Virus record (IMG/VR): IMGVR_UViG_3300021963_000034 | Coordinates: 64,001-128,000 of that record | Reading direction: 5' to 3' (one strand) | Length of the DNA stretch: 64,000 bases | DNA from: a virus | Part shown: positions 1-64,000 of the stretch, piece after piece | Numbering within the stretch: the stretch's first letter is position 1 | Layout of the letters: each line of letters opens with the position of its first letter | Notes under the pieces: generated by a model | The model's input: only the letters and a program-made list of their open reading frames with translations | The model's database searches: none | What the model was told of the DNA's origin: nothing | Made by a program: the position numbers and the translations under genes

Positions 1-2
1 GG

Positions 3-113
3 TTTGAACCAGAAGATCTATACCAGTCTTCTTACTATCTAATGATGGAAGAATGTCATCCTTTATTATACGAACTTGATCTGGAAAATCCTGAAATGTT
101 GCCTGTTGATTAA
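3..113 (+). CDS. 3' end of hypothetical phage protein (partial)
   Basis: Open frame from window edge, FEPEDLYQSSYYLMMEECHPLLYELDLENPEMLPVD*, stop TAA 111-113. Confidence 0.6.
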   Translation, partial: FEPEDLYQSSYYLMMEECHPLLYELDLENPEMLPVD

Positions 114-114
114 G

Positions 115-141
115 TTTGTAACTATAATAAATAGTTACAAA
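115..141 (+). promoter_or_regulatory. 11-bp inverted repeat with late promoter AATAAATA in its loop
   Basis: tttgtaactat (115-125) / atagttacaaa (131-141); aataaata at 126-133, upstream of the HNH gene. Confidence 0.6.
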
Positions 142-154
142 TCATATTTAAAAT

Positions 155-511
155 ATGAAAACCTGTACTAAATGTGGACTATCCAAATCACTAACAGAAT
201 TTCACTCTGCTGGTATAATAGATGGTAAAAAATATCTTCGTGGTGAATGCAAAGTTTGTCAGAAGAAAGTTGTAAAAGCAAGGACAAAATCTATTAAAGA
301 AGATTATGTTTCTTGGAAAAAAACTTTGAAGTGTACCAGGTGTGGGTTTTCTGATTATCGTGCCCTCCAATTTCATCATATTGATGAAAAAGAGCATACT
401 ATTGCAAATATGTTCCGTGGTGGATTTTCTCTAGAAAGTATAAAAAAAGAAGCAAAAAAGTGTGAAGTTCTTTGCGCCAACTGCCACCAAATACACCATT
501 CGCCCCTATAG
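155..511 (+). CDS. HNH homing endonuclease with N-terminal zinc finger
   Basis: CTKC..ECKVC zinc-finger pairs, then CTRCG..LQFHH..KCEVLCANCHQIHH HNH core. Confidence 0.85.
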   Translation: MKTCTKCGLSKSLTEFHSAGIIDGKKYLRGECKVCQKKVVKARTKSIKEDYVSWKKTLKCTRCGFSDYRALQFHHIDEKEHTIANMFRGGFSLESIKKEAKKCEVLCANCHQIHHSPL

Positions 512-574
512 CATAACGGTTACTGCATCCGCCTTGTAAGCGGAAGATTTTCGGTTCGATTCCGAATGGGGGCT
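502..574 (+). tRNA. trnT: tRNA-Thr (TGT)
   Basis: Acceptor GCCCCTA/TGGGGGC, anticodon stem TCCGC/GCGGA with loop CT-TGT-AA, T-arm GGTTCGATTCC; no encoded CCA. Confidence 0.93.
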
Positions 575-592
575 CTGAGTTCTATAACTCCA

Positions 593-751
593 ATGTCACT
601 TATTTCACAACAAGACCGCCAAATGGTCATTGAAGCACTTGAATATTATGTTCAAAAACTTAAGGAAGATAACTGCACTCCTGCCTCTATCAGTGCATTC
701 CAAACCCTCCTTAACTGGGTCGAACTGGAGCATTTCAAGCATGAAAATTAA
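593..751 (+). CDS. hypothetical protein, cyanophage-like
   Basis: MSLISQQDRQMVIEALEYY...; start moved to ATG 593 because 566 lies inside the tRNA. Confidence 0.7.
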   Translation: MSLISQQDRQMVIEALEYYVQKLKEDNCTPASISAFQTLLNWVELEHFKHEN

Positions 752-914
752 TCTTTGGTATTGTAAAGACATGAAACAGTGGCGTTGGGTTTTAACTGAT
801 GATAGTAGACCTATTCTTAAACAGGAATCTGGTCAGCAACCATTTCTCCGTGATGCTATGAATGATGTGGCAAATACTGTAGAATATATGTTAGAATGCA
901 AACAAAGTGAGTAA
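741..914 (+). CDS. hypothetical protein, cyanophage-like
   Basis: MKINLWYCKDMKQWRWVL...; GGAG upstream, overlaps previous stop. Confidence 0.7.
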   Translation: MKINLWYCKDMKQWRWVLTDDSRPILKQESGQQPFLRDAMNDVANTVEYMLECKQSE

Positions 915-916
915 TT

Positions 917-1004
917 GGAGGCAGCAACTAGTGTCTTGGCGGATTTAGTTGCGTAAGGCCTCCTTTTATAGTATAATAAATAATAATAGTCAACGCCAAG
1001 ACAC
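917..1004 (+). promoter_or_regulatory. structured leader: hairpin, late promoter and 11-bp inverted repeat next to the start codon
   Basis: gtgtcttggcg (931-941) / cgccaagacac (994-1004), ATG 1006; outer stems ggaggc/gcctcc and gcaacta/tagttgc; aataaata at 975-982. Confidence 0.65.
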
Positions 1005-1005
1005 A

Positions 1006-1572
1006 ATGAACGAATACTACACTTACGCATATTTGCGTGAAGACGGAACACCTTACTACATTGGCAAAGGTAAAGGAAGAAGAGTTTATAATAGTCACAT
1101 TAGACAAAACAAAACAAATTTAAAACCTAAAGATAGTAGTAGAATTCTTCTTTTAAAGAAAAATCTTACAGAAGAGGAAGCAAGTAAACACGAAATTTAT
1201 ATGATTTATGTGTTTGGAAGAAAAGATTTAGGAACTGGTATTCTTCGTAATATGACTAATGGTGGAGATGGAATATCTGGATATTCTCATACCGAAGAAA
1301 CTAAAAAACTTCTTTCAGAAAAAACTTCTGGAAAAAATCACACTTGGTATGGGAGGGAACATACCGAAGAATCAAAAAGGAAAATGAGAGAATCTAGTAA
1401 AAATAGAGAAAGAAAACCTCATAGTGAAGAAACAAAAAAGAAAATGAGGGAGTCTGCTAAAAAATATTGGAAAGATGTAGGTAGAAATATTAATGGGGAA
1501 AATAATCCCTTTTATGGAAAATCACACAGTGAAGAAACTAAGAAAAAAATAGGAGATAATGTTAGGAAATGA
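1006..1572 (+). CDS. GIY-YIG-type homing endonuclease with NUMOD3 repeats
   Basis: YYTYAYLREDGTPYYIGKG...N-TNGGDG nuclease domain; repeated H(T/S)EETKKK motifs. Confidence 0.88.
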   Translation: MNEYYTYAYLREDGTPYYIGKGKGRRVYNSHIRQNKTNLKPKDSSRILLLKKNLTEEEASKHEIYMIYVFGRKDLGTGILRNMTNGGDGISGYSHTEETKKLLSEKTSGKNHTWYGREHTEESKRKMRESSKNRERKPHSEETKKKMRESAKKYWKDVGRNINGENNPFYGKSHSEETKKKIGDNVRK

Positions 1573-1590
1573 GTACAAATACTTAGTTTT

Positions 1591-2232
1591 ATGAAAAGTG
1601 ACTTCTATATAGAAAGAGTGACCAAAAAGGAACTTGAATCACTCCTTTTAACTTATCATTATCTTAAAGATGAGAGTAAAACATACAAGTCGGGTTTCAA
1701 CTATGGACTTTATAGAAACACTTTCACAGATGTCCTTAGAATTGGCAACTGTCTTGGTGCTTGCATTTTTACTGGTCTCCCAGTTCCAGAAATAGCAAAA
1801 GGAGCATTTGGATTAAATCGTAATGAACAACAAGGACTTTTCGAACTTTCAAGACTTTGCATCGAACCTAGTACGCAGTCACGAGAATATAACATCACTT
1901 CTTGGTTTGTGTCAAAGGCGATTAGACAACTTCGAAAAGATACTGAAGTTAAAGCAATCCTTTCTTATGCTGATTCAAATCACCATTCTGGTACAATTTA
2001 TCGCGCTTGCAACTTTAAGTATTACGGTCTCACGGATCGAAAAAAAGATTTCTATTATTCAGACGGAACTAAACACTCTCGCGGAAAAGTAAAAGGTTCT
2101 GAAGGTGAGTGGAAAGAAAGAAGTAGGAAGCACAGATACTTAATGGTATTTGATAAAAAACTTCAAAAAAGGTTGACTTGGAAAGAAGAGTCGTGGTATA
2201 ATAATCAAGACGATACTGAATCGTTACAGTGA
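1591..2232 (+). CDS. mom: Mom-family adenine-modification protein (GNAT-like)
   Basis: HYL..ELSRLC..SWFVSKAIRQL..ILSYAD..H.GTIYRACNFKYYG matches the Mu Mom family pattern. Confidence 0.75.
   Translation: MKSDFYIERVTKKELESLLLTYHYLKDESKTYKSGFNYGLYRNTFTDVLRIGNCLGACIFTGLPVPEIAKGAFGLNRNEQQGLFELSRLCIEPSTQSREYNITSWFVSKAIRQLRKDTEVKAILSYADSNHHSGTIYRACNFKYYGLTDRKKDFYYSDGTKHSRGKVKGSEGEWKERSRKHRYLMVFDKKLQKRLTWKEESWYNNQDDTESLQ
2173..2202 (+). promoter_or_regulatory. sigma70-like promoter inside the 3' end of mom
   Basis: TTGACT (2173) -18 nt- TATAAT (2197), TG extended -10. Confidence 0.5.
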
Positions 2233-2249
2233 CCCAAAAAGTGTGACTT

Positions 2250-2276
2250 CAAAACCTCCTTTTGGAGGTTTTGTTG
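2250..2276 (+). terminator. intrinsic terminator-like hairpin
   Basis: caaaacctcc-tttt-ggaggttttg, T-rich tail; late promoter gataaata follows at 2280. Confidence 0.65.
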
Positions 2277-2317
2277 TATGATAAATAATCCATAACGGAA
2301 CTATAAGTATTAATAAG

Positions 2318-5300
2318 ATGGGTCTTTCACGTCTCGATAATTTTCTGAAATCAGTACGCGGAACGATTTTATATGTTGATCCAAATAGTATTGACTCTAC
2401 AGATAGCATTGAAAATCAGGGCAATAGTTTAACTAGACCATTTAAAACAATTCAACGCGCACTTATTGAGGCAGCAAGATTCTCATATCAAAGAGGATTG
2501 GATAATGATAGATTTGGAAAAACAACAATTCTTCTTTATCCTGGAGATCATATTGTAGATAATCGTCCTGGATGGATACCATTTGAATCTAATAATTATT
2601 TGCTTAGAAGTGGAGCAACTTCTAATGTATTTCCTCCATTCGATTTAACATCAAATTTTGATTTAACTTCTCAAGATAATCAACTTTATAAATTAAATTC
2701 AATACATGGTGGAGTTATAATCCCAAGAGGAACTTCTATTGTTGGTTTAGATCTTAGAAAAACTAGAATTAGACCACTCTATGTGCCAAATCCTGAAAAT
2801 AATAATATTGAAAGATCTGCAATTTTTAGAGTAACTGGATCTTGTTATTTTTGGCAATTTACTTTCTTAGATGCAGATCCTAATGGTGTATGTTATAAAG
2901 ATTATACTACAAATACTTTTGTTCCTAACTTTTCTCACCATAAATTGACTGCATTTGAATATGCGGATGGTGTAAATTCTGTGAACATTGCAGATGACTT
3001 TTTGATATATTCTGCTGAAAGAACTGACTTGGATATGTATTATGAAAAAGTTGGTCTTGCATATGGACAAGCATCTGGAAGAGAAGTTCAACCAGATTTC
3101 CCTGTTGCTGGAATTAATATTCAGTCAAAAGTTGATGAATATCGTATTGTAGGATCTCGTGGTGCTGAGATTGGTATTTCAAGTATTCGTGCTGGAGATG
3201 GAGTAACTGCAACCACAACTATCACTGTAGACCTACAAGAAGTTCTTCCTGGACTAGACGTAGATACTCCAATTAGAATTGAAGGTGTAGGCGTAGATGG
3301 TTATGATGGACAGTTTGTTATCAGTGAAGTCAATAGTCCAACTCAAATTTTATATAAAGTTCAAAACCCACCATTACAAGCACTTCCTTCCCTCACCAAC
3401 GCAACATTAAATATAACAATTGATACTGTTACTTCAGCATCTCCATATATTTTCAACTGTTCGCTAAGATCCGTTTATGGTATGTGTGGAATGCTTGCTG
3501 ACGGAAGCAAAGCGGATGGATTTAAGAGTATGATTGTCGCCCAGTTTACTGGTGTCGGTCTTCAAAAAGATAATAGAGCGTTTGTAAAATATAATTCTTC
3601 ATCGGGAACATATGAAGACTTCACTGCATTTGGTAACGAAAATATTCAATCTGATAGTCGAGCAGTATATAAACCTTCTTATGAAAATTTTCACATCAAA
3701 TGTCAAAATGATGCATATATCCAAGTAGTATCTGTATTTGCTATTGGATATGCTGGTCAATTTGTTGTAGATACTGGTGGAGATCAATCCATCAATAACT
3801 CAAATTCAAACTTTGGAGCAAAAGCTCTTGTAGCAAAAGGTTTTAGAAATAGTGCATTCTCCAGAGATGATGTTGGATATATTACTCACGTTATTCCTCC
3901 CAAGTTCTTAGAAACTACAGAGGTAAATGTTGAATATGATTCTATCGATGTTAGTAAGACCGTAAGTGTTGGAAATACAAGTAGATTATATCTTTATAAC
4001 CAAAATAATCAAGGCGTTTCTCCAGAAGGTGTTATAGAAGGTTATCGTTTAGGTGCCAAAATTAATGATACTCTTAATGTTTTAATTAACCAAGGAGGAA
4101 GTGCAACTGAGTATTCTTCTAAAATTGTCATGCCAAGCAGTGAAAATACTGCTTCAGAAAAGAAATTTATTGTGGGAAGAAGCACTGTAGGAATTAATAG
4201 TATTGCATCAAATACTATTACATTCACAAAGTATCATACTTTTGAAAATGGAGAAACTGTTCGTGTAATATCTAATACAGGTCAACTTCCAGATGGATTA
4301 GAACCAAATCAAACTTACTATGCAATTACTTCTGGTGTTGGTACTGATAGAATAAAACTGGCAAAAACTCTCAATGATGCAATTAGTTTAAATGCTCTTA
4401 CTATTAATAGTAAAGGTGGAGTTCTAAATGTTATCAGTAGAGTTTCTGATAAAAAACCTGGAGATTATGGACATCCTATTCAATATGACACTACAAACTC
4501 TCAGTGGTATGTAAATGTTTCTTCAGCATCAACCGAAAATACAATTTATCCTACAATTGTTGGGTTGGGAACAACTGTTCTTGGTTCTGCAACTCCTAGA
4601 ACATATATTAAGAGAAATCCTGATACAAGAAGTGTAATTGATACTGCATATAGACTCCGTTATGTAATTCCAGCAGATTCAACTCTCTCCGGTCGTATAC
4701 CAATTGAAGGATATGTAATTCAAGAATCAAATAGTTCTATTGGATCTTTAAACGCAGAAGTTGGATATCAATTCCATCCAACAGGTGCAACACTTTCTAA
4801 TTCTACTCAACTAAGAAATCCAAGAATTATTGCGAATGCAAGTTGGTCTTCTGGTACTGCAAGAATAGTAACAGAACTTCCTCACGACCTTCAGGTTGGA
4901 TCTACTGTTGAAATAGTAAACATTAAGAGTACTAATAATACTGCGGGAATCGCTAATACTGCTTACAATGGCACATTTTCCATTTCTGGAATTAGTAGTG
5001 CAAAACAATTTACTGTGAGCATTCCAAATAATCCAGGAACATTCACAAACGATACCTCAACTAGAACAACATCTCTACCATATTTTAGAAAAAAACAGTT
5101 TAAAAATACTTATATTGTCTATAAGAGTCAGGAAATCCAAAAGTACATTCCTGGTGAAAGGGATGGAATATATCATTTGATTGTTGTTAATGCATCAAAT
5201 TCGCCTTCAATATCTCCATTTGAAAACGAAAAGTTCTTACAACCAATTCAAAATCTATACCCACAAACAAATAGAGATAATCCAAACTCAGATCCAAAAG

Positions 5301-8179
5301 CATCTGTATCATTTGCTCTTCCATCCACAATTGGTCAAGTGGTCATTAATGAACCACAGAATAGCATTACTAAAGAAACTTTAGAAAAAAAATTAGTTGA
5401 TACTAGTGTTGGATTTGGTATTACAAATATTGTTTCTGTTTCTGCTGGCACTGCACATACCTTCTTTACCACAATTGATCATGGTTTAAATCAAGTTACT
5501 AAGGTCAATATTATAAATGGTGGTAGTGGATATGGTGTTGGTAGTGCAAATACTGAATACTATTATAATGCAAGATTAGTTGGTTATGCAGGTTCGACAA
5601 CCGGACAAAATGCTACTGCAAGAGTGACTGTTAGTGCTGCAGGAACTATTTCTAATGTTTTAATTATGGATGGTGGTAGTGCCTATGGGATAGGCAATAC
5701 TATGACGATTGTTGGTATTGCAACAACAACATCATTCTCTGAAGCAACTGTTCAGGTAAGTACTATTAATAGTAACATTGGAGATGTATTAAGTCTATCA
5801 GGTATTATTCTTGATGAATATGAACAATATAATAATCTCTACAAGATTACTGGAATTTCTAGTTCAAAAGAAGTTGTAGTATCATCAGCATCTACTGTTG
5901 GTTCATCTGCAATTTCTGGTATTGGAATAACTGCAGCATCCTTTGCAAATGTTACTCTAACTGGTAAATGTTTAGATGTTTCTTCTATCTCATACAATAG
6001 AATTACTGGTCTTGCGACTGTTACAACAGTTCAAGGTCATGGATTAAATATTAATAATGCAGTTAGGTTCGATGGTGCAGACAATAAGTTTTATAATGGC
6101 ATATTCTTAGTAAAAGAAGTTGTTGGTCTTTCTACTTTTATTACAAACTTTGGAATTAGCACAACAACTCAGTCAACATCTGGAACTATTTCTGTTTATC
6201 CACCTGGTTTTGTTGCTGCGGGTGGAAATGTAACAGCAGAAAATGAAAACCTTGGAGGAAGACTTTCTGCTCAATATGCAGGAATTACGACAACTATTTC
6301 TTCTGCGATTACTGATGAGAATGTAAGTACAATTAATATCTCTAATGTTGGAGATTATAATTTCCAAATAGGAGATTATCTTCAAATCGATGAAGAAATT
6401 CTAAGAATTAAGAGTACTGTCACATCCAATCCAGTTTCTGTTTTTAGAGGATTGTTAGGCACCCGCAAAACAACCCATGTCAATGGATCTGTTATCAGGA
6501 GAATCAAACCACAACCAATAGAACTTCGTAGAAATTCTTTAATTCGTGCATCTGCTCATACATTTGAGTATCTTGGTTTTGGTCCGGGTAACTATTCAAC
6601 TGCTTTCCCTGATAAGCAAGATAGATCTATTACTCCTCAGCAAGAACTATTAGCACAAGCAACTAAAAAAGATGGCGGTGTAGTTGTCTTTACTGGAATG
6701 AATGCTGATGGTAATTTTTACGTTGGTAATAAAAAAGTAAATTCAACAACTGGAGAAGAAGAAACCTTTGATACTCCTATTCCAACTGTTGTTGGCGAAG
6801 ATCCTGGAGTAGGTCTTAATTTTGGATTTAATGTTATCAATCCACTTGAAATTTCTGTAGATCGATCAATTCGTGTTAATGGTGGAGCAGATAATAATAT
6901 TATTTCTAAGTTTGATGGTCCAGTAGTCTTTAATAACAAGATCATATCTACATCAAATAAAGGAATTGAAGCAAATTCAATCTTCCTTCAAGGCAGTGAA
7001 ACGGTTTCTAGAAAATATACTGTTGGAATTTCTACACCAATTCTTGCCGGAAATCCAGGCGATGTTCAGTATAATGCAAATCCTGCAAGTGATGATTATG
7101 TTGGATGGGTATATACTAACAATAATCAATGGGAAAAATTTGGTTATATTGGAGCATTTGAAGATGCTAGAGTTGGAGTTTCTTCTGGCGGAAATTTTGT
7201 TGGAATTTCTACTTTAATTAACTTTGTTGCTGGTGTAGGTGCAACGGTTTCAACTGCTTATAGTTCTACTAGTGGAATTACTACAGTTACTTTCCAGGCA
7301 ACTCCTCTTCAAATTGGAGTTTCTACTGGTTTAGGTTTAAACAAAGTATTCTCTGGTATTGCCACAGAATTAAACTTTGTTGGTTATGGTGTATCAATTA
7401 CTGCTGTTCAAAACGCAGGAATTGCAAGTATAACTTTTGATGCTTCTGTAGGTGGATCCGGTTCTCCAGGAGCTCCATTAAATTCAATTCAGTATAATAA
7501 TAATGGATTTTTTGCAGGTAGTTCTAATTTAGTTTTTGATGGAACAAATTTAATTGTTGCAAACGCTATCGGTATTAATAATCCTCTTCCAATAGCAAAA
7601 CTTGATATTATTTCATCTACAACTGAAGCACTTCATATTAGATCAACGAGTGGTTCTGGAAACATTGTTACTGTTGATAATGTTAATACAGATACTACGC
7701 CATTCATTATTGATGTTAATGGTAATGTTGGTATTAATACTCTAACGGCAAATGCTGCCTTAGATGTTGCGGGTAATGTTGCAGTGGTTGGTTCTTTAAG
7801 ACTTTATGAAACTGATAGGACAAATTATGTTGGACTACAAGCACCAGTTTTAGGAACTAACTACACATTAACATTACCAACAACTGTTGGTGCTGCAAGC
7901 AGCATTCTTCGCACAACAGGATCGGGTGTTCTTGATTGGGTGTCTCCTTCTTCCATAGTTGCCGGTATAGTTACTAATACTGACAATCTTGCTGAGGGTT
8001 CTTCAAACCTATATTTCACGCAAGAAAGAGCGCAGGATTCAATTGCAGCAGCAATCAATGCAGGTATTCAAACTGGAATTAATGTAACTTATGATGATGC
8101 AAATAACAGAATTAATTTCAATAATACTGCATCAACTCCTTATCCATTCACAACTCGTGGATTTAGTATTCCTATCTGA
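2318..8179 (+). CDS. large virion structural protein (cyanomyovirus tail/baseplate-associated)
   Basis: 1953 aa, MGLSRLDNFLK..ILYVDP..PFKTIQRA N-terminus, beta-rich Gly/Ser/Thr body, fibre-like GNVGINT motif near C-terminus; late promoter upstream. Confidence 0.8.
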   Translation: MGLSRLDNFLKSVRGTILYVDPNSIDSTDSIENQGNSLTRPFKTIQRALIEAARFSYQRGLDNDRFGKTTILLYPGDHIVDNRPGWIPFESNNYLLRSGATSNVFPPFDLTSNFDLTSQDNQLYKLNSIHGGVIIPRGTSIVGLDLRKTRIRPLYVPNPENNNIERSAIFRVTGSCYFWQFTFLDADPNGVCYKDYTTNTFVPNFSHHKLTAFEYADGVNSVNIADDFLIYSAERTDLDMYYEKVGLAYGQASGREVQPDFPVAGINIQSKVDEYRIVGSRGAEIGISSIRAGDGVTATTTITVDLQEVLPGLDVDTPIRIEGVGVDGYDGQFVISEVNSPTQILYKVQNPPLQALPSLTNATLNITIDTVTSASPYIFNCSLRSVYGMCGMLADGSKADGFKSMIVAQFTGVGLQKDNRAFVKYNSSSGTYEDFTAFGNENIQSDSRAVYKPSYENFHIKCQNDAYIQVVSVFAIGYAGQFVVDTGGDQSINNSNSNFGAKALVAKGFRNSAFSRDDVGYITHVIPPKFLETTEVNVEYDSIDVSKTVSVGNTSRLYLYNQNNQGVSPEGVIEGYRLGAKINDTLNVLINQGGSATEYSSKIVMPSSENTASEKKFIVGRSTVGINSIASNTITFTKYHTFENGETVRVISNTGQLPDGLEPNQTYYAITSGVGTDRIKLAKTLNDAISLNALTINSKGGVLNVISRVSDKKPGDYGHPIQYDTTNSQWYVNVSSASTENTIYPTIVGLGTTVLGSATPRTYIKRNPDTRSVIDTAYRLRYVIPADSTLSGRIPIEGYVIQESNSSIGSLNAEVGYQFHPTGATLSNSTQLRNPRIIANASWSSGTARIVTELPHDLQVGSTVEIVNIKSTNNTAGIANTAYNGTFSISGISSAKQFTVSIPNNPGTFTNDTSTRTTSLPYFRKKQFKNTYIVYKSQEIQKYIPGERDGIYHLIVVNASNSPSISPFENEKFLQPIQNLYPQTNRDNPNSDPKASVSFALPSTIGQVVINEPQNSITKETLEKKLVDTSVGFGITNIVSVSAGTAHTFFTTIDHGLNQVTKVNIINGGSGYGVGSANTEYYYNARLVGYAGSTTGQNATARVTVSAAGTISNVLIMDGGSAYGIGNTMTIVGIATTTSFSEATVQVSTINSNIGDVLSLSGIILDEYEQYNNLYKITGISSSKEVVVSSASTVGSSAISGIGITAASFANVTLTGKCLDVSSISYNRITGLATVTTVQGHGLNINNAVRFDGADNKFYNGIFLVKEVVGLSTFITNFGISTTTQSTSGTISVYPPGFVAAGGNVTAENENLGGRLSAQYAGITTTISSAITDENVSTINISNVGDYNFQIGDYLQIDEEILRIKSTVTSNPVSVFRGLLGTRKTTHVNGSVIRRIKPQPIELRRNSLIRASAHTFEYLGFGPGNYSTAFPDKQDRSITPQQELLAQATKKDGGVVVFTGMNADGNFYVGNKKVNSTTGEEETFDTPIPTVVGEDPGVGLNFGFNVINPLEISVDRSIRVNGGADNNIISKFDGPVVFNNKIISTSNKGIEANSIFLQGSETVSRKYTVGISTPILAGNPGDVQYNANPASDDYVGWVYTNNNQWEKFGYIGAFEDARVGVSSGGNFVGISTLINFVAGVGATVSTAYSSTSGITTVTFQATPLQIGVSTGLGLNKVFSGIATELNFVGYGVSITAVQNAGIASITFDASVGGSGSPGAPLNSIQYNNNGFFAGSSNLVFDGTNLIVANAIGINNPLPIAKLDIISSTTEALHIRSTSGSGNIVTVDNVNTDTTPFIIDVNGNVGINTLTANAALDVAGNVAVVGSLRLYETDRTNYVGLQAPVLGTNYTLTLPTTVGAASSILRTTGSGVLDWVSPSSIVAGIVTNTDNLAEGSSNLYFTQERAQDSIAAAINAGIQTGINVTYDDANNRINFNNTASTPYPFTTRGFSIPI

Positions 8180-8509
8180 TTATCCTGCTTCCGGAATAAC
8201 TACTATATTATAAGCAGTAACATTTGTAGCGGAGAACGTTTGCCCTGCCGATATCATAATTTCTGTCGGCAGTGCTGCAGATGTGCCTGTTGTGGCAGAC
8301 GTTGTTGCATTATTTCCGTTAGTGGATGATGCACTTACATAAGCAATATTTCTTCCAATTGCAGTTATGCCAAGCGCACTTACAATAACTGACGCCCAAC
8401 TCATAGAGATATTAGTACCACTCATGTAGTTAATAATAACTCTTACGTTTTGTCCTGTGTTATTCGTATAACTTACATTACTTGAACCGCTTAATACTTG
8501 CGCTGCCAT
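8180..8509 (-). CDS. small beta-rich probable virion protein; only credible minus-strand gene
   Basis: Fills the gap exactly, stop abuts the convergent stop at 8179; reverse-strand CTAAATA at 8532-8538. Confidence 0.75.
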   Translation of the reverse strand: MAAQVLSGSSNVSYTNNTGQNVRVIINYMSGTNISMSWASVIVSALGITAIGRNIAYVSASSTNGNNATTSATTGTSAALPTEIMISAGQTFSATNVTAYNIVVIPEAG

Positions 8510-8531
8510 ATTCCCAAAAAATACTTTTAGT

Positions 8532-8550
8532 TATTTAGTTTTTATAAATA
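8532..8550. promoter_or_regulatory. back-to-back T4-type late promoters
   Basis: tatttag 8532-8538 (CTAAATA on -) and TATAAATA 8543-8550 (+). Confidence 0.65.
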
Positions 8551-8578
8551 ACTAGAAATAACAAGGGGAGAGTGAACC

Positions 8579-11500
8579 TTGGCTATAAATAAGAATTTTG
8601 TAGTAAAGCACGGGTTAGAAGTAAATACTAATCTTATTCTCGCTAAAGCAGAGACTGGTAGAATTGGTATTGGAACCACAAATCCGTCTTCAAGGTTTAA
8701 CGTATATAATACATCCGAGTCTAAAGTAGTAGTTGAAAGTTTAGAGCAAGAAGCTTCGATTGTAATTGATTCTGGAATTACTTCAACCTCTTATATTGAG
8801 TTCAAGCAAGATGGAACTCTAAAGAGTAATATAACATTCGATTCTGCAAATTCTGATTCTTTAGAAATAAATTCTAGAACAAATAAAAATGTCGTAATCG
8901 CAAGTGGTGGAGGTGAGGTCGGTATTGGGACCACTAATCCATCAGCATTATTTCAAGTAGGTCCTGGACCCTCTTCAGTTGTAATTACGAATTCGAGCGG
9001 TATTGGTTCTGTTGGTATTGGTACAGTAACACCAACGTCTAACTTGCATGTAGTTGGAACTACTTTATTAATTGGCGATACAATCCAAACTTCAGGATCT
9101 GTTGGAATTTCAACTAGAAATCCAATTCAGAGATTTCAAATTGGAACCAGAAATGACTTTGTTCCTGCAGTTTCTGTTGCAGGTTCTATCGGTATTTCGA
9201 CTGATATTATCACTGGTATTGATACCTCAGGTATATTTGTTGGATATGAACTTGTAGGAATAACCACGATCGTTTCTGTTGGAACGACAGTAACTTCTAT
9301 AGGTTCTGGAACTGTAGGTATTGGAACCACAACTTTAAATACTACATCTTCTTTAAGTGGTGTATCATTTACATTTGGATTTAGAGACGACAGTAAAGTA
9401 TTCGTAGTCACTTCTGATGCTAAGACTGGTATTGGGACCACAAATCCAACATCAAAACTTCATGTTGTAGGAGATACTTTAGTAACTGGAGTATCTACAT
9501 TTGTAGGATTTTCAACCTTTAATAATGATGTATATGTCGCAGGATTATCAACTTTTGCAAGCAATGTACATCTTCTTGATAATAAAAAGTTATATCTTGG
9601 TGATGGTAATGATTTAGAAATTTATCATAGTGGAACTGATAGTTATATTAAAGATGCTGGAACTGGAAATTTAATTATTAATTCAAATAATGTTCAAATT
9701 AAAAATGCTGCTGACAATGAAACTCTTGCCTCCTTCATTGAGAATGGTCAAGTAGAACTTTATTATGATAATTCTAAGAAGTTTGAAACAATTGGTACTG
9801 GTATAACAATAACTGGAGACACTTTTACAAATCAACTAAGTGTTTCTGGGGTATCTACATTTGTTAATGGAACAGTATTCATTGGATCTGGTACTACCAC
9901 TGGCACCGAATTACAAACGCTTCAAGTAACAGGTGGTGTATATGTTTCTGAAAATATCGGTATTGGAACAACCAGGCCAACATCAAAACTTCAGGTCGTA
10001 GGTACTTCTTTAGTAACTGGTATTGCAACTTTCAAAGATAGAGTTATTTTTGATAGTAAAAATTCAATACAAATTCCTGCAGGAACAACTGCAGAAAGAG
10101 ATTCTGTAGGAACTGCAGTAACTGGTCAAATTAGATACAATACTGAATACTCAACTTTTGAAGGATTTGGACCTGGTGGATCTTGGGGATCCTTGGGTGG
10201 TGTAAGAGACGTTGACGGAAACACTTACATTGTCCCAGAAACAGCACCTGGAGCAAACGAAAATACCTTATTCTTTGTTACTGACGGTACTGAAAAAGTT
10301 CAGATAAATCCAGTTGGTAATGTTGGTATTGCTACAACAAATCCAACATCAAAACTTCATGTCGTTGGCAATACCTTAATAACTGGAGTATCTACATTCA
10401 ATGATAACGTTGTAATTGCAGGAGAACTAAGAGGACCTGCAAACTTTATTATTGATCCAGCAGCAGTTGGTGATAACACAGGTGCTGTAAGAATTAGAGG
10501 TGATTTATATGTAGATGGTACTCAATTCCAAGTTAATTCTTCCACGATTGAATTAGCTGATCTAAGAGTTGGTATTGCCACAACAGTAGGAACTAATTTA
10601 TTACTGGATGGTGGTGGTATTGGTATTGGTTCTACTAATATTCTAAAATCATTTACTTACAATTATTCAAGTGATGCTTTAAAATCAAGTGAGAATTTAG
10701 ATTTAGCATCTGGAAAAGTATACAAAATTGATGGTACTGAATTACTATCATCTAATCAAGTAACTGTTCCAAATGCAAATATTTCGGGAGTTTCTACTCT
10801 TTCGAATACTGTAGTTGGTGGTGCCACAACTCAGTTAGTTGTAAATGGTGATACTAGAATTACTGGTATCTTAACAATAGGATCATCGAGTGTCACATTA
10901 AATGGTACAACTAATGCAATTAATGTTGGAACAGGTCTTACTTTGACTAGCAATGGTATCAACGCTACAGGCATTGTAACTGCATCTACTTTCTACGGTA
11001 CTGGTGGATTTTTAACTCTAGGTGCTCCCGATGATGGTGCATTGACTAGTTCGGGAGCACTCAATACTCTTTCAAGTAGTTCAAAAATAGTTAATAGTAT
11101 TGATGATTTGAATGAGCTAGCATTTAATATTATCAGAAACACTGCTGTAACCAATGTCGATTTTTCATCAAATAGTGTTGCCGGAGGATCTCCTCTTTCT
11201 ATTACACTTTCAGTTACCAGTTCTGGAAATGCTAACCGTTATGATGTTGATTGGGGAGATGGAACAACAACATCTGACTATAGTTCGGCATCTATTCCTC
11301 ACACATATACTCAACCAGCAGGTGGGCAGTTCTCAATATCACTGGTTGCCAAGAATAATACTGGAGTAGGTGCAGGTAGTAGTTATTCTACGTCTAAGAG
11401 TAGTTATATTACAGTATATACTCCAAACCCAACAGTTTCCTTTGATCTATACAGAACATCTACTGGAGGTTCTGTACTTTCAGGAAATGATCTATATGTA

Positions 11501-13432
11501 ATTGAAGGTCAATCTTTATACTTAGATAATAACACTTCAAATACAAATGGAGCAACCGTTAATTATACAATGAACTGGGGTGATGGATCAACGAATGATT
11601 CTATTGCAAATAATACTGCTGCTGGCGGCGCAGATGTTTCTGCTTCAAGACTACAACATACTTGGTCGGATGGAACAAATAGTTCTACAAGTAGAGATAC
11701 ACTTACTTTAACCTTAAATGCACATAATACTGCAGACCCTGCTGTTATTCCTGCTAACGGAACTGCATTATTAAAAGTTTATGATGATGCTCCCACTGCA
11801 CCTGATGGATTAAGTAGTAAAACATTATCAAATGTTACCAGCACTGGAACAAGTCCAAGACTTGTTTCTGGATTTACTGATAATACTGGAGGTACTACAT
11901 TATCTGCTGGCAATGATGTCAATCGTATAACTGGAGGAACTGCCGAAGCTACAGCAACTGCTTCATTTGCTTATAATGCAAACAGTGGAACTCTTACAGC
12001 ACAGGTGAACGGGTCCTCTGATGGTTCTAGAGTATTGACTAGTGGAGATGATTCTGGAACTTATACAAGTCTAGTAATCACTGAAGAAAGTGATTATCAG
12101 TTATTGAATTCTTCTGGTTCAACTACTACCTTTGCAGCAAGTATCTATTATCCTGGACTGTATAAAGGATTTAAGGCAAAAGTTTCAAAAGCAGTTTCTG
12201 CACTAAATGTTGGTGTGAATAGTATGAGACTGCTTCATAGTGTTACTGGTAACACAAACGCAGTGCAGTTTGTTAAGGATGATGTAACTTCTACACCTGT
12301 TGTAAGTATTTCAACTGCAACACTTACAGAAAACGTTGCTGGTACTTATCGCTATGTTTCTGGTATTCCTTATTACAACAGTGGTTCTCCATCTCTTACT
12401 TTATCTGGACTGACTGTTACAAACCTTACAGGACAAACATATACTAACCAATCCGATATTGTTGAAGTTGATACTGGTACAAACCAAGAGGGAACTTCCA
12501 GTGCAGCTACAACAGATAGTGATTATACATATTCTCAAATTAACGGTCCTTCAAGTATGTTAAGTGGTGGGATACCCATTGCTAACGTTGGTGTTTCTTC
12601 TCCTTACGCTACCGGAAGTCTGACTGTTCCAATCACATCCTCAAGTGTAAGAACTGTCGATCGAGTAAGAGTACGTGCTAAGAATGTAAATGGAACTAGT
12701 AGCTATACAAGTGATATTTCTACTAATATTCAAGTTCATACTGCAGCGCAGAGTGGAATTAGTGAAATTTCAATAGCAGTTCCTTCTGGACTTGGTGATG
12801 GAACTTATACTGATAATGGAAAGAGAATTTATGATTTTGGCCCTGGAGTTACTACAACAACTCCTTCTTATAATGGAGCAACTAATTTCTATACTAACAA
12901 TCCATATTCTGAATCATCTTCTCCAGCAGGAATTACTACAACAGCAGAAGCAGTTGTTAGATTGGGTGCTATCACTCACAATCAAGTGAATTATTCTGCT
13001 GGATATCTTCCAGTCGGTCCAGATTTTTCATCTGGAAGAAGTGGAACTCAGTATTTTACTTTTGCATTTAGAAGAAGAGTTGTTGCTAACTTTGATATTA
13101 ACATTACAAGTTCAACTGGTGTTGCTGGTGTTTGGATTGCTGCTCCAGGAACAAGCATAGATACTACAAGTGGATTAAATGGTTGGTTAAGAGCAGATAC
13201 TGCTTATGGAGGTTCTGGAGTTCCTGGTAGTGGGCCGGGTGGAAATGGTTCTGATGGATGTGCTTTCACTAATGGAGATAGAATTCTTACATCAACATCT
13301 TTAAGTGGTGGTTATACTATGACATTAGGTAGCGAAAACATGAGTAATGCTACTGGTAATGTTGTTCTTATAAGAATTGCTTTGAACTCAGGGCAATCCG
13401 TAACAAGTCTTAGTATAGGAGTTGCAGCGTAA
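8579..13432 (+). CDS. tail-fibre-like protein with C-terminal PKD-like module
   Basis: TTG start after GGGGAG; repeated [11 protein letters not shown] fibre motifs; YDVDWGDG and MNWGDG PKD-like motifs. Confidence 0.8.
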   Translation: MAINKNFVVKHGLEVNTNLILAKAETGRIGIGTTNPSSRFNVYNTSESKVVVESLEQEASIVIDSGITSTSYIEFKQDGTLKSNITFDSANSDSLEINSRTNKNVVIASGGGEVGIGTTNPSALFQVGPGPSSVVITNSSGIGSVGIGTVTPTSNLHVVGTTLLIGDTIQTSGSVGISTRNPIQRFQIGTRNDFVPAVSVAGSIGISTDIITGIDTSGIFVGYELVGITTIVSVGTTVTSIGSGTVGIGTTTLNTTSSLSGVSFTFGFRDDSKVFVVTSDAKTGIGTTNPTSKLHVVGDTLVTGVSTFVGFSTFNNDVYVAGLSTFASNVHLLDNKKLYLGDGNDLEIYHSGTDSYIKDAGTGNLIINSNNVQIKNAADNETLASFIENGQVELYYDNSKKFETIGTGITITGDTFTNQLSVSGVSTFVNGTVFIGSGTTTGTELQTLQVTGGVYVSENIGIGTTRPTSKLQVVGTSLVTGIATFKDRVIFDSKNSIQIPAGTTAERDSVGTAVTGQIRYNTEYSTFEGFGPGGSWGSLGGVRDVDGNTYIVPETAPGANENTLFFVTDGTEKVQINPVGNVGIATTNPTSKLHVVGNTLITGVSTFNDNVVIAGELRGPANFIIDPAAVGDNTGAVRIRGDLYVDGTQFQVNSSTIELADLRVGIATTVGTNLLLDGGGIGIGSTNILKSFTYNYSSDALKSSENLDLASGKVYKIDGTELLSSNQVTVPNANISGVSTLSNTVVGGATTQLVVNGDTRITGILTIGSSSVTLNGTTNAINVGTGLTLTSNGINATGIVTASTFYGTGGFLTLGAPDDGALTSSGALNTLSSSSKIVNSIDDLNELAFNIIRNTAVTNVDFSSNSVAGGSPLSITLSVTSSGNANRYDVDWGDGTTTSDYSSASIPHTYTQPAGGQFSISLVAKNNTGVGAGSSYSTSKSSYITVYTPNPTVSFDLYRTSTGGSVLSGNDLYVIEGQSLYLDNNTSNTNGATVNYTMNWGDGSTNDSIANNTAAGGADVSASRLQHTWSDGTNSSTSRDTLTLTLNAHNTADPAVIPANGTALLKVYDDAPTAPDGLSSKTLSNVTSTGTSPRLVSGFTDNTGGTTLSAGNDVNRITGGTAEATATASFAYNANSGTLTAQVNGSSDGSRVLTSGDDSGTYTSLVITEESDYQLLNSSGSTTTFAASIYYPGLYKGFKAKVSKAVSALNVGVNSMRLLHSVTGNTNAVQFVKDDVTSTPVVSISTATLTENVAGTYRYVSGIPYYNSGSPSLTLSGLTVTNLTGQTYTNQSDIVEVDTGTNQEGTSSAATTDSDYTYSQINGPSSMLSGGIPIANVGVSSPYATGSLTVPITSSSVRTVDRVRVRAKNVNGTSSYTSDISTNIQVHTAAQSGISEISIAVPSGLGDGTYTDNGKRIYDFGPGVTTTTPSYNGATNFYTNNPYSESSSPAGITTTAEAVVRLGAITHNQVNYSAGYLPVGPDFSSGRSGTQYFTFAFRRRVVANFDINITSSTGVAGVWIAAPGTSIDTTSGLNGWLRADTAYGGSGVPGSGPGGNGSDGCAFTNGDRILTSTSLSGGYTMTLGSENMSNATGNVVLIRIALNSGQSVTSLSIGVAA

Positions 13433-13433
13433 A

Positions 13434-16106
13434 ATGGCTATTTCAAACGATCAGAAGATAGACTATCTCTGGAAAAAAATTGGTTATGGTAGAGCGAAGA
13501 CTGATACTGCAGCGATTAAGGATGCAGTAAACGAATCAATCTCAAGTGCTTTATTGTTGAGAGGTGATAACGTCTGGGCTCAATCAAATTTAATACCAAC
13601 GACTATTCCCGGTAGCAGTACATCAGTAGTTACTTTATATCCAACATCACTACCCGTCGAATGTACTGCAGATACTACTTCTTCCACAAATAGAACTTGG
13701 AAAACAAACATTACCGATTGGATTCCGCCAGAAATTGGTTCTACTTATCTTGTGAAGGTATACGTTCATACATCAGGCAATGCTGCAACTGCTGCTGCAT
13801 CTGGAACTCAATTAGTCGCTGCGGGTTCTGGTAATAATGATGAGTGGTTCTTCGACTATCAATCAGGAACTTTAAACTTTATTGGAACAAACCTTCCAAG
13901 TGGAGTTAATTTTACTGGCAAGAGTGTTTATATTAGTGGTGCAGTTTATAGTGGAATTAAAGGAGTTCCTGCTGTAGGTTCTGCAAATACCTTTACAAAT
14001 TTAGACTTAACCGGAAACTTAAATGTATCTGGAGTTTCCACATTTGCAGGTGGTATTCGAGGTATTGGCATTCAGTCCGGAAGTGTCAATATAGCAACAG
14101 GGATTATTACTGCGTTAAATTTTGTTGGTTCTGGTAATTCCATTTCATATAATGCAGGAACTAAAGTTGTTGATATTAGTATTGGTGGAGGAAATTGGGA
14201 GTATGAAAATCCAACAAATACCTATCAAAGTGATATTTACCGCTTGAATGGAAATGTTGGCATAGGAACCATAGACCCAACATCAAAACTTGATGTTCGC
14301 GGAAATGTCAATGTTTCTGGAATTGTTACCGCTACTGTTTTTGTTGGTGATGGTTCTGGACTGACTGGCATTACTGCATCTGGATCAGGTATTGTTATTA
14401 AAGATTCTGGATCTCTTGTAGGCACTGCAGGCACAATAGATTTTGGCGATAATTTAACAGTTTCTACAATATCTGCTGGAGTAGTTACTGTCACTTCTTC
14501 TGGCGGTGGAGGATCTTCCCAATGGGAGACAACTGCAGCAGGTATTCATACATTATCTAACGTCGGCATAGGAACCACAAATCCAACAGCAAAACTTCAG
14601 GTTAATGGAAATATAAATTTAAATTATGGAAGCTCAACTACAGCGTCATCTATAACTTGGTCCACCAGTGGCACTGCAAATGTTCTTTTAAAAACTTTTG
14701 GAACATCTAACTCTAATACTTCTATGGTATGGAATAGTGGAAATCTTATTTCCAATCCAACATCTACAAATAGTGTATATATTGGTGCATGGGCATCACC
14801 TAATGCATCAGGAACAAGTAATGTTAGCATTGGATCAGGTTGTGGATACTTACTATCAACTGGGGCTAGCAATGTATTTGTTGGTCAGGGTGCAGCATAT
14901 TTTACAACTGGTTCTAATAATACATTTCTCGGTAGTCAATCTGGAGGTGTAGTTACTAGTGGAAGTAATAATACAATATTAGGTGGGTTTAATGGTAATT
15001 CAGGTGGTTTAGATATAAGAACATCTAATAATAATGTTGTAATTGCTGATGGTAGTGGTAATATAAGATTATATGCAAACTCAACTGGAAATATTGGTAT
15101 AGGAACCACAAATCCAACATCAACCTTTACTGTTGTAGGAAACGCTTTAATATCTGGAGTAACAACTTCCGGTGGATATAACGCAACCACAGGAAATGAT
15201 TATAAAATCAATGAAACTTCAGTTCTTAATGCAACAACTCTAGGTTCTGGAGTTGTTAACTCTTCTCTAACTTCTGTTGGAACTCTAACTTCTCTAAATG
15301 TATCTGGAACAACAACAGCAAATTCTTTTGTAAAGACTGGTGGAACTTCAAATCAATTCTTAAAGGCAGATGGTTCAATTGATACTAATACTTATCTAAC
15401 TTCAGCACTACAAAATGTTGTTGAAGATACTACACCACAACTTGGTGGAAATTTAGACCTTAATAGTAAAAATATTACCGGTACTGGTGATGTTAATATT
15501 ACTGGTGTCGTTACTGCTACTTCATTCTCTGGTTCTGGTGCAAATTTAACTTCTCTAGATGCTTCTAATATTTCTTCGGGAATAGTATCAACTGCTAGAC
15601 TGGCATCAGGAACCGCAGATTCAACGACATATTTAAGAGGAGACCAAACTTGGGCAAGTATTAGTGGCGGTGGTGCAACTCTAAGTAATGACACCACAAC
15701 AGACGCATCTTATTATCCAACATTTTCCAGTGCAACTTCCGGAACATATTCAACTGCTTATGTGTCTGATACGAAATGTACTTTCAATCCATCAACAGGC
15801 ACATTATCAGCGACTCAATTTACATCACTATCGGATAAAACTCAAAAGACCAATATTAGACTCATAGATAATTCAATTGAACTTGTGAAACAACTTGAAG
15901 GAGTTCGTTATGATTGGATAAATAATCAAAAACCTTCAATTGGTGTGATTGCACAAGATATTGAAAAAGTACTTCCAGAAGTAGTTGAAACAAATAGTAA
16001 TGGTTTGAAATCAGTCTCTTATGGAAATATAGTTGGTGTATTAATTGAAGCAATTAAAGAACAACAAATTCGCATTGAAGAGTTGGAGAAAAAGTTAAAT
16101 GCCTAA
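13434..16106 (+). CDS. tail fibre with C-terminal peptidase S74 intramolecular chaperone
   Basis: Fibre motifs, adhesin-head-like N-x-x-(I/V/L)G repeats, [46 protein letters not shown]. Confidence 0.85.
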
Positions 16107-17307
16107 TCAATTTAATTCGCCAGAAGGAGATTTAGAGAATTATTTTGTGAGTGAATATTGGTTAATTGACCAGTGGGTTGGTGATACCTTATGGAATTGG
16201 GGTCGTAATACTCAAGGACAAATAGGAGACAATACAGCAACCCAAAGAAACACTCCAGTCACAACACTTGCTGGTGGCGCAAATTGGAAACAAGTTAGTA
16301 CTGGAAGTAATGGTAGTCATACAGTAGCAATAAAAACGGATGGAACTCTATGGAATTGGGGTAATAATTTTAGTGGAGGACTGGGAGTCAATTCACCATC
16401 CAATAGATCCACTCCAGTCACAACATTCGCAGGAGGAACCAACTGGAAACAAGTTGCTAGTGGAGGAGGCCATACAGTAGCAATCAAAACTGATGGAACC
16501 CTATGGACTTGGGGTTCTAATTCTTCTGGACAATTAGGAACCAATGGACCAACAGGTTTGGGAGTAGCAAAAAGCACTCCAGTCACCACATTCGCAGGAG
16601 GAACTAACTGGAAACAAGTAAGTGCAGGAAATCTACATACATTAGCAATCAAAACTGATGGAACCTTATGGACTTGGGGTGATAATTATTATGGACAACT
16701 AGGAGACAATACAACAACCAATAGATGCACTCCAGTCACCACATTCGCAGGAGGAACCAATTGGAAACAAGTTGCTGGTGGAAGAGATCATACAGCAGCA
16801 ATCAAAACCGATGGAACCTTATGGACTTGTGGTCGTAATGCTTATGGAGGTTTAGGAGACAATACAACAACCAATAGATCCACTCCAGTCACCACATTCG
16901 CAGGAGGAACCAATTGGAAACAAGTTGCTGGTGGAGGTTCTTATACAGCAGCAATCAAAACTGATGGAACCTTATGGACTTGGGGTCTTACTTCTGCTGG
17001 TCAACTAGGAATCAATAGATCAGGTTTTGGAATAGCAATAACCACTCCAGTCACAACATTCGCTGGAGGAACCAACTGGAAACAAGTTGCTGGTGGAAAC
17101 GGTCATATAGCAGCAATCAAGACTGATGGAACCTTATGGACTTGGGGAAGTAATTTTGCTGGACAACTAGGAAACAATACAACAACCACTAGTTCCACTC
17201 CAGTTACAACATTCGCAGGAGGAACCAACTGGAAACAAGTTTCTGGTGGATATGGACATACAGTAGCAGTCACATCAGGAACAGATCCTACCTTCTTTAT
17301 TTCATAA
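16099..17307 (+). CDS. RCC1/BLIP-II repeat beta-propeller protein 1 (7 repeats)
   Basis: 7 x LWTWG.N..GQLG...[24 protein letters not shown]; start overlaps the fibre stop. Confidence 0.9.
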
Positions 17308-17324
17308 ATATTTAAAAAAGACAT

Positions 17325-17969
17325 ATGTACGCACTCGTTAATGGTCAAGAATTAAGATTAGGACCAATTGCATTCAACTATAGAATGATTAATGATGAAC
17401 TAGAAGAACTTGAAGTTGATTTTAGAGTAAAATCTTCTGATTATCAATCAGTTCCTATTTCGGTTACTGATGATATTAAAATTCTTCCTGCGAGATATGA
17501 TAATCCAGAGTATGACCCAAGATTTGAAGGTCTTTCAAATGTATCTCACGAAATCACTGAAACTGAAGTAATTTTTAGACACGATAAGGGTTTTAAATCA
17601 CTTCAACAAATTAAGGATGAATATAAGGCAGCAGTAAAACCAGAAAGACAAAGAAAAGAAAACACTACAATTTCTCTAACTGTAAAAGATACTGAAATTA
17701 CAGTATCAACAAGTAGAGAAAGTAGAATTGAATTGATGTCTAAACTTCTTGGTAATGAAGGTCCTTATAATTTCAAGTTTGCGAATGGTGTATGGGTAGA
17801 AGTGACTAAAGTAGATCTTCAAACTATTATTGCTGCAATTGATGTAAAAGTTCAAGAAGCATATGATTGGGAACTTGCAAAACTTCAAGAAATTGATGCT
17901 TGTGAAACAAAAGAAGCAGTTTATGAAGTTGAAATTACTCCACCTCCAGCAGAAAATCCTGTAGTCTGA
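17325..17969 (+). CDS. DUF4376-like tail-fibre assembly/accessory protein
   Basis: C-terminal [35 protein letters not shown] pattern; late promoter cataaata at 17303. Confidence 0.6.
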
Positions 17970-17970
17970 T

Positions 17971-19185
17971 ATGCCAAATCCAACCACTAATTTTAAAGAT
18001 GATTATGGTACTGATTTAGGTAATAAATTAATTACCAAAGAATATTTGATGACTGTTTATCCGCAGATTGGTAATCAATTAATCACTCCGGAATTGTGGG
18101 TTTGGGGGCTTAATTCTTATGGACAACTAGGAGACAATACAACATCCAATAGACGCACTCCAGTCACAACACTGGCAGGAGGGTCCAACTGGAAACAAGT
18201 TTCTGGTGGTGGTAATTATATAGCAGCAATCAAAACCGATGGAACTCTATGGACTTGGGGTCGTAATAATCAAGGACAACTAGGAGACAATACAACAACC
18301 AATAGATCCACTCCAGTCACCACATTCGCTGGAGGATCCAATTGGAAACAAGTTGGTGGTGGAAGTTTTCATACAACAGCAATCAAAACCGATGGAACCC
18401 TATGGACTTGGGGTTTTAATTATTATGGACAACTAGGAGACAATACAACAACCAATAGATCCACTCCAGTCACCACATTCGCGGGAGGATCCAATTGGAA
18501 ACAAGTTTCTGGTTCTTTTCAAGGTAATATTACAGCAGCAATCAAAACTGATGGAACTCTATGGACTTGGGGTCGTAATAATCAAGGACAACTAGGAGAC
18601 AATACAACAACCAATAGATCCACTCCAGTCACCACATTCGCTGGAGGATCCAATTGGAAACAAGTTTCTTGTGGAGGTTATTTCATATCAGCAATCAAAA
18701 CAGATGGAACCCTATGGACTTGGGGTTTTAATTCTTCTGGACAACTAGGAGACAATACAACAACCACTAGATCCACTCCAGTCACAACATTCGCTGGAGG
18801 ATCCAATTGGAAACAAGTTTCTGGTGCATCTAGTCATACAGCAGCAATCAAAACTGATGGAACTCTATGGATTTGGGGTGCTGGTACTACTGGACGACTA
18901 GGAAACAATACAACAACCACTAGTTCCACTCCAGTTACAACATTCGCAGGAGGAACCAACTGGAAACAAGTTTTTGCTGGAGTAAATAATACAGTAGCAA
19001 TCAAAACAGATGGAACCTTATGGACTTGGGGTTCTAATTCTTATGGACAAGTAGGAACCAATAATACAACCACTAGTTCCATTCCAGTCACAACATTCGC
19101 AGGAGGAACCAACTGGAAACAAGTTGCTGGTGGTGGTAATCATATAACAGCAATCAAAACCTCTGACGATTTACAAGGAATCTAA
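17971..19185 (+). CDS. RCC1/BLIP-II repeat beta-propeller protein 2 (7 repeats)
   Basis: Same repeat scaffold, distinct ~40 aa N-terminus. Confidence 0.9.
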
Positions 19186-19209
19186 ATACTTTCAAATACA
19201 ATATTCTAT

Positions 19210-20559
19210 ATGAATCCACTTGAATTGGTTGCAAAGACCTTATATTCATTCAAAGAACAGCAACTAACTTTTGAATTACTTGATGCCTTTGGAAAACAAG
19301 CACAAGTATTTTCACAGTATGATGAAATTGCAAAGATATTTTTTGAACTTAAAAACTTCTCCAAAGCAATTGAATATGGAGAAAAATCTCTTAAACTAGC
19401 ACAAACAAAAGAGGAAAAATATACCACCTCTATGAATTTGATTAATGCTTATAATCAATCAAATCATCCAGAGAAGTCTATTACTCAAATTGAAAAGTGC
19501 AAAAAGATTAATCCGCAAGATACTGAACTTCTTCTGGAAGAAACCTTTGCATATTCTGCACTCAATCAAAAAGAGAAATCAGAAAAACTTCTCTTCAATC
19601 TTCTTCAAAGAAAACTACCAGAAGAGATTGAACGAAAAGCATATCATAATCTATCCGGACATTATTTCCGTAAGGATGATATTCATACAGGACTTCAACA
19701 CTTTCTCAAAGCAGGAGAAGTAGAAGCATATAAAAATCAAAAGCATCCTGATTTTGAGAAGTGGGATGGAACAATTACACCAGGAAGAACTGTAATTATT
19801 GATAATCAATGTGGTGCTGGTGATGAAGTCATTCATATTCGGTTTATGAAACACCTCAAAGACTTGGGAATGAAACCAATTTGGAGTTCTACTCGTAGAG
19901 AACTTGTAGAACTCTTCAAACATAATGGTTATGATGCCGTTTGTATTTGGGACAAACCAGAGTTTCCAAAAGATGCCTGTTGGGTTTATGGTCTTGCACT
20001 TCCTTATTATCTCAATCTCGAATTGAAAGATATTGGAAGAGAACCATATCTCCAAACACTCCCAGAGTATGATAAGAAGTGGGAATGGATGAAAGAAGAT
20101 ACTGGACATAAAGTTGGTATATTCTGGGCATCCAGTTCTGGTTTTGAACAGAACTCTTTCCGTTCGGTGGAACTCAAAGATTATATGAGTGTTCTTGGAA
20201 ACAAAGGATATTCTCTGTATTCACTTCAAACTCATACTGATAACAAAGATGCAAATGATTATCCAGAAATCAAACAATCACTATCAGTTCCTAATAGAGA
20301 GTTTGCTGATACATTCTCAATCATTAAGAACCTGGATTTGGTGGTGACTTCTTGTAGTTTTGTCGCTCACGTTGCAGCATCATTAGGTAAAGAAGTTTGT
20401 GTCTTTGTTCCAATTATGGAATATTATGTTTGGACTTCTTCTACTGGAAAGTGTATGTGGTATGGAGATAACGTTCATCTCTTCCGCCAAAAGAAACCAA
20501 GAACTTGGGATGCACCCATCAAAGAGTTTTGGGAGTTTATGAATGATAGAAGAGTATAA
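19210..20559 (+). CDS. TPR + GT-B (GT9-like) glycosyltransferase
   Basis: Helical TPR-like N-half; WDG..QCGAGDEVIHIRF, VGIFWAS, FADTFSIIKNLDLVVTSCSFVAHVAASLGK, WYG..HLFRQ. Confidence 0.8.
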   Translation: MNPLELVAKTLYSFKEQQLTFELLDAFGKQAQVFSQYDEIAKIFFELKNFSKAIEYGEKSLKLAQTKEEKYTTSMNLINAYNQSNHPEKSITQIEKCKKINPQDTELLLEETFAYSALNQKEKSEKLLFNLLQRKLPEEIERKAYHNLSGHYFRKDDIHTGLQHFLKAGEVEAYKNQKHPDFEKWDGTITPGRTVIIDNQCGAGDEVIHIRFMKHLKDLGMKPIWSSTRRELVELFKHNGYDAVCIWDKPEFPKDACWVYGLALPYYLNLELKDIGREPYLQTLPEYDKKWEWMKEDTGHKVGIFWASSSGFEQNSFRSVELKDYMSVLGNKGYSLYSLQTHTDNKDANDYPEIKQSLSVPNREFADTFSIIKNLDLVVTSCSFVAHVAASLGKEVCVFVPIMEYYVWTSSTGKCMWYGDNVHLFRQKKPRTWDAPIKEFWEFMNDRRV

Positions 20560-21001
20560 TTTATCCTTTCTCAACCTCAATTCCATCAAGAACAAACTAC
20601 TACAAATACAAACTGCTTCTCACGGACTTGTAACAAAAGGTGTTTCCACCTATAATCACGGAATGCCTACTTTGATGTATCCAGAACTGACTGGATTAAA
20701 AAATATTTTCAAACAATATGTTAGAATATATTGTAGAAAGTATGAGATTCCACCTTTAAAGTTTATCAATAGTTGGTTTAATATTTCACAACCAGGAAAT
20801 AAACTCAAAGCACATAAGCACGAAGAAAGTGTTGTGAGTGGAGCATTTTATATTTCTGGTGCAACTCCACTTATCTTTCCAGATACATCAATCAAACCAT
20901 ATCCTGGTTTGTTAGTCATCTTTTCAAGTGATTTAGTTCATTACACAGAAGAAGAAACAGAAGAAAGAATTATTATTAGTTTTAATACAGACTACCTATG
21001 A
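20543..21001 (+). CDS. putative 2OG-Fe(II) oxygenase (TIGR02466-like)
   Basis: SWFNI..AHKH..VSGAFYI..LVIFSSDLVH..RIIISFN. Confidence 0.78.
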   Translation: MIEEYNLSFLNLNSIKNKLLQIQTASHGLVTKGVSTYNHGMPTLMYPELTGLKNIFKQYVRIYCRKYEIPPLKFINSWFNISQPGNKLKAHKHEESVVSGAFYISGATPLIFPDTSIKPYPGLLVIFSSDLVHYTEEETEERIIISFNTDYL

Positions 21002-21681
21002 GATTTCATACTTTTTATACCAAAAATCTTTCAGAACAACTGATAGAAGACCATAAGAAAGTCTGTAATCATATTGGCATTGATGTGACTTATCATATTC
21101 AAGATGCAATAGATGATTATGATACTCTTTATACCGCTCACGGAAAGTTTATGACTTCTGTAATGGAGCAGGAAGAGGTTGCTTGTTTTCTTGATATTGA
21201 TTGTCTTCCGCATAATAAAGAACTTCTGGAAAGAGCATACAACTGGGCAATAGAAAATAAATCTTTTGTCGGAAATGCTCAAAACATTTCTCATACGCAA
21301 ATGAGAAATCATATCTATGCTGCTGCTTCTTGTTTAATTGTAACGAAAGATGCCTGGAATACTTTGGGTAATCCAGACTTTTCCTGGTTTATGCAGAATG
21401 AAGTTCAAATAGATACTGCACAACTTCTCACATTAAGAGCAGACCAAATTGGAATGCCCTATCAATTAATGTATCCTGTTGGTTATGATGGTCCAGAAGA
21501 ATATAAACTTTCTGGATATGGAATATATGGAACAGGAACTTTATACCCAGCAACTTGGCATTATTTTAGAATCAGTAAGTTCAAGGATCAAATACCAGAC
21601 CTTTGGACAACTCGTGTAAATAATATATTAGAAGGTCAAAAGATTATTCCAAATTATTCATCGTGTTTTTATGAACTATAA
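20998..21681 (+). CDS. putative GT-A-like glycosyltransferase
   Basis: CFLDIDCLP DxD motif; gene context. Confidence 0.55.
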   Translation: MRFHTFYTKNLSEQLIEDHKKVCNHIGIDVTYHIQDAIDDYDTLYTAHGKFMTSVMEQEEVACFLDIDCLPHNKELLERAYNWAIENKSFVGNAQNISHTQMRNHIYAAASCLIVTKDAWNTLGNPDFSWFMQNEVQIDTAQLLTLRADQIGMPYQLMYPVGYDGPEEYKLSGYGIYGTGTLYPATWHYFRISKFKDQIPDLWTTRVNNILEGQKIIPNYSSCFYEL

Positions 21682-22438
21682 GTTTTTGTTTTTAGTTGGG
21701 TCTGCAATTAATCATTTTAAAGAGGATGATTTGAGTGCTTTTAAAGCAGAAGAAAGATTTCAACAGACATTAGATACTATTCAGTCAATTAAGAATAAAG
21801 TTCCAGATGCTTATATTTTAATCTACGAAGGCTCTGAAACTCCTATCAAAGATGAGTATAAAGATATTCTGAGACAGAAATCTGATTTGTTTATTCAGTG
21901 TGGTAGTGACCCTTATATGAAATCTTTGTATGAGAACATTCACAAAGACCCACCAAAGTTCACATTTGTAAAATCTATGCTTGAGTGTAGATGTTTACAG
22001 ATTGTTCTGAATCATATGAGACAGCACAATATCTTTAATGATGTCACAAGAGTGTTTAAGTTGACTGGTCGGTATACTCTTAATGATAACTTTGACATCA
22101 ATGACTACAAGAGTAAATTCTTAATCAATAAGTATGTGATGAAATATTATGACTACAAAGAAAGATTTGAGGAGATGGATGATATCTATGTTTCTCTCTT
22201 TGGATGTAAAGGAACAACCGTAACTGGATTGTGGTCCTTTGACCGATTCTTATTCAATGATATTTTTAATGTTCTTCAGAAGAGTTTTGAATATATGGAA
22301 AGAGCAATTCAGTTAACTTGTGGTATGGACATTGAACATTCTTTCTATCACTTTATCAAGAGAGATGATATCATAAATGTTCCTATTCTTGGTGTTGATG
22401 TAGTTAAAGGTATGGATGGAGACAGATTTTCATTATGA
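21671..22438 (+). CDS. hypothetical protein, glycan-modification associated
   Basis: ERFQQTLDTIQSI..VFKLTGRY..DIEH; coupled within the cluster. Confidence 0.5.
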   Translation: MNYKFLFLVGSAINHFKEDDLSAFKAEERFQQTLDTIQSIKNKVPDAYILIYEGSETPIKDEYKDILRQKSDLFIQCGSDPYMKSLYENIHKDPPKFTFVKSMLECRCLQIVLNHMRQHNIFNDVTRVFKLTGRYTLNDNFDINDYKSKFLINKYVMKYYDYKERFEEMDDIYVSLFGCKGTTVTGLWSFDRFLFNDIFNVLQKSFEYMERAIQLTCGMDIEHSFYHFIKRDDIINVPILGVDVVKGMDGDRFSL

Positions 22439-23091
22439 AACTCGCAATCTTTTATCATACTTTTCAAAATGAAATATCTGCTTTCATTTATCAACAACAA
22501 ATCAATCGTCTTTATGTGACTGGATTAATGAATGCTGTTGATTATATGCATATTGGTGTAAATGGAAATAACGAGTTATTCAATGTTCCATCTAAAGCAA
22601 AAGTTGTATACAATCAAAATCAAAAAGAAGAAACAGAAACATTGATTGCATTAAAAGATTTTGCATACGAAAATCCAGATTATAAAATTTTATATTTTCA
22701 CACTAAAGGTGCAAGTAAGGGAACTTTGATTGCAAATGCTTGGAGATTGATGATGGAGTATTTTGTAATTGATAAGTGGAAAGAGTGTGTGGAAATGTTG
22801 GATGAATATGATTGTGTTGGTTCAAATCTAAATCCCGTGGGAGAAACTTTATGGAGTGATGGCACAACAACTATACCAGTAGAAGGAACTTATAATTTTA
22901 CTGGAAATTTCTGGTGGGCAACTGCGAAACACATTCAATCATTAGATCATAAATTTTTGACAAGTGATTATCGTATAGATAGAGAACTATGGATTGGAAG
23001 TAATCCAAACTCAAATCCCGGAACCATTTATCAACCGGGAGTATATGAGTCCTATGAACATTTCTACATGGAGGAAGATTATGTTTCGTAA
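22435..23091 (+). CDS. hypothetical protein, glycosyltransferase-associated domain
   Basis: ILYFHTKG..WRLMMEYF..YDCVG..GNFWWA..ELWIG. Confidence 0.5.
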   Translation: MKLAIFYHTFQNEISAFIYQQQINRLYVTGLMNAVDYMHIGVNGNNELFNVPSKAKVVYNQNQKEETETLIALKDFAYENPDYKILYFHTKGASKGTLIANAWRLMMEYFVIDKWKECVEMLDEYDCVGSNLNPVGETLWSDGTTTIPVEGTYNFTGNFWWATAKHIQSLDHKFLTSDYRIDRELWIGSNPNSNPGTIYQPGVYESYEHFYMEEDYVS

Positions 23092-23452
23092 TTGTGGAGA
23101 ATGTACTGCTTGTTGCACTTGGTTACAAGGTTCTGCTTATGGATATGAGTTTGGTGGTGGAAAGTCTTGTAAGTTTTTATGTGAGACTGGGTGTAGTGTT
23201 CATAAGGCAAGACCAAAATTATGTGAGGGATATTTTTGTGCTTGGGCTCAAGAACTCATAACAGAAGAAATGAGACCTGATAAATGTGGTGTTCTTGTTT
23301 CTGTTGAAAATAATGAGAACGGACAATATCTCAAATTGGTTTCTACTCAAGAAGAAATAAATAAAGATATATTAGAATATTTTAGAAATTGGAGTAGTAT
23401 AATGAATACTCCTGTGATTTATTCAAACAATAATTCCTGGGAAGTCCTCTAA
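23081..23452 (+). CDS. YkgJ-like CxxCxxCC metal-binding protein
   Basis: CGECTACC..CKFL..GCSVHKARPKLC..YFCAW; GGAGG upstream of ATG 23081. Confidence 0.75.
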   Translation: MFRNCGECTACCTWLQGSAYGYEFGGGKSCKFLCETGCSVHKARPKLCEGYFCAWAQELITEEMRPDKCGVLVSVENNENGQYLKLVSTQEEINKDILEYFRNWSSIMNTPVIYSNNNSWEVL

Positions 23453-24627
23453 TGCCTACTTTTTACAATTACACAGAGAATGGTGCAGTATATTCTTTTG
23501 ATGATGTCTTTGTTCCTGCTGATGCTTTTAGGCAGGGGAACTTATGGACTTGGGGTAATAATTCTTCTGGACGACTAGGAGACAATACAGCACCCAATAG
23601 ATCCACTCCAGTCACAACACTTGCTGGCGGAGCAAACTGGAAACAAGTTTTTGCTGGAGTAAATAATACAGTAGCAATCAAAACAGATGGAACCCTATGG
23701 ACTTGGGGTTATAATATTGGTGGACAACTAGGAGACAATACAACAACTGATAGATCCACTCCAGTCACCACATTCGCAGGAGGAACTAACTGGAAACAAG
23801 TAAGTGCAGGAAATCTACATACATTAGCAATCAAAACTGATGGAACCTTATGGACTTGGGGGAGTAATGCTTATGGACAACTAGGAGACAATACATCAAC
23901 CAATAGATCCACTCCAGTCACTACATTCGCAGGAGGAACCAACTGGAAACAAGTTGCTTGTGGTCAAATTCATACAGCAGCAATTAAAACCGATGGAACC
24001 TTATGGACTTGGGGTCGTAATCTTAGTGGGCAAGTAGGAGACAATACAACAACCAGTAGATTCACTCCAGTCACCACATTCGCAGGAGGAACTAACTGGA
24101 AACAAGTAAGTGCAGGAAGTCTACATACATTAGCAATCAAAACTGATGGAACCTTATGGACTTGGGGTCGTAATAATAGTGGACAACTAGGAGACAATGC
24201 AGCAACTGATAGATCCACTCCAGTAACAACATTCGCTGGAGGAAATAATTGGAAACAAGTTGCTTTTAGTGCTAATGGATATCATACTGCAGCAATTAAA
24301 ACCGATGGAACCTTATGGACTTGGGGTCGTAATCTTAGTGGACAACTAGGAGACAATGCAGCAACTGATAGATCCACTCCAGTAACAACATTCGCAGGAG
24401 GAACTAACTGGAAACAAGTTGCTAGTGCTGGCAATTATACAGCAGCAGTCAAAACTGATGGAACCTTATGGACTTGGGGTCGTAATAGTAGTGGACAACT
24501 AGGAGACAATACAACAACCAATAGATCCACTCCAGTAACAACATTCGCAGGAGGAAATAATTGGAAACAAGTTGCTAGTGGATATTCTCATACAGCAGCA
24601 ACAACCTACATAGATGATTATCAGTAA
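23452..24627 (+). CDS. RCC1/BLIP-II repeat beta-propeller protein 3 (7 repeats)
   Basis: Same repeat scaffold, third distinct N-terminus. Confidence 0.9.
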   Translation: MPTFYNYTENGAVYSFDDVFVPADAFRQGNLWTWGNNSSGRLGDNTAPNRSTPVTTLAGGANWKQVFAGVNNTVAIKTDGTLWTWGYNIGGQLGDNTTTDRSTPVTTFAGGTNWKQVSAGNLHTLAIKTDGTLWTWGSNAYGQLGDNTSTNRSTPVTTFAGGTNWKQVACGQIHTAAIKTDGTLWTWGRNLSGQVGDNTTTSRFTPVTTFAGGTNWKQVSAGSLHTLAIKTDGTLWTWGRNNSGQLGDNAATDRSTPVTTFAGGNNWKQVAFSANGYHTAAIKTDGTLWTWGRNLSGQLGDNAATDRSTPVTTFAGGTNWKQVASAGNYTAAVKTDGTLWTWGRNSSGQLGDNTTTNRSTPVTTFAGGNNWKQVASGYSHTAATTYIDDYQ

Positions 24628-24644
24628 AACATTATTTCTTAATT

Positions 24645-25427
24645 ATGAAAACATTATTTTTCCTTTCTGGTCTTCCAAGATCAGGTTCTACTTTACTTGG
24701 ATCAATTCTTTCACAACATCCAAAACTCCAAGCAACTCCAACATCACCACTTGCCGATTTGCTCTGTTGGATTGATGAGGGTTTTTCAAAGATAGACTTA
24801 CAATATACTTACGATAAACAACAGATACAATACAATACATATAATTCAATACTTGAAAACTTCTACAATCACATAGAGAAACCTTGCATTCTTGATAAGC
24901 ATCGTGGTTGGTGTAAGAATGTATCTTCTATTGAAAAGTTTCTCAAACAGAAACCAAAAATCATTGCAACAAACAGAAGAATAAGTGAAGTTCTTGCTTC
25001 TTATATTCTACTCATTCAAAGAAATAATGAAGCAGATAATTTTGTAGATGCACATTTGAGAAGAGAGGGAAAGCTCATTACCACAGATAATCGTATTGAG
25101 TGTTTATGGAAGAATTATGTTTGCGATCCTTATGAGAGTTTGGTTTATGGTTTGACTAATTATAGGGACAATATTCATCTTGTAGATTATAATAATCTTA
25201 CACAAGACCCAGAACAAGAACTTAAAAAGATTTATGAGTTTCTAGAAATAGAAAATCATTCACACGATTTTTCTAATATCTTTAATACTTGTGCCGAAGA
25301 AAAGGACCACGAATGGGGTATTGATAATCTTCATCAAATTCGCACCAAACTTCAAAGAACTTCACCACCACCAGAAGAAGTGATTGGTGAAGAAAATGTA
25401 AAACTTTATGATAAATTTAATCTATGA
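24645..25427 (+). CDS. sulfotransferase family protein
   Basis: SGLPRSGSTLLGSILSQHP PAPS-binding loop; DKHRGW; VDYNNLTQDPEQELKKIYEFL. Confidence 0.88.
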   Translation: MKTLFFLSGLPRSGSTLLGSILSQHPKLQATPTSPLADLLCWIDEGFSKIDLQYTYDKQQIQYNTYNSILENFYNHIEKPCILDKHRGWCKNVSSIEKFLKQKPKIIATNRRISEVLASYILLIQRNNEADNFVDAHLRREGKLITTDNRIECLWKNYVCDPYESLVYGLTNYRDNIHLVDYNNLTQDPEQELKKIYEFLEIENHSHDFSNIFNTCAEEKDHEWGIDNLHQIRTKLQRTSPPPEEVIGEENVKLYDKFNL

Positions 25428-26110
25428 TTGAAGTATTTTTAAGACACTGCTACACATCCAAAGTAAATCTTTCGGGAGCAAATCGTCCAGAGTGGTGGGA
25501 TAAAGAAAAGGTATTTCAAAATTTCAAGAATACCCTCAATCCAGAAACCACTAACTATACAATCATCTTTGATGAGTGTTATGGAAAGCAGAAAGATACA
25601 TTTCTCAAAAATGAGAATGCAGTAACTATTAATTGTGGTAAAGAAAGTGAAAGTTTCTGTAAGACACTGGACCACATTCTTTCACAAGACTTTGATGATG
25701 ATACAATCATTTATTTCCTTGAAGATGATTATGTACATCGTCCAAACTGGGATAGAGCCCTCATAGATGGATTTACTCTACCTGTTCAGTATGTAACCTT
25801 ATATGATCACGGAGATAAGTATCAGGAGATGTATAAGGACTTTATGACGAAAGTTCTTGCAACAAAATATTCTCACTGGATGCCAACTCCATCAACTACA
25901 AATACCTTTGCAATGAAGTTCAAGACACTCAAAGAAGATAAAGAAGTTCATAAACACTTCTCAACTGGTTTTGAACCTTCCGCAGATCACGGTAAATTTT
26001 TAGAACTACATAAGAGAGGAAGAAATTTAATTTCAAGTATTCCTGGTTATTCTACACACGCACATAAAGACTTTTTATCACCTTGTATTGATTGGAGCAC
26101 ATATCTATGA
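25424..26110 (+). CDS. putative GT-A glycosyltransferase
   Basis: IIYFLEDDYVH motif; IPGYSTH; context. Confidence 0.6.
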   Translation: MIEVFLRHCYTSKVNLSGANRPEWWDKEKVFQNFKNTLNPETTNYTIIFDECYGKQKDTFLKNENAVTINCGKESESFCKTLDHILSQDFDDDTIIYFLEDDYVHRPNWDRALIDGFTLPVQYVTLYDHGDKYQEMYKDFMTKVLATKYSHWMPTPSTTNTFAMKFKTLKEDKEVHKHFSTGFEPSADHGKFLELHKRGRNLISSIPGYSTHAHKDFLSPCIDWSTYL

Positions 26111-27072
26111 GAGTAACACTATATGCTATTGCAAAGAACGAAGAAAAGAATATTAAAAAATTTCTTAAAAACTCAAAGAAGTTTGACGATGTAGTTGTAG
26201 TTGATACTGGAAGCACAGACAACACCGTTCAACTACTCAAAGATGCTGGCATTAAAGTCTATGAGCATCCACAAACAAGAGAAGAGTTTGATTTTTCAGT
26301 AGCACGAAATCAGGCACTTTCTTATGTAGAAACTGATTGGGCTTTTGCACTTGACTTTAATGAAGATGTAGATGAGTTTTATCCAGAAGGATTTGGTGTA
26401 ATTGCGGATGAGTTCACTACTTTTAATCATTTGAGATTTGATGATAATGGAAAGGATGAACCAGTCCAATCAAATGAGGTTCACACAAGGTTTCATAGGA
26501 CAAAGAATTATACTTGGATCAATGCAGTTCACGAAGTTCCAAACTTTGTTCCAACAGAAGAATATTTAAATCCATCAAGTGTAGATACAACGATTAAGAT
26601 TACTAAAAAAATTCATAAGACCATAGACAAAGAACTTTTTTACTTCTCAATTTGTGAAAGAGAACACAAGAAAGATCCATCCAACTGGTATTGGATTTGG
26701 TTTATTTTCAATCATTATTTTAATGTGAATAATACAGAGAAAGCACTTGAATATGGTCAAGAATTTTTGAATGTTTCTAAACCATATTTTGATAGTTTTA
26801 GAATCATTGCTTTTATTCGTTGCAGTCAAATTCTACTTTCTATCGGAGATACTCAAAGAGGAATGAATTATGCTTTCCATGCATTGAGTGAAGCAATGAA
26901 TATGGGAGGACATCATTTAACCCAAGCCTTTAGTTATTTCTTTGAACTTTCTAAAATGATGAATAATTCAGATTTAATTGTTTTTGCAACTGCATTCAAT
27001 CCAGAAACTTTAACATCTGAAGAAAGAATAAAAGCAATTAAAAATTTATATAATAATATTGAAAGGGATTGA
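26107..27072 (+). CDS. GT2 glycosyltransferase with TPR-like C-terminus
   Basis: YAIAKNEEKNI..VVVVDTGSTDNT..FDFSVARNQAL..ALDFNE..W..AVHE. Confidence 0.85.
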   Translation: MRVTLYAIAKNEEKNIKKFLKNSKKFDDVVVVDTGSTDNTVQLLKDAGIKVYEHPQTREEFDFSVARNQALSYVETDWAFALDFNEDVDEFYPEGFGVIADEFTTFNHLRFDDNGKDEPVQSNEVHTRFHRTKNYTWINAVHEVPNFVPTEEYLNPSSVDTTIKITKKIHKTIDKELFYFSICEREHKKDPSNWYWIWFIFNHYFNVNNTEKALEYGQEFLNVSKPYFDSFRIIAFIRCSQILLSIGDTQRGMNYAFHALSEAMNMGGHHLTQAFSYFFELSKMMNNSDLIVFATAFNPETLTSEERIKAIKNLYNNIERD

Positions 27073-27074
27073 AT

Positions 27075-27944
27075 ATGAAATCAATATGTTTTTTCACAAA
27101 TGGTCATAATGGAGATATTGTTCACAGCAAATCTTTCATTCAAGAAATAACAAAACAACTTGATATACCTTGTCTCTATCATCATCATAATAATTTTAAA
27201 GTTAGTCAAGATCTTTTAGCGATTTCAACACAAATTGCTCCAAATAATTATTATGATAAGTTCATAGAAACTCCAAGTATTTTTTTCGTTAACACTTGGT
27301 TATGGCCATATCTGCTTGATAAATCTTTTGAAGATGTAAATCTCGAAACCAACTATGCGATTTATAAAAATATTTGTGAGGTTATAAATTCTAAGTTTAA
27401 TACAAATATAAAATTAAAAGAAATTGAAAATTACTTTCCTTTTATAAATTTTGATTTAGTTCAAAGAGAAAATATAAATGACTATGTTTTAAATAATAAA
27501 AATAAGAAAGTTTTATTGTGTAATGGTCCTTGTTTATCTGGACAATCTTCTTATAATGAAGATATGTCATCTATTATTGAAAATCTATCTCTGGAATATA
27601 AAAATATTACATTTATAGCAACTCAAAAATTTAATACTACCACAAATAATATTCATTTTACTGATGATATTATTAAAATAAAAGGGTGTGACTTGAATGA
27701 AATTGGATATCTATCTACTTTTTGTAGTTTGATTGTTGGTAAAAATTCAGGACCATTTTGTTATTCTACAACCAAAGATAATTATAATGATCCCGATAAA
27801 ATTTTTTATGCATTTGGGCAAAGGAAGGGTGATTGTTTTCATGGAAATATCAAAATAAAAGCAAAATTTTATTTTGATGGAGCATCTAATGATGTTATGT
27901 TGTATAATTCTATAAATTCTATTATCGAAAAAAATTTAATATGA
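27075..27944 (+). CDS. putative GT-B-like glycosyltransferase
   Basis: HNGDI..DLNEIGYLSTFCSLIVGKNSGP; visibly more AT-rich than neighbours. Confidence 0.5.
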   Translation: MKSICFFTNGHNGDIVHSKSFIQEITKQLDIPCLYHHHNNFKVSQDLLAISTQIAPNNYYDKFIETPSIFFVNTWLWPYLLDKSFEDVNLETNYAIYKNICEVINSKFNTNIKLKEIENYFPFINFDLVQRENINDYVLNNKNKKVLLCNGPCLSGQSSYNEDMSSIIENLSLEYKNITFIATQKFNTTTNNIHFTDDIIKIKGCDLNEIGYLSTFCSLIVGKNSGPFCYSTTKDNYNDPDKIFYAFGQRKGDCFHGNIKIKAKFYFDGASNDVMLYNSINSIIEKNLI

Positions 27945-28300
27945 AAATTTCAATCCCAGTATCAGTAGGTGAACTGTTTGATAAGATTTCTATTTTAGAA
28001 ATCAAAGCATTTCTCACAGACGATGAATATGTTCATAAGGAACTTGAAGACCTAAATCAAATCAAAATATTGGCAAGCACTCAATATACTTTGGAGTACG
28101 AAGTTCAATTGAAAAAGGTCAACGAAAAATTATGGAAGATTGAGGACAAACTCAGAAAACTGGAAAAAGAACAACGGTTTGATGATGAATTTATAGAACT
28201 TGCTCGTAGTGTTTATATTACAAATGATGAGCGGGCAAGGATTAAATCAAAAATTAATGAAATAACTAACTCACCTTATAGAGAAATTAAATTGTATTGA
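27941..28300 (+). CDS. DUF6165-like protein
   Basis: PVSVGELFDKISILEIK..VNEKLWKIED..FIELARSVYITNDERARIK..IN. Confidence 0.75.
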   Translation: MKISIPVSVGELFDKISILEIKAFLTDDEYVHKELEDLNQIKILASTQYTLEYEVQLKKVNEKLWKIEDKLRKLEKEQRFDDEFIELARSVYITNDERARIKSKINEITNSPYREIKLY

Positions 28301-28302
28301 TT

Positions 28303-28470
28303 ATGAAACGTGCTCTTATTACTGGTGGTGCTGGATTTATTGCACATCACTTAAATGGTGACAAAATGAAGCAACTGGGTTGGGTTCCTGCAAAATCTGT
28401 AAGAGAACGCATCACCAAAGTCGTAAAGTGGACTCTTGAAAATGAAAGGTGGATTACAAACTTAAGTTAA
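28303..28470 (+). pseudogene. internally deleted NAD-dependent sugar epimerase/dehydratase
   Basis: 55 aa, not in ORF track: MKRALITGGAGFIAHHL joined directly to NGDKMKQLGWVPAKSVRERITKVVKWTLENERW. Confidence 0.8.
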
Positions 28471-28500
28471 AAGATAAATACTTAAAAATACCCAAGAAAA

Positions 28501-28836
28501 ATGGCAGTTGCTGAGATTACAAATATAGTCATTGAGAAGGGAACTCACTTTGAGGCAACTTTTAATCTTTTTGATCCTGACCAATCTGCTTCAGTTTTAA
28601 CTGGACTCACAACAACTTATGCATCTATTCGTAAACACGTAACATCCACTTCTTATGAAGAATTTGCAAAAACAATTACTTCTGGTAATGGAACCATAAA
28701 ATTAACATTAACACCAGAACAAACTGCTAACCTGAGTCAGGGAAGAAATTATTTTGATGTTGTGCTTACTTTGAATGGAAAGAGAATTAAAGTTATAAAA
28801 GGTACTGCCATGGTAGAGGAGAGTGTATCAGTATGA
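28501..28836 (+). CDS. small probable virion protein
   Basis: NIVIEKGTHF..ASIRKH..GRNYFDV; late promoter gataaata at 28473. Confidence 0.7.
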   Translation: MAVAEITNIVIEKGTHFEATFNLFDPDQSASVLTGLTTTYASIRKHVTSTSYEEFAKTITSGNGTIKLTLTPEQTANLSQGRNYFDVVLTLNGKRIKVIKGTAMVEESVSV

Positions 28837-29138
28837 CTTATAACGTCAAGTTATCTCAACAAAATTACAAAGTAAGTCTTTCATCTAAGATAGAGATCAT
28901 GCCACAAAATTTAAACGAATTAACCGATGTAGAAATTAGTGGTAATAAAGATAAGTATGTTCTAATGTATGATGCTGCTTCTGGTAAGTGGAAGGATGTA
29001 AATCCAGATGAGGTCTTTAATGCAGCAGCATCTACAGAAACAACACAACCAGGTTTTGTTGGTTATGCAACTGCCTTCCTAGATCGTGTAGATGTTGACC
29101 TAGATAATAAAATTAATCTTGATGGTGGAACATTTTAA
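28833..29138 (+). CDS. small probable virion protein
   Basis: LNELTDV..VLMYDAASGKW..LDGGTF; ATGA coupling. Confidence 0.7.
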   Translation: MTYNVKLSQQNYKVSLSSKIEIMPQNLNELTDVEISGNKDKYVLMYDAASGKWKDVNPDEVFNAAASTETTQPGFVGYATAFLDRVDVDLDNKINLDGGTF

Positions 29139-29183
29139 GTATTCTAAATAATATTAATTAGGAAACTGCATAAAGGTATTCGG

Positions 29184-32012
29184 ATGGCTTCACCAATCTT
29201 ACAGTTTAAGCGTGGTAATATTGGGGCAGCGGCAACTATTCCTGCTCTTCGTCCAGGTGAACCTGCATTAACACTTGACAAATATGATTTATTCGTAGGA
29301 CTTAATACTTCTGTTCAAGGAAATAAATTCTTCGGTTCTCATCGTTATTGGGGAAGAGAAGATTCAAGCACTTCCCTCCGTTTAAATCTTGTCGATAAAG
29401 ACGGAACAAATCACATTTCTTTCAAAGCACCAAATACACTTTCTGGAATTACAACTTATACATTTCCAGAAAATCCTCTTGGTTCATATTTTTTAAAAAC
29501 AAATCCAAACGGCGAACTTAGTTGGTCTAATCAATTTCCAAGCGTATCTGTATCTGGAGTTGTAACAGCATCAAACTATTATGGCGAAGGTGGTGCATTA
29601 ACTCTAGGAACTCCAACTGATTCGAGTATTACTAATAGTGGAGCACTTAATACATTCACTACATCAACAAAAATAGTTGATAGTATTGATGACTTGAATG
29701 AACTTGCGTTCAATATTATAAAAAATACTGCAGTTACAAATGTAGATTTTTCTGCTAATACTGTCGCAGGAGGTTCTCCACTGGCAGTTACATTAACTGT
29801 TACTAGTTCTGGAAATCCTAATCGCTATGATGTTGATTGGGGAGATGGAACTACAACTTCAGACTATAATTCTTCTTCTATTCCACATACATATAGCAAT
29901 TCCAGTGGTGGATTATATTCAATTACACTGACTGCAAAAAATAACACAGGTGTAGGCGCAGGAAGTTCATTTACAACCTCCAAGTCCGACTACATTACTT
30001 TATATACACCAAATCCTGTAGTTGGATTTTCGTTGTATAGAAATTCTAGTGGTGGAAGTGCTCTCTCAGGAAATGACCTATATGTGGTTGAGGGGCAATC
30101 TTTATACTTAGATAACAATACAACAAATACAAACGGCGCAACTGTCAACTATACGATGAGTTGGGGCGATGGATCATCAAATGATTCAATTGCAAATGAT
30201 TCCGCTTCTGGTGGTGCGGGAGCGGGAGCAGCAAGACTTCAGCATACTTGGAGTCAAGGAACAAATAGTTCAACTACTACAGATACACTTACACTAACTC
30301 TAAACGCACATAATACTGCAAATCCAGGTGTTATTCCTGCTACAGGTACAGTAGCACTCAAAGTTTATGATGATGCTCCAGCAGCACCTAATGGATTAAG
30401 CAGCAAAACTCTACCAAATGTTACTAGCGTAGGTACAAGTCCAAAACTTGCTTATGGGTTTACCGATAATACTGGTGGTGCAGTTTTAAGTGCAGGAAAT
30501 GATGTCAATCGTGTAACAAGTGGAAGTGCAGAAGCAGGTCCAATTAGTACATTTGCTTATAATGCAAATAGTGGAACTCTTACTGCAAATGTAAATGGTT
30601 CTTCAGATGGTTCAACAACATTAACAAGTGGCGATGATTCTGGAACTTATACAAGTCTGGTAATTACATCTGAAAGCGATTATCAGTTACTAGATTCAAC
30701 AGGAGCAACAACTACCTTTGCTGCAAGTACCTACTATCCCGGATTATACAAAGGATTTAAAGCAAAAGTTTCTAAGTTGGTTTCAAATCTGAATACTGGT
30801 TTAAACAGTATGCAGTTACTTCATAGTGTTACTGGTAACACTAACACTGTAGAATTTGTTAAAGATGATATAACAGCAACACCTACGGTTAGTGTTGCTA
30901 GTGCTACTTTATCCGAAAACGTTGCTGGTACTTATCGTTATATTTCAGGTGTTCCATATTATAATACAGGATCTCCAAGTTTAACACTCTCTGGAGTAAC
31001 AGTTACAAATCTAGTTGGGCAAACTTATACCAATCAGTTAAATATTGTAGAAGTTGATAGTGGTACAAATCAAGAAGGAACTTCTAGTGCTGGCACAACT
31101 GATAGTGATTACACCTACTCGCAGATAAATGGTTCTTCGAGTATGCTGACTGGTGGAATTCCAAATGCAAATACTGGAACTTCATCTGCATATACATTAG
31201 GTAACTTAACTGTTCCTATCACATCTTCAAGTGTGAGAACAATTGACAGAGTGAAAGTTCGTGCTAGAAATGTAAACGGAATTAGTGGATATGCCAGCGA
31301 TGTTGCTACTAATATTCAAGTTCACACTGCAGCACAGAGTGGAATTAGTGAAATTGCAATTTCCGTTTCTAGTAGTCTAGGTAATGGAACTTATACTGAC
31401 AACGGTAAGAGAATTTATGATTTTGGACCTGGAATTACTACGGATACTCCGTCATATAATAGTTCAACTAATTTCTATACCAATAACCCATACTCTGAAG
31501 GTTCTGCACCTACAGGAATTACTACAACTAGAGAAGCAGTTGTAAGACTTGGAAATATTACTCACAACCAGGTAAATTATTCAACTGGATATCTACCCAT
31601 TGGTCCAAATTTTTCATCTAACAGAAGTGGAACCCAATATTTTACTTTTGCATTTAGAAGACAAGCAGTTGCTAACATTAATGTTAATATTACATCTTCT
31701 GGTATTACTGGACTTTGGATTGCTGCACCTGGTACAAGTATAGATAGTACTAGCACTCTTAATGGTTGGTTAAGAGCGGATACGGTTTATGCAGGTTCGG
31801 GTGTACCTGGCGCAAATACTGGAGCAGGTGGTAATGGTAGTAATGGTTGTGCGGATACCCCTGGTGATGTTATATCTTCTGGAACCTCTTTGAGTGGAAG
31901 TTATACTTTAACCCTTGGTAGTGAAAACTTAAGTAATGCTACTGGTAATGTTCTTTTAGTCAGAATCGCACTCGCTTCTGGTCAATCAGTAACAAGCCTT
32001 AGCATAACATAA
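29184..32012 (+). CDS. PKD-like domain virion protein, paralogue of the C-terminal half of 8579-13432
   Basis: MASPILQFKRG..GEPA fibre-type N-terminus; ~810 aa colinear with the paralogue. Confidence 0.82.
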   Translation: MASPILQFKRGNIGAAATIPALRPGEPALTLDKYDLFVGLNTSVQGNKFFGSHRYWGREDSSTSLRLNLVDKDGTNHISFKAPNTLSGITTYTFPENPLGSYFLKTNPNGELSWSNQFPSVSVSGVVTASNYYGEGGALTLGTPTDSSITNSGALNTFTTSTKIVDSIDDLNELAFNIIKNTAVTNVDFSANTVAGGSPLAVTLTVTSSGNPNRYDVDWGDGTTTSDYNSSSIPHTYSNSSGGLYSITLTAKNNTGVGAGSSFTTSKSDYITLYTPNPVVGFSLYRNSSGGSALSGNDLYVVEGQSLYLDNNTTNTNGATVNYTMSWGDGSSNDSIANDSASGGAGAGAARLQHTWSQGTNSSTTTDTLTLTLNAHNTANPGVIPATGTVALKVYDDAPAAPNGLSSKTLPNVTSVGTSPKLAYGFTDNTGGAVLSAGNDVNRVTSGSAEAGPISTFAYNANSGTLTANVNGSSDGSTTLTSGDDSGTYTSLVITSESDYQLLDSTGATTTFAASTYYPGLYKGFKAKVSKLVSNLNTGLNSMQLLHSVTGNTNTVEFVKDDITATPTVSVASATLSENVAGTYRYISGVPYYNTGSPSLTLSGVTVTNLVGQTYTNQLNIVEVDSGTNQEGTSSAGTTDSDYTYSQINGSSSMLTGGIPNANTGTSSAYTLGNLTVPITSSSVRTIDRVKVRARNVNGISGYASDVATNIQVHTAAQSGISEIAISVSSSLGNGTYTDNGKRIYDFGPGITTDTPSYNSSTNFYTNNPYSEGSAPTGITTTREAVVRLGNITHNQVNYSTGYLPIGPNFSSNRSGTQYFTFAFRRQAVANINVNITSSGITGLWIAAPGTSIDSTSTLNGWLRADTVYAGSGVPGANTGAGGNGSNGCADTPGDVISSGTSLSGSYTLTLGSENLSNATGNVLLVRIALASGQSVTSLSIT

Positions 32013-32028
32013 GGAGAATTTAGACAAA

Positions 32029-35000
32029 ATGGCAATCACAGACACTCAAAAGGTTGATTATCTCTGGAAGAAAATTGGTTATGGTAGGGCAAAAACTGAT
32101 ACCGGCACCCTAAAACCAGCAACTAACGAATCCATAGCGAGTCCACTACTTCTCCGTGGAGATAAAATTTGGGCTCAATCGGATTTAGTGCCTGGAGTAA
32201 TTCCGGGAAGTACTTCTGGAGTTGTTACAGTATATCCTACAACAAATCCAGTAGAATGTACTGTAGATATTACTTCATCCGTTAATAGAACCTGGAAAAC
32301 AAATATTACGGATTGGATTCCACCAGAAATTGGTTCTACTTACTTAGTAAAAGTATATTTACACACTCCAGGTAATGCTGCAACTGCTGCTTCTAGTGGA
32401 ACTCAAATATATGGCGCAGGCTCTGGAAATGATGATGAATGGTTCTTTGATTATCAGTCAGGAACACTAAACTTTATCGGCGCAAACTTACCAAGTGGAA
32501 TTTCTGGTAAGAGTGTCTATGTTAGTGGTGCAGTTTATACTGGTATTTTAGGTGTTTCTGTTCCCGGTTCTCAAGCATCATTTACGGATTTATTTGTAAC
32601 TGGGATCTCAACACTTACTGGATTACTTGATGCTAATGGTGGCGCAGAGATTAAAAATATAAGAATTGGCGTATCTACAAATAATGAAATTGATACTTCT
32701 GTCGGAAATCTGATATTAGATTCTGCCACAGGATTTACTGCAATTGATGATGCATTAAATGTATCAGGAATCTCCACATTTGTTGGAGTTGGTACATTCT
32801 TAAGTGACCTTTATGTTGGAGGAAACTTCGGAGTACAAGGTTACAGTGAATTTGTTGGTGTTGTAACCTTTAAGAGTGGATTAATTAATCTTGGAGATGA
32901 CACTGGAGATAATATTAATGTTGGTGGTGAGTTTACTTCAGGGTTATATCCAAATGCATCAAATACTTATGATTTAGGTGATGGTACAAGGCAGTGGAGA
33001 CATACAAGTTTTGCTGGTATAGGTACATTTGATGGTGGAATAGACGCAAGTAATATAAGAATTGGCGCTGATGATACAAATAAGATTACAACCTCATCAG
33101 GAAATCTTATTCTTGACCCTGCAGGTAGCGTAATTATTCAAGATAATACTATCATTCAGAATGATTTAACGGTAAATGGTAATGTAACTATTGGCGGAAC
33201 TACCGTTACATTGTTGGGACAAGATGTTTATATTGAAAACAAAGATATTGTTCTCGGATATACAACTTCAATCACACCATCCGATACCACAGCAAATCAT
33301 GCTGGTGTATCTATTGCATCAACAGTAGGAACTCCACTTGCTTCATTTGCTGCTTCTGGAATCAACACACTTCCAGATACTTATAAGCAAATGATGTGGT
33401 TCAAGAGTGGAACTCTTGGATTCTCAACTGATGCATTTGCCTTTAACTATGGTGTTGCGATTGGCACCACTCAAATGGCAAATGGTGTCCGTCTTGCTGT
33501 TGGTTCAGGTGTTACCGTAAGTGATACTTCAGTAAGTGCAACAACTTTCTATGGTTCTTTAGTTGGTAACGTATCCTCTGCAGACCAGATTAAGACTATT
33601 ACTGCATCAAATAATAATGCAAATTATTATTTGACATTCGTAGATGCAAATAATGGTTCTGCAACAAATGAATCAATTTATACTGATGATGCAATTTATT
33701 ATAATCCAAACACCAATAAACTCACTACACAACATGCTGAGTTCACTGGTAATGTATTGGTAAGTGGAATTACTACCCTTGCAGGAAATATAAACTTAGG
33801 TGATGCTGGAGGAGATGTAATAACTGTTGTTGGAGTTACAACATTTACAACATCCAATGTTTATATTAATAATCAACTCAATGTTGGCACCATCCAAATG
33901 GGTGGAAGTGCCACAATTACTGGAGATGATGTATCTGCAAGACATTTAAATCTTTCAGGTATTACTACGGTTGCTGGTTTAATTGATGGTAATGGTGGCG
34001 CAAATATTTCTGGTGGAGAAGCAATACTTTCATCTGCAACAGTTTCGGATTTAACTTCTGGAAGAGTTATTCTTGCAGGAACTTCTGGATCACTTGAAGA
34101 TAGTTCAAATCTCACCTTCAGTTCAGGTGGTTTAATCGTTGGTTCTGGTGGAATTAATGTAACAGGAGTTTCAACATTCTCCACTGATTTAGTTGTTGGT
34201 GGTGATATTCGTCTTAATGGAAATGATATTAAAGCAAGTGACGGAAGTACAAATATTACATTAACTTCCAATACATTAACTACATTTGCTGGTGATATTA
34301 AAGTTACTGGTATTGCAACAATTGGAACTGGAGTTGGTGTTACTCAATTCTCATCTGCAGTTGGTTCTGGAACTTCAACTTCATCAGTTCCCACATCATC
34401 TGCAATCATTGATTATGTTGATGCAGAAATTGGAGCAATTAATCTAACTCTTGGACTAAATGCTGATAGTGGTGGTCCAAGCACACTCAATACATCACAA
34501 ACTTTAGTTATCAGTGGAACTGCTAATGAAGTTGAAACCTCAGTATCTTCACAAACAATTACTGTTGGTCTTCCCAACGCAGTTGTTGTTGGAACTTCTT
34601 TAAGTGCTCCAACTATAAAAACTACCACTATTCAGTCGTCTAATACAGGTGCAACTGCAATTACCATTGCTGCGAATGATGTTACGATTGCCGATGACTT
34701 AACAGTTCAGGGTAACTTATATGTAAATGGAAGTACAACCCAAGTTAATACTGCTTCCCTTACTGTAGAAGATCGTACCATTCAACTTGGTATTGTTGAT
34801 GGTGCAGCACCATCAACTGCAACAACTTGGGACCTTGGAGTTCTCTTCAACTATTATACTGATAGCGCAAAGCAATCTGCAGTTGTATGGGAACACGGAG
34901 ACGGAAGATTTAAGTTTGGTTCTGTAATCAGTGATGGTGGTGGAACTGGAGTTAATAATCCACAAATCACAGTTTCTACTTTTGCTCCTATTGAAATCGG

Positions 35001-35103
35001 TTCACTTTGGGTAAATGATTGTGCTGGACAATCTCAAGTTATTTCTTGTACTGGTTCCACAAGATACTTAGAGAACATTACTATTGATGCTGGTGTCTTT
35101 TAA
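32029..35103 (+). CDS. tail-fibre-like protein, N-terminus paralogous to 13434-16106
   Basis: [35 protein letters not shown]; Gly/Thr-rich shaft; ends IDAGVF. Confidence 0.82.
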   Translation: MAITDTQKVDYLWKKIGYGRAKTDTGTLKPATNESIASPLLLRGDKIWAQSDLVPGVIPGSTSGVVTVYPTTNPVECTVDITSSVNRTWKTNITDWIPPEIGSTYLVKVYLHTPGNAATAASSGTQIYGAGSGNDDEWFFDYQSGTLNFIGANLPSGISGKSVYVSGAVYTGILGVSVPGSQASFTDLFVTGISTLTGLLDANGGAEIKNIRIGVSTNNEIDTSVGNLILDSATGFTAIDDALNVSGISTFVGVGTFLSDLYVGGNFGVQGYSEFVGVVTFKSGLINLGDDTGDNINVGGEFTSGLYPNASNTYDLGDGTRQWRHTSFAGIGTFDGGIDASNIRIGADDTNKITTSSGNLILDPAGSVIIQDNTIIQNDLTVNGNVTIGGTTVTLLGQDVYIENKDIVLGYTTSITPSDTTANHAGVSIASTVGTPLASFAASGINTLPDTYKQMMWFKSGTLGFSTDAFAFNYGVAIGTTQMANGVRLAVGSGVTVSDTSVSATTFYGSLVGNVSSADQIKTITASNNNANYYLTFVDANNGSATNESIYTDDAIYYNPNTNKLTTQHAEFTGNVLVSGITTLAGNINLGDAGGDVITVVGVTTFTTSNVYINNQLNVGTIQMGGSATITGDDVSARHLNLSGITTVAGLIDGNGGANISGGEAILSSATVSDLTSGRVILAGTSGSLEDSSNLTFSSGGLIVGSGGINVTGVSTFSTDLVVGGDIRLNGNDIKASDGSTNITLTSNTLTTFAGDIKVTGIATIGTGVGVTQFSSAVGSGTSTSSVPTSSAIIDYVDAEIGAINLTLGLNADSGGPSTLNTSQTLVISGTANEVETSVSSQTITVGLPNAVVVGTSLSAPTIKTTTIQSSNTGATAITIAANDVTIADDLTVQGNLYVNGSTTQVNTASLTVEDRTIQLGIVDGAAPSTATTWDLGVLFNYYTDSAKQSAVVWEHGDGRFKFGSVISDGGGTGVNNPQITVSTFAPIEIGSLWVNDCAGQSQVISCTGSTRYLENITIDAGVF

Positions 35104-35120
35104 AGAATAATTTTATAATT

Positions 35121-35155
35121 CATAAATACACCCAGGAAACTGGGTGTATTTTTTT
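35121..35155 (+). terminator. terminator hairpin overlapping a late promoter
   Basis: aaatacacccag-gaaa-ctgggtgtattt then T run; cataaata at 35121-35128. Confidence 0.7.
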
Positions 35156-35344
35156 ATGTCTGAAGATGACTTAAAAGCAGTACTTGCAAAATATCAACAA
35201 AAGGCATTTGATTTGTTTAATCGAAATATTGTATTGGAAACTCAAGTAGAAACACTTACAGCAACTGTTAATGCTTTAAGTATTGAATTAGAAAAATTAA
35301 GAAAACCAAAAAGAAGTTCAAAAGTAGAGGCAGATTTTTCATAA
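35156..35344 (+). CDS. small coiled-coil hypothetical protein
   Basis: MSEDDLKAVLAKYQQK..LETQVETL. Confidence 0.65.
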   Translation: MSEDDLKAVLAKYQQKAFDLFNRNIVLETQVETLTATVNALSIELEKLRKPKRSSKVEADFS

Positions 35345-35398
35345 ATACCTAAGATTCTTATATAAGAATCTTTAAGGTCCCTACCAGTATGCGAATAA

Positions 35399-38300
35399 AT
35401 GGCTGATCCTATCATAAAAGTTAAAAGGTCTACAGTTCAGGGTAAAACACCCACGATTGAACAGTTAGGTCTTGGAGAAATAGCCATTAACCATTATGAT
35501 GCAAAACTGTTTATTCGCCAAGATACTTTAGGTGTAGGAATAGGAACCACTGTAGTTCAAATTGGAGTTCAAGGACTACAGGGTATTCAAGGTACTACTG
35601 GACCTCAAGGAACTACAGGATCTCAGGGTATTACTGGAACTCAAGGATCTACAGGTATTCAAGGTGCTACTGGGGCTCAGGGCACTATAGGATCTCAAGG
35701 CACTACAGGAACTCAAGGGTCTACAGGTACTCAAGGGACAACTGGTTCTCAGGGCACTACTGGTTCACAAGGAACCACTGGAACTCAAGGAACCACCGGA
35801 ACTCAAGGAACTACTGGAACTCAAGGAACTACAGGAAGTCAAGGTGCCACAGGAGCACAAGGGACATCAGCAGCAACTTCTATTACAAACAATACCGACA
35901 ATTATGTAGTTACTGCAACAGGAAATGGTTCAACGCCATTTAATGGAGAAGCAAACTTTACATTTGATGGAACAACGGTAAAAGCACCGATTTTAGAATC
36001 AACTCAATCTTCTGGTGATGAGGGTGGAGAACTTAAATTAAATAAGGCATCTACTAACACCACATTAAATACTGGAATTACCCTTGATGTTTATCAAAAT
36101 AAACTTAGATTATTTGAAACTGGAGGAACTAATAGAGGTGGTTATTGGGATATAGCATCATTAGGTGCTGGTGTTGCAACTAATCTTTTAGCAGGAGGTG
36201 CTCAAGGTGCTACTGGTTCACAAGGAACCATAGGATCTCAGGGCACTACCGGAACTCAAGGATCTACAGGTACTCAAGGTGCTATTGGTTCGCAAGGAAC
36301 TACAGGTGCTCAAGGCGCTACAGGTTCTCAAGGAACCACAGGATCTCAGGGCACTACTGGATCACAAGGATCTACAGGTGCTCAAGGCGCTACTGGATCA
36401 CAAGGAACTACAGGATCTCAGGGCACTACCGGAACTCAAGGATCTACAGGTACTCAAGGATCTACAGGTGCTCAAGGCGCTACTGGATCACAAGGAACTA
36501 CAGGATCTCAGGGCACTACCGGAACTCAAGGAACTACTGGAGCACAAGGTACTGAAGGATCTCAAGGTATTCAAGGCACTACCGGCCCAGTAGCAGGTTC
36601 TGCAAATCAAGTTGTTTATAAAGATGGGTCAAATAATCCAACAGGTTCTACCAATCTGACTTTTAACGGAACAGAATTAGTTACTCATACATTAACTGTT
36701 CTCAACAATACGGATATCAATGGAAATTTAAATGTTGATGGAACAATTACTATTGGTGGAACATCAGCACAACTCAACACTCAACAACTTACAGTAGTTG
36801 ATGCTGACATTGTTCTTGGTATTGGTACTTCATTCTCACCAAGCGATGCAACAGCGAGTCATGGTGGCATTGCAATTGCATCCACAGAAGGAACTCCACT
36901 TGTAAGTCTTGCTATTGGTGGAGAAACCAACCCAGACACATATAAGAAAATTATGTGGTTTAGGGGTGGCGATATTGGTGCCGGATATACTGATGCTTGG
37001 TTAAGTAACTATGCAATTGGCATTGGTTCAACACAATTGCCAAATGGTGTAAGACTTGCTGCTGGTGGAATGCAAGTAACCGACACAACTTTAAGTATTC
37101 CACAACTAAATGTAACAAATTCATCTACTTTCCAAGGAAATGTATTTTTTGGTGATAATGATAGGGCATATTTTGGTGACAGTTCCGATCTTGCTATTTT
37201 CCACAATCCAGTCAGCGGTAATAGTGTAATTTCTGCACTTAATGATGGAATACTAAGCATTAACGCCATAACACATACATTCAGGAGTCAGACTGGATCC
37301 GAAACTAAAGCAGTATTTTATTCTGATAGTTCAGTAGATCTTTACTATGATAATGTAAAAAGATTTGCAACGGCTGGAACTGGTGCAACTGTCTTTGGTA
37401 CTTTGCATTCTCAGCAACTAAATTTATCTGGAGTTTCCACTTTTAGTGGAACTTTAGAACTTAATGCCGGATTAAGAGATATCTATAATAATGTAGGTGT
37501 TGCTGGTTCTATTCTAGTTTCTACTGGTGTTGGAGTGAGTTGGACTACTCCATTTGCTGCAGGTATTCAGGGACTTCAAGGAACCACTGGAACTCAAGGT
37601 GCTACAGGAACTCAAGGAACCACAGGTACTCAAGGTACAACAGGAACTCAAGGAACCACAGGTACTCAAGGTGCTACAGGTGCTCAAGGCACTACAGGAT
37701 CTCAAGGTACGGAAGGAACTCAAGGAACCACAGGTACTCAAGGTGCTACAGGTACTCAAGGTACAACAGGAACTCAAGGAACCACAGGTACTCAAGGTGC
37801 TACAGGTACTCAAGGTACAACAGGAACTCAAGGAACCACAGGTACTCAAGGAACCACAGGTACTCAAGGTGCTACAGGATCTCAGGGTACTACTGGAACT
37901 CAAGGAACCACAGGTACTCAAGGTGCTACAGGATCTCAGGGTACTACTGGAACTCAGGGTACTACTGGAACTCAAGGTGCTACAGGTTCTCAAGGAACCA
38001 CAGGGGCAGGAACTCAAGGAACTACAGGAACTCAAGGAACTACAGGAACTCAAGGAACTGCAGGAACTCAAGGAACTTCAGGTGTTAATTATGACAAGTC
38101 AATTGCGTCATATACCGCAACATCTGGACAGACTAATTTTTCAGTAACTTATACGGTTGGATTTATTGACGTATTTTTAAATGGTGTCAGACTTTCAGAA
38201 TCGGAATACACTGCATCAAATGGAACTTCTGTGGTATTGGCAGTAGGTGCAGTATTAGGTGATGTTATTGATATTATTTCATACAATGGTGGAACCTTAG

Positions 38301-39721
38301 GTGCTCAAGGTACTCAGGGCGTCCAAGGTGCTGCAGGATCAGGTGCTCAAGGAACAACAGGAAGTGGTGGAAGCGGTGGTGCTCCATATGCATTTAGTTC
38401 AACAACTACTGATGCGGATCCCGGAAATGGAATTTTAAGGTATGATAGTGGAACAATTGGGTCTGTCAGTTTTATATACATTGATAATAATGACAGCAAC
38501 TCAAATGTTCAGACAACTTGGTATGATACTTGGGATGATTCAACATCTTCATCCCAAAAAGGTTACTTAATTGTACAAGGAGCAACTTCAGGAAGCACTC
38601 TTATTAATATCTGGAGTATTACAGGTTCAGTCATTGCAGCATCTGGATACTATAAAATTCCAGTATCGCATATATCAGGTTCTTTACCTTCAAATGGTGC
38701 ATCTGTAGCAGTTCAATTCTCAAGAACTGGTAATCAAGGAGTACAGGGAACCACAGGAACGCAAGGCACCACTGGAGCACAAGGAACTACAGGTGCTCAA
38801 GGCACCACTGGAGCACAAGGAACTGCAGGTGCTCAAGGCACTACTGGAACACAAGGAACCACAGGTACTCAAGGTACTACTGGAGCGCAAGTAACTGCTA
38901 AAACATATACAATCACTGTTCCATCAGGGACAGGCGGAGGTTTTTATATTGATAGTGTACAAAAGGATACAATCTATCTAATTCGCGGACAGAAGTATAT
39001 TTTCGACCAGTCTGCTGCTAGCAACTCAGGACATCCAATTCTTTTAGCAACAACGGTTGATGGAACATCTTATAGCACTGGATGGTCTTACTCGGGAACT
39101 GCTGGTTCAAATGGATTAGGGACATTTACTGTTCCATATGATGCACCAAATACACTTTATTATAAGTGCCAAAACCATAGCGGAATGGGTGGAACGATTA
39201 TAATTAAAGATTTAACTGCAAATTCTCTTCAAGGTATTCAGGGTGCATCAGGAAGTTCTGGTAGTTCATCCATCACCAATGATACTACTACAAATAGCAC
39301 AAGATATCCACTATTTTCCGATGTTTCCACAGGAACACCTACAGCAACTTATGCTTCAAGTACTAAATTAAACTTCAATCCGTCCACAGGAACATTATCA
39401 GCAACCGTATTTACTTCACTATCTGATAGAACACAAAAAACTGATATTCAATTAATTGAAAACGCACTTGATTTGGTATCACAAATGGAAGGTGTAAGGT
39501 ATAAGTGGAAGGATAATCACAATCAACCATCAATTGGTGTGATTGCACAAGATATTGAAAAAGTAATTCCAGAAGTCGTTGTTGAAAATGAAAATGGTCT
39601 TAAGTCAGTTTCTTATGGGAATATTGTTGGAGTTTTGATTGAAGCAATTAAAGAGCAGCAGAAGTCGATTAAAAATTTACAAGAAAAAATTAATTATCTT
39701 GAAGATAATCTAAATACTTAA
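35399..39721 (+). CDS. collagen-like tail fibre with cupredoxin-like domain and S74 chaperone
   Basis: MADPIIKVKRS..GEIAIN N-terminus; four long G-x-Q/G-T-T tracts; GHP..YYKCQNHSGMGG; C-terminal S74 motif. Confidence 0.87.
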   Translation: MADPIIKVKRSTVQGKTPTIEQLGLGEIAINHYDAKLFIRQDTLGVGIGTTVVQIGVQGLQGIQGTTGPQGTTGSQGITGTQGSTGIQGATGAQGTIGSQGTTGTQGSTGTQGTTGSQGTTGSQGTTGTQGTTGTQGTTGTQGTTGSQGATGAQGTSAATSITNNTDNYVVTATGNGSTPFNGEANFTFDGTTVKAPILESTQSSGDEGGELKLNKASTNTTLNTGITLDVYQNKLRLFETGGTNRGGYWDIASLGAGVATNLLAGGAQGATGSQGTIGSQGTTGTQGSTGTQGAIGSQGTTGAQGATGSQGTTGSQGTTGSQGSTGAQGATGSQGTTGSQGTTGTQGSTGTQGSTGAQGATGSQGTTGSQGTTGTQGTTGAQGTEGSQGIQGTTGPVAGSANQVVYKDGSNNPTGSTNLTFNGTELVTHTLTVLNNTDINGNLNVDGTITIGGTSAQLNTQQLTVVDADIVLGIGTSFSPSDATASHGGIAIASTEGTPLVSLAIGGETNPDTYKKIMWFRGGDIGAGYTDAWLSNYAIGIGSTQLPNGVRLAAGGMQVTDTTLSIPQLNVTNSSTFQGNVFFGDNDRAYFGDSSDLAIFHNPVSGNSVISALNDGILSINAITHTFRSQTGSETKAVFYSDSSVDLYYDNVKRFATAGTGATVFGTLHSQQLNLSGVSTFSGTLELNAGLRDIYNNVGVAGSILVSTGVGVSWTTPFAAGIQGLQGTTGTQGATGTQGTTGTQGTTGTQGTTGTQGATGAQGTTGSQGTEGTQGTTGTQGATGTQGTTGTQGTTGTQGATGTQGTTGTQGTTGTQGTTGTQGATGSQGTTGTQGTTGTQGATGSQGTTGTQGTTGTQGATGSQGTTGAGTQGTTGTQGTTGTQGTAGTQGTSGVNYDKSIASYTATSGQTNFSVTYTVGFIDVFLNGVRLSESEYTASNGTSVVLAVGAVLGDVIDIISYNGGTLGAQGTQGVQGAAGSGAQGTTGSGGSGGAPYAFSSTTTDADPGNGILRYDSGTIGSVSFIYIDNNDSNSNVQTTWYDTWDDSTSSSQKGYLIVQGATSGSTLINIWSITGSVIAASGYYKIPVSHISGSLPSNGASVAVQFSRTGNQGVQGTTGTQGTTGAQGTTGAQGTTGAQGTAGAQGTTGTQGTTGTQGTTGAQVTAKTYTITVPSGTGGGFYIDSVQKDTIYLIRGQKYIFDQSAASNSGHPILLATTVDGTSYSTGWSYSGTAGSNGLGTFTVPYDAPNTLYYKCQNHSGMGGTIIIKDLTANSLQGIQGASGSSGSSSITNDTTTNSTRYPLFSDVSTGTPTATYASSTKLNFNPSTGTLSATVFTSLSDRTQKTDIQLIENALDLVSQMEGVRYKWKDNHNQPSIGVIAQDIEKVIPEVVVENENGLKSVSYGNIVGVLIEAIKEQQKSIKNLQEKINYLEDNLNT
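35564..35868 (+). repeat. collagen-like 18-nt coding repeat tract 1
   Basis: G(T/S/A)QG(T/S/A)T units. Confidence 0.85.
36197..36588 (+). repeat. collagen-like coding repeat tract 2
   Basis: Same unit, with longer exact internal duplications. Confidence 0.85.
37562..38083 (+). repeat. collagen-like coding repeat tract 3
   Basis: ggaactcaaggaaccacaggtactcaagg recurs many times. Confidence 0.85.
38729..38890 (+). repeat. collagen-like coding repeat tract 4
   Basis: GAQGTT units. Confidence 0.8.
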
Positions 39722-39735
39722 AACTATAGAAAATA

Positions 39736-40182
39736 ATGGGAAAGTCAAGACAAACATCTAGTTTAGTTTCCAACGAACATATTTCTATAGATATAGTTAA
39801 TAGTAGAGTTGGCATAGGAACCACAAATCCAACATCTAAGTTGACAGTTATTGGTGATACTAGAATAACTGGAATATTAACTGTAGGGTCAAGTTCGATT
39901 ACGCTTGATGGGAATAATAATCAAGTTAATGTAGGAACTGGTATTACTTTACACCATACAAATGGTATTCAGGTAGGTTCTAGTAGAATACATTCAACCG
40001 GAATTGAATCTCAAAATTTGATCATTAATGGTGAAACATTATCTGGTGCTGGTGTTACTTATATTACTGCCGGAAGTGGTATTTCTATCGACCAATCTAC
40101 AGGAAATGTTACAATAACTGCTGCTGGTGGTGGCGGCATTTCAGAATCACAAGCAATTGCATATGCAATTGCACTTGGTTAG
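39736..40182 (+). CDS. short fibre-like virion protein
   Basis: [11 protein letters not shown] and GDTRITGILTVGSSS shared with the 8579 protein; ends AIAYAIALG. Confidence 0.75.
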   Translation: MGKSRQTSSLVSNEHISIDIVNSRVGIGTTNPTSKLTVIGDTRITGILTVGSSSITLDGNNNQVNVGTGITLHHTNGIQVGSSRIHSTGIESQNLIINGETLSGAGVTYITAGSGISIDQSTGNVTITAAGGGGISESQAIAYAIALG

Positions 40183-40232
40183 TTTATTCTAATCAAAACT
40201 ATAAATACTAAAAAGATAAGAACTATAAAATA

Positions 40233-43200
40233 ATGGCAAAGAAGCTTGTTTATAATTATACATTTAATCCAGGTGCTTCTGGTGTTGGTAATATTGTAAT
40301 TGAAGGAAATTATCCTGAGAGAACATTCCTTGTAATTACAAACACTACCGATAATATTATTATTTACAACTTTGCAGCTGCTGGATATGGTGGAACAACT
40401 ACCTACAGTACTGTTACAGACCATACGACATTATATTTTGATTATAATACTTCTGCAATGGATTCTACGGACTCCCTGCAAATTTTCTTAGATGTTCAAG
40501 AAGACAGAATAGATTTCTCAGAAACTTATATAGACCCGGTAAGCAAACTTAGAGTTTCTGAACCACAGAACCTCATTGATACTGACTTTGAATATGGATT
40601 ACAACCCACAAAGTGGGAAACTGTTGAGTTAGTAAATAATATTCCATCTTTTTATGCCAATAGCGCGGACTATACGATTGCAAATATTGTAAAAGTAGAA
40701 ACTGTTGCAGGATCAGAGAACGTAACAGTAACTACTGGAGATGCTCATAATTTAGTTGTTGGTGCTCCAATTGATGTTCAGGGTGTATCATCAAGAACTG
40801 CCGAAGGTAAGTTTTTGATTACTGCTGTCCCTACGACAACCACTTTTGTTTACAAGTCTAAGGGAATACAGGCATCCACTGGTGTAATTAATGGTGCTTA
40901 TACCACTATTACTCCTGGTCAGTTTTATGCTGGGTCGGAAATTAATATTGACGAATCAAAAGGTGTTGCGACTGATGGATTAACAAATTCATCACTTTCA
41001 ATAGAGACTGCATATTCACACGGATTTGATCCTGGAACAAGTGTTTATATCACAAATACTCTTGGTAGAGAAAGATATAATCTAACAGTTGGATTAGGAT
41101 CTACTGCACCTGATGGTAGACCTTATGTGGATTATGATGAAACACTTCCAATTAATTTATCTATAGATCCAAGTTTAACAGAAACAAAGGAGATGACCGG
41201 AACTTATGCATTTAAGTTCTCATCATCTGCGGTTAATACAACTGATAATACCATCACCTGGACAAATCACCAACTTCAAGCAGGTGATGTTCTTCTTTAT
41301 GTTCCACCATCAGGCGATACTCATATTGGAGGTCTACAAAGATTCCAGATTTATTATGTGAAGTCTGCACCAACTGCAAATACAATTACTTTATGCGAAA
41401 CGACAAATGGAGATTATACTAATAATGCTACTATTGACATAACATCACAAGGAACTTCTAATTATGGAAGACATCAATTAATTCTTGGTTATGAAATTAG
41501 TTATGCAACAAAGAATGCTAATAATTATGAGTCATTTTTTTATACAAGAAGATGGTGGAATGGATCTGGTTCTGGAAGAGATTTATACACTTATGAATTA
41601 GATCCAGTAAGTGGTAGATATGGATATCACGGTCTTGGAAAAGCATATCCTTCAAGAATAATCACTGCCCAAAAAAGCGGTGGAACTACTATAAGTAATA
41701 CTATTCACGCTGCTCCAACATATTCAACTCGTGATAATGCAAACTTCACTTTTGGAAAATCTGGAACAACTCCTGATGGATATGATTTCATAGAAGATTT
41801 TCAAAGATTTGAAACTTATTATTATCAAAATAATTATTATAATTATTGGTATTTCTATAATCCGGGATATTTTGTTGCTCCATATGTGAATGGATTTGAT
41901 TATAGCAATTCTGCATCACAAACTTATACTGCGGGTACTACCTTCATTTTCTTATTGAAAAAAGATACCGAATCTGATAGTTTTTACATTTCTAATCACG
42001 GATTAGCAAACAATTCATTAGCAACTTTAACAACTAGTAGTGGAAGTTCTCCATCATATAGAACTGAAACTGGTACATTTTATGGTACAACTCCAACAAC
42101 AGCAACTTTGGCAGGAGTATCGACATCAACTATTAGCGTATTAAATTCAAACAGAATTAGATTTGCTGGAACTTCTAGATTAGATTCTGCAGCAGGTTCT
42201 TATACTTTGACCGGAAGTTTAAATAATCCAACCGCAAATAGTATTTACTTAGGTGTTAATAATTTCACTAATAATCAAACTGTTTTTATATCTGCTGGTT
42301 CTGGCGGTGGATTACCAACCACTACAAGTGGAGTTGCTCAACCAAGTTTAAGCACTATTGATGTGGTTTATAATTCCGTTAAAACTGCACTGAATAGTAT
42401 TAAAACTACAATGGGTGCCGATACTTGGGATATGATTTTAACTGGAAGTAATCATCAAAATCCAATAACGCCAAATTACAATATAGTCAGTAATGGTATT
42501 CAATATTTTAACTATCAAAGAAGTTCTTTATATTTGACTAGGTATTCTCCTTCGACTGGATATAATTCTACTACTTTAAATTTACCAATAAGTGGTTTTG
42601 CAAATGGTCAATCATATGATTTTGCAACTGGTAGTGCAATTGCCGGACGTGGATATAATATGATTGCAACTCCTTTTGTTTCAAATACCACAGTACCATA
42701 TTTGATTGATTTGTTTCAAATTCCTTATGAAGCAGGAGTTCAATTTAGTGAGTTATATTATAATAATTGGTTTATATACAATTATGCATTATCTGGAACC
42801 CAAGATAATAGAAATGATTCTTATACAAATTGGATTTCTTTATCAAATGGTTGGAGATATCATTATGACACCAATTATATTGCACCACAGAGTCTTAATG
42901 GTTTTCATGGTCATATTTGTATGGTTGTCATTATTGATAACTCTAATTGGTCTGGATATTATTCCACGCCAAGTCCCAACATCTACTTCCCAGGAGGTCA
43001 ATATATGGCTCCATATACTTTTGGGTATATGGGACAAAGATATGTTGCCAATGTTATTATTCCAGTAAAAGCGGGAACTACTACAACCAAATATGGTGCT
43101 TCTGGTTCTACATTAACCAATGCACAAATCGCGTCTAACATTGCAACAGAAATTTCAAATGCTCTTGTAAATCCTTCTTTCTCTGGACAAACAAACCAAC

Positions 43201-45857
43201 AAGCAAAAGTTGATGTTGTTAATGGAAATAGAATTAGATTAAAATCTTCTACAAATACCGTATATGATTTTACAGGATTTGGAACTGCACCAATAAGTTT
43301 AGAGACCGATGAAATTATCGGTGCATTAGATGGGTATTATAATGTAACTTCAACGACACCAACCACTGCAAATATTCTCTTGAATAGAGAAGTTCCTAAG
43401 AGAGTTCTTGGTCTTACAAGTTCTAATTTTACTTCTGTTGGTGGTGTTGTTTATATCAATTACTCCGGACATAAACTTAAATTAACACAACAAGTTGTAT
43501 TTAATCAAACTACCTCACAAAATACTATTTCCGGATTAACAAGTGGAACAACATATTATGCTGTTCCTGCAGGACCAAGTTATTTTTCTCTTGCATCAAC
43601 TAAGCAGGATGCGGCAGGTGGAAATGTTATTAGTATTGGAACTACAACGACAGGAACCTTTAATTTTACAGTTCCTTCAGTTTCTGGAATTGCATCTGGA
43701 CCAGGAACAGTTGGTATCACATCTGATCTTAGAACTATTACTGGAACTGGAACTTTATTCAAGAGATTTTTCAAGTCCGGTGATACAATCCAAATAGAAG
43801 ATACTACAACCACACCATCTTCTTATAAAAATCTTATAGTTTCTTCTGTCATTGATGACACTATTATTACAGTGCAAGATACTCCTGGTATTACACTTGC
43901 TTCTACGCCACATTTTATTAGTACTAAAGTTAATGTAAGACCTGATGGAACAAACTTACATCGTCCTTTTGATGGTGGTGTTGAAATTACGGCAGGTACT
44001 TCGCCAAATAGTGTTATTACTAGACAAACTCGTAAGTATTTCCGTTATCAGTCTGGTAAAGGTATTCAGTGTTCTCTTGCAATTAACTTTAACCCATCAA
44101 GAGTTGCAACTTCTGCTGTTGGCGTGGGTACAACTGCAACTATCACAACAAAATATCCTCACGGACTATCCACTAGTAATAGAGTGACTATTAAGGGATC
44201 TACTGATACCGCTTATAATGGAACATTCAATATTATTTCTAGCACTCCTTTTACATTCAAATATAATATGTTATCAACTCCCGCATCATCGGTTGCTGAT
44301 GGTATTATTGAATATAATATTGACAGTTGGGCAAATAGTGTTATTCGTGCTGGATTATTTGACTATCAGAATGGTTTCTTCTTTGAGTTTGATGGATCTA
44401 CTTTATATGCAGTAAGGAGATCTTCTGTTCAACAATTACCAGGAACAGCATCAGTTCAAAAAGGTTCTAATATTGTTTATGGTACGGACACAAACTTTGA
44501 TGGTCAACTTTCGGTTGGAGGATATGTTGTTATTCGTGGTGGGTCTTATAAGATAACCAGACTGGTAAGTAATAGTGAAATGCACATTCAACCAGCATAT
44601 AGAGGTTTGAGTGCAAGCGATATCATTATCACCAAAACTATTGATACAAGAGTTCCACAAACACAGTGGAATATTGATAAGGCAGATGGAACCGGACCAT
44701 CAGGATTTGTTCTGGACAAAACTAAAATTCAGATGGCATATCTTGACTATTCTTGGTACGGTGCTGGTAAGATCCGTTTTGGATTTAAGGATACTTATGG
44801 TCATGTTAAGTATATGCACGAGTTTAGACACAATAACCGTCTAGAAGAAGCATATATGAGATCTGGTAATATTCCTGGTCGTTATGAGATTGAAAACATT
44901 GGAACACCAACTTATATTCCATCACTATTCCACTGGGGAACCTCTGTTATTATGGATGGTAGATTTGACGATGATAAAGCATATCTCTTTACTGCATCTT
45001 CAAATTCTTTGATCTTCACGAACGGTGCATCAGTTACTGCAACCACAAATGCAAGTTCTGCTTTAACCAGTCAATACAACTTTCAATTTAGAAATTATGA
45101 TTGGTATGTGAGACTTGCTTTCCCTATTGCTGATGCTGCTAAGTTTAGTACGGGAACTAAACTTTATGCAACAGGATCTTTAAATGGTCAAGAAGTTGCA
45201 TATACCCAATATTCTGGATCCACTTTTTATGTGTTTATCTTTATCCAAAGATCTTCCTCTGCACCAGCGGTTTATCCAACTGTAAATACTTCAACTGTTG
45301 TTAATATTGGTGCTCCTTCAACTGGCGGAACAGTGGTTGATCTTACAAAGGATATTCCTCTAATTAGTATTCGTCTTGCACCTTCTGTTGATAATAACCT
45401 TACTGGTGCTGTTGGACAAAGGGAGATTATTAACCGAATGCAGTTGCAGTTGAAGTCACTGGGTATGACACTTTCTCACGATTGTGAAGTTGATCTTATT
45501 CTGAATGGATCTATTAGTAACTTAGATTTTACTTCGGTAAACAATCCTTCGCTTTCTCAACTTATTAAACACAGTACAGGTGATAAAGTTATTGGTGGAA
45601 CCACTATTTTCTCTCTGAGAGCTTCTGGTGGTTCTGCGGGTATTAGCACTTCATCAAAGAGATTATCTAATACTACGGACTTTGATCTTTCCCAGATTAC
45701 TGACTTGGGCAATTGTATACTTGGTGGTGATGGTGTATATCCAAATGGACCCGACCTTCTTACTATTGCAATTAAACCAGTTGATACCTCGGAAATTAAC
45801 GCAACTTCACCGCTTACAGTTTCTTCTAGAATTACCTGGACAGAATCTCAGGCATAA
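40233..45857 (+). CDS. large virion structural/tail protein
   Basis: 1874 aa; DPVSKLRVSEPQNLIDTDFEYGLQ and RQTRKYFRYQSGKGIQ..YSWYGAGKIRFG motifs; TATAAATA at 40200. Confidence 0.8.
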   Translation: MAKKLVYNYTFNPGASGVGNIVIEGNYPERTFLVITNTTDNIIIYNFAAAGYGGTTTYSTVTDHTTLYFDYNTSAMDSTDSLQIFLDVQEDRIDFSETYIDPVSKLRVSEPQNLIDTDFEYGLQPTKWETVELVNNIPSFYANSADYTIANIVKVETVAGSENVTVTTGDAHNLVVGAPIDVQGVSSRTAEGKFLITAVPTTTTFVYKSKGIQASTGVINGAYTTITPGQFYAGSEINIDESKGVATDGLTNSSLSIETAYSHGFDPGTSVYITNTLGRERYNLTVGLGSTAPDGRPYVDYDETLPINLSIDPSLTETKEMTGTYAFKFSSSAVNTTDNTITWTNHQLQAGDVLLYVPPSGDTHIGGLQRFQIYYVKSAPTANTITLCETTNGDYTNNATIDITSQGTSNYGRHQLILGYEISYATKNANNYESFFYTRRWWNGSGSGRDLYTYELDPVSGRYGYHGLGKAYPSRIITAQKSGGTTISNTIHAAPTYSTRDNANFTFGKSGTTPDGYDFIEDFQRFETYYYQNNYYNYWYFYNPGYFVAPYVNGFDYSNSASQTYTAGTTFIFLLKKDTESDSFYISNHGLANNSLATLTTSSGSSPSYRTETGTFYGTTPTTATLAGVSTSTISVLNSNRIRFAGTSRLDSAAGSYTLTGSLNNPTANSIYLGVNNFTNNQTVFISAGSGGGLPTTTSGVAQPSLSTIDVVYNSVKTALNSIKTTMGADTWDMILTGSNHQNPITPNYNIVSNGIQYFNYQRSSLYLTRYSPSTGYNSTTLNLPISGFANGQSYDFATGSAIAGRGYNMIATPFVSNTTVPYLIDLFQIPYEAGVQFSELYYNNWFIYNYALSGTQDNRNDSYTNWISLSNGWRYHYDTNYIAPQSLNGFHGHICMVVIIDNSNWSGYYSTPSPNIYFPGGQYMAPYTFGYMGQRYVANVIIPVKAGTTTTKYGASGSTLTNAQIASNIATEISNALVNPSFSGQTNQQAKVDVVNGNRIRLKSSTNTVYDFTGFGTAPISLETDEIIGALDGYYNVTSTTPTTANILLNREVPKRVLGLTSSNFTSVGGVVYINYSGHKLKLTQQVVFNQTTSQNTISGLTSGTTYYAVPAGPSYFSLASTKQDAAGGNVISIGTTTTGTFNFTVPSVSGIASGPGTVGITSDLRTITGTGTLFKRFFKSGDTIQIEDTTTTPSSYKNLIVSSVIDDTIITVQDTPGITLASTPHFISTKVNVRPDGTNLHRPFDGGVEITAGTSPNSVITRQTRKYFRYQSGKGIQCSLAINFNPSRVATSAVGVGTTATITTKYPHGLSTSNRVTIKGSTDTAYNGTFNIISSTPFTFKYNMLSTPASSVADGIIEYNIDSWANSVIRAGLFDYQNGFFFEFDGSTLYAVRRSSVQQLPGTASVQKGSNIVYGTDTNFDGQLSVGGYVVIRGGSYKITRLVSNSEMHIQPAYRGLSASDIIITKTIDTRVPQTQWNIDKADGTGPSGFVLDKTKIQMAYLDYSWYGAGKIRFGFKDTYGHVKYMHEFRHNNRLEEAYMRSGNIPGRYEIENIGTPTYIPSLFHWGTSVIMDGRFDDDKAYLFTASSNSLIFTNGASVTATTNASSALTSQYNFQFRNYDWYVRLAFPIADAAKFSTGTKLYATGSLNGQEVAYTQYSGSTFYVFIFIQRSSSAPAVYPTVNTSTVVNIGAPSTGGTVVDLTKDIPLISIRLAPSVDNNLTGAVGQREIINRMQLQLKSLGMTLSHDCEVDLILNGSISNLDFTSVNNPSLSQLIKHSTGDKVIGGTTIFSLRASGGSAGISTSSKRLSNTTDFDLSQITDLGNCILGGDGVYPNGPDLLTIAIKPVDTSEINATSPLTVSSRITWTESQA

Positions 45858-45905
45858 TAAAGGCAAAATAAATACTAAAAAGATTAGTGTGATTTGATTA
45901 ATTAA

Positions 45906-46880
45906 ATGAACTTTGTAAAACTTGCCCTTGAAAATGGTGGGAAAGTAAAACCATTACTTATAAACCCACAAGATTTATCGGGACCATCTCTCACAAACCC
46001 ATCAGTCCTTGTAGTAAACGGCAAGATAATAGTAAATATCAGAAATGTCAACTATACGCTTTATCATGCAGAATTGAATAGATTTGAACATCTTTGGGGT
46101 CCATTGTCATATATTCATCCAGAGAATGATATGCACTTAAGGACCACAAATTATATTGCGGAACTTGATGAAAATTTAGAGGTAGTTTATTCTACTAAAA
46201 TAGATACCTCCAAATTTGATACATATAAACCACAATGGGAATTTGTTGGTTTAGAAGACTGCAGATTAATTAACTGGGATGATCGTATTTACATTTGCGG
46301 AGTAAGGAGAGATTTAGATACAAAAGGAACTGGAAGGATGGAACTTTCGGAACTTGAATTTACAGATTCAGAAGTCAAAGAAGTATCTAGATACCGTATT
46401 CCAGGACCACCACCAGATAATGAATACTGTATGAAAAATTGCACTCCTATCGAGGGCAAACCATTCCATCTAATGAAATGGACAAATCCAACATGTTTAA
46501 TGAAGTTTGATCCTAATGGTGGAGAAACTAAAGTTTTTGAGACTAATTCAAAAACTGAAGGAATGAATGATATGAGGGGCGGATCTCAAGTTATTAAATG
46601 GAAAAATGGATATCTAACATTAATTCACGAGACTGAATTATATAATAGTGAGCAAGGAAGAAAAAACGCAACATATCGTCACCGATTTGTTTACTGGGAT
46701 AAAGACTTTAAAAATCAAAAGTTTTCAAAGTTATTTTCATTTTTGAATATGAAAATAGAATTCTGTTGTGGTCTTGCAGCATATCAAGATGATTTTTTAA
46801 TTACCTTTGGAGCACAAGATAACGCCGCATATATTTTAAAAGTTTCTCAATCTTTGGTGGAGGATTTTATCAATGAATGA
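45906..46880 (+). CDS. GH130-like beta-propeller glycosidase/phosphorylase
   Basis: TNPS..GLEDCRL..KNCTP..RGGSQ..H..YRHRF..IEFCCG..FGAQD. Confidence 0.6.
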   Translation: MNFVKLALENGGKVKPLLINPQDLSGPSLTNPSVLVVNGKIIVNIRNVNYTLYHAELNRFEHLWGPLSYIHPENDMHLRTTNYIAELDENLEVVYSTKIDTSKFDTYKPQWEFVGLEDCRLINWDDRIYICGVRRDLDTKGTGRMELSELEFTDSEVKEVSRYRIPGPPPDNEYCMKNCTPIEGKPFHLMKWTNPTCLMKFDPNGGETKVFETNSKTEGMNDMRGGSQVIKWKNGYLTLIHETELYNSEQGRKNATYRHRFVYWDKDFKNQKFSKLFSFLNMKIEFCCGLAAYQDDFLITFGAQDNAAYILKVSQSLVEDFINE

Positions 46881-48714
46881 ACTACTTGAATTTAGTTTAG
46901 ATACCGAGAACGCAGAAAAAAATTATATTCTTGCTAAGTGGTATGAAAACGAAGGTCATACTGCTCCTGCTCATACTTATTATTTGAGGGCAGCAGAAAG
47001 AGCAGAAAATGATAATCTTGCATATCAAGCACTCATAAGAGCATCATTCTGTTATAAATCACAGGGTTCAAGAGATGGTACAGAAAAAGTTCTTCTTGAG
47101 AACGCACTCAATCTTCTTCCACAAAGACCAGAAGCATATTATTTTCTTTCTTTGTTATATGAAAGAAAACAAGAATGGCAAAATTCTTACACATATGCAA
47201 ATCTAGGTCTTCAACAAACTATAGACGATGTACTAGATCTTCCAGAGTTCAAAGGAAAATATCTACTCATCTTCCAGAAAGCAGTTTCTGCTTGGTGGTG
47301 GGGAAGAGGAATGGAATCCAGAAAACTTTTTCATTCTTTAGTTGACGATTATTGGAATGAAATGGATGAAACTCACAAAAGATCAGTAGAAGATAATATA
47401 ACTCGTCTTGGTTCAGGTCCAGAATCTCAAGCATTTCATACTTACACAAAAGAAGATTACTCAAAACTAAGATTTAAGTTTGATAACTCATCCATCATTG
47501 AGAGAAACTATTCTCAAGTTTATCAAGATATGTTTATTCTTTCAATGCTCAATGGAAAAAAGAATGGAACATTCCTTGAGATTGGTGGTGCCGATCCATT
47601 TAAGGGTAATAATACTGCTCTACTTGAAAAGACTTTTGGTTGGACTGGTGTTTCTATTGAGTATGATGAAAAATTTATAAACAACTATAGAAATAATAGA
47701 ACTGCAAAACTACTTCATGATAATGCACTGACAATTAATTATGAAAAACTACTAGAAGAAAACTTTGAAGGAAATATTATTGATTATCTGCAGTTAGATA
47801 TCGAACCAGCAAAAAATACTTATGAGTGTATGTTGAGAGTTCCTTTTGACAAATACAAATTTGCAGTGATTACTTATGAACATGATTATTATGTAGATGT
47901 CACAAGATCTTTTCGAGAAAAATCAAGAGAATTTCTAACAAGTAAAGGTTATATTTTAGTGGCGAATGATTTGTCACCAGATGGAAAGTCTAATTTTGAA
48001 GATTGGTGGGTACATCCAGATCTAGTTGATGAAAATATTATCAATAAGATGAAATCAATTATTGAAGGGACTCATCATGCAAAAGAATATATTTTAAGTT
48101 CATCGGGAGAAGAACCAGATTTTTTTAAATTAAGTGTAAACTCCAAACCAACTTCTTGGATTGTAGATAATTTTTACGAAAATCCCAATCAAGTTAGAGA
48201 GTTTGCACTTAACCAAGATTATGTTGAAGGTGGATTTGGTAGAGGATTTATTGGTAGGCGCACAGAACAGCAATTTTTATTTCCAGGTCTCAAAGAAAGA
48301 TTTGAAGAGATTATGGGAAGAAAAATTATTAAGTGGGAAGACTATGGAATGAATGGTCGTTTTCAAATTGCTTGGTCTGGCGAACCATTAGTATATCACT
48401 GCGATAGTCAAAAATGGGGAGGGATGATATATCTTACTCCAGATGCTCCGTATGAATGTGGGACTACACTATATGCCCACAAGCAAACAAGAGCAAGAAC
48501 TTATTTTGATGAAGGATGGGATGCTTCTTGGAAAGATGTTCCTGGAGATTGTCACTTAGATGGAACACCATTTGAACCAGTTGATGTTCTTGGAAATGTT
48601 TATAACCGTTTAGTTATTTTTGACGCAAGCGCAATTCATTCAGCATCGAAATATTTTGGAACTGTCAAAGAAAATGCAAGATTTTGGCAAATGTTCTTTT
48701 TTGACACTGAGTAG
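46873..48714 (+). CDS. fusion: TPR + FkbM-like SAM methyltransferase + DUF6445-like 2OG-Fe(II) oxygenase
   Basis: PQRPEAYYFLS (TPR); YSQVYQD..FLEIGG..GWTGVSIE..IDYLQLDIE..EDWWV; IVDNFYENP..HCD..YLTP..YNRLVIFD..H. Confidence 0.75.
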   Translation: MNELLEFSLDTENAEKNYILAKWYENEGHTAPAHTYYLRAAERAENDNLAYQALIRASFCYKSQGSRDGTEKVLLENALNLLPQRPEAYYFLSLLYERKQEWQNSYTYANLGLQQTIDDVLDLPEFKGKYLLIFQKAVSAWWWGRGMESRKLFHSLVDDYWNEMDETHKRSVEDNITRLGSGPESQAFHTYTKEDYSKLRFKFDNSSIIERNYSQVYQDMFILSMLNGKKNGTFLEIGGADPFKGNNTALLEKTFGWTGVSIEYDEKFINNYRNNRTAKLLHDNALTINYEKLLEENFEGNIIDYLQLDIEPAKNTYECMLRVPFDKYKFAVITYEHDYYVDVTRSFREKSREFLTSKGYILVANDLSPDGKSNFEDWWVHPDLVDENIINKMKSIIEGTHHAKEYILSSSGEEPDFFKLSVNSKPTSWIVDNFYENPNQVREFALNQDYVEGGFGRGFIGRRTEQQFLFPGLKERFEEIMGRKIIKWEDYGMNGRFQIAWSGEPLVYHCDSQKWGGMIYLTPDAPYECGTTLYAHKQTRARTYFDEGWDASWKDVPGDCHLDGTPFEPVDVLGNVYNRLVIFDASAIHSASKYFGTVKENARFWQMFFFDTE

Positions 48715-48770
48715 ACACTTCAGAAACTGTCCTAAGACCCTCCAGAATCGCTCTGGAGGGTCTTATAGTA
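48714..48770 (+). promoter_or_regulatory. early promoter/stem-loop element copy 1
   Basis: GACACTT-cagaAACTGTC; 14-bp hairpin taagaccctccaga/tctggagggtctta; -10 TATAGT. Confidence 0.7.
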
Positions 48771-48791
48771 TGCACATACCGCTCAAGACTA

Positions 48792-48896
48792 ATGAGGTAT
48801 TCCAATTTAGACCGACTTATTTTTGTTGGTTCTTTTTTATGGTTTATTCACTGGATTACAAAAGTATCTGAGGTAACACTAAACGCACTATTCTGA
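48792..48896 (+). CDS. small hydrophobic peptide (34 aa)
   Basis: MRYSNLDRLIFVGSFLWFIHWITKVSEVTLNALF*, TGATG coupling to next gene; not in ORF track. Confidence 0.55.
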   Translation: MRYSNLDRLIFVGSFLWFIHWITKVSEVTLNALF

Positions 48897-49351
48897 TGTT
48901 TACATTATACACCAGTGGTTACAACTATAGCAAGCGTCGTTGTACTGATGCTACAAATTGGTTCATTCAAAAGTATCTTCCACGACACAAAATTGAAATC
49001 ACTGTAAATCATCGTGGTCTCGCAAGAGAAGGAGTTTATGGTTGGTGTAGTGTGGTTGATTGTAACTATCGCCCTCGTGAGTTTGAGATTGAACTACATA
49101 ATCAAATGAACTCCGATCTTTATCTCCAGACCCTCTTCCACGAACTCTATCACGTTTATCAACACGTTATGGGTAATCTGAAGGATAAGCACGGCAAACG
49201 TCTCTGGAAGGGCATAGACCATACGGAGACGGACTATTCTGAACAACCTTGGGAAGTAGAAGCACATCAAGTTGAAGAACAACTCTACAATGAATACCTA
49301 GGACTGAATGACTTTGTATATTCTTTCCCTAACCGCTTGACACAACCCTGA
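48896..49351 (+). CDS. zincin-like HExxH metallopeptidase-fold protein
   Basis: TLFHELYHVYQH..DYSEQPWEVEA. Confidence 0.75.
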   Translation: MFTLYTSGYNYSKRRCTDATNWFIQKYLPRHKIEITVNHRGLAREGVYGWCSVVDCNYRPREFEIELHNQMNSDLYLQTLFHELYHVYQHVMGNLKDKHGKRLWKGIDHTETDYSEQPWEVEAHQVEEQLYNEYLGLNDFVYSFPNRLTQP

Positions 49352-49365
49352 AAACTCTGTACAAT
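49337..49365 (+). promoter_or_regulatory. sigma70-like promoter
   Basis: TTGACA -17 nt- TACAAT. Confidence 0.65.
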
Positions 49366-49389
49366 GACCTTTGTGGAGGTTGAAAACCT

Positions 49390-49608
49390 ATGAACTCTAT
49401 GAAAACATCGAAAACTAAAAAACAATTTGTGAATGTGACTCCATTGAGTTCTAAAGCAAAGAATCGTTTTATAAATCAAATGGATTCTCTACATGCTATG
49501 GAAGTAGAGCAGGAAACTGATACTCAACTTTTTGTTGTTTCTATCAATCGTCGCTACTGCTTTTGGATTCCAAAAGTTGGTAATGAACATTGGGATATTG
49601 TAAAATGA
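49390..49608 (+). CDS. hypothetical protein, cyanophage-like
   Basis: VTPLSSKAKNRF..MDSLH; GGAGG RBS. Confidence 0.7.
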   Translation: MNSMKTSKTKKQFVNVTPLSSKAKNRFINQMDSLHAMEVEQETDTQLFVVSINRRYCFWIPKVGNEHWDIVK

Positions 49609-49916
49609 TTGGATTGATTGCTGGTCTTACATGTGGAATCAGCACTTTTTATGGTGTTGGTGATGGTTTTCATGGTCAACGTACTGCTAATGGAGAACGT
49701 TTTGATGCTTATCGTTGGACTGCTGCTCACCCTTACCTTCCCATGGGAAGTAAAATTAGAGTCACAAACCAAGATAACGGAAAACAAGTCATTGTTCGTG
49801 TAAATGATCGTGGACCTTATTCTCATGCTGACTTAGATCTATCTTATGCTGCTTTTGCTCATATTGAATCTGTAAAAAAAGGAAACGCTGTCGTTTGTTG
49901 GAGGGTTGTTGGATGA
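49605..49916 (+). CDS. rlpA: RlpA-like double-psi beta-barrel lytic transglycosylase
   Basis: STFYG..FHGQRTANGERFD..TAAHPYLPMGSKIRVTN..VRVNDRGPY..DLSYAAF. Confidence 0.92.
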   Translation: MIGLIAGLTCGISTFYGVGDGFHGQRTANGERFDAYRWTAAHPYLPMGSKIRVTNQDNGKQVIVRVNDRGPYSHADLDLSYAAFAHIESVKKGNAVVCWRVVG

Positions 49917-50287
49917 AAAAACTGATTATTCTTGCTACACTTATTTTCTCTTCTCCCGTATTTGCGCAGGAAACATATCGTCCATTTCGATATGAAACTC
50001 CATGTATGATTGAACAAGGTATTCAAACCTACCCCGATGTATGTGTTGTGATTGAAACCCGTGAAAAGGGTGGAGCACTTCGAACTCGCAACATTTATTC
50101 TAATAAACATAGTCTGACTATCAAAGGACGATTTGATAAAGAAAAAGGATACCTGACATGGGATTCTTATAATAAATTTGAATACAAGTGGGACTATAAA
50201 GTTGGTGGTTCTGGTGGTGTTGATGGTCTTGGTGCATGGACTTATGTAATGCCTGGATTCCTTGTTCAAAATGTAAGTTGGGATTAA
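49913..50287 (+). CDS. hypothetical exported protein
   Basis: Signal peptide MKKLIILATLIFSSPVFA. Confidence 0.7.
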   Translation: MKKLIILATLIFSSPVFAQETYRPFRYETPCMIEQGIQTYPDVCVVIETREKGGALRTRNIYSNKHSLTIKGRFDKEKGYLTWDSYNKFEYKWDYKVGGSGGVDGLGAWTYVMPGFLVQNVSWD

Positions 50288-50294
50288 TTTTTAT

Positions 50295-50684
50295 ATGAAA
50301 ACTGTGTTTAAAAATAAACTATACAAAAACTCCGCTATTGAAATCCGAAGATCTGATAAAGATGAAGGAGGGTGGGGAGTTTTTGCTCGCAGAAACATTA
50401 AAAAACATTCTATTTTGGAGCAATCTCCTGTGATTGTTGTTGACATTGAAAGAATATCTCAAATCTCACAATGTTACAAATATTCCTATGGATTTGATCA
50501 AGAAAATGTAATGATTGGAATGGGATTTGCTGGATTTTATAATCATTCTCCTAATCCAAATGCAGAATGGAGAGATGATCGTGTTAATATGATCATGGAA
50601 CATTATGCTTGCAGAGATATTCTCGCTGGAGAAGAAATTTGTATTAACTATGGTGAAGAGAACGTTGACTTTGAGGTTAAATAG
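50295..50684 (+). CDS. SET-domain protein (lysine methyltransferase fold)
   Basis: GWGVFARRNIKK..YNHSPNPNA..ACRDILAGEEICINYG. Confidence 0.9.
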   Translation: MKTVFKNKLYKNSAIEIRRSDKDEGGWGVFARRNIKKHSILEQSPVIVVDIERISQISQCYKYSYGFDQENVMIGMGFAGFYNHSPNPNAEWRDDRVNMIMEHYACRDILAGEEICINYGEENVDFEVK

Positions 50685-50705
50685 TAAATAGAATAGGAGA
50701 AAACT

Positions 50706-50870
50706 ATGGTTGTTCTATTTGCATCAACCATTATTTCTTGTAGTGATGCATTGACACTTATCAATCGTCTCACCAGAGTTGTGGGATTAACTGAAGTTCA
50801 AAGAACTGAAATAGTACAAGAAATCCGCAAAGTTGTTCCTTCCTGTCCCGTTAAAGTGGTGAAAAAATGA
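50706..50870 (+). CDS. hypothetical protein (54 aa)
   Basis: MVVLFASTIISCSDALTLINRL..SCPVKVVKK*; AGGAG RBS; not in ORF track. Confidence 0.65.
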   Translation: MVVLFASTIISCSDALTLINRLTRVVGLTEVQRTEIVQEIRKVVPSCPVKVVKK

Positions 50871-51040
50871 ACGAAGAATCTCAAGTTGAAAAGTGGAATC
50901 GCGGATTGACCCTTTTTGAAGAAAGTGTTCTCAAACCAGATCCTGAACTTCGTAACTGTGCTCATAACCAAAAGTGCTATAATGAGCTTATGGCAGTTCG
51001 TGAGCAGGTCCTACAATATATCAAGACTCTAAGACAATGA
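50867..51040 (+). CDS. hypothetical protein (57 aa)
   Basis: MNEESQVEKWNRGLTLFEESVLKPDPELRNCAHNQKCY..; ATGA coupling at both ends. Confidence 0.65.
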   Translation: MNEESQVEKWNRGLTLFEESVLKPDPELRNCAHNQKCYNELMAVREQVLQYIKTLRQ

Positions 51041-51276
51041 GTTCTACATACATATACTTTATTATTTTCTTTTGTATTGCTTACTTGATCATTACTGATC
51101 AATCAGTAGCAAGAGGATTTTATATGCTAACTCAACTTGCAAGAGTACAATACGAAAAGACAAAGTGGTGGATTCTACATAATCCAGCAAATCCGATTGT
51201 AAAGTATTTGATGTGGAGACGCTCAAATCAACTTGCAAAGGAGTTGATGAAAGAGTTAGAATCAAGAAATAAATAA
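51037..51276 (+). CDS. hypothetical membrane protein
   Basis: Hydrophobic N-terminus; WWILHNPANPIVK. Confidence 0.65.
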   Translation: MSSTYIYFIIFFCIAYLIITDQSVARGFYMLTQLARVQYEKTKWWILHNPANPIVKYLMWRRSNQLAKELMKELESRNK

Positions 51277-51296
51277 TCATTATCTGAATAATACAT

Positions 51297-51614
51297 ATGC
51301 TCTCCACGCAGTATCGGTTGAGATTAGAAGAGATTTGCAATAAAATTGTAAGTGGCGAATCAGTAGAACTATCAGAAATGATATGGGCAGAAAAACTTGC
51401 AAAGGCAAATCGTTCTGCTGCAACAATGCTGAGACAAGCAAGACGCCGTGCTGCAAATCCAGAAATGACCGAAGACAGTTTGGATGGATTCTTAAATGCT
51501 TTAGATTTAGGTGATCCAGACCCATCAAATCATCGTAGTAGATTTGCGGGCGCTGATGATATTATTGATTTCTTTACTGGAGACAAACCTGAAGATTGGA
51601 AACAAAGAGACTGA
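51297..51614 (+). CDS. hypothetical protein, cyanophage-like
   Basis: MLSTQYRLRLEEIC..MIWAEKLAKAN..LDLGDPDPSNH..DWKQRD. Confidence 0.75.
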   Translation: MLSTQYRLRLEEICNKIVSGESVELSEMIWAEKLAKANRSAATMLRQARRRAANPEMTEDSLDGFLNALDLGDPDPSNHRSRFAGADDIIDFFTGDKPEDWKQRD

Positions 51615-51835
51615 TGAAATACTTATTTTTGCTTTTGCCATTTGCAACTCTTCCCGCAAGTGCTATTACTTGGAAAGAGTTTTGGGAACCTTTTGAACCA
51701 AGAGTTTATTATAGAGAACCAATCTGCACTGAGGTTGTTTATCGTGAAGAATATGTACCAGGAAATAGGTGGAGACCTGGATATGTAAGGTACTGGCAAG
51801 AAAGAGTAAGAGTTCCCTGTTCAATCTATAATTAA
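51614..51835 (+). CDS. hypothetical exported protein
   Basis: Signal peptide; C..YREEYVPG..PGYVR..VPC. Confidence 0.7.
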   Translation: MKYLFLLLPFATLPASAITWKEFWEPFEPRVYYREPICTEVVYREEYVPGNRWRPGYVRYWQERVRVPCSIYN

Positions 51836-51944
51836 GTTGTATTAAGCAATCCACATAAACCTCCTAGATAGTGGTAGAATAGTAAGGTCATAAAAATGAA
51901 CTGAAAACTCTTTATTATGATATTCTTTGTGCGTGGAGGTCATT

Positions 51945-52118
51945 ATGCACAATTTAATTTCTTACAATCAACTTGCTGGGTGGAAAAAAATAGGGAATAC
52001 GTTAGATGAGTTTATAGACCAGCACGAAATTATGAATTCCTACTTTGAATGTCTGACTGAATGTGATGAGGATACACAGAGTTGTAGAAAAATATGTAGA
52101 AAACTTTTGACTACATAG
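51945..52118 (+). CDS. small Cys-rich hypothetical protein
   Basis: MHNLISYNQLAGW..YFECLTECDEDTQSCRKICR; GGAGG RBS. Confidence 0.7.
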   Translation: MHNLISYNQLAGWKKIGNTLDEFIDQHEIMNSYFECLTECDEDTQSCRKICRKLLTT

Positions 52119-52175
52119 ACTAGTTGAAAATCTGTCCACCTGCCCTTGACTTTCGCGGTCAAGGGTTTTATAGTA
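52118..52175 (+). promoter_or_regulatory. early promoter/stem-loop element copy 2
   Basis: GACTAGTT-gaaaATCTGTCCAC; hairpin cccttgac/gtcaaggg containing -35 TTGACT, 17 nt, -10 TATAGT. Confidence 0.7.
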
Positions 52176-52197
52176 TGTACATACAAATCCAAAAGCA

Positions 52198-52752
52198 ATG
52201 ACCTACACTGCAAAACTCAAAGTTTCTTTTGATACTGAATGGACTCCAAGTTATTCGTCTGGAATTTATGACGATGAAACTCTTCCTGAGGAGCATTATA
52301 CCTTTGAGATTCCTTGCGAAGACATTAACACCATTCAACTCTTCCGTTTCTTTGGAACTGTTGCCCGCACGATGGGACATAATGAAATTGGTATTATGAA
52401 AGGTGCTTGTTCACTTGCATTTAATGATATGCGAAGTGAAGAAGATATGCGTAAGATTTCGGAAGAGTTTGAACTGATGATGGCAGAGGATTATTCTAAA
52501 GAACTCCGTAGGTTGGAAGATGAGATTTATGATCTGAAAGCAAAACTGTCACGCTGTCAGCAACCTGATAATCCTCAATATACTGAAGAAGAAATGGATG
52601 CGATGACCTATCAAGAATGGAATGGTCTAACTCCTGGTTCTCCTGAAGCAGTTGAGAAGGGTTGTAAGTGTCCTGTAATGGATAATGAAGAAATGCCCGA
52701 AGAGAGGAAATGGGTAAATGCTGATTGTCCTATTCACGGTAAAGCAAAATGA
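52198..52752 (+). CDS. hypothetical protein with C-terminal Cys/His module
   Basis: 184 aa; PGSPEAVEKGCKCPVMDN..CPIHG tail. Confidence 0.7.
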   Translation: MTYTAKLKVSFDTEWTPSYSSGIYDDETLPEEHYTFEIPCEDINTIQLFRFFGTVARTMGHNEIGIMKGACSLAFNDMRSEEDMRKISEEFELMMAEDYSKELRRLEDEIYDLKAKLSRCQQPDNPQYTEEEMDAMTYQEWNGLTPGSPEAVEKGCKCPVMDNEEMPEERKWVNADCPIHGKAK

Positions 52753-52943
52753 CTGAACGAGCACAAGAGTTTATGAACGCAGTATGGGAGCACCGAAACA
52801 ATGGTGCTGATACTGAAGAAAAGTTAGTTGCTGCTATTCTTTGTCTTGCTGCAGAAAAAGTGCAGTTCTTTACGGCTCAAGATGGCAGAATTGTTTTGGA
52901 TAAAAATGATATGTTGCAACTTGCAGAGGAACTTAATCAATGA
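52749..52943 (+). CDS. hypothetical protein
   Basis: ATGA-coupled small ORF. Confidence 0.65.
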   Translation: MTERAQEFMNAVWEHRNNGADTEEKLVAAILCLAAEKVQFFTAQDGRIVLDKNDMLQLAEELNQ

Positions 52944-53209
52944 ACCTGATTAATTTTAAGCATCGTGAAGACTTTGGACATGAGTGGTATGTCCAAGTTC
53001 TCACTGTGAAGGATTGGACTTTGCTTCAAGCATCCGTAAGTTGGAATGATTATCCTGGTTGGCCTTATATTCAAATCAAATCAGGTACTGGTTCCACATT
53101 GAGTATTATGTTCTGGGCATATAAGTTTGGTTTTGATATTGGTATTATTGAACGCACTTGGAGGTGGGATAGGTGTGATGACTGGCAAGAAACTGGAGAT
53201 GGAGTATGA
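52940..53209 (+). CDS. hypothetical protein
   Basis: ATGA-coupled, Trp-rich. Confidence 0.65.
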   Translation: MNLINFKHREDFGHEWYVQVLTVKDWTLLQASVSWNDYPGWPYIQIKSGTGSTLSIMFWAYKFGFDIGIIERTWRWDRCDDWQETGDGV

Positions 53210-53394
53210 GTGTGGAAAAAGTAAAGTTTGTAAGTATCACCAGAACTATTGATGACCGCAAAGGTATTCATTATCTTGATGCTATTGATGAGAATGGACA
53301 TCACTGGGTAGCAGAAATGGATAATAAACAAGAGAAATGGTTAGTGTATACTAAACTGTGGACTAGAGACCCCCAACATCCTTATGACTTATGA
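53206..53394 (+). CDS. hypothetical protein
   Basis: ATGA-coupled; HYLDAIDENG.HW. Confidence 0.65.
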   Translation: MSVEKVKFVSITRTIDDRKGIHYLDAIDENGHHWVAEMDNKQEKWLVYTKLWTRDPQHPYDL

Positions 53395-53609
53395 AAAACT
53401 ACCGCATCAAAAAAGTAACAGACGGACACTCAACCAGATATTACCCACAGCACAAAAGATTTGGATTGTTTTGGTGTAATCTATTTGTAGACGAATATAG
53501 GGATGGTGATTATTCTACATTTGAAGAAGCACAGTGGCACCTTTGTAACTATTTGAGAGAACCTGTGATAGAATATTTGTCCTTTGATTGTGATTGTGGA
53601 GAAAACTGA
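53391..53609 (+). CDS. hypothetical protein
   Basis: ATGA-coupled; YRIKK..YYPQHK. Confidence 0.65.
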   Translation: MKNYRIKKVTDGHSTRYYPQHKRFGLFWCNLFVDEYRDGDYSTFEEAQWHLCNYLREPVIEYLSFDCDCGEN

Positions 53610-53710
53610 TGACTGAATGTGTGTCTGACCCTACAACTTGGATTGATGTTGCCCAACTTGCAGTTTTTATGGTTCCTGTTTCTATTTTTCTTTGGAGAGT
53701 ATCACAATAA
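53609..53710 (+). CDS. small membrane peptide (33 aa)
   Basis: MTECVSDPTTWIDVAQLAVFMVPVSIFLWRVSQ*; coupled at both ends; not in ORF track. Confidence 0.5.
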   Translation: MTECVSDPTTWIDVAQLAVFMVPVSIFLWRVSQ

Positions 53711-53925
53711 TGACCGACCTTAAACTCTGTAAGGATTGTAAGCACTACAAGAAAGATTGGAATGCTCGTTTTACTGGATTTGGAGATACTCTTGATACTT
53801 GCCATAATCCAGTATTGAGTGAAAATCTGGTGACTGGAAAAGTCAAAGGTGGTCGTTTTTGTGATATGATGAGAAAGGAATGGGGTAAATGTGGTCCTGA
53901 TGGTAAGTATTGGGAGGCACGATAA
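53710..53925 (+). CDS. Cys-rich hypothetical protein
   Basis: KLCKDCKHY..CHNP..FC..KCGPDGKYWEAR. Confidence 0.65.
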   Translation: MTDLKLCKDCKHYKKDWNARFTGFGDTLDTCHNPVLSENLVTGKVKGGRFCDMMRKEWGKCGPDGKYWEAR

Positions 53926-54119
53926 TGTATAATGACGACGATAGCACACCATCATTTTTTATTCTTATTGCTATCACTGCTATATTCTTTGTGGGTTATG
54001 GTATTGGATTTACTATGGGAGAACAATTCTCACAACAAGAAACAATCAATTTTTGTGTAGAAAAACCTGCTGATTGTAAAACCAAGTATGATTATTTCAA
54101 ACTGGAGGCACGGAAATGA
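53925..54119 (+). CDS. membrane-anchored hypothetical protein
   Basis: TM helix then FCVEKPADCKTKY; related to 60016-60192. Confidence 0.65.
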   Translation: MYNDDDSTPSFFILIAITAIFFVGYGIGFTMGEQFSQQETINFCVEKPADCKTKYDYFKLEARK

Positions 54120-54283
54120 GTTCTTATATTTCGTGTTATAATCAGGAAACAAGAGAACTGGAACACTACAAGGTTTCTTATGATGTTTCTGTGTATATCC
54201 AACAACTGGAAAATGAAATCAAGTATGGTTCTGGTGGTGTGAAACGACTTTATCCTTTTAGATTTGGAGATGCACGGAAATAA
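54116..54283 (+). CDS. hypothetical protein (55 aa)
   Basis: MSSYISCYNQETRELEHY..YPFRFGDARK*; coupled; not in ORF track. Confidence 0.6.
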   Translation: MSSYISCYNQETRELEHYKVSYDVSVYIQQLENEIKYGSGGVKRLYPFRFGDARK

Positions 54284-54486
54284 TGAAAGTTTATGATTAC
54301 CGAATTGTAGAAGACCTTAATTTAAAAACTTTGAAACCTTATTTTTACATTCAATCTTATAGTATTAAGGACCAAAAGTATTTCCTTTATTCAGATGCTA
54401 CATTCCAAACACTTCAAGAAGCACAAGAAGCAATACGACTACTGAGAAAATACAACGAACCTGTGTATCATTATGTTGAGGATTGA
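54283..54486 (+). CDS. hypothetical protein
   Basis: TAATG coupling. Confidence 0.6.
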   Translation: MKVYDYRIVEDLNLKTLKPYFYIQSYSIKDQKYFLYSDATFQTLQEAQEAIRLLRKYNEPVYHYVED

Positions 54487-54487
54487 A

Positions 54488-54661
54488 ATGATTGAAACTA
54501 AACCAATTACGAACAGAAGACCAACAAAAGAAGATGCTAATGGATTTGGGTTAGTTCAGTATTATCGTAATGATTTTGGTGTGTGGGGATATGATTACTG
54601 GTATAATGTAAAAACGGATGGTTGGGCACACACATCAAATTGGAGACCTCAAAATGATTGA
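54488..54661 (+). CDS. hypothetical protein
   Basis: PITNRRPTKEDANGFGLVQY. Confidence 0.55.
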   Translation: MIETKPITNRRPTKEDANGFGLVQYYRNDFGVWGYDYWYNVKTDGWAHTSNWRPQND

Positions 54662-54830
54662 AATTGAAAAGCAGTATAAACTCACACTCACAGAAGACCA
54701 AGCACGACAACTTTATGAACTTTTACGAACTGAAAAAGATTGTGGTGGATTGGGAAGTGATGGAAGATTGTCTGATTTGAGAACAATACATAATGAACTG
54801 AGAGTACTCTTTGATAATGGAATACGATGA
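54654..54830 (+). CDS. hypothetical protein
   Basis: MIEIEKQYKLTLTEDQARQLY; GGAG RBS. Confidence 0.6.
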   Translation: MIEIEKQYKLTLTEDQARQLYELLRTEKDCGGLGSDGRLSDLRTIHNELRVLFDNGIR

Positions 54831-55384
54831 TTGAACCACAAGGAACGCTAAAAATAGGACCATCAGGGTATAAACTGGACCCAAAGAAACTTGCGAAAGC
54901 ACCTCAACACATTACTCCTTATTTGTTTCTTGGTGCATTTTATTACACCGAAGATTATGAGTATTTTGATAAAATCAAACCATACTTGGATATTCCAGAG
55001 AAACCTAAAACTTTGGATGAAATCAAACAAGAGTTTGATGAGAAGATTGATAAACTGATTGAGACAACAAAGTGGAATTTTGCCGTATCCAAAGAGAGAT
55101 CTGAATATCATTACGACAAAAAGTTTAGTAGGATTATTCAGGACTTTGAGTATGCAAAAGAGAATGGAAACTTTCCACTCAAACTAAAACTTACTTATGG
55201 AACTGGATTGAGTGCTGGTTCTTATGTAGAAAACTCTTTTGTAATCAAACAGGGAAATACTCATAAAGGTTATTATACGATTGGAAACCAACGATATTTC
55301 AGGTATTATATGAATGATAAACCGAATGTGATTGTTCGTTTCTTTATGAAAACTTGTCTTGGTTTTGTGTGGGTTGATGAATGA
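54827..55384 (+). CDS. hypothetical protein
   Basis: 185 aa, coupled to neighbours. Confidence 0.7.
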   Translation: MIEPQGTLKIGPSGYKLDPKKLAKAPQHITPYLFLGAFYYTEDYEYFDKIKPYLDIPEKPKTLDEIKQEFDEKIDKLIETTKWNFAVSKERSEYHYDKKFSRIIQDFEYAKENGNFPLKLKLTYGTGLSAGSYVENSFVIKQGNTHKGYYTIGNQRYFRYYMNDKPNVIVRFFMKTCLGFVWVDE

Positions 55385-55611
55385 TGAAACTCACTAAACT
55401 AATTTTTGATTACTGGAAAATCTGGATGAGAGTTCCAGTAGAAACTAATATCTTTGGTTCTTATGATGAAGGACTTGGATTTTATGATTGGTATTGTATG
55501 ACCTTCTGGTATGCTCTCAATCACGATTGGTATAAGATGAATAATAAAATGTATGCTTATACTGGTTGTGAAGACCCTTATGTAGAACCCAGAGATTTTG
55601 AGGACACTTGA
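55381..55611 (+). CDS. hypothetical protein
   Basis: Aromatic-rich; stop codon supplied by the GGACACTTGA element. Confidence 0.6.
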   Translation: MMKLTKLIFDYWKIWMRVPVETNIFGSYDEGLGFYDWYCMTFWYALNHDWYKMNNKMYAYTGCEDPYVEPRDFEDT

Positions 55612-55660
55612 AGAACTGGCACACTCCTCCTTGTGGTGGGGTGTGTTTGGTTGTATAATA
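55602..55660 (+). promoter_or_regulatory. early promoter/stem-loop element copy 3
   Basis: GGACACTTGAAGAACTGGCACA; imperfect hairpin; TTGTGG -17- TATAAT. Confidence 0.7.
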
Positions 55661-55680
55661 ATCTTGTAAGCAACCAACCG

Positions 55681-55899
55681 ATGAATTACAAACTAATTCT
55701 TCACAGAGCAAAAATCGTTGTCTATGTGAGCATTACTCTTGTTCTACTCGCAATTGACTCAGTTTGGAAGGGTATTCGTTGGTTCTTTGAGTATCAAGTT
55801 TATGCCTTCACAGGTCTGTTTTATGAACCTTATCAGAACACAAGGTATTATTGTCGCAAGTATCTGAACCCTAAAACTTTGAAGTGGAATGACCGATGA
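55681..55899 (+). CDS. hypothetical membrane protein
   Basis: ATG downstream of promoter; TM segment. Confidence 0.55.
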   Translation: MNYKLILHRAKIVVYVSITLVLLAIDSVWKGIRWFFEYQVYAFTGLFYEPYQNTRYYCRKYLNPKTLKWNDR

Positions 55900-56081
55900 C
55901 CTACACAATCACAAAGCAAATTACAATTCACAACGACAAGGATGGTTGGGAATTTGTCTTCACAACTGATGAATATGGAACTGTAGGTGTTCAGGGCACT
56001 AATGGACCAACATTTCAAACCACACACATTCCCAAAGATTGTATTCCATACTTTATTCATGCTCTGGAGCAACTGAAATGA
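55896..56081 (+). CDS. hypothetical protein
   Basis: ATGA-coupled. Confidence 0.6.
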   Translation: MTYTITKQITIHNDKDGWEFVFTTDEYGTVGVQGTNGPTFQTTHIPKDCIPYFIHALEQLK

Positions 56082-56287
56082 CTAACAAGGAACAACTACA
56101 TCAAAATTTCCTAAAAGATTTCAAAGAACTTCTGGAGAAGTATGACGCAATCTTTCAAGTTTCTGATATTATTGATGGTTGTGTTCCCAGTATTGTCTTT
56201 CCTTCTTATTATGATTATGAGAATGATAGATTAGCAAGAGAATACAGCATTCTTGAAATTCCTAATTACATCAATTCACACCGATGA
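56078..56287 (+). CDS. hypothetical protein
   Basis: ATGA-coupled, GGAG RBS. Confidence 0.6.
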   Translation: MTNKEQLHQNFLKDFKELLEKYDAIFQVSDIIDGCVPSIVFPSYYDYENDRLAREYSILEIPNYINSHR

Positions 56288-56613
56288 TTACCGCAACCGA
56301 ACTGCTAGAGTTTCTCACCAAAGCACAGAAAGTTTCTCCTTGTGGAGCAACCTTTCGTCAAATAGATGGAGGTTATTACATCACTCTCTATTGTGATTGG
56401 TATGATGATGGTATATATCACAAACAAAGTGTTTTTATTGATAACAAAGGTAATTCCACTTGGGATACTGGGGATTATGATTTTGGGACGATGAGTGGTA
56501 TTTTAGATGAGATGGTTGAGAGAGAAAAACAGAAAGAAATCAAAGAACAAAAACGACAAGAACTGATTGCTCGTTTGACTGATGAAGAAAAGGATTTGTT
56601 AGGTGTAAAATGA
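56284..56613 (+). CDS. hypothetical protein
   Basis: C-terminal coiled coil ending RLTDEEKDLLGV. Confidence 0.7.
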   Translation: MITATELLEFLTKAQKVSPCGATFRQIDGGYYITLYCDWYDDGIYHKQSVFIDNKGNSTWDTGDYDFGTMSGILDEMVEREKQKEIKEQKRQELIARLTDEEKDLLGVK

Positions 56614-56783
56614 CTAAAATCAAATCTAAATTCAAAGAAAATCCATTTCATATTGTAAGTAAAGAGCATTTGGTTGAAGTGTGGTTAGGAGAACCTAATG
56701 ATGCTGAGAGTGATTACATTCTCTCTATTGATAAATTTTGGTTGCCTGAATTGATTACCAAACTTAAAGAAGTAAGATTATGA
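56610..56783 (+). CDS. hypothetical protein (57 aa)
   Basis: MTKIKSKFKENPFHIV..ITKLKEVRL*; coupled at both ends; not in ORF track. Confidence 0.55.
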   Translation: MTKIKSKFKENPFHIVSKEHLVEVWLGEPNDAESDYILSIDKFWLPELITKLKEVRL

Positions 56784-57082
56784 CTGACCGAATTCAAGTA
56801 AAAGAAACCAAAAGAGTTTATTGGGAATTTGAAGGTTCCCTTGAAGATATTATTTCCAAACTTCAATCTGCATTAGATGAAGGTTGGGAAGGTATTGATA
56901 TGGAATACGAACAATATGACGGTTATCAAGAGTATTATCTCTACAAGCATCGTCCCGAAACCGACAAAGAGTATGCGAAACGAATGAAAGAACGGGAAAA
57001 GAAAAAAGCAGCAGAACTCAAAGCAAAAGAACGCAGACGCAAAGAGTATGAGAAACTGAAAAAGGAGTTTGGGGACACTTGA
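56780..57082 (+). CDS. hypothetical protein
   Basis: RPETDKEYAKR..EYEKLKKEFGDT; stop supplied by the GGACACTTGA element. Confidence 0.7.
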   Translation: MTDRIQVKETKRVYWEFEGSLEDIISKLQSALDEGWEGIDMEYEQYDGYQEYYLYKHRPETDKEYAKRMKEREKKKAAELKAKERRRKEYEKLKKEFGDT

Positions 57083-57131
57083 TGAACTGGCACACAGAGG
57101 GTTCCACCACCCTCTGTTTCGTTGTATAATA
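57073..57131 (+). promoter_or_regulatory. early promoter/stem-loop element copy 4
   Basis: GGACACTTGATGAACTGGCACA; hairpin acagagggt/accctctgt; -10 TATAAT at 57125. Confidence 0.72.
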
Positions 57132-57159
57132 ACCTCATACACAACAGAGGTTCTTCCAA

Positions 57160-57378
57160 ATGGGTCTTGATATGTTCCTTTATGCTGACCTTTCTCCACA
57201 AGCACAAGTAATTGTAGATGCTTATGAGAACACTACTGATAAGTATAAAGCACTTGCTGATGTTCTTCGTGCTCTTGCAAAACAAAGCACTTTTGCCGAC
57301 ACTAGAGTTGGTGTAACGGAAAAGGTGGTTCTTGTTGATGACATTCTCAAAATCGCAACTGAACTGGAGCAAATCTGA
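57160..57378 (+). CDS. hypothetical protein
   Basis: LSPQAQVIVDAY..LADVLRALA. Confidence 0.6.
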   Translation: MGLDMFLYADLSPQAQVIVDAYENTTDKYKALADVLRALAKQSTFADTRVGVTEKVVLVDDILKIATELEQI

Positions 57379-57641
57379 TGGACTACGAAACTGAAATCAT
57401 AGATGGACGCAAAGCAGTTGTCCGTCATTTCTTCAAGGCACACGAAATCCAAGTTGGTTCTCGTTGGGCACGAGCAGATGGTTCCAAAGGTTATGTGACT
57501 GTTGAAGGTTTCAATACTTATGGATCTACAAACCCTTGGATTGAAGTTGTGTATTCTTGGGAACTAAATGGAGAGAAATTTATTCACGAAAAGGATGTTT
57601 TTATCTTTCAGTCAAAGTATTGTTTGATTGTGGAGGACTGA
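57378..57641 (+). CDS. hypothetical protein
   Basis: TGATG coupling, GGAG RBS. Confidence 0.65.
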   Translation: MDYETEIIDGRKAVVRHFFKAHEIQVGSRWARADGSKGYVTVEGFNTYGSTNPWIEVVYSWELNGEKFIHEKDVFIFQSKYCLIVED

Positions 57642-57847
57642 TGCCTGACGACCATTATCAATCAGAAAAACTGATTACTAAATCACTTCTATCATACAAA
57701 GGTCTTATTCCATCAATCAATTTCAACGAGGATGAATACTCTCTCTATCTCCAATATGCTTCTGTTGTTGAGTTAGAGAGGGATGTTATATGTGAGGCAA
57801 CTTATGTGGAGATTATGAAAACTCTTATTTACGAGAAAGTGAAATGA
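57641..57847 (+). CDS. hypothetical protein
   Basis: GGAGG RBS, TGATG coupling. Confidence 0.6.
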   Translation: MPDDHYQSEKLITKSLLSYKGLIPSINFNEDEYSLYLQYASVVELERDVICEATYVEIMKTLIYEKVK

Positions 57848-58065
57848 CTGACGAACAAATCCTAAAACTTGCTGAAACCTGTGAGTTTGACAGACACCAC
57901 AGCAAAATAACACTTACAACTTACTGGGAATGTGATGAAATAGACCTCTTGAAGTTTGCCCAAGAAATTCGTAAGAAAACGATTGATGAAATCCTCACTA
58001 CATTAGAAGAAGTTCCTAATCCAGAAGCAAACCGAACAGCAATCAATCGTATTAGGAGTATTTGA
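57844..58065 (+). CDS. hypothetical protein
   Basis: MTDEQILKLAE..LLKFAQEI. Confidence 0.6.
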   Translation: MTDEQILKLAETCEFDRHHSKITLTTYWECDEIDLLKFAQEIRKKTIDEILTTLEEVPNPEANRTAINRIRSI

Positions 58066-58295
58066 TGATGACTGACGAACAAAAACTCACACTTCTTCTC
58101 AAAGTTCTCAAAGAATACGCAGAGAAGGAACACTGCTACAATAGGTATGGTGATGATTTCAATCCAAATGATTATACTAGTGGTGATGTTGCCTTTGAGG
58201 TAGGTGCTGATTATGGTGAGATTACCTTTGCCCGCACACTTTTAGAACAGATTGGTGTAGAATTTGAACATCCTGTGATGAAAGAAAATGACTGA
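58065..58295 (+). CDS. hypothetical protein
   Basis: AGGAG RBS; (M)MTDEQKLTLLL..GEITFARTLL. Confidence 0.6.
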   Translation: MMTDEQKLTLLLKVLKEYAEKEHCYNRYGDDFNPNDYTSGDVAFEVGADYGEITFARTLLEQIGVEFEHPVMKEND

Positions 58296-59124
58296 CCTTA
58301 AATTCACATCACCAAGTGGAGAAACTACCCTAAAAGTTGAAGATACTGGTAGAATAGGAACAGTAGCACCTAAAACACAACTACACATTAAAATGGATGA
58401 ACCTGTGAAATACGAAACTCCTATGACTGCGATTGAAGATATTGAGGCACAAATCAAAGTGCTTCAAAGTAAGTTGGAATTTTATAAGGAGTTGGAACGA
58501 ACAAAAACTCCTTGCGAAGAAGCATATAAAAGAGTTTATGGTAATTATCCTACGACTCATATTACTGATGGATGTTGGGACAGTCCAACTTGGATGCACT
58601 TTGTGAATGGATATAAGTCCGCACAAAAGGATTATAAGGTGGGAGAGTTTCAAGAAACTGTACAAGAACGAGGAGAACGACTTCATAAGGATGTGGAAAG
58701 AACTGTTCGTGAGAGTGTGAAATGGTGTGAAGAGCATCCAGATACAGACCCATTAGATTGGTTGAAACCACAGACACCAGAGCAAACCGAACAATCACTC
58801 AAAGAGGCATTTAGAGAGGCACAACAAACGGAAAAGTGGAAAGAACTTCAAAGAAAGATTGATGAAGAAGATAATGATAAGAACTTCAAGAACTCTCTTG
58901 ACCTTATCAAAGAATGGGGTGAGAAGAATAAACCACCCACTCTAAAAGAACTCTTGTGGGAATGGTGGGAAGACATCTTTACTGTGGATGCTGATTTAGA
59001 TGCTGATGCTTCTATTGATGTTCTTGTAGATATTATTGATAAAAAGTTTATTCCACCTTCAAGTGAAAAGAATGGGTATGAATGGGAAAAGTGCTTGAAA
59101 ATTATGAGGGATAAATTGAGGTAG
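58288..59124 (+). CDS. hypothetical, apparently mosaic protein
   Basis: 278 aa; coiled coil plus TPCEEAYKRVYG.YP motif. Confidence 0.7.
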   Translation: MTDLKFTSPSGETTLKVEDTGRIGTVAPKTQLHIKMDEPVKYETPMTAIEDIEAQIKVLQSKLEFYKELERTKTPCEEAYKRVYGNYPTTHITDGCWDSPTWMHFVNGYKSAQKDYKVGEFQETVQERGERLHKDVERTVRESVKWCEEHPDTDPLDWLKPQTPEQTEQSLKEAFREAQQTEKWKELQRKIDEEDNDKNFKNSLDLIKEWGEKNKPPTLKELLWEWWEDIFTVDADLDADASIDVLVDIIDKKFIPPSSEKNGYEWEKCLKIMRDKLR

Positions 59125-59138
59125 TATAAATACAAATG

Positions 59139-59223
59139 TCTATAGAACCCGCAATCTCTACAGATAAGATTAGGTGCTTTAGGGCACCTTTTCTATTATA
59201 AATAGAAGTGCGGGTTTAATAGA
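59139..59223 (+). promoter_or_regulatory. structured leader: inverted repeat enclosing hairpin and late promoter
   Basis: aacccgca (59146-59153) / tgcgggtt (59209-59216); inner aggtgc/gcacct + TTTT; TATAAATA at 59197. Confidence 0.68.
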
Positions 59224-59229
59224 ATAGAA

Positions 59230-59934
59230 ATGAACTATCTAAAGGTTTATTGTAATCTTATCAGGAAAGCAGAGAACAGAACTCCTCCTGAAGGTTATAC
59301 AGAAAATCACCATACATTTCCAAAAAGTATTTTTGGAAAGAATAATAGAATTGTCGTGCTTACTGGAAGAGAACATTACATAGCACACGCATTACTTGAA
59401 AAAGCATTTATAAAGAGATATGGATTGAATAATATAAAAACGCAAAAAATGATAAAAGCATTTTGGTGTATGAATAATCAAAAGACAAAAAATACATATT
59501 TGAATTCTCATTTATATGAAAGTTCAAGAATAAGATTTATTGAAAATATAAAAGGAGAAAATCACTACTGGTATGGAAAAAAACATTCCCAAAAAACAAG
59601 AGAAAGAATGAAAGAAGCACAAAAAGGTGAAAATCATCCAATGTATGGTAAAACTCATACTGAAGAGACAAGAGAAAAAATGAGTAAATCTCATTTAGGA
59701 AAACCATCATCAAAGGGAATGTTGGGTAAAAAACAAACTGAAGAAGCAAAACAAAAAATAAGAGAAAGTAAAGAAGTCAAATCTTTTTCAGTAATAAGTC
59801 CTACTGGTGAAATAATTCATTCTAAAAATACTAAACAATTTTGTAGAGATAATAATTTAGATAAAGGGCACTTTTCTCAAGTTTTGAACGGAAAACGACC
59901 AATTCATAAAGGATTTCGTCTCTATACTGGATAA
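59230..59934 (+). CDS. HNH homing endonuclease with NUMOD3 repeats
   Basis: YLKVYCNLI..ENHHTFPKSIFG.N..VVLTGREHYIAHALL; GKKHS/GKTHTEET repeats. Confidence 0.87.
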   Translation: MNYLKVYCNLIRKAENRTPPEGYTENHHTFPKSIFGKNNRIVVLTGREHYIAHALLEKAFIKRYGLNNIKTQKMIKAFWCMNNQKTKNTYLNSHLYESSRIRFIENIKGENHYWYGKKHSQKTRERMKEAQKGENHPMYGKTHTEETREKMSKSHLGKPSSKGMLGKKQTEEAKQKIRESKEVKSFSVISPTGEIIHSKNTKQFCRDNNLDKGHFSQVLNGKRPIHKGFRLYTG

Positions 59935-59993
59935 GGACACTTGAAGAACCGTCACAGAGGCACTTGAAAACGGGTGCTCTTTCTGGTATGATA
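59935..59993 (+). promoter_or_regulatory. early promoter/stem-loop element copy 5
   Basis: GGACACTTGAAGAACCGTCACA directly after the HNH stop; TTGAAA -17- TATGAT. Confidence 0.72.
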
Positions 59994-60015
59994 CTCTTAT
60001 ACACAAAGACATCTC

Positions 60016-60192
60016 ATGTCCGAAAACCTTTTAGTGTTTTGTTTTGGTTGTTTGCTTACCTCAAATGGGTTATTATTAATGTCATCAGACCATTGTAAAA
60101 AAGAGAAAATCAAACAAGAACGAAATGATGCTATTGTTTTTTGTGTAGAAAATCCAACCAAGTGTAAGACCGAATACCTGAAATTACGATAA
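60016..60192 (+). CDS. membrane-anchored hypothetical protein (58 aa)
   Basis: ..DAIVFCVENPTKCKTEYLKLR*; related to 53925-54119; not in ORF track. Confidence 0.6.
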   Translation: MSENLLVFCFGCLLTSNGLLLMSSDHCKKEKIKQERNDAIVFCVENPTKCKTEYLKLR

Positions 60193-60386
60193 TGCCATTC
60201 TTTCCAGATTGCTATGATGAGTGGGGTCTTTATAAGATTACTTATGATGGAGACCACAAACTATATGAAATGCTATTTGAGGGCACAGAAGAAGAGTGCC
60301 GTCAATATGCTTATGACAACTACACAGATAAAGAACAGGGTGATATGTGTTTGATGGACTGGGAAGCAAGGGAGTGGAGTGTATGA
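60192..60386 (+). CDS. hypothetical protein
   Basis: TAATG coupling; FEGTEEECRQY. Confidence 0.6.
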   Translation: MPFFPDCYDEWGLYKITYDGDHKLYEMLFEGTEEECRQYAYDNYTDKEQGDMCLMDWEAREWSV

Positions 60387-60571
60387 CTGACCGAAACTTC
60401 AAGAAAGAACTGAATTACTATGTCTATAATGACCCAGAGTATAGTGAAGATATTGAAACAATTGATTATGATTGTCTGATTGGTATTATCACCGAGTTGT
60501 GTGATAGAATTGAAAAACTTGAGGACAAAGTAGATGAACTTAACCCTAACCCGAGATGGAGTTTGGATTGA
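60383..60571 (+). CDS. hypothetical protein
   Basis: ATGA coupling, GGAG RBS. Confidence 0.6.
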   Translation: MTDRNFKKELNYYVYNDPEYSEDIETIDYDCLIGIITELCDRIEKLEDKVDELNPNPRWSLD

Positions 60572-61305
60572 TGACTGAACACAATCTGCCAGACAAGGAT
60601 GATGCTCCTTGGTTAAATACACAATACGATGGTTTTATGACTCACGAGGAAATGTTGGAACTTGCTGCACAACGAGAAGCAGATAATAAAGCATTAGAAG
60701 CATTAGACAAACTCTATGATGAGAATGGTGATGCTCTTCAACAACTTGCTGCGATTGAAAGAGAGGAACTACTTGAAAAAATGAATTCACAAGCAATTCA
60801 AACTGCTATTGCTGGTATTGATAAGTATTCCGATGCTCTCAAAGAACTTCGTAAGATTGAACATGAAGAACTGATTGAAGAACTGCAAGCAAAGAAGAAA
60901 GAAAACTTTCAACTAGTTGCTGATGCTTGTATGAAAGAATATGAGCAAAAGTATCATCGTGATGTATTCCCAGTAGATGAATATTGGGTGTATATGGTTG
61001 CTGAATACTTTGGCACTGGTGAAGGTCAAACTGTGTGTATTATGATGACACAGGCAGTTCCTAGTCATGCGGAAGATTTTGAAACCTCTAACAATAGGTA
61101 TGTTCCTTGTACAACCAAAGAATATCGTGCAGTGCGTGAGTTTCATGAACAATTTGGTACTTGGTATCTTCATGGTCTCAGATTTCTCACTAAAGAAGAT
61201 TTCTTTAGTGAATATTCATACTACATTCCTCCAGCAATGATGAAACTTCTCAATAGGAGTTGCTTCAAAGACTTCTACACCCGTGTTCATTACAATTTCT
61301 CATAA
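60571..61305 (+). CDS. hypothetical protein (coiled coil + C-terminal domain)
   Basis: 244 aa; YFGTGEGQTVCIMMT. Confidence 0.7.
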   Translation: MTEHNLPDKDDAPWLNTQYDGFMTHEEMLELAAQREADNKALEALDKLYDENGDALQQLAAIEREELLEKMNSQAIQTAIAGIDKYSDALKELRKIEHEELIEELQAKKKENFQLVADACMKEYEQKYHRDVFPVDEYWVYMVAEYFGTGEGQTVCIMMTQAVPSHAEDFETSNNRYVPCTTKEYRAVREFHEQFGTWYLHGLRFLTKEDFFSEYSYYIPPAMMKLLNRSCFKDFYTRVHYNFS

Positions 61306-61454
61306 TGGATTTCACAAAACGCCAACTGGTTCTATTGACAACGGCACTTACTCTGTTCTATGATGAGATTGCAAAGACCGCAAAACCAGAGTTCAAAGCA
61401 GAAGTAATGGAACTTGCACAGATGGTTCAGGATGCTTATGAGAACGCAGAATGA
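61305..61454 (+). CDS. hypothetical protein
   Basis: TAATG coupling. Confidence 0.55.
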   Translation: MDFTKRQLVLLTTALTLFYDEIAKTAKPEFKAEVMELAQMVQDAYENAE

Positions 61455-61636
61455 GTAGATTTCAAGAAAATCCAGACGAAATTGTACTTCAAGACATTCA
61501 AATGTTTCATCTTGAAAGTATGAATGAACGCACCTTATGGGTTGGTGTGTATACTGAAGACGATAAAATCTATCACTTGAATATTTCTGCGGATGGTGAT
61601 AAACTGAGGTACTATTGGAGTGATGAGACGCCATGA
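61451..61636 (+). CDS. hypothetical protein
   Basis: NPDEIVL..FHLESM..LWVGVY. Confidence 0.65.
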   Translation: MSRFQENPDEIVLQDIQMFHLESMNERTLWVGVYTEDDKIYHLNISADGDKLRYYWSDETP

Positions 61637-61857
61637 GGTTTGAAAATCCAACAAAATGGGAAATCTTCCTTGATGGTTTCCATAACTTCTGGAACTGCCT
61701 GGATTGTTATAATGATGGTGATACTTGGGGATACGATGAGTTCTGGGAAGGATTAAATCTTGGGTTTTATATGATGGAAATTTATGACTATGATGACCCA
61801 TTTAATCCATCTGTTTTGAGTAAGCAAAGGAAAAGGTTGTATGGAATTTATGAATAA
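61633..61857 (+). CDS. hypothetical protein
   Basis: ATGA-coupled, aromatic-rich. Confidence 0.6.
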   Translation: MRFENPTKWEIFLDGFHNFWNCLDCYNDGDTWGYDEFWEGLNLGFYMMEIYDYDDPFNPSVLSKQRKRLYGIYE

Positions 61858-61867
61858 ATAGTCGTAC

Positions 61868-61949
61868 CTAATTTGGTGGTTCTTTTTAGGTTGGGATAAA
61901 GCACCTTCGGGTGCTTTTCCTGTATAAATACTAATAACCACCAAATTAG
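61868..61949 (+). promoter_or_regulatory. structured leader: 14-bp inverted repeat enclosing a UUCG hairpin and late promoter
   Basis: ctaatttggtggtt (61868-61881) / aaccaccaaattag (61936-61949); aaagcacc-ttcg-ggtgcttt; TATAAATA at 61923. Confidence 0.75.
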
Positions 61950-61958
61950 AGTAGATCT

Positions 61959-62678
61959 ATGAAAGACCCTAACAGGTTTTATACTTACGCATACCTGCGA
62001 GAAGATAGAACACCTTACTATGTTGGTAAAGGTGAAGGAAGAAGATTGTATAAAAAAGGAAAGTGTGAAGTTAAACCTCCAAAAGATAAATCAAGAGTAA
62101 TCTTTTTAAAAGAAAATCTAACAGAAGAAGAAGCATTTAAGCACGAAATCTATATGATTGATGTGCTTGGTAGAAAAGATGTTGGAACTGGAATATTAAG
62201 AAATAGAACTAATGGTGGTGATGGATTAAGTGGATATGTTCCCACACCAGAAACTATTCTAAAATTAAAAAATAGAGAGTGTAGTGAAAAAACAAGAGAA
62301 AAAATAAGAAAATCAAACAAAAAAGTTTGGGAAAATGAAGAATTAAGAAAAAGAATGAGTGATATGAAGAAAGGAATACCTATTCCAGAAGAAAGAAAGA
62401 AAAAGATTTCTCTGGGGCATATGGGTAAAGTTGTGAGTGAAGAAACAAAACAAAAATTGAGAGAGTATAATGTAAAATATTTGTATGAAATAAAAGACAC
62501 ACAAGGGAACATTTACACAACAGATAATCTCAATTATTTCTGTAAAATGAATGGACTTGATACTGCTGCGATGCAGAGAGTTTGTTATGGAAAACAAAAA
62601 TCACACACTCCAAAAAGAAAAGATAGAGTTCCTAATGTAGTGGGGTGGACGGTTCGCATACTGGAACATATCACTTGA
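61959..62678 (+). CDS. GIY-YIG-type homing endonuclease, paralogue of 1006-1572
   Basis: FYTYAYLREDRTPYYVGKG..NLTEEEAFKHEIYMI..GRKDVGTGILRNRTNGGDG; SEETK repeats. Confidence 0.88.
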   Translation: MKDPNRFYTYAYLREDRTPYYVGKGEGRRLYKKGKCEVKPPKDKSRVIFLKENLTEEEAFKHEIYMIDVLGRKDVGTGILRNRTNGGDGLSGYVPTPETILKLKNRECSEKTREKIRKSNKKVWENEELRKRMSDMKKGIPIPEERKKKISLGHMGKVVSEETKQKLREYNVKYLYEIKDTQGNIYTTDNLNYFCKMNGLDTAAMQRVCYGKQKSHTPKRKDRVPNVVGWTVRILEHIT

Positions 62679-62704
62679 TTATGTGTTCTGCCTGTGTTAT
62701 GATA
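62647..62704 (+). promoter_or_regulatory. early promoter/stem-loop element copy 6 (degenerate)
   Basis: GGACGGTT-cgcatACTGGAACA; gaacatat/atgtgttc stem; TTGATT -17- TATGAT; overlaps the endonuclease 3' end. Confidence 0.55.
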
Positions 62705-62725
62705 CTTTCATAGATAAAAACAAAA

Positions 62726-62950
62726 ATGAACTTTCTACGGTCATTATGGTACAAGTTTCAAGAGTGGAGATATGAAAGAAAATGTCTCAAACATCTTGGT
62801 ATAAAACCTACAAAAATGTATGTAAGTAAAGAAGCATATGATGCTCTTGTAGAAGCAATCAACAATCCACCAGACCCTGAGAAAGTAGAAAGACTTAGGG
62901 AAATTATGAATAAAAAAGCACCTTGGGATGAACTTTGGGATGAAAAATGA
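62726..62950 (+). CDS. hypothetical protein
   Basis: YVSKEAYDALVEAINNPP..KKAPWD. Confidence 0.65.
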   Translation: MNFLRSLWYKFQEWRYERKCLKHLGIKPTKMYVSKEAYDALVEAINNPPDPEKVERLREIMNKKAPWDELWDEK

Positions 62951-63147
62951 ATAAAGGTATTTTTATTTTTGTTATTGGCATTTCCATAGTTATGTTTGGT
63001 TTGAATGTTGGTATGAGTCACATAGAATCACGACCATCACCACCAGAGACAAGGTTTGAAGTGATTGATACTTACAAAGGTTGTGATGTAGTACAATATC
63101 TTCCTGAATATTCTGGTAGATATTATTTCTTTCTGCACTGCAAATGA
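62947..63147 (+). CDS. membrane-anchored hypothetical protein
   Basis: TM then FEVIDTYKGCDVVQY..YFFLHC. Confidence 0.65.
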   Translation: MNKGIFIFVIGISIVMFGLNVGMSHIESRPSPPETRFEVIDTYKGCDVVQYLPEYSGRYYFFLHCK

Positions 63148-63317
63148 ACGAGAAATCTAAAATATACTATAATGTCTGGTGTTGTGCATATCAACGCAGA
63201 GGACTATATAAAGGAACTGATAGGGAACACAGAGAGCACGAAACTGTGCGTATGTGTCTTGATATGAAAGATGTAAAGTTTCATCAGTTTGATACAGAAA
63301 AACCGCATTATCTCTAA
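63144..63317 (+). CDS. hypothetical protein (57 aa)
   Basis: MNEKSKIYYNVWCCAYQRR..EHETVRMCLDMKD; coupled; not in ORF track. Confidence 0.6.
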   Translation: MNEKSKIYYNVWCCAYQRRGLYKGTDREHREHETVRMCLDMKDVKFHQFDTEKPHYL

Positions 63318-63670
63318 TGACTTGGATCGATTACTACATTAACCACTGCTGGTTTACTGGTTGGCAAAACATTCGCGGATCATTTCGTATCTGGCGTGAT
63401 TTGATGACTGGAAACTATAAGGACTATGCACTAATGTGGTATGACGACCCTTATGAAGAATGTTTGTCTTGGTTCTGGTCGCAACTGGGCGAAGATGATA
63501 CTCTATCTAAAGAGTTCTTAGAACATTTGCAACAAATGGCAGAAGATGTAAAGACTGGTAAAGTTAAAACAATTCCATTTACTCAAGAAATGATTGATAA
63601 ACTTGATGACCTTGTTGGTGATATTGAAGTGGATTTAAATAAAAAGTTACCTAATGAAGACATTACCTGA
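63317..63670 (+). CDS. hypothetical protein
   Basis: FRIWRDLMTGNY..DDPYEEC..WFW. Confidence 0.7.
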   Translation: MTWIDYYINHCWFTGWQNIRGSFRIWRDLMTGNYKDYALMWYDDPYEECLSWFWSQLGEDDTLSKEFLEHLQQMAEDVKTGKVKTIPFTQEMIDKLDDLVGDIEVDLNKKLPNEDIT

Positions 63671-63812
63671 TAAAAACGAATTGCGTATTATGTGGACTGT
63701 TGCTACTTCATCCGCAATTGAATCTAGACAACCTGCATACGAAATCTTTGCTAATCTATTGTATAATGACCTAAGCGATAAAGAATTTCCTATTAAACTT
63801 GGAGAAGGATGA
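63654..63812 (+). CDS. hypothetical protein (52 aa)
   Basis: MKTLPDKNELRIMWTVATSSAIE..; not in ORF track. Confidence 0.55.
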   Translation: MKTLPDKNELRIMWTVATSSAIESRQPAYEIFANLLYNDLSDKEFPIKLGEG

Positions 63813-64000
63813 TGGGCATGTTTGACTATTTGAGGTCTTCCTATGATCTTGGAGAACAATTCACAAATGTAGAACTACACACCAAAGATATTGAAGACGA
63901 AATAGGTGGCACAATGTCTCACTATTGGTTAGACCCTCACGGATATTTGTATTGTATTGATTATTCATATACTGCAGACTTTGTTGAGATTAAGGAGGGT
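63812..64000 (+). CDS. hypothetical protein (partial, runs off the window)
   Basis: MGMFDYLRSSYDLG..TKDIED..YWLDPHGYL. Confidence 0.65.
   Translation, partial: MGMFDYLRSSYDLGEQFTNVELHTKDIEDEIGGTMSHYWLDPHGYLYCIDYSYTADFVEIKEG

Follow-up and report, generated by a model that had tools for sequence, protein, structure and literature searches.

Three RCC1-type propeller genes with hypervariable loops and occasional blade conversion in the tail-fibre locus of a T4-like cyanophage

The window analysed here is a stretch of 64,000 nucleotides (positions 64,001 to 128,000 of the virus record IMGVR_UViG_3300021963_000034) and belongs to a T4-like freshwater cyanophage, whose nearest isolate is Synechococcus phage S-SRM01 (Kyanoviridae). 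Three paralogous genes, which represent types 1, 2 and 3, encode RCC1 propellers in a tail-fibre locus (Table 1). The product of the fibre gene directly upstream of gene 1 carries a Peptidase_S74 domain at residues 804-855 and has many tail-fibre PHROG matches, and its stop is overlapped by the start of gene 1 by 8 nt. Gene 1, this S74-chaperoned fibre gene and other tail-fibre-like genes form an unbroken same-strand run. The DUF4376 protein is conserved, lacks hypervariability and weakly matches phrog_10508 'tail fiber protein'. Genes for a 2OG-Fe(II) oxygenase, a sulfotransferase, a glycosyltransferase and a TPR protein are also present in the locus. An earlier note, made from the sequence alone, had proposed a T4-like phage and a tail-gene locus, and both are supported by the nearest isolate and by the S74 fibre gene that adjoins gene 1. 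RCC1 propellers go unmentioned in the S-SRM01 paper.

Table 1. Genes and shared DNA blocks at the propeller locus (window coordinates)
Feature	Position	Strand	Description
Tail-fibre protein gene	13422..16106	+	Intramolecular chaperone domain (S74) at the C-terminus; directly precedes gene 1
Gene 1 (type 1)	16099..17307	+	402-aa ORF; conserved 30-aa N-terminal peptide, then 7-blade RCC1 propeller
105-nt exact block	16575..16679	+	Gene 1 blade 3 into blade 4; equals 23757-23861 in gene 3; gene 1 is recipient
DUF4376 protein gene	17325..17969	+	Between type 1 and type 2 propeller genes in related loci examined
Gene 2 (type 2)	17971..19185	+	404-aa ORF; 41-aa N-terminal peptide, then 7-blade RCC1 propeller
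117-nt exact intragenic block	18238..18354	+	Gene 2 blade 2; equals blade 4 (18550-18666)
77-nt exact block	18897..18973	+	Gene 2 blade 6; equals 17166-17242 in gene 1 blade 7
60-nt exact block	18958..19017	+	Gene 2 blade 6; equals 23635-23694 in gene 3 blade 1; gene 2 is recipient
Gene 3 (type 3)	23452..24627	+	391-aa ORF; 30-aa N-terminal peptide, then 7-blade RCC1 propeller
60-nt tract	24336..24395	+	Gene 3 blade 6; copied from blade 5 (24177-24236)

Genes 1-3 encode single-domain 7-bladed RCC1 propellers. Each gene has seven RCC1 matches (PF00415, E 1e-64 to 1e-75), hence 21 units of 51-55 residues, and the RCC1-like domain PF25390 is matched at 278-336 bits against a cut-off of 150; no further RCC1 repeats are found in the whole 153.5-kb record. 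The AlphaFold2 model of gene 3 (pLDDT 87.8, pTM 0.86) has 7 x 4 strands, with the first LWxWG strand preceding blade 1 and the N-terminal strand closing the propeller. Foldseek matches of this model include UVR8, the HERC2 RLD, RCC1 and BLIP-II, at TM 0.80-0.88 (0.82-0.88 for UVR8) and 21-31% identity. All three genes match the phrog_4219 profile (E 1.1e-49, 1.1e-63 and 4.2e-51 for genes 1, 2 and 3). To our knowledge Ran is absent from bacteria, so the annotation 'regulator of chromosome condensation' denotes only the fold of these proteins. The N-terminal peptides are unlike among the three genes and conserved between orthologues, reaching 100% conservation and retaining 0.66-0.93 identity even to the distant lineage L024. 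The seven repeats per gene and the dissimilar N-termini had been noticed earlier; Pfam and the gene 3 model confirm the former, and the latter hold among the paralogues.

The three exact blocks shared between genes (105, 77 and 60 nt) that the earlier note had quoted are all present, and they are maximal, with no extension possible on either side. Its description of the 3' part of gene 2 as a mosaic, built from one block of gene 1 and one of gene 3, is correct for blade 6 (18865-19017), since the 77- and 60-nt blocks overlap there by 16 nt. The 117-nt and 60-nt intragenic blocks were absent from its list. The inter-gene blocks contain codons of the hypervariable loops that elsewhere occur in one blade only. 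In a GENECONV-style test, the 21 blades were aligned and the order of their 87 polymorphic sites was permuted 2000 times; the runs of concordant sites were 50 for gene 1 blade 3 and gene 3 blade 2, 39 for gene 2 blade 6 and gene 3 blade 1, and 33 for gene 1 blade 7 and gene 2 blade 6, each with p<=0.0005. A total of 47 blade pairs reached p<=0.05 against 10.5 expected, in a test that is somewhat liberal because the variable sites are clustered.

Blades of different genes have undergone genuine and recent conversion, and it has a direction, from gene 3 to genes 1 and 2. Gene 3 is the donor because the 105- and 60-nt blocks are confined, in the outgroup contig L004, to the gene-3 orthologue; that gene holds the 105-nt block at 100% in the orthologous blade, and the L004 type 1 and type 2 genes lack it. 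The sole other metagenome contig with the loop of the 60-nt block has it in a gene-3-type blade 1. For the 77-nt block, gene 2 is probably the recipient, the one marker of direction being the loss in blade 6 of the gene-specific Ser codon (GGSNWKQV), which is borne by gene 2 blades 1-5 and is missing from blades 6-7. Within gene 3, blade 5 was copied into blade 6 after gene 3 and its L004 orthologue had diverged, and the copy replaced 13 differences, a 3-nt indel among them. Among the other lineages, L016 (120 nt), L019 (71 nt) and L011 have comparable inter-gene blocks.

Since the record is an uncultivated-virus contig whose 153-nt repeats are 80-90% alike, and the mosaic blade of gene 2 is found in one metagenomic record only, the shared blocks might be assembly chimeras of a repetitive region. 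This explanation is very improbable. An independent ENA contig from another sample (L027; ERZ27296343, contig k141_504536) is 100% identical over about 14720-17400 and reproduces gene 1 with its imported 105-nt block; the contig name gives a k of 141, longer than any of the blocks (60-117 nt), from which it is inferred that reads had to span them in that contig. The donor gene-3 sequences recur in contigs of four JGI samples (L004, L006, L007 and L028), and all three genes retain their frame, their seven blades and their synteny with S-SRM01.

Diversifying selection on three loops per blade is the dominant signal at the locus. The rest of each blade is a nearly constant scaffold. Variation is limited to unit columns 3, 6-9, 14-21 and 37-44, and identity between positional orthologues amounts to 36-47% in the loops and 85-94% in the scaffold. 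Loops A and B form the connection from strand D to strand A, and loop C forms the strand B-C hairpin, which aligns with the GWRHT hairpin of UVR8. In UVR8 this hairpin lies on the interaction face. Strand topology and the UVR8 alignment place all 21 loops of a propeller on one face. The variable residues are clustered in the loops, not scattered as the earlier note had allowed they might be. The loop-bearing face would bind variable surface structures of the host as its ligands. Across the 210 blade pairs, dN is 0.506 and dS 0.155 in the loops (omega 3.3, column bootstrap 95% range 1.8-8.9), and omega is 0.15 in the scaffold. Between gene 3 and its closest relative, loop omega is 1.55 and scaffold omega 0.32, with 6 synonymous and 15 non-synonymous codon differences (48:15 in the adjacent sulfotransferase gene).

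Three features of the loop codons could point to a targeted hypermutation system, DGR-like or other, that writes them: T is the last base in 75% of codons at the eight most variable columns, compared with 25% of scaffold codons; 93% of residues at those columns belong to the NNT-encodable set; and the synonymous rate is lower in the loops (0.155) than in the scaffold (0.375). The T endings and the lower synonymous rate are only partly explained. Such a system is hardly credible here. A search for reverse transcriptase (PF00078) found none in six frames of the 153.5-kb record or of the complete 240.8-kb S-SRM01 genome, while control genomes matched, and the propeller genes are therefore not a DGR; a template repeat and adenine specificity are likewise lacking. 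Scaffold adenines are near-invariant across 41 units (AAA, ACA and GGA in 41/41, CAA in 40/41), a pattern that adenine mutagenesis of a templated tract would not leave. The fixed third base in the variable columns is that of the consensus codon itself (T, C or A), as expected from one ancestral codon with selection on positions 1-2. The genes resemble DGRs of phage receptor-binding proteins in their stop-avoiding variable codons, fixed third base and tail locus, but differ in that they change by recombination and selection.

Blades do not group by gene or by position. Among relatives, positional orthology is lost, and blade order and number vary, orthologues having 3, 6, 7 or 14 blades; strict grouping and a fixed order, which the earlier note had named as evidence against its reading, are thus not found. 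Contig L002 is one blade short of L003, to which it is 99.2% identical. Clade-specific synonymous variants across most blades are a mark of concerted evolution: Gly at column 5 is encoded by GGT in 59/74 near-clade blades and by GGA in 76/103 blades of the next clade, Phe-27 and Thr-51 follow a similar pattern, and synonymous identity is 0.793 at orthologous blade positions and 0.795 in all-against-all comparison. Phages also exchange entire propellers and N-terminal peptides. L027 matches the window exactly across the end of the fibre gene and gene 1, after which its gene 2 differs by about 20%, and N-terminal swaps separate the window from L004 and L003 from L002.

The earlier note had held that gene conversion shuffles loop cassettes among the three genes and so generates a variable binding repertoire. 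Conversion itself stands; shuffling among the 21 resident blades as the main generator of that repertoire is quite unlikely. In its favour, the statistically supported tracts do carry loops, gene 2 blade 6 and gene 1 blade 3 are new loop combinations, and other lineages have similar inter-gene blocks, as described above. However, loop C, the main variable loop, is common to just 2/210 blade pairs in this phage and to 0-1 pairs in each of the other eleven lineages, and 224 different sequences are present among the 239 blades of the 12 lineages. Six of the eight C loops that are identical between lineages are at the same gene and position, the remaining two being the two events of the window. 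Two contigs of 99.2% identity have essentially identical blades, and dN far exceeds dS in the loops. When gene 3 is compared with its near-identical L004 orthologue, most of the differing patches have no donor in either locus. Several multi-nucleotide loop differences of this kind could be due either to point mutation or to import from phages that were not seen.

The favoured account, which is held with reasonable rather than high confidence, is that the propellers are parts of a tail-fibre module shaped by selection and phage-phage exchange, with occasional blade conversion. The type-specific N-terminal peptide would dock each propeller onto a phage partner. Diversity would arise mainly through diversifying selection on loop codons and through co-circulating phages trading entire propellers or N-terminal modules. 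The common scaffold DNA would let ordinary homologous recombination act between blades, and in-register conversion tracts of about 60-120 nt occasionally carry loops into another blade or gene, as in the copies from gene 3 to gene 1, from gene 3 and probably gene 1 to gene 2, and from blade 5 to blade 6 of gene 3. Unequal exchange would alter blade number. Conversion contributes occasionally, in addition to diversifying selection and inter-phage exchange.

Virion host binding is the probable function of these proteins, with a putative virion location, a putative docking role of the N-terminus and putative receptor binding. In phage receptor-binding proteins the N-terminus is usually conserved and the distal domain after it hypervariable, and the propeller proteins have this layout, of which gp38 is an example (PMC3157838). 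RCC1 propellers are fused to the N-terminal domains of tail-fibre proteins in Pseudomonas phages, and RCC1 paralogue sets were found in the virions of phages W70 and GAP32 by mass spectrometry (PMC11370258, PMC5259590). These points, together with the overlap of gene 1 with the fibre gene in a same-strand run, argue against an intracellular role, in which the propellers would bind, for example, host defence or takeover targets with loops co-evolving with host proteins, and their place in the fibre locus would be incidental or they would be substrates or partners of the neighbouring modification enzymes. That alternative is unlikely, although eukaryotic RCC1-like domains are intracellular protein binders and the oxygenase, sulfotransferase, glycosyltransferase and TPR genes lie close by.

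The fold is that of UVR8, the HERC1/HERC2 RLDs, RCC1, RPGR and BLIP-II, but the extreme internal repeat identity of genes 1-3 is not seen in those proteins, and no GEF, photoreceptor or beta-lactamase-inhibitor function is evident in genes 1-3. The RCC1 proteins of large myoviruses (W70_237-239 and GAP32 gp001, with arrays in 121Q and PBECO4) belong to phrog_4219 and include tandem or multi-copy single-propeller paralogues (PMC11370258, PMC5259590). They are annotated as DNA-condensation proteins and have low sequence identity to genes 1-3, whose products are putative virion proteins, and neither loop hypervariability nor blade-level conversion is described for them.

Two systems come closest: the WD40 repeats of fungal NWD genes and the gp38 adhesins of T-even phages. 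In the NWD/HNWD genes of Podospora anserina (het-d, het-e and het-r), beta-propeller repeats that are highly alike in DNA are exchanged within and between paralogous loci under concerted evolution, a few interaction-face residues per repeat are under positive diversifying selection, and repeat number is variable (PMC1805685, PMC2873952). The propeller system works like the NWD type, showing inter-locus repeat exchange, a loop omega of 3.3 on a face assigned by topology and UVR8 alignment, and a variable blade number. It is not a member of that family, since genes 1-3 have no NACHT/STAND or WD40 domains and consist of RCC1-type domains and an N-terminal peptide of 30-41 residues. It also differs in being carried by a phage and not a fungus, in the absence of RIP, in having three long variable loops per blade instead of four residues, and in exchange that also takes place between co-circulating genomes. 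The gp38 adhesins of the T-even distal fibre locus belong to T4-type phages as well, and combine an N-terminal part for attachment with a part for specificity, whose hypervariable segments are set apart by conserved motifs (PMC3157838). According to the account given there, which cites Tetart et al. 1996 and 1998, chimeric adhesins form when recombination takes place within or close to these motifs. Genes 1-3 have no PF05268 match and no sequence or fold relation to gp38, so that only the organisation is alike; they encode 7-blade propellers as three paralogues of 21 units, with a putative adhesin role and fibre attachment. The overall pattern fits a rapidly evolving host-binding part of the phage, which diversifies by a known kind of repeat evolution and calls for no new diversity machine.

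The three RCC1 propeller genes of the window, which represent paralogue types 1, 2 and 3, together contain 21 units (blades) of 51-55 aa each when cut at the LWxWG anchor, and the 153.5-kb viral record has no RCC1 repeats beyond these. The start of gene 1 overlaps the 3' end of the upstream fibre gene by 8 nt, a gene for a DUF4376 protein lies between genes 1 and 2, and genes for TPR, 2OG-Fe(II) oxygenase, sulfotransferase and glycosyltransferase proteins are found further downstream. The nearest isolate, Synechococcus phage S-SRM01 (Kyanoviridae, Serangoonvirus; freshwater, Singapore; ~82% nucleotide identity), has the same three RCC1 genes at matching places (gp335, gp337 and gp344), which are not discussed in the S-SRM01 paper. 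The arrangement is common to 25 IMG/VR loci found via the DUF4376 protein, in which the three types are identifiable from conserved N- and C-terminal peptides.

Propeller genes and the adjoining fibre gene in the window
Feature	Position	Strand	Description
Gene 1	16099-17307	+	ORF with seven RCC1 repeat matches and a full RCC1-like domain match
Gene 2	17971-19185	+	ORF with seven RCC1 repeat matches and a full RCC1-like domain match
Gene 3	23452-24627	+	ORF with seven RCC1 repeat matches and a full RCC1-like domain match
Fibre gene	13422-16106		Upstream of gene 1; C-terminal S74 intramolecular chaperone domain, many tail-fibre PHROG matches

Several other features of the locus were recorded. 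The AlphaFold2 model of the DUF4376 protein (pLDDT 77) has no PDB match at E<=0.001 in Foldseek, and a wide VIA search returned only generic helical-hairpin matches (Z <7) and no functional clue. A small Cys-rich ORF with a CGECTACC motif and an uncertain start codon (22994-23452) ends exactly at the start of gene 3, a position occupied in S-SRM01 by gp343 (369 nt). The N-terminal ~45 aa are nearly the same in two large fibre-like proteins (13434-13570 and 32029-32170), a likeness that suggests two alternative fibres for the same attachment site. In two of the compared loci (L020:8621-9958 and L024:8630-9955) the usual C-terminus of the type 1 propeller is replaced by a poly-Pro/Gly tail (PPPPPPPGGGGDDN). 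Promoter and terminator scans, including one for the T4 late-promoter motif TATAAATA, gave nothing above chance in the region. The terminator scan did mark a 10-bp imperfect hairpin at four blade junctions (16494-16519, 18393-18418, 18705-18730 and 19011-19036), which encode DGTLWTWG and the first loop codon; these hairpins are probably a by-product of the coding sequence, and a role in recombination is speculation.

Variation among the blades is restricted to unit column 3 and to loops A (6-9), B (14-21) and C (37-44), while the remaining scaffold is almost invariant, both in the 41 units of the window and S-SRM01 and in 239 units from 12 lineages. AlphaFold2 models the gene 3 protein as a closed propeller of seven blades (pLDDT 87.8, pTM 0.86; first 30 residues of low confidence), which superposes on UVR8, the HERC1/2 RLDs, RCC1 and BLIP-II. 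Each blade is built by the strands LWxWG, TPVTTF, WKQVxx and HTAAIK, with loops A and B in the first connection, loop C, which aligns with the GWRHT hairpin of UVR8, in the third, and the conserved AGGTN and KTDGT turns in the second and fourth. Because successive connections of an antiparallel meander alternate between the two faces, the hypervariable loops are all predicted on one face of the propeller and the conserved turns on the other.

Selection differs between the two parts of the blade. When all 210 pairs of window blades are compared, the loops have dN 0.506 and dS 0.155 (omega 3.3; column bootstrap 1.8-8.9) and the scaffold has dN 0.056 and dS 0.375 (omega 0.15), the synonymous rate being lower in the loops. 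Identity to positional orthologues from other phages is 36-47% in loops and 85-94% in scaffold, values equal to those of random pairs within the window. Gene 3 has a close orthologue (blades 91-100% identical) in L004, a contig used as outgroup for the direction of conversion, which carries two type 3 genes; the orthologue is the second copy and lies inside a block of ~94% identity that reaches downstream, the upstream region being only 81% identical. The 35 differences between the two propellers cluster on loop codons, with 6 synonymous and 15 non-synonymous codon differences, against 48 and 15 in the adjacent sulfotransferase gene.

Sequence exchange between blades is evident in exact shared blocks. 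The earlier note described three of them between genes, of 105, 77 and 60 nt, and all are exact and maximal; two further blocks are intragenic (117 nt, 18238-18354 = 18550-18666; 60 nt, 24177-24236 = 24336-24395). The conversion test proposed there was run in the style of GENECONV on the 21 aligned blades by permuting the order of 87 polymorphic sites, which is somewhat liberal as variable sites are clustered. It gave p<=0.0005 for concordant runs of 50 sites between gene 1 blade 3 and gene 3 blade 2, 39 sites between gene 2 blade 6 and gene 3 blade 1, and 33 sites between gene 1 blade 7 and gene 2 blade 6. The inter-gene blocks include loop codons otherwise unique to single blades, and inter-gene blocks of this kind are also present in L016 (120 nt), L019 (71 nt) and L011 (59 nt).

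The direction of these events can be read from L004. The 105- and 60-nt blocks are 100% conserved in orthologous blades of its gene 3 orthologue and absent from its types 1 and 2, and gene 3 is therefore the donor, with gene 1 blade 3 and gene 2 blade 6 as recipients. For the 77-nt block the probable donor is gene 1, judging from a gene-specific Ser codon (GGSNWKQV) that is present in blades 1-5 of gene 2 and missing from blade 6. The patch at 24357-24387, which differs from L004 by 13 changes with a 3-nt indel among them, is the same as blade 5 of gene 3 and is a conversion from blade 5 to blade 6 within gene 3 in the window's lineage. Two differing L004 patches equal that locus's own blade 7. 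For other patches, such as the one at 24055-24063 with six changed bases in two codons, neither the window nor the L004 locus contains a donor.

An assembly artefact was considered as the origin of the blocks and is possible for the mosaic blade of gene 2 alone. L027, a contig from an independent ENA assembly, is 100% identical to the window over ~14720-17400 and spans all of gene 1, and contigs of four JGI samples again contain the donor sequences of gene 3. For the gene 2 mosaic blade no independent copy was found: exact look-ups with the gene 2 and gene 3 proteins gave no match, a metagenome scan with the loops flanking blade 6 of gene 2 returned nothing, and a scan with the FAGVNNTVA cassette returned the L004 lineage again and nothing else.

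Conversion is real but occasional, and shuffling of resident cassettes, which had been proposed as the source of the binding repertoire, contributes little to the diversity. Among the window's 210 blade pairs, loop C DNA is common to only 2, both of them products of the conversions described above, and each of the eleven further lineages has at most one such pair. Among 239 blades there are 224 distinct C loops, 203 B loops and 194 A loops. The blade tree is star-like and offers no usable topology; by gene type only the last blades cluster. Two contigs of 99.2% identity have essentially identical blades, and the groups of near-identical contigs (L004/6/7, L003/5/8/9/23, L010-15 and L020-22) have 0-3 substitutions over the aligned stretch, which is too few for hot spots.

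Over longer times, comparison with orthologous loci shows that positional orthology of the blades is erased, since synonymous identity between window and S-SRM01 blades is 0.793 at orthologous positions and 0.795 all-against-all (0.72 in flanking genes). Strong genome-specific homogenisation was considered and rejected: blade synonymous identity reaches 0.81 inside the window and 0.78-0.79 in comparisons with S-SRM01 and L004, and because these values are similar, concerted evolution is visible at clade level only, with no excess within genomes. It shows in clade-specific synonymous variants, which most blades of all three genes carry: for Gly-5 the near clade uses GGT and the next clade GGA, for Phe-27 they use TTC and TTT, and for Thr-51 ACC and ACT.

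Blade number also varies. S-SRM01 gp335 (L001:6570-7604, type 1) has 6 blades and intact termini, a type 1 gene at L019:9417-9986 has 3 blades with both ends intact, and L002:11367-12428 has one blade fewer than the 99.2%-identical L003:16185-17396, again with intact termini. These variants come either from unequal recombination or from collapsed assemblies, and three blades in one protein would be too few to complete a 7-blade ring alone. In more distant relatives the genes of types 2 and 3 occur as double propellers with 14 blades (L024:16228-18522; L026:2384-4783 and 9090-12059), one with a 210-aa N-terminal extension. L027 combines a gene 1 identical to that of the window with a gene 2 allele ~20% different in DNA (L027:4787-6442, 551 aa), in which every loop is unlike window gene 2 and loop B of blade 5, on the variable face, carries a ~150-aa Ser/Thr-rich insertion with no Pfam match. 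N-terminal peptides are swapped among otherwise near-identical genes, and whole modules move between phages.

In a comparison of the 21 window blades and 239 blades of L001-L026, codons that are rare genome-wide are kept at fixed positions in most blades of many lineages, namely GTC for Val-24 (8%), CTA for Leu-12 (12%), AAC for Asn-32 (20%) and ATC for Ile-46. The most variable codons have T at the third base in 75% of cases, and the loops have the lower synonymous rate given above. A diversity-generating retroelement was rejected as the cause: a PF00078 reverse transcriptase is absent from the viral record and from the complete S-SRM01 genome, scaffold adenines are invariant, and the fixed third base is that of the consensus codon. 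Descent from one codon with selection on positions 1 and 2 explains most of this pattern, though not all of it. A bolder reading, which we regard as improbable, is that blade DNA is an evolved diversification device free of reverse transcriptase. Position-specific codons, rare ones included, would preserve recombination homology across >200 blades, NNT loop codons would be proof against stops, and the phage population would continuously re-sort and mutate 63 loops in three propeller adhesins, a system that would parallel, in a virus, the repeats with high internal conservation in NLR immune receptors.

The most likely function of the propellers is host binding on the virion. This is argued by the domain order, since a peptide conserved per type (the type 3 N-terminal peptide has 0.93 identity to the distant L024) precedes a hypervariable domain, and by position, since gene 1 overlaps the fibre-gene stop and the three genes share one strand within a tail-fibre cluster. 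It is also argued by other phages: RCC1 paralogue sets were detected in virions of W70 and GAP32 (PMC11370258, PMC5259590), and Pseudomonas phages have RCC1 propellers fused with tail-fibre proteins. That the propellers are instead intracellular binders is possible. Glycosyltransferase, sulfotransferase and 2OG-Fe(II) oxygenase genes share the propeller gene run (19210-27944), and in most window blades (16189-24618) loop B is usually D-N-T-T-T-N-R-S, so that each blade has two N-x-S/T sequons; these neighbouring enzymes might act on the propellers.

The WD40 repeats of the fungal NWD genes of Podospora evolve in the same way: they are exchanged both inside a locus and from one locus to another, their interaction face is under positive selection, and their number varies (PMC1805685). 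The T-even adhesin gp38 is already known to recombine at the conserved motifs between its hypervariable segments (PMC3157838). What is new here is the RCC1 fold, the phage carrier and the set of three paralogues, and the searchable literature gave no description of hypervariability in the RCC1 family. The family is very large in metagenomes, where 7999 of 8000 scored candidates matched, and is routinely mis-annotated as 'regulator of chromosome condensation'; its very regular scaffold is a possible binder framework. The combination of concerted evolution and diversifying selection known from fungal NLR WD40 repeats is extended to a phage and to the RCC1 fold. Host binding is directly testable because the isolate S-SRM01 has the same three genes. 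If it holds, as many as 63 rapidly evolving loops would be displayed by each virion type on its three interchangeable scaffolds, and the host-range evolution of freshwater cyanophages could be read from the swaps of blades, whole propellers and N-terminal peptides.

Follow-up and report, generated by a model that had tools for sequence, protein, structure and literature searches.

Probable diversifying selection and inter-repeat copying, with no retroelement, behind the hypervariable loop codons of three cyanophage RCC1 propeller genes

Three repeat-containing genes in a freshwater T4-like cyanophage close to Synechococcus phage S-SRM01 raise the question of how a few codons per repeat can vary widely and still keep the same third base. 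The genes lie in a 64,000-nucleotide stretch of a viral contig (positions 64,001 to 128,000 of IMG/VR record IMGVR_UViG_3300021963_000034), referred to here as the window, and all features described below are on its plus strand. Gene A (16099..17307, 402 aa), gene B (17971..19185, 404 aa), and gene C (23452..24627, 391 aa) encode proteins in which Pfam RCC1 and WD40_RLD both score above the cut-off (WD40_RLD, 278.5, 336, and 319.5 bits, respectively; RCC1, 214.6 bits in gene A). These proteins match phrog_4219 at 1e-49 to 1e-63, and gene A also matches phrog_7220. We divided these genes into their 21 constituent blades for a codon-level alignment, in which numbering follows a 51-codon unit. 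Each gene contains seven blades, which start at 16186, 16345, 16498, 16663, 16816, 16969, and 17131 in gene A; at 18091, 18244, 18397, 18556, 18709, 18862, and 19015 in gene B; and at 23539, 23692, 23845, 23998, 24151, 24310, and 24463 in gene C. All 21 blades descend from a single 51-codon unit. The locus is syntenic with gp334-gp345 of S-SRM01; genes A and C are orthologs of gp335 and gp344, and gene A has the same C-terminal tail as gp335. The terms RCC1 and "chromosome condensation" do not occur in the S-SRM01 paper.

The three genes encode seven-bladed RCC1-type beta-propellers. An AlphaFold2 model of gene B, of moderate confidence (pTM 0.75, mean pLDDT 68), has four strands per blade, and in Foldseek it shares the seven-bladed fold with UVR8 (4dnv; phmmer E value of 3.8e-47), HERC2 RLD2 (7q40), and RCC1 (1a12) at TM scores of 0.77-0.85. 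Unlike the window proteins, with which they share 22-29% identity, these three are eukaryotic signalling proteins with differentiated blades and have neither uniform repeats nor hypervariable loops. Codons 7, 9, 10, 41, and 42 belong to two loops, the GxxHT loop and the one that follows the WG strand; in blade B2 they occupy 18262-18264 (codon 7), 18268-18273 (codons 9-10), and 18364-18369 (codons 41-42). In the strand order of the model, the first and third inter-strand loops carry the variable codons and the second and fourth carry the conserved motifs FAGGTN and KTDG, an arrangement that would place the variable loops on one face of the propeller. The W-R of the UVR8 GWRHT motif, which is located at the UVR8 dimer interface, aligns with codons 41-42.

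The codon lists in an initial annotation of this DNA were reproduced in full. In all 21 blades, the codon after TGG-GGN (codon 7) is NNT, drawn from exactly the nine codons listed, and codon 9 is likewise always NNT. Codon 10 is NNT in 18 of the 21 blades and CAA, the exception already recorded, in the other 3. The codons following GQLG (codon 15) and preceding ACT-CCA (codon 22) are NNC throughout (21/21 each; five and seven listed codons, respectively). However, the suggestion that a fixed third base is a special signature of the variable codons did not hold, as 5 of 12 hypervariable columns have an invariant third base, versus 14 of 39 others (two of which are Trp), and the 21 blades require at least 20 third-base changes over 19 variable columns versus 36 over the 32 others. 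The third base is also kept where a variable codon ends in A (codon 18, NCA, and codon 45, NNA; 21/21 each). The third base does vary in a family set that comprises 264 distinct units of related phages: T is found in 209, 234, and 218 of the 264 units at codons 7, 9, and 10, and codon 15 has T in 121 and C in 125. Third-base changes in this set number 47, 29, 38, 62, and 73 at codons 7, 9, 10, 41, and 42, all inside the 10-88 range of the other non-Trp codons. T is the preferred codon ending of the genome, and amino acid entropy correlates with the pyrimidine-ending fraction (rho of 0.40, P = 0.005). Given the residues present, codon usage predicts 137.5, 153.2, and 170.9 T-ending codons at codons 7, 9, and 10, against the 209, 234, and 218 observed, an excess that the selection-and-copying account given below does not cover.

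The same annotation had raised, in its title, adenine mutagenesis acting in trans, in which a diversity-generating retroelement (DGR) or another mutator with adenine specificity, encoded in the host or in another part of the phage genome, rewrites these codons from an AAY template. Several features fit such a process. The variable codons of the window are NNT or NNC; across the family, AAT ranks in the top three codons by frequency at positions 7, 9, 10, 41, and 42; and K, E, Q, M, and W, at 17.8% genome-wide, make up 3-11% at hypervariable codons. Inferred changes from A at hypervariable first and second bases are divided almost evenly among T (157), G (144), and C (129). DGR targets are often found in phage tail-fibre modules, where the RCC1 genes also sit. 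The substitution spectrum nevertheless points the other way. Variability at consensus adenines does not exceed that at other bases, and the remark that single differences often fall at A was not borne out: deviating cells per site number 2.47 for A, 3.42 for C, 2.35 for G, and 2.61 for T. Among silent fourfold third-position sites in the 21 blades, those with A are the least variable (30/321 cells, or 9.3%, versus 20/130, or 15.4%, for T and 19/96, or 19.8%, for C), and the A-containing scaffold codons AAA, CAA, ACA, and AAT are invariant in 21/21 blades. Changes from A account for 39% at hypervariable first and second bases versus 34% at other codons.

The components of such a system were also absent from the sequences searched. 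As the initial annotation had noted for the window, no reverse transcriptase is visible: RVT_1 had no match at E values up to 10 in this contig (153.5 kb; 28% of the genome is missing) or in five related records, among them the complete genome of S-SRM01 and three rated 100% complete, while control genomes responded. A unit profile run over the 153.5 kb recovered only the 21 coding blades, the next match having an E value of 0.78, and hence no 22nd, template-like copy; the 21 unit matches in S-SRM01 are confined to gp335, gp337, and gp344. The variation is spread over seven blades in each of three RCC1-fold genes rather than confined to one C-terminal region. It is also stable between samples, with 21 distinct gene sequences each 100% identical across 2-8 different metagenome contigs, and the 18 differences between sequences L016 and L030 all fall in the first 99 nt, leaving their blades identical. 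Among the best 80 bacterial relatives, identity is at most 53%. With no reverse transcriptase or template in the sequences searched, no excess of changes at A, and identical genes across contigs, we rejected DGR mutagenesis of the RCC1 loops and regard a mutator of this kind as exceedingly improbable.

The other option raised at the outset, strong diversifying selection on recently homogenised repeats, fared better. Within the window, dN is 0.765 and dS is 0.164 for the 12 hypervariable codons, and dN is 0.099 and dS is 0.308 for the 39 others; the columns were classed by their variability, which inflates dN of the hypervariable class. Per-site estimates from the family set, obtained by parsimony on a FastTree tree of 153-nt units that themselves recombine, gave an omega of 2.05, 2.25, 1.66, 2.15, and 2.03 at codons 7, 9, 10, 41, and 42, with P values for nonsynonymous excess of 8e-7, 2.6e-14, 0.014, 2e-4, and 0.024. 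Overall, some five to twelve loop codons in each blade outpace silent sites, and 11 gene B orthologs vary at the same positions as the window blades. A neutral account, in which the loop codons are unconstrained and look fast since conversion and selection slow everything else in the unit, including its silent sites, could draw on the divergence from S-SRM01: dS of the RCC1 genes is 0.30-0.36 (dN, 0.16-0.22), below that of all seven neighboring genes (dS, 0.45-1.29; dN, 0.036-0.27), which may mean that omega has too low a denominator. The variable loops also accept insertions of 1-5 codons, both in the window blades and in the gene B orthologs. However, the nonsynonymous excess at codons 7, 9, and 41 was obtained with silent changes at the same codons as the reference, residue use at hypervariable sites is nonrandom (N, Y, S, R, F, and G are abundant, whereas K, E, Q, M, and W are scarce), and variability across 264 units from many phages is highest at these same five codons. 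We consider neutral drift unlikely.

Exact tracts of 117, 105, 77, and 60 nt are shared between blades, and three of them link different genes (exact-repeat scan; permutation P of about 5e-5 for four tract pairs, uncorrected). The 117-nt tract runs from the end of B1 into B2 (18238..18354) and is identical to 18550-18666, from the end of B3 into B4. The 105-nt tract, from A3 into A4 (16575..16679), recurs at 23757-23861 (C2 into C3) with a run of 56 matching polymorphic sites and spans a hypervariable loop (codons 38-45). The 60-nt tract, from B6 into B7 (18958..19017), matches 23635-23694 (C1 into C2) and puts one loop, FAGVNNTV, in two genes. Within-genome homogenisation is nonetheless weak. 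Scaffold identity averages 0.908 within the window versus 0.899 between the window and S-SRM01, so shared descent or DNA-level selection may contribute as much as recent conversion to the uniform scaffold.

These findings indicate that the fast loop codons probably result from diversifying selection together with inter-repeat copying by ordinary recombination in the RCC1 propellers of a tail-fibre module. Homologous recombination or gene conversion would copy tracts, from tens of bases up to about a hundred, among blades and among the three genes and would in part account for the near-uniform scaffold, silent sites included. About five codons per blade (7, 9, 10, 41, and 42), with up to twelve variable in the window, would gain amino acid changes faster than silent ones under positive selection on a binding surface formed by the variable loops. 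The first two bases of loop codons would thus be scrambled, and the third would still show the ancestral letter (T, C, or A, depending on the codon) because its turnover does not exceed the low background rate of silent change. Neither a reverse transcriptase nor a template repeat nor a mutator specific for adenine would take part.

Mtd of Bordetella phage BPP-1, a ligand-binding protein from a phage tail region, is reportedly such a DGR target. Like targets of this type, the window genes combine a constant scaffold with hypervariable codons that have a pyrimidine third base and encode residues rich in N, Y, and S, and they lie in a tail region, with ligand binding presumed. They differ in lacking a reverse transcriptase, a template, and A targeting and in having an RCC1 fold, 21 blades in three genes, and stability across samples. 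A closer parallel in mode is offered by the HNWD (het-d, het-e) WD40 repeats of Podospora anserina, where near-identical propeller repeats are exchanged within and between paralogs and a few interaction-surface codons per repeat are under positive diversifying selection, without a dedicated mutator (Paoletti, Saupe and Clave 2007, PMC1805685). The counterparts in the window would be the tracts common to blades and genes and an omega of about 2 at five codons. The likeness is one of analogy, not membership: HNWD proteins are fungal WD40 allorecognition NLRs, whereas ours are RCC1 proteins of a phage, presumably of the virion; the fungal system may be helped by RIP, which has no counterpart in the window; and within-genome homogenisation is weaker in the window. 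With about 91% scaffold nucleotide identity, the window blades also resemble the near-identical-blade propellers surveyed by Pereira and Lupas (2022, PMC9218822), in which RCC1/BLIP-II is the third largest group, viruses included, and highly repetitive beta-propellers are amplified from single blades and then differentiated; the sections of that survey drawn on here do not describe site-specific hypervariability or phage tail modules.

A host-binding role for the propellers is suggested by their tail-fibre context. The start of gene A overlaps by 8 nt the stop of a tail-fibre-like gene (13422..16106, 894 aa) that matches PHROG tail-fibre/baseplate families (e.g., phrog_18186, 1.4e-31; phrog_19966, 7e-23), and between genes A and B lies a DUF4376 gene (17325..17969; PF14301, 4e-10) that matches phrog_10508, "tail fiber protein" (6.5e-7). 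According to the portions of the relevant accounts used here (PMC11370258, PMC5259590), large myoviruses likewise carry several paralogous RCC1 proteins per genome. Three phrog_4219 RCC1 proteins (gp237-239) of coliphage W70 were detected in virions by mass spectrometry (PMC11370258), one RCC1 protein of GAP32 (gp001) was identified as structural, and 121Q and PBECO4 have multi-copy RCC1 arrays (PMC5259590). Those phages infect a different host group, and hypervariable loops and inter-blade exchange are not mentioned in these portions. The propellers might instead diversify for reasons other than adsorption, by binding an intracellular host protein that itself varies, in counter-defence or takeover, or by decorating the particle with no part in host recognition. 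This alternative would fit the PHROGs category, which is, by name only, "DNA, RNA and nucleotide metabolism", and the block of modification enzymes (2OG-Fe(II) oxygenase, sulfotransferase, and glycosyltransferase) that adjoins the RCC1 genes. Set against the adjoining tail-fibre genes and the virion proteins of W70, we give this alternative a low probability. If the propellers do act in adsorption, their variable face would bind a host surface structure.

Genes A (16099-17307), B (17971-19185), and C (23452-24627), the three RCC1 genes of this cyanophage tail-fiber module, score 214.6, 240.4, and 250.5 bits against the RCC1 profile (PF00415; cut-off, 21.7 bits) and 278.5, 336, and 319.5 bits against WD40_RLD (PF25390; cut-off, 150 bits), respectively, and each splits into seven units of ~51 codons, giving 21 units in total. 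The window spans positions 64001-128000 of a viral contig of 153.5 kb with a completeness rating of 72%. Among named phages, its nearest relative is S-SRM01 of Synechococcus (Kyanoviridae, Serangoonvirus; 240.8 kb), which is 82% identical in nucleotide sequence over 16000-24700 and has the same gene order. Upstream of gene A lies the gene for an 894-residue protein that matches many tail-fiber PHROGs and whose stop is 8 nt past the start of gene A, and a DUF4376 "tail fiber" gene sits between genes A and B. A block of modification genes, together with several unassigned open reading frames (ORFs), occupies 19210-27944, between and after the RCC1 genes: a protein with a weak TPR match, a 2OG-Fe(II) oxygenase (PF13759), and unassigned genes are encoded between B and C, and a sulfotransferase (PF00685) and a glycosyltransferase (phrog_13126) follow C.

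Several other genes of the window carry related modules. The proteins encoded at 13422-16106 and 35399-39721 share a very similar C-terminal module of ~90 residues, which contains the pattern SLSD.TQKT.I.LI.N...GVRY.W followed by further conserved stretches; this module probably serves fiber folding or attachment. The 35399-39721 protein has 1,440 residues, with collagen-like G-x-x repeats over most of its length. Two large structural proteins (8579-13432 and 29184-32012) have in common a long, closely similar stretch starting near GALNT..S.KIV.SIDDLNELAFNII.NTAVTNVDFS, a duplicated fiber or baseplate module with its copies ~20 kb apart. GK.HSEETK.K motifs are repeated in three ORFs (949-1572, 59230-59934, and 61959-62678), the first and last of which also have an N-terminal YTYAYLREDGTPYY.GKG.GRR motif in common, and these ORFs look like copies of a putative homing-endonuclease-type gene.

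The products of genes A, B, and C are RCC1-like repeat beta-propellers with seven four-strand blades of ~51 residues. An AlphaFold2 model of the gene B protein, built from 11 orthologs and of moderate confidence (pTM, 0.75; mean pLDDT, 68), has four strands per unit according to DSSP and superposes in Foldseek on the HERC2 RLD, RCC1, and UVR8 at TM scores of 0.77 to 0.85. By sequence, the closest match among solved chains is UVR8 (E = 3.8e-47). In every blade of the gene B model, variable codons 7, 9, 10, and 15-22 occupy the end of strand 1 and the first loop, variable codons 38-43 lie around the third loop, and the second (FAGGTN) and fourth (KTDG) loops are conserved. Since alternate loops of an antiparallel four-strand blade lie on the same face, the variable residues of the first and third loops should share one face, as read from strand order. 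Codons 41 and 42 align with the W-R of the UVR8 GWRHT motif, which lies at the dimer interface of that protein.

The initial annotation had reported that variable codons in these repeats keep a fixed third base, and its codon lists proved exact in a codon alignment of the 21 blades (columns 22, 23, 28, 29, 30-47, and 50-60 of this alignment correspond to codons 19, 20, 21, 22, 23-40, and 41-51, respectively). The codon that follows TGG-GGN (codon 7) is NNT in 21/21 blades, with nine different codons; after it, codon 9 is NNT in 21/21 blades and codon 10 is NNT in 18/21 and CAA in 3/21. Codon 15, after GQLG, is NNC throughout (21/21; five codons), as is codon 22, before ACT-CCA (21/21; seven codons). 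Codons ending in A are equally constant, and both codon 18 (ACA, GCA, CCA, or TCA) and codon 45 (GCA, GTA, TTA, ACA, or TCA) keep their third-base A in 21/21 blades. A fixed third base is thus seen in the listed codons but is not unusual, being found in 5 of the 12 hypervariable columns and in 14 of the 39 other columns. The minimal numbers of changes at codon positions 1, 2, and 3 are 51, 42, and 20 in 19 variable columns, compared with 14, 12, and 36 in the 32 others, so that both classes average approximately one third-base change per column. The listed codons do vary in their third base across a family set of 264 distinct 51-codon units (the window plus 58 related loci), with parsimony counts of 29 to 73 third-base changes at codons 7, 9, 10, 41, and 42 and 10 to 88 at other non-Trp codons. 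At the third base, entropy averages 1.05 bits in the variable columns and 0.97 bits in the other columns. Because the counts and entropies are alike in both classes, third-base change proceeds at the background silent rate; it is the first two bases that change much faster. T ends 46% of the codons in this genome and 73 to 84% of its two-fold pyrimidine-ending codons, and given this preference, T is the expected ancestral ending.

The initial annotation likened the pattern to the adenine mutagenesis of a diversity-generating retroelement (DGR), which operates through a reverse transcriptase and a template repeat. Our data refute this reading: searches detected neither a reverse transcriptase nor a template, adenines are not targeted, and the genes are stable across contigs. 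The reverse transcriptase profile RVT_1 had no match at E values up to 10 in the 72%-complete source contig and none in five related records, a set that includes three at 100% completeness and the complete S-SRM01 genome, and control genomes did respond to the same search. An nhmmer profile of the unit matched only the 21 coding blades in the 153.5 kb (next match, E = 0.78), and all 21 unit matches in S-SRM01 lie inside its three annotated RCC1 genes, with none outside. A template might instead be carried by the host. In a bacterial scan with one genome per species, the best 80 of 594 relatives were at most 53% identical, and no cyanobacterium was among these 80.

The substitution spectrum does not bear out an excess of changes at adenines either. 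Relative to the consensus unit, the numbers of deviating cells per site are 2.47 for A, 3.42 for C, 2.35 for G, and 2.61 for T. At fourfold-degenerate third positions, which are the least exposed to selection, deviations occur in 30/321 cells for A (9.3%), 20/130 for T (15.4%), and 19/96 for C (19.8%). Silent A sites are therefore the least variable, whereas an adenine mutator would make them the most variable, which argues against such a mutator. The scaffold also contains invariant codons with A, as the initial annotation had cautioned: AAA (codon 35), CAA (codon 36), ACA (codon 27), and AAT (codon 16) are each present in 21/21 blades. By family-wide parsimony, changes from A make up 39% at hypervariable first and second bases and 34% at other codons, a difference that is an effect of composition and not a signature.

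Stability was assessed from assembled consensus sequences, among which 21 distinct RCC1 genes recur at 100% identity, each in 2 to 8 IMG/VR contigs. Two related loci, L016 and L030, are identical in every blade, their 18 differences all falling in the first 99 nt. We also compared the window over 8.7 kb with four public sequencing runs (X1 to X4), all in the form of assembled Logan contigs. The repeat region in these runs is broken into short pieces, and 110 to 195 records per run fit two places. Differences from the window are mostly transitions, and changes from A account for 5/43, 28/116, 35/135, and 48/160 places in X1, X2, X3, and X4, respectively, with 40 of the 269 rows of this comparison listed. 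This share does not exceed the A content, which is roughly a third. Our literature search, in which supplements were outside the scope, found no paper on RCC1 as a DGR target.

The observation made in the initial annotation is real, and its cause is ordinary: whenever selection diversifies a few codons of a repeat that is young or has been homogenized, their first and second bases become scrambled and the third stays fixed. Within the window, dN and dS are 0.765 and 0.164 for the 12 hypervariable codons, compared with 0.099 and 0.308 for the other 39, a contrast that is inflated by the picking of codon classes according to variability. Family-wide, codons 7, 9, 10, 41, and 42 have omega values of 2.05, 2.25, 1.66, 2.15, and 2.03, respectively, relative to the global silent rate; these figures come from parsimony counts in columns defined over many phages. 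The same codon positions vary among 11 gene B orthologs. Compared with S-SRM01, the RCC1 genes have the lowest dS of the region (0.30 to 0.36, versus 0.45 to 1.29 in seven neighboring genes) and a high dN (0.16 to 0.22, versus 0.036 to 0.125 in six of those seven neighbors).

Blades have also exchanged DNA. Four exact tracts were found, of 117 nt within gene B, 105 nt between A3/A4 and C2/C3 (the third and fourth blades of gene A and the second and third of gene C), 77 nt between A7 and B6, and 60 nt between B6/B7 and C1/C2. Three of the four are shared between different genes, and the 105- and 60-nt tracts place entire hypervariable loops in a second gene. Runs of 33 to 59 matching polymorphic sites gave a permutation P value of about 5e-5 for four pairs, post hoc and uncorrected. 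The proposal that diversifying selection acts on recently homogenized repeats accordingly stands with respect to the codons with dN above dS and the exchanged tracts, but strong within-genome concerted evolution is not clear for the window, as scaffold identity within it (0.908) is barely higher than that between the window and S-SRM01 (0.899). Concerted evolution is clear in another related locus, L043 (0.879 within versus 0.74 to 0.81 between). Something besides recent within-genome conversion may maintain the uniformity of the scaffold DNA.

A further possibility is that loops are reassorted from a limited pool. We rejected this on the basis of a survey of 1,067 units from 59 sources, in which the loop-1 tetrapeptides and the loop-3 strings each come in 411 distinct versions. 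Of the 21 loop-3 strings of the window, only 2 recur in another locus, indicating that most diversity is new in each lineage. Loop diversity is thus mostly lineage specific, and cassettes still move between paralogs within a genome. Public contigs also join blades of different RCC1 genes (16204-24439); three runs, for instance, link 17254 with 23930. These joints may be assembly artifacts rather than recombinant genomes, since their sides are 21 to 61 letters long, mostly under 40, which is near the word length of the assembler.

We also considered why pyrimidines, and T in particular, end so many of these codons. At codons 7, 9, and 10, T endings are more frequent than codon usage predicts for the residues found there, and K, E, Q, M, and W are underrepresented. 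Codon 4, which is not hypervariable, has the same T excess. Columns of higher amino-acid entropy tend to have a larger fraction of pyrimidine endings (rho = 0.40, P = 0.005), and a test of pyrimidine ending by column class was not significant (13/18 versus 14/30, P = 0.13). Descent from NNT ancestors through first- and second-base changes explains these patterns, as does amino-acid preference at a binding face. No stop codon can be reached from an NNY codon by changes in its first two bases, and 15 amino acids can be, which is the same logic as that of the AAY codons in DGR templates. It is conceivable, although we regard it as quite unlikely, that the pyrimidine ending is kept by second-order selection for such stop-proof codons, beyond frozen ancestry. 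The binding loops of the phage would then be encoded by an evolved, "designed" set of mutation-tolerant codons and would diversify by point mutation and short-patch conversion without a retroelement.

The mode that combines selection with exchange has a parallel in the WD40 repeats of the Podospora het-d and het-e genes (HNWD family). Repeat exchange within and between family members and positive selection on four surface residues per repeat have been described there (PMC1805685). The RCC1 genes match this mode in having tracts exchanged within and between paralogs and a few codons with dN above dS. As for clustering on an interaction surface, another HNWD trait, the variable codons here are in the first and third loops by strand order. 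Propellers with near-identical blades include RCC1/BLIP-II proteins as one of their major groups (PMC9218822). All three RCC1 proteins match the phrog_4219 profile (E = 1.1e-49, 1.1e-63, and 4.2e-51 for A, B, and C), and RCC1 proteins of this PHROG are particle components of coliphage W70 (PMC11370258) and of phage GAP32 (PMC5259590), the two phages for which presence in the particle is documented in these studies.

Relatives are encoded on at least 316 IMG/VR stretches. Among 153 RCC1 ORFs of the 58 related loci, 103 have 7 recognizable units and 28 have 6, the remainder having 4, 5, 10, 11, 13, or 19, so that blade number varies. In S-SRM01, gp335 has 344 residues and 6 recognizable units, compared with 402 residues and 7 units for gene A. 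The S-SRM01 paper does not mention the RCC1 genes, and a literature search, supplements being outside its scope, found no description of hypervariable RCC1 genes of cyanophages. The genes studied here add one more member to an RCC1 propeller family that recurs in freshwater cyanophage tail modules and evolves fast. From gene context and precedent, these propellers are candidate host-recognition parts of freshwater T4-like cyanophages. Their DGR-like codon pattern is a plausible trap, and silent adenine sites quickly tell a DGR from selection. The underlying RCC1 system is widespread and fast evolving, and should the propellers serve in adsorption, their loops would offer natural host-range markers in lake viromes.
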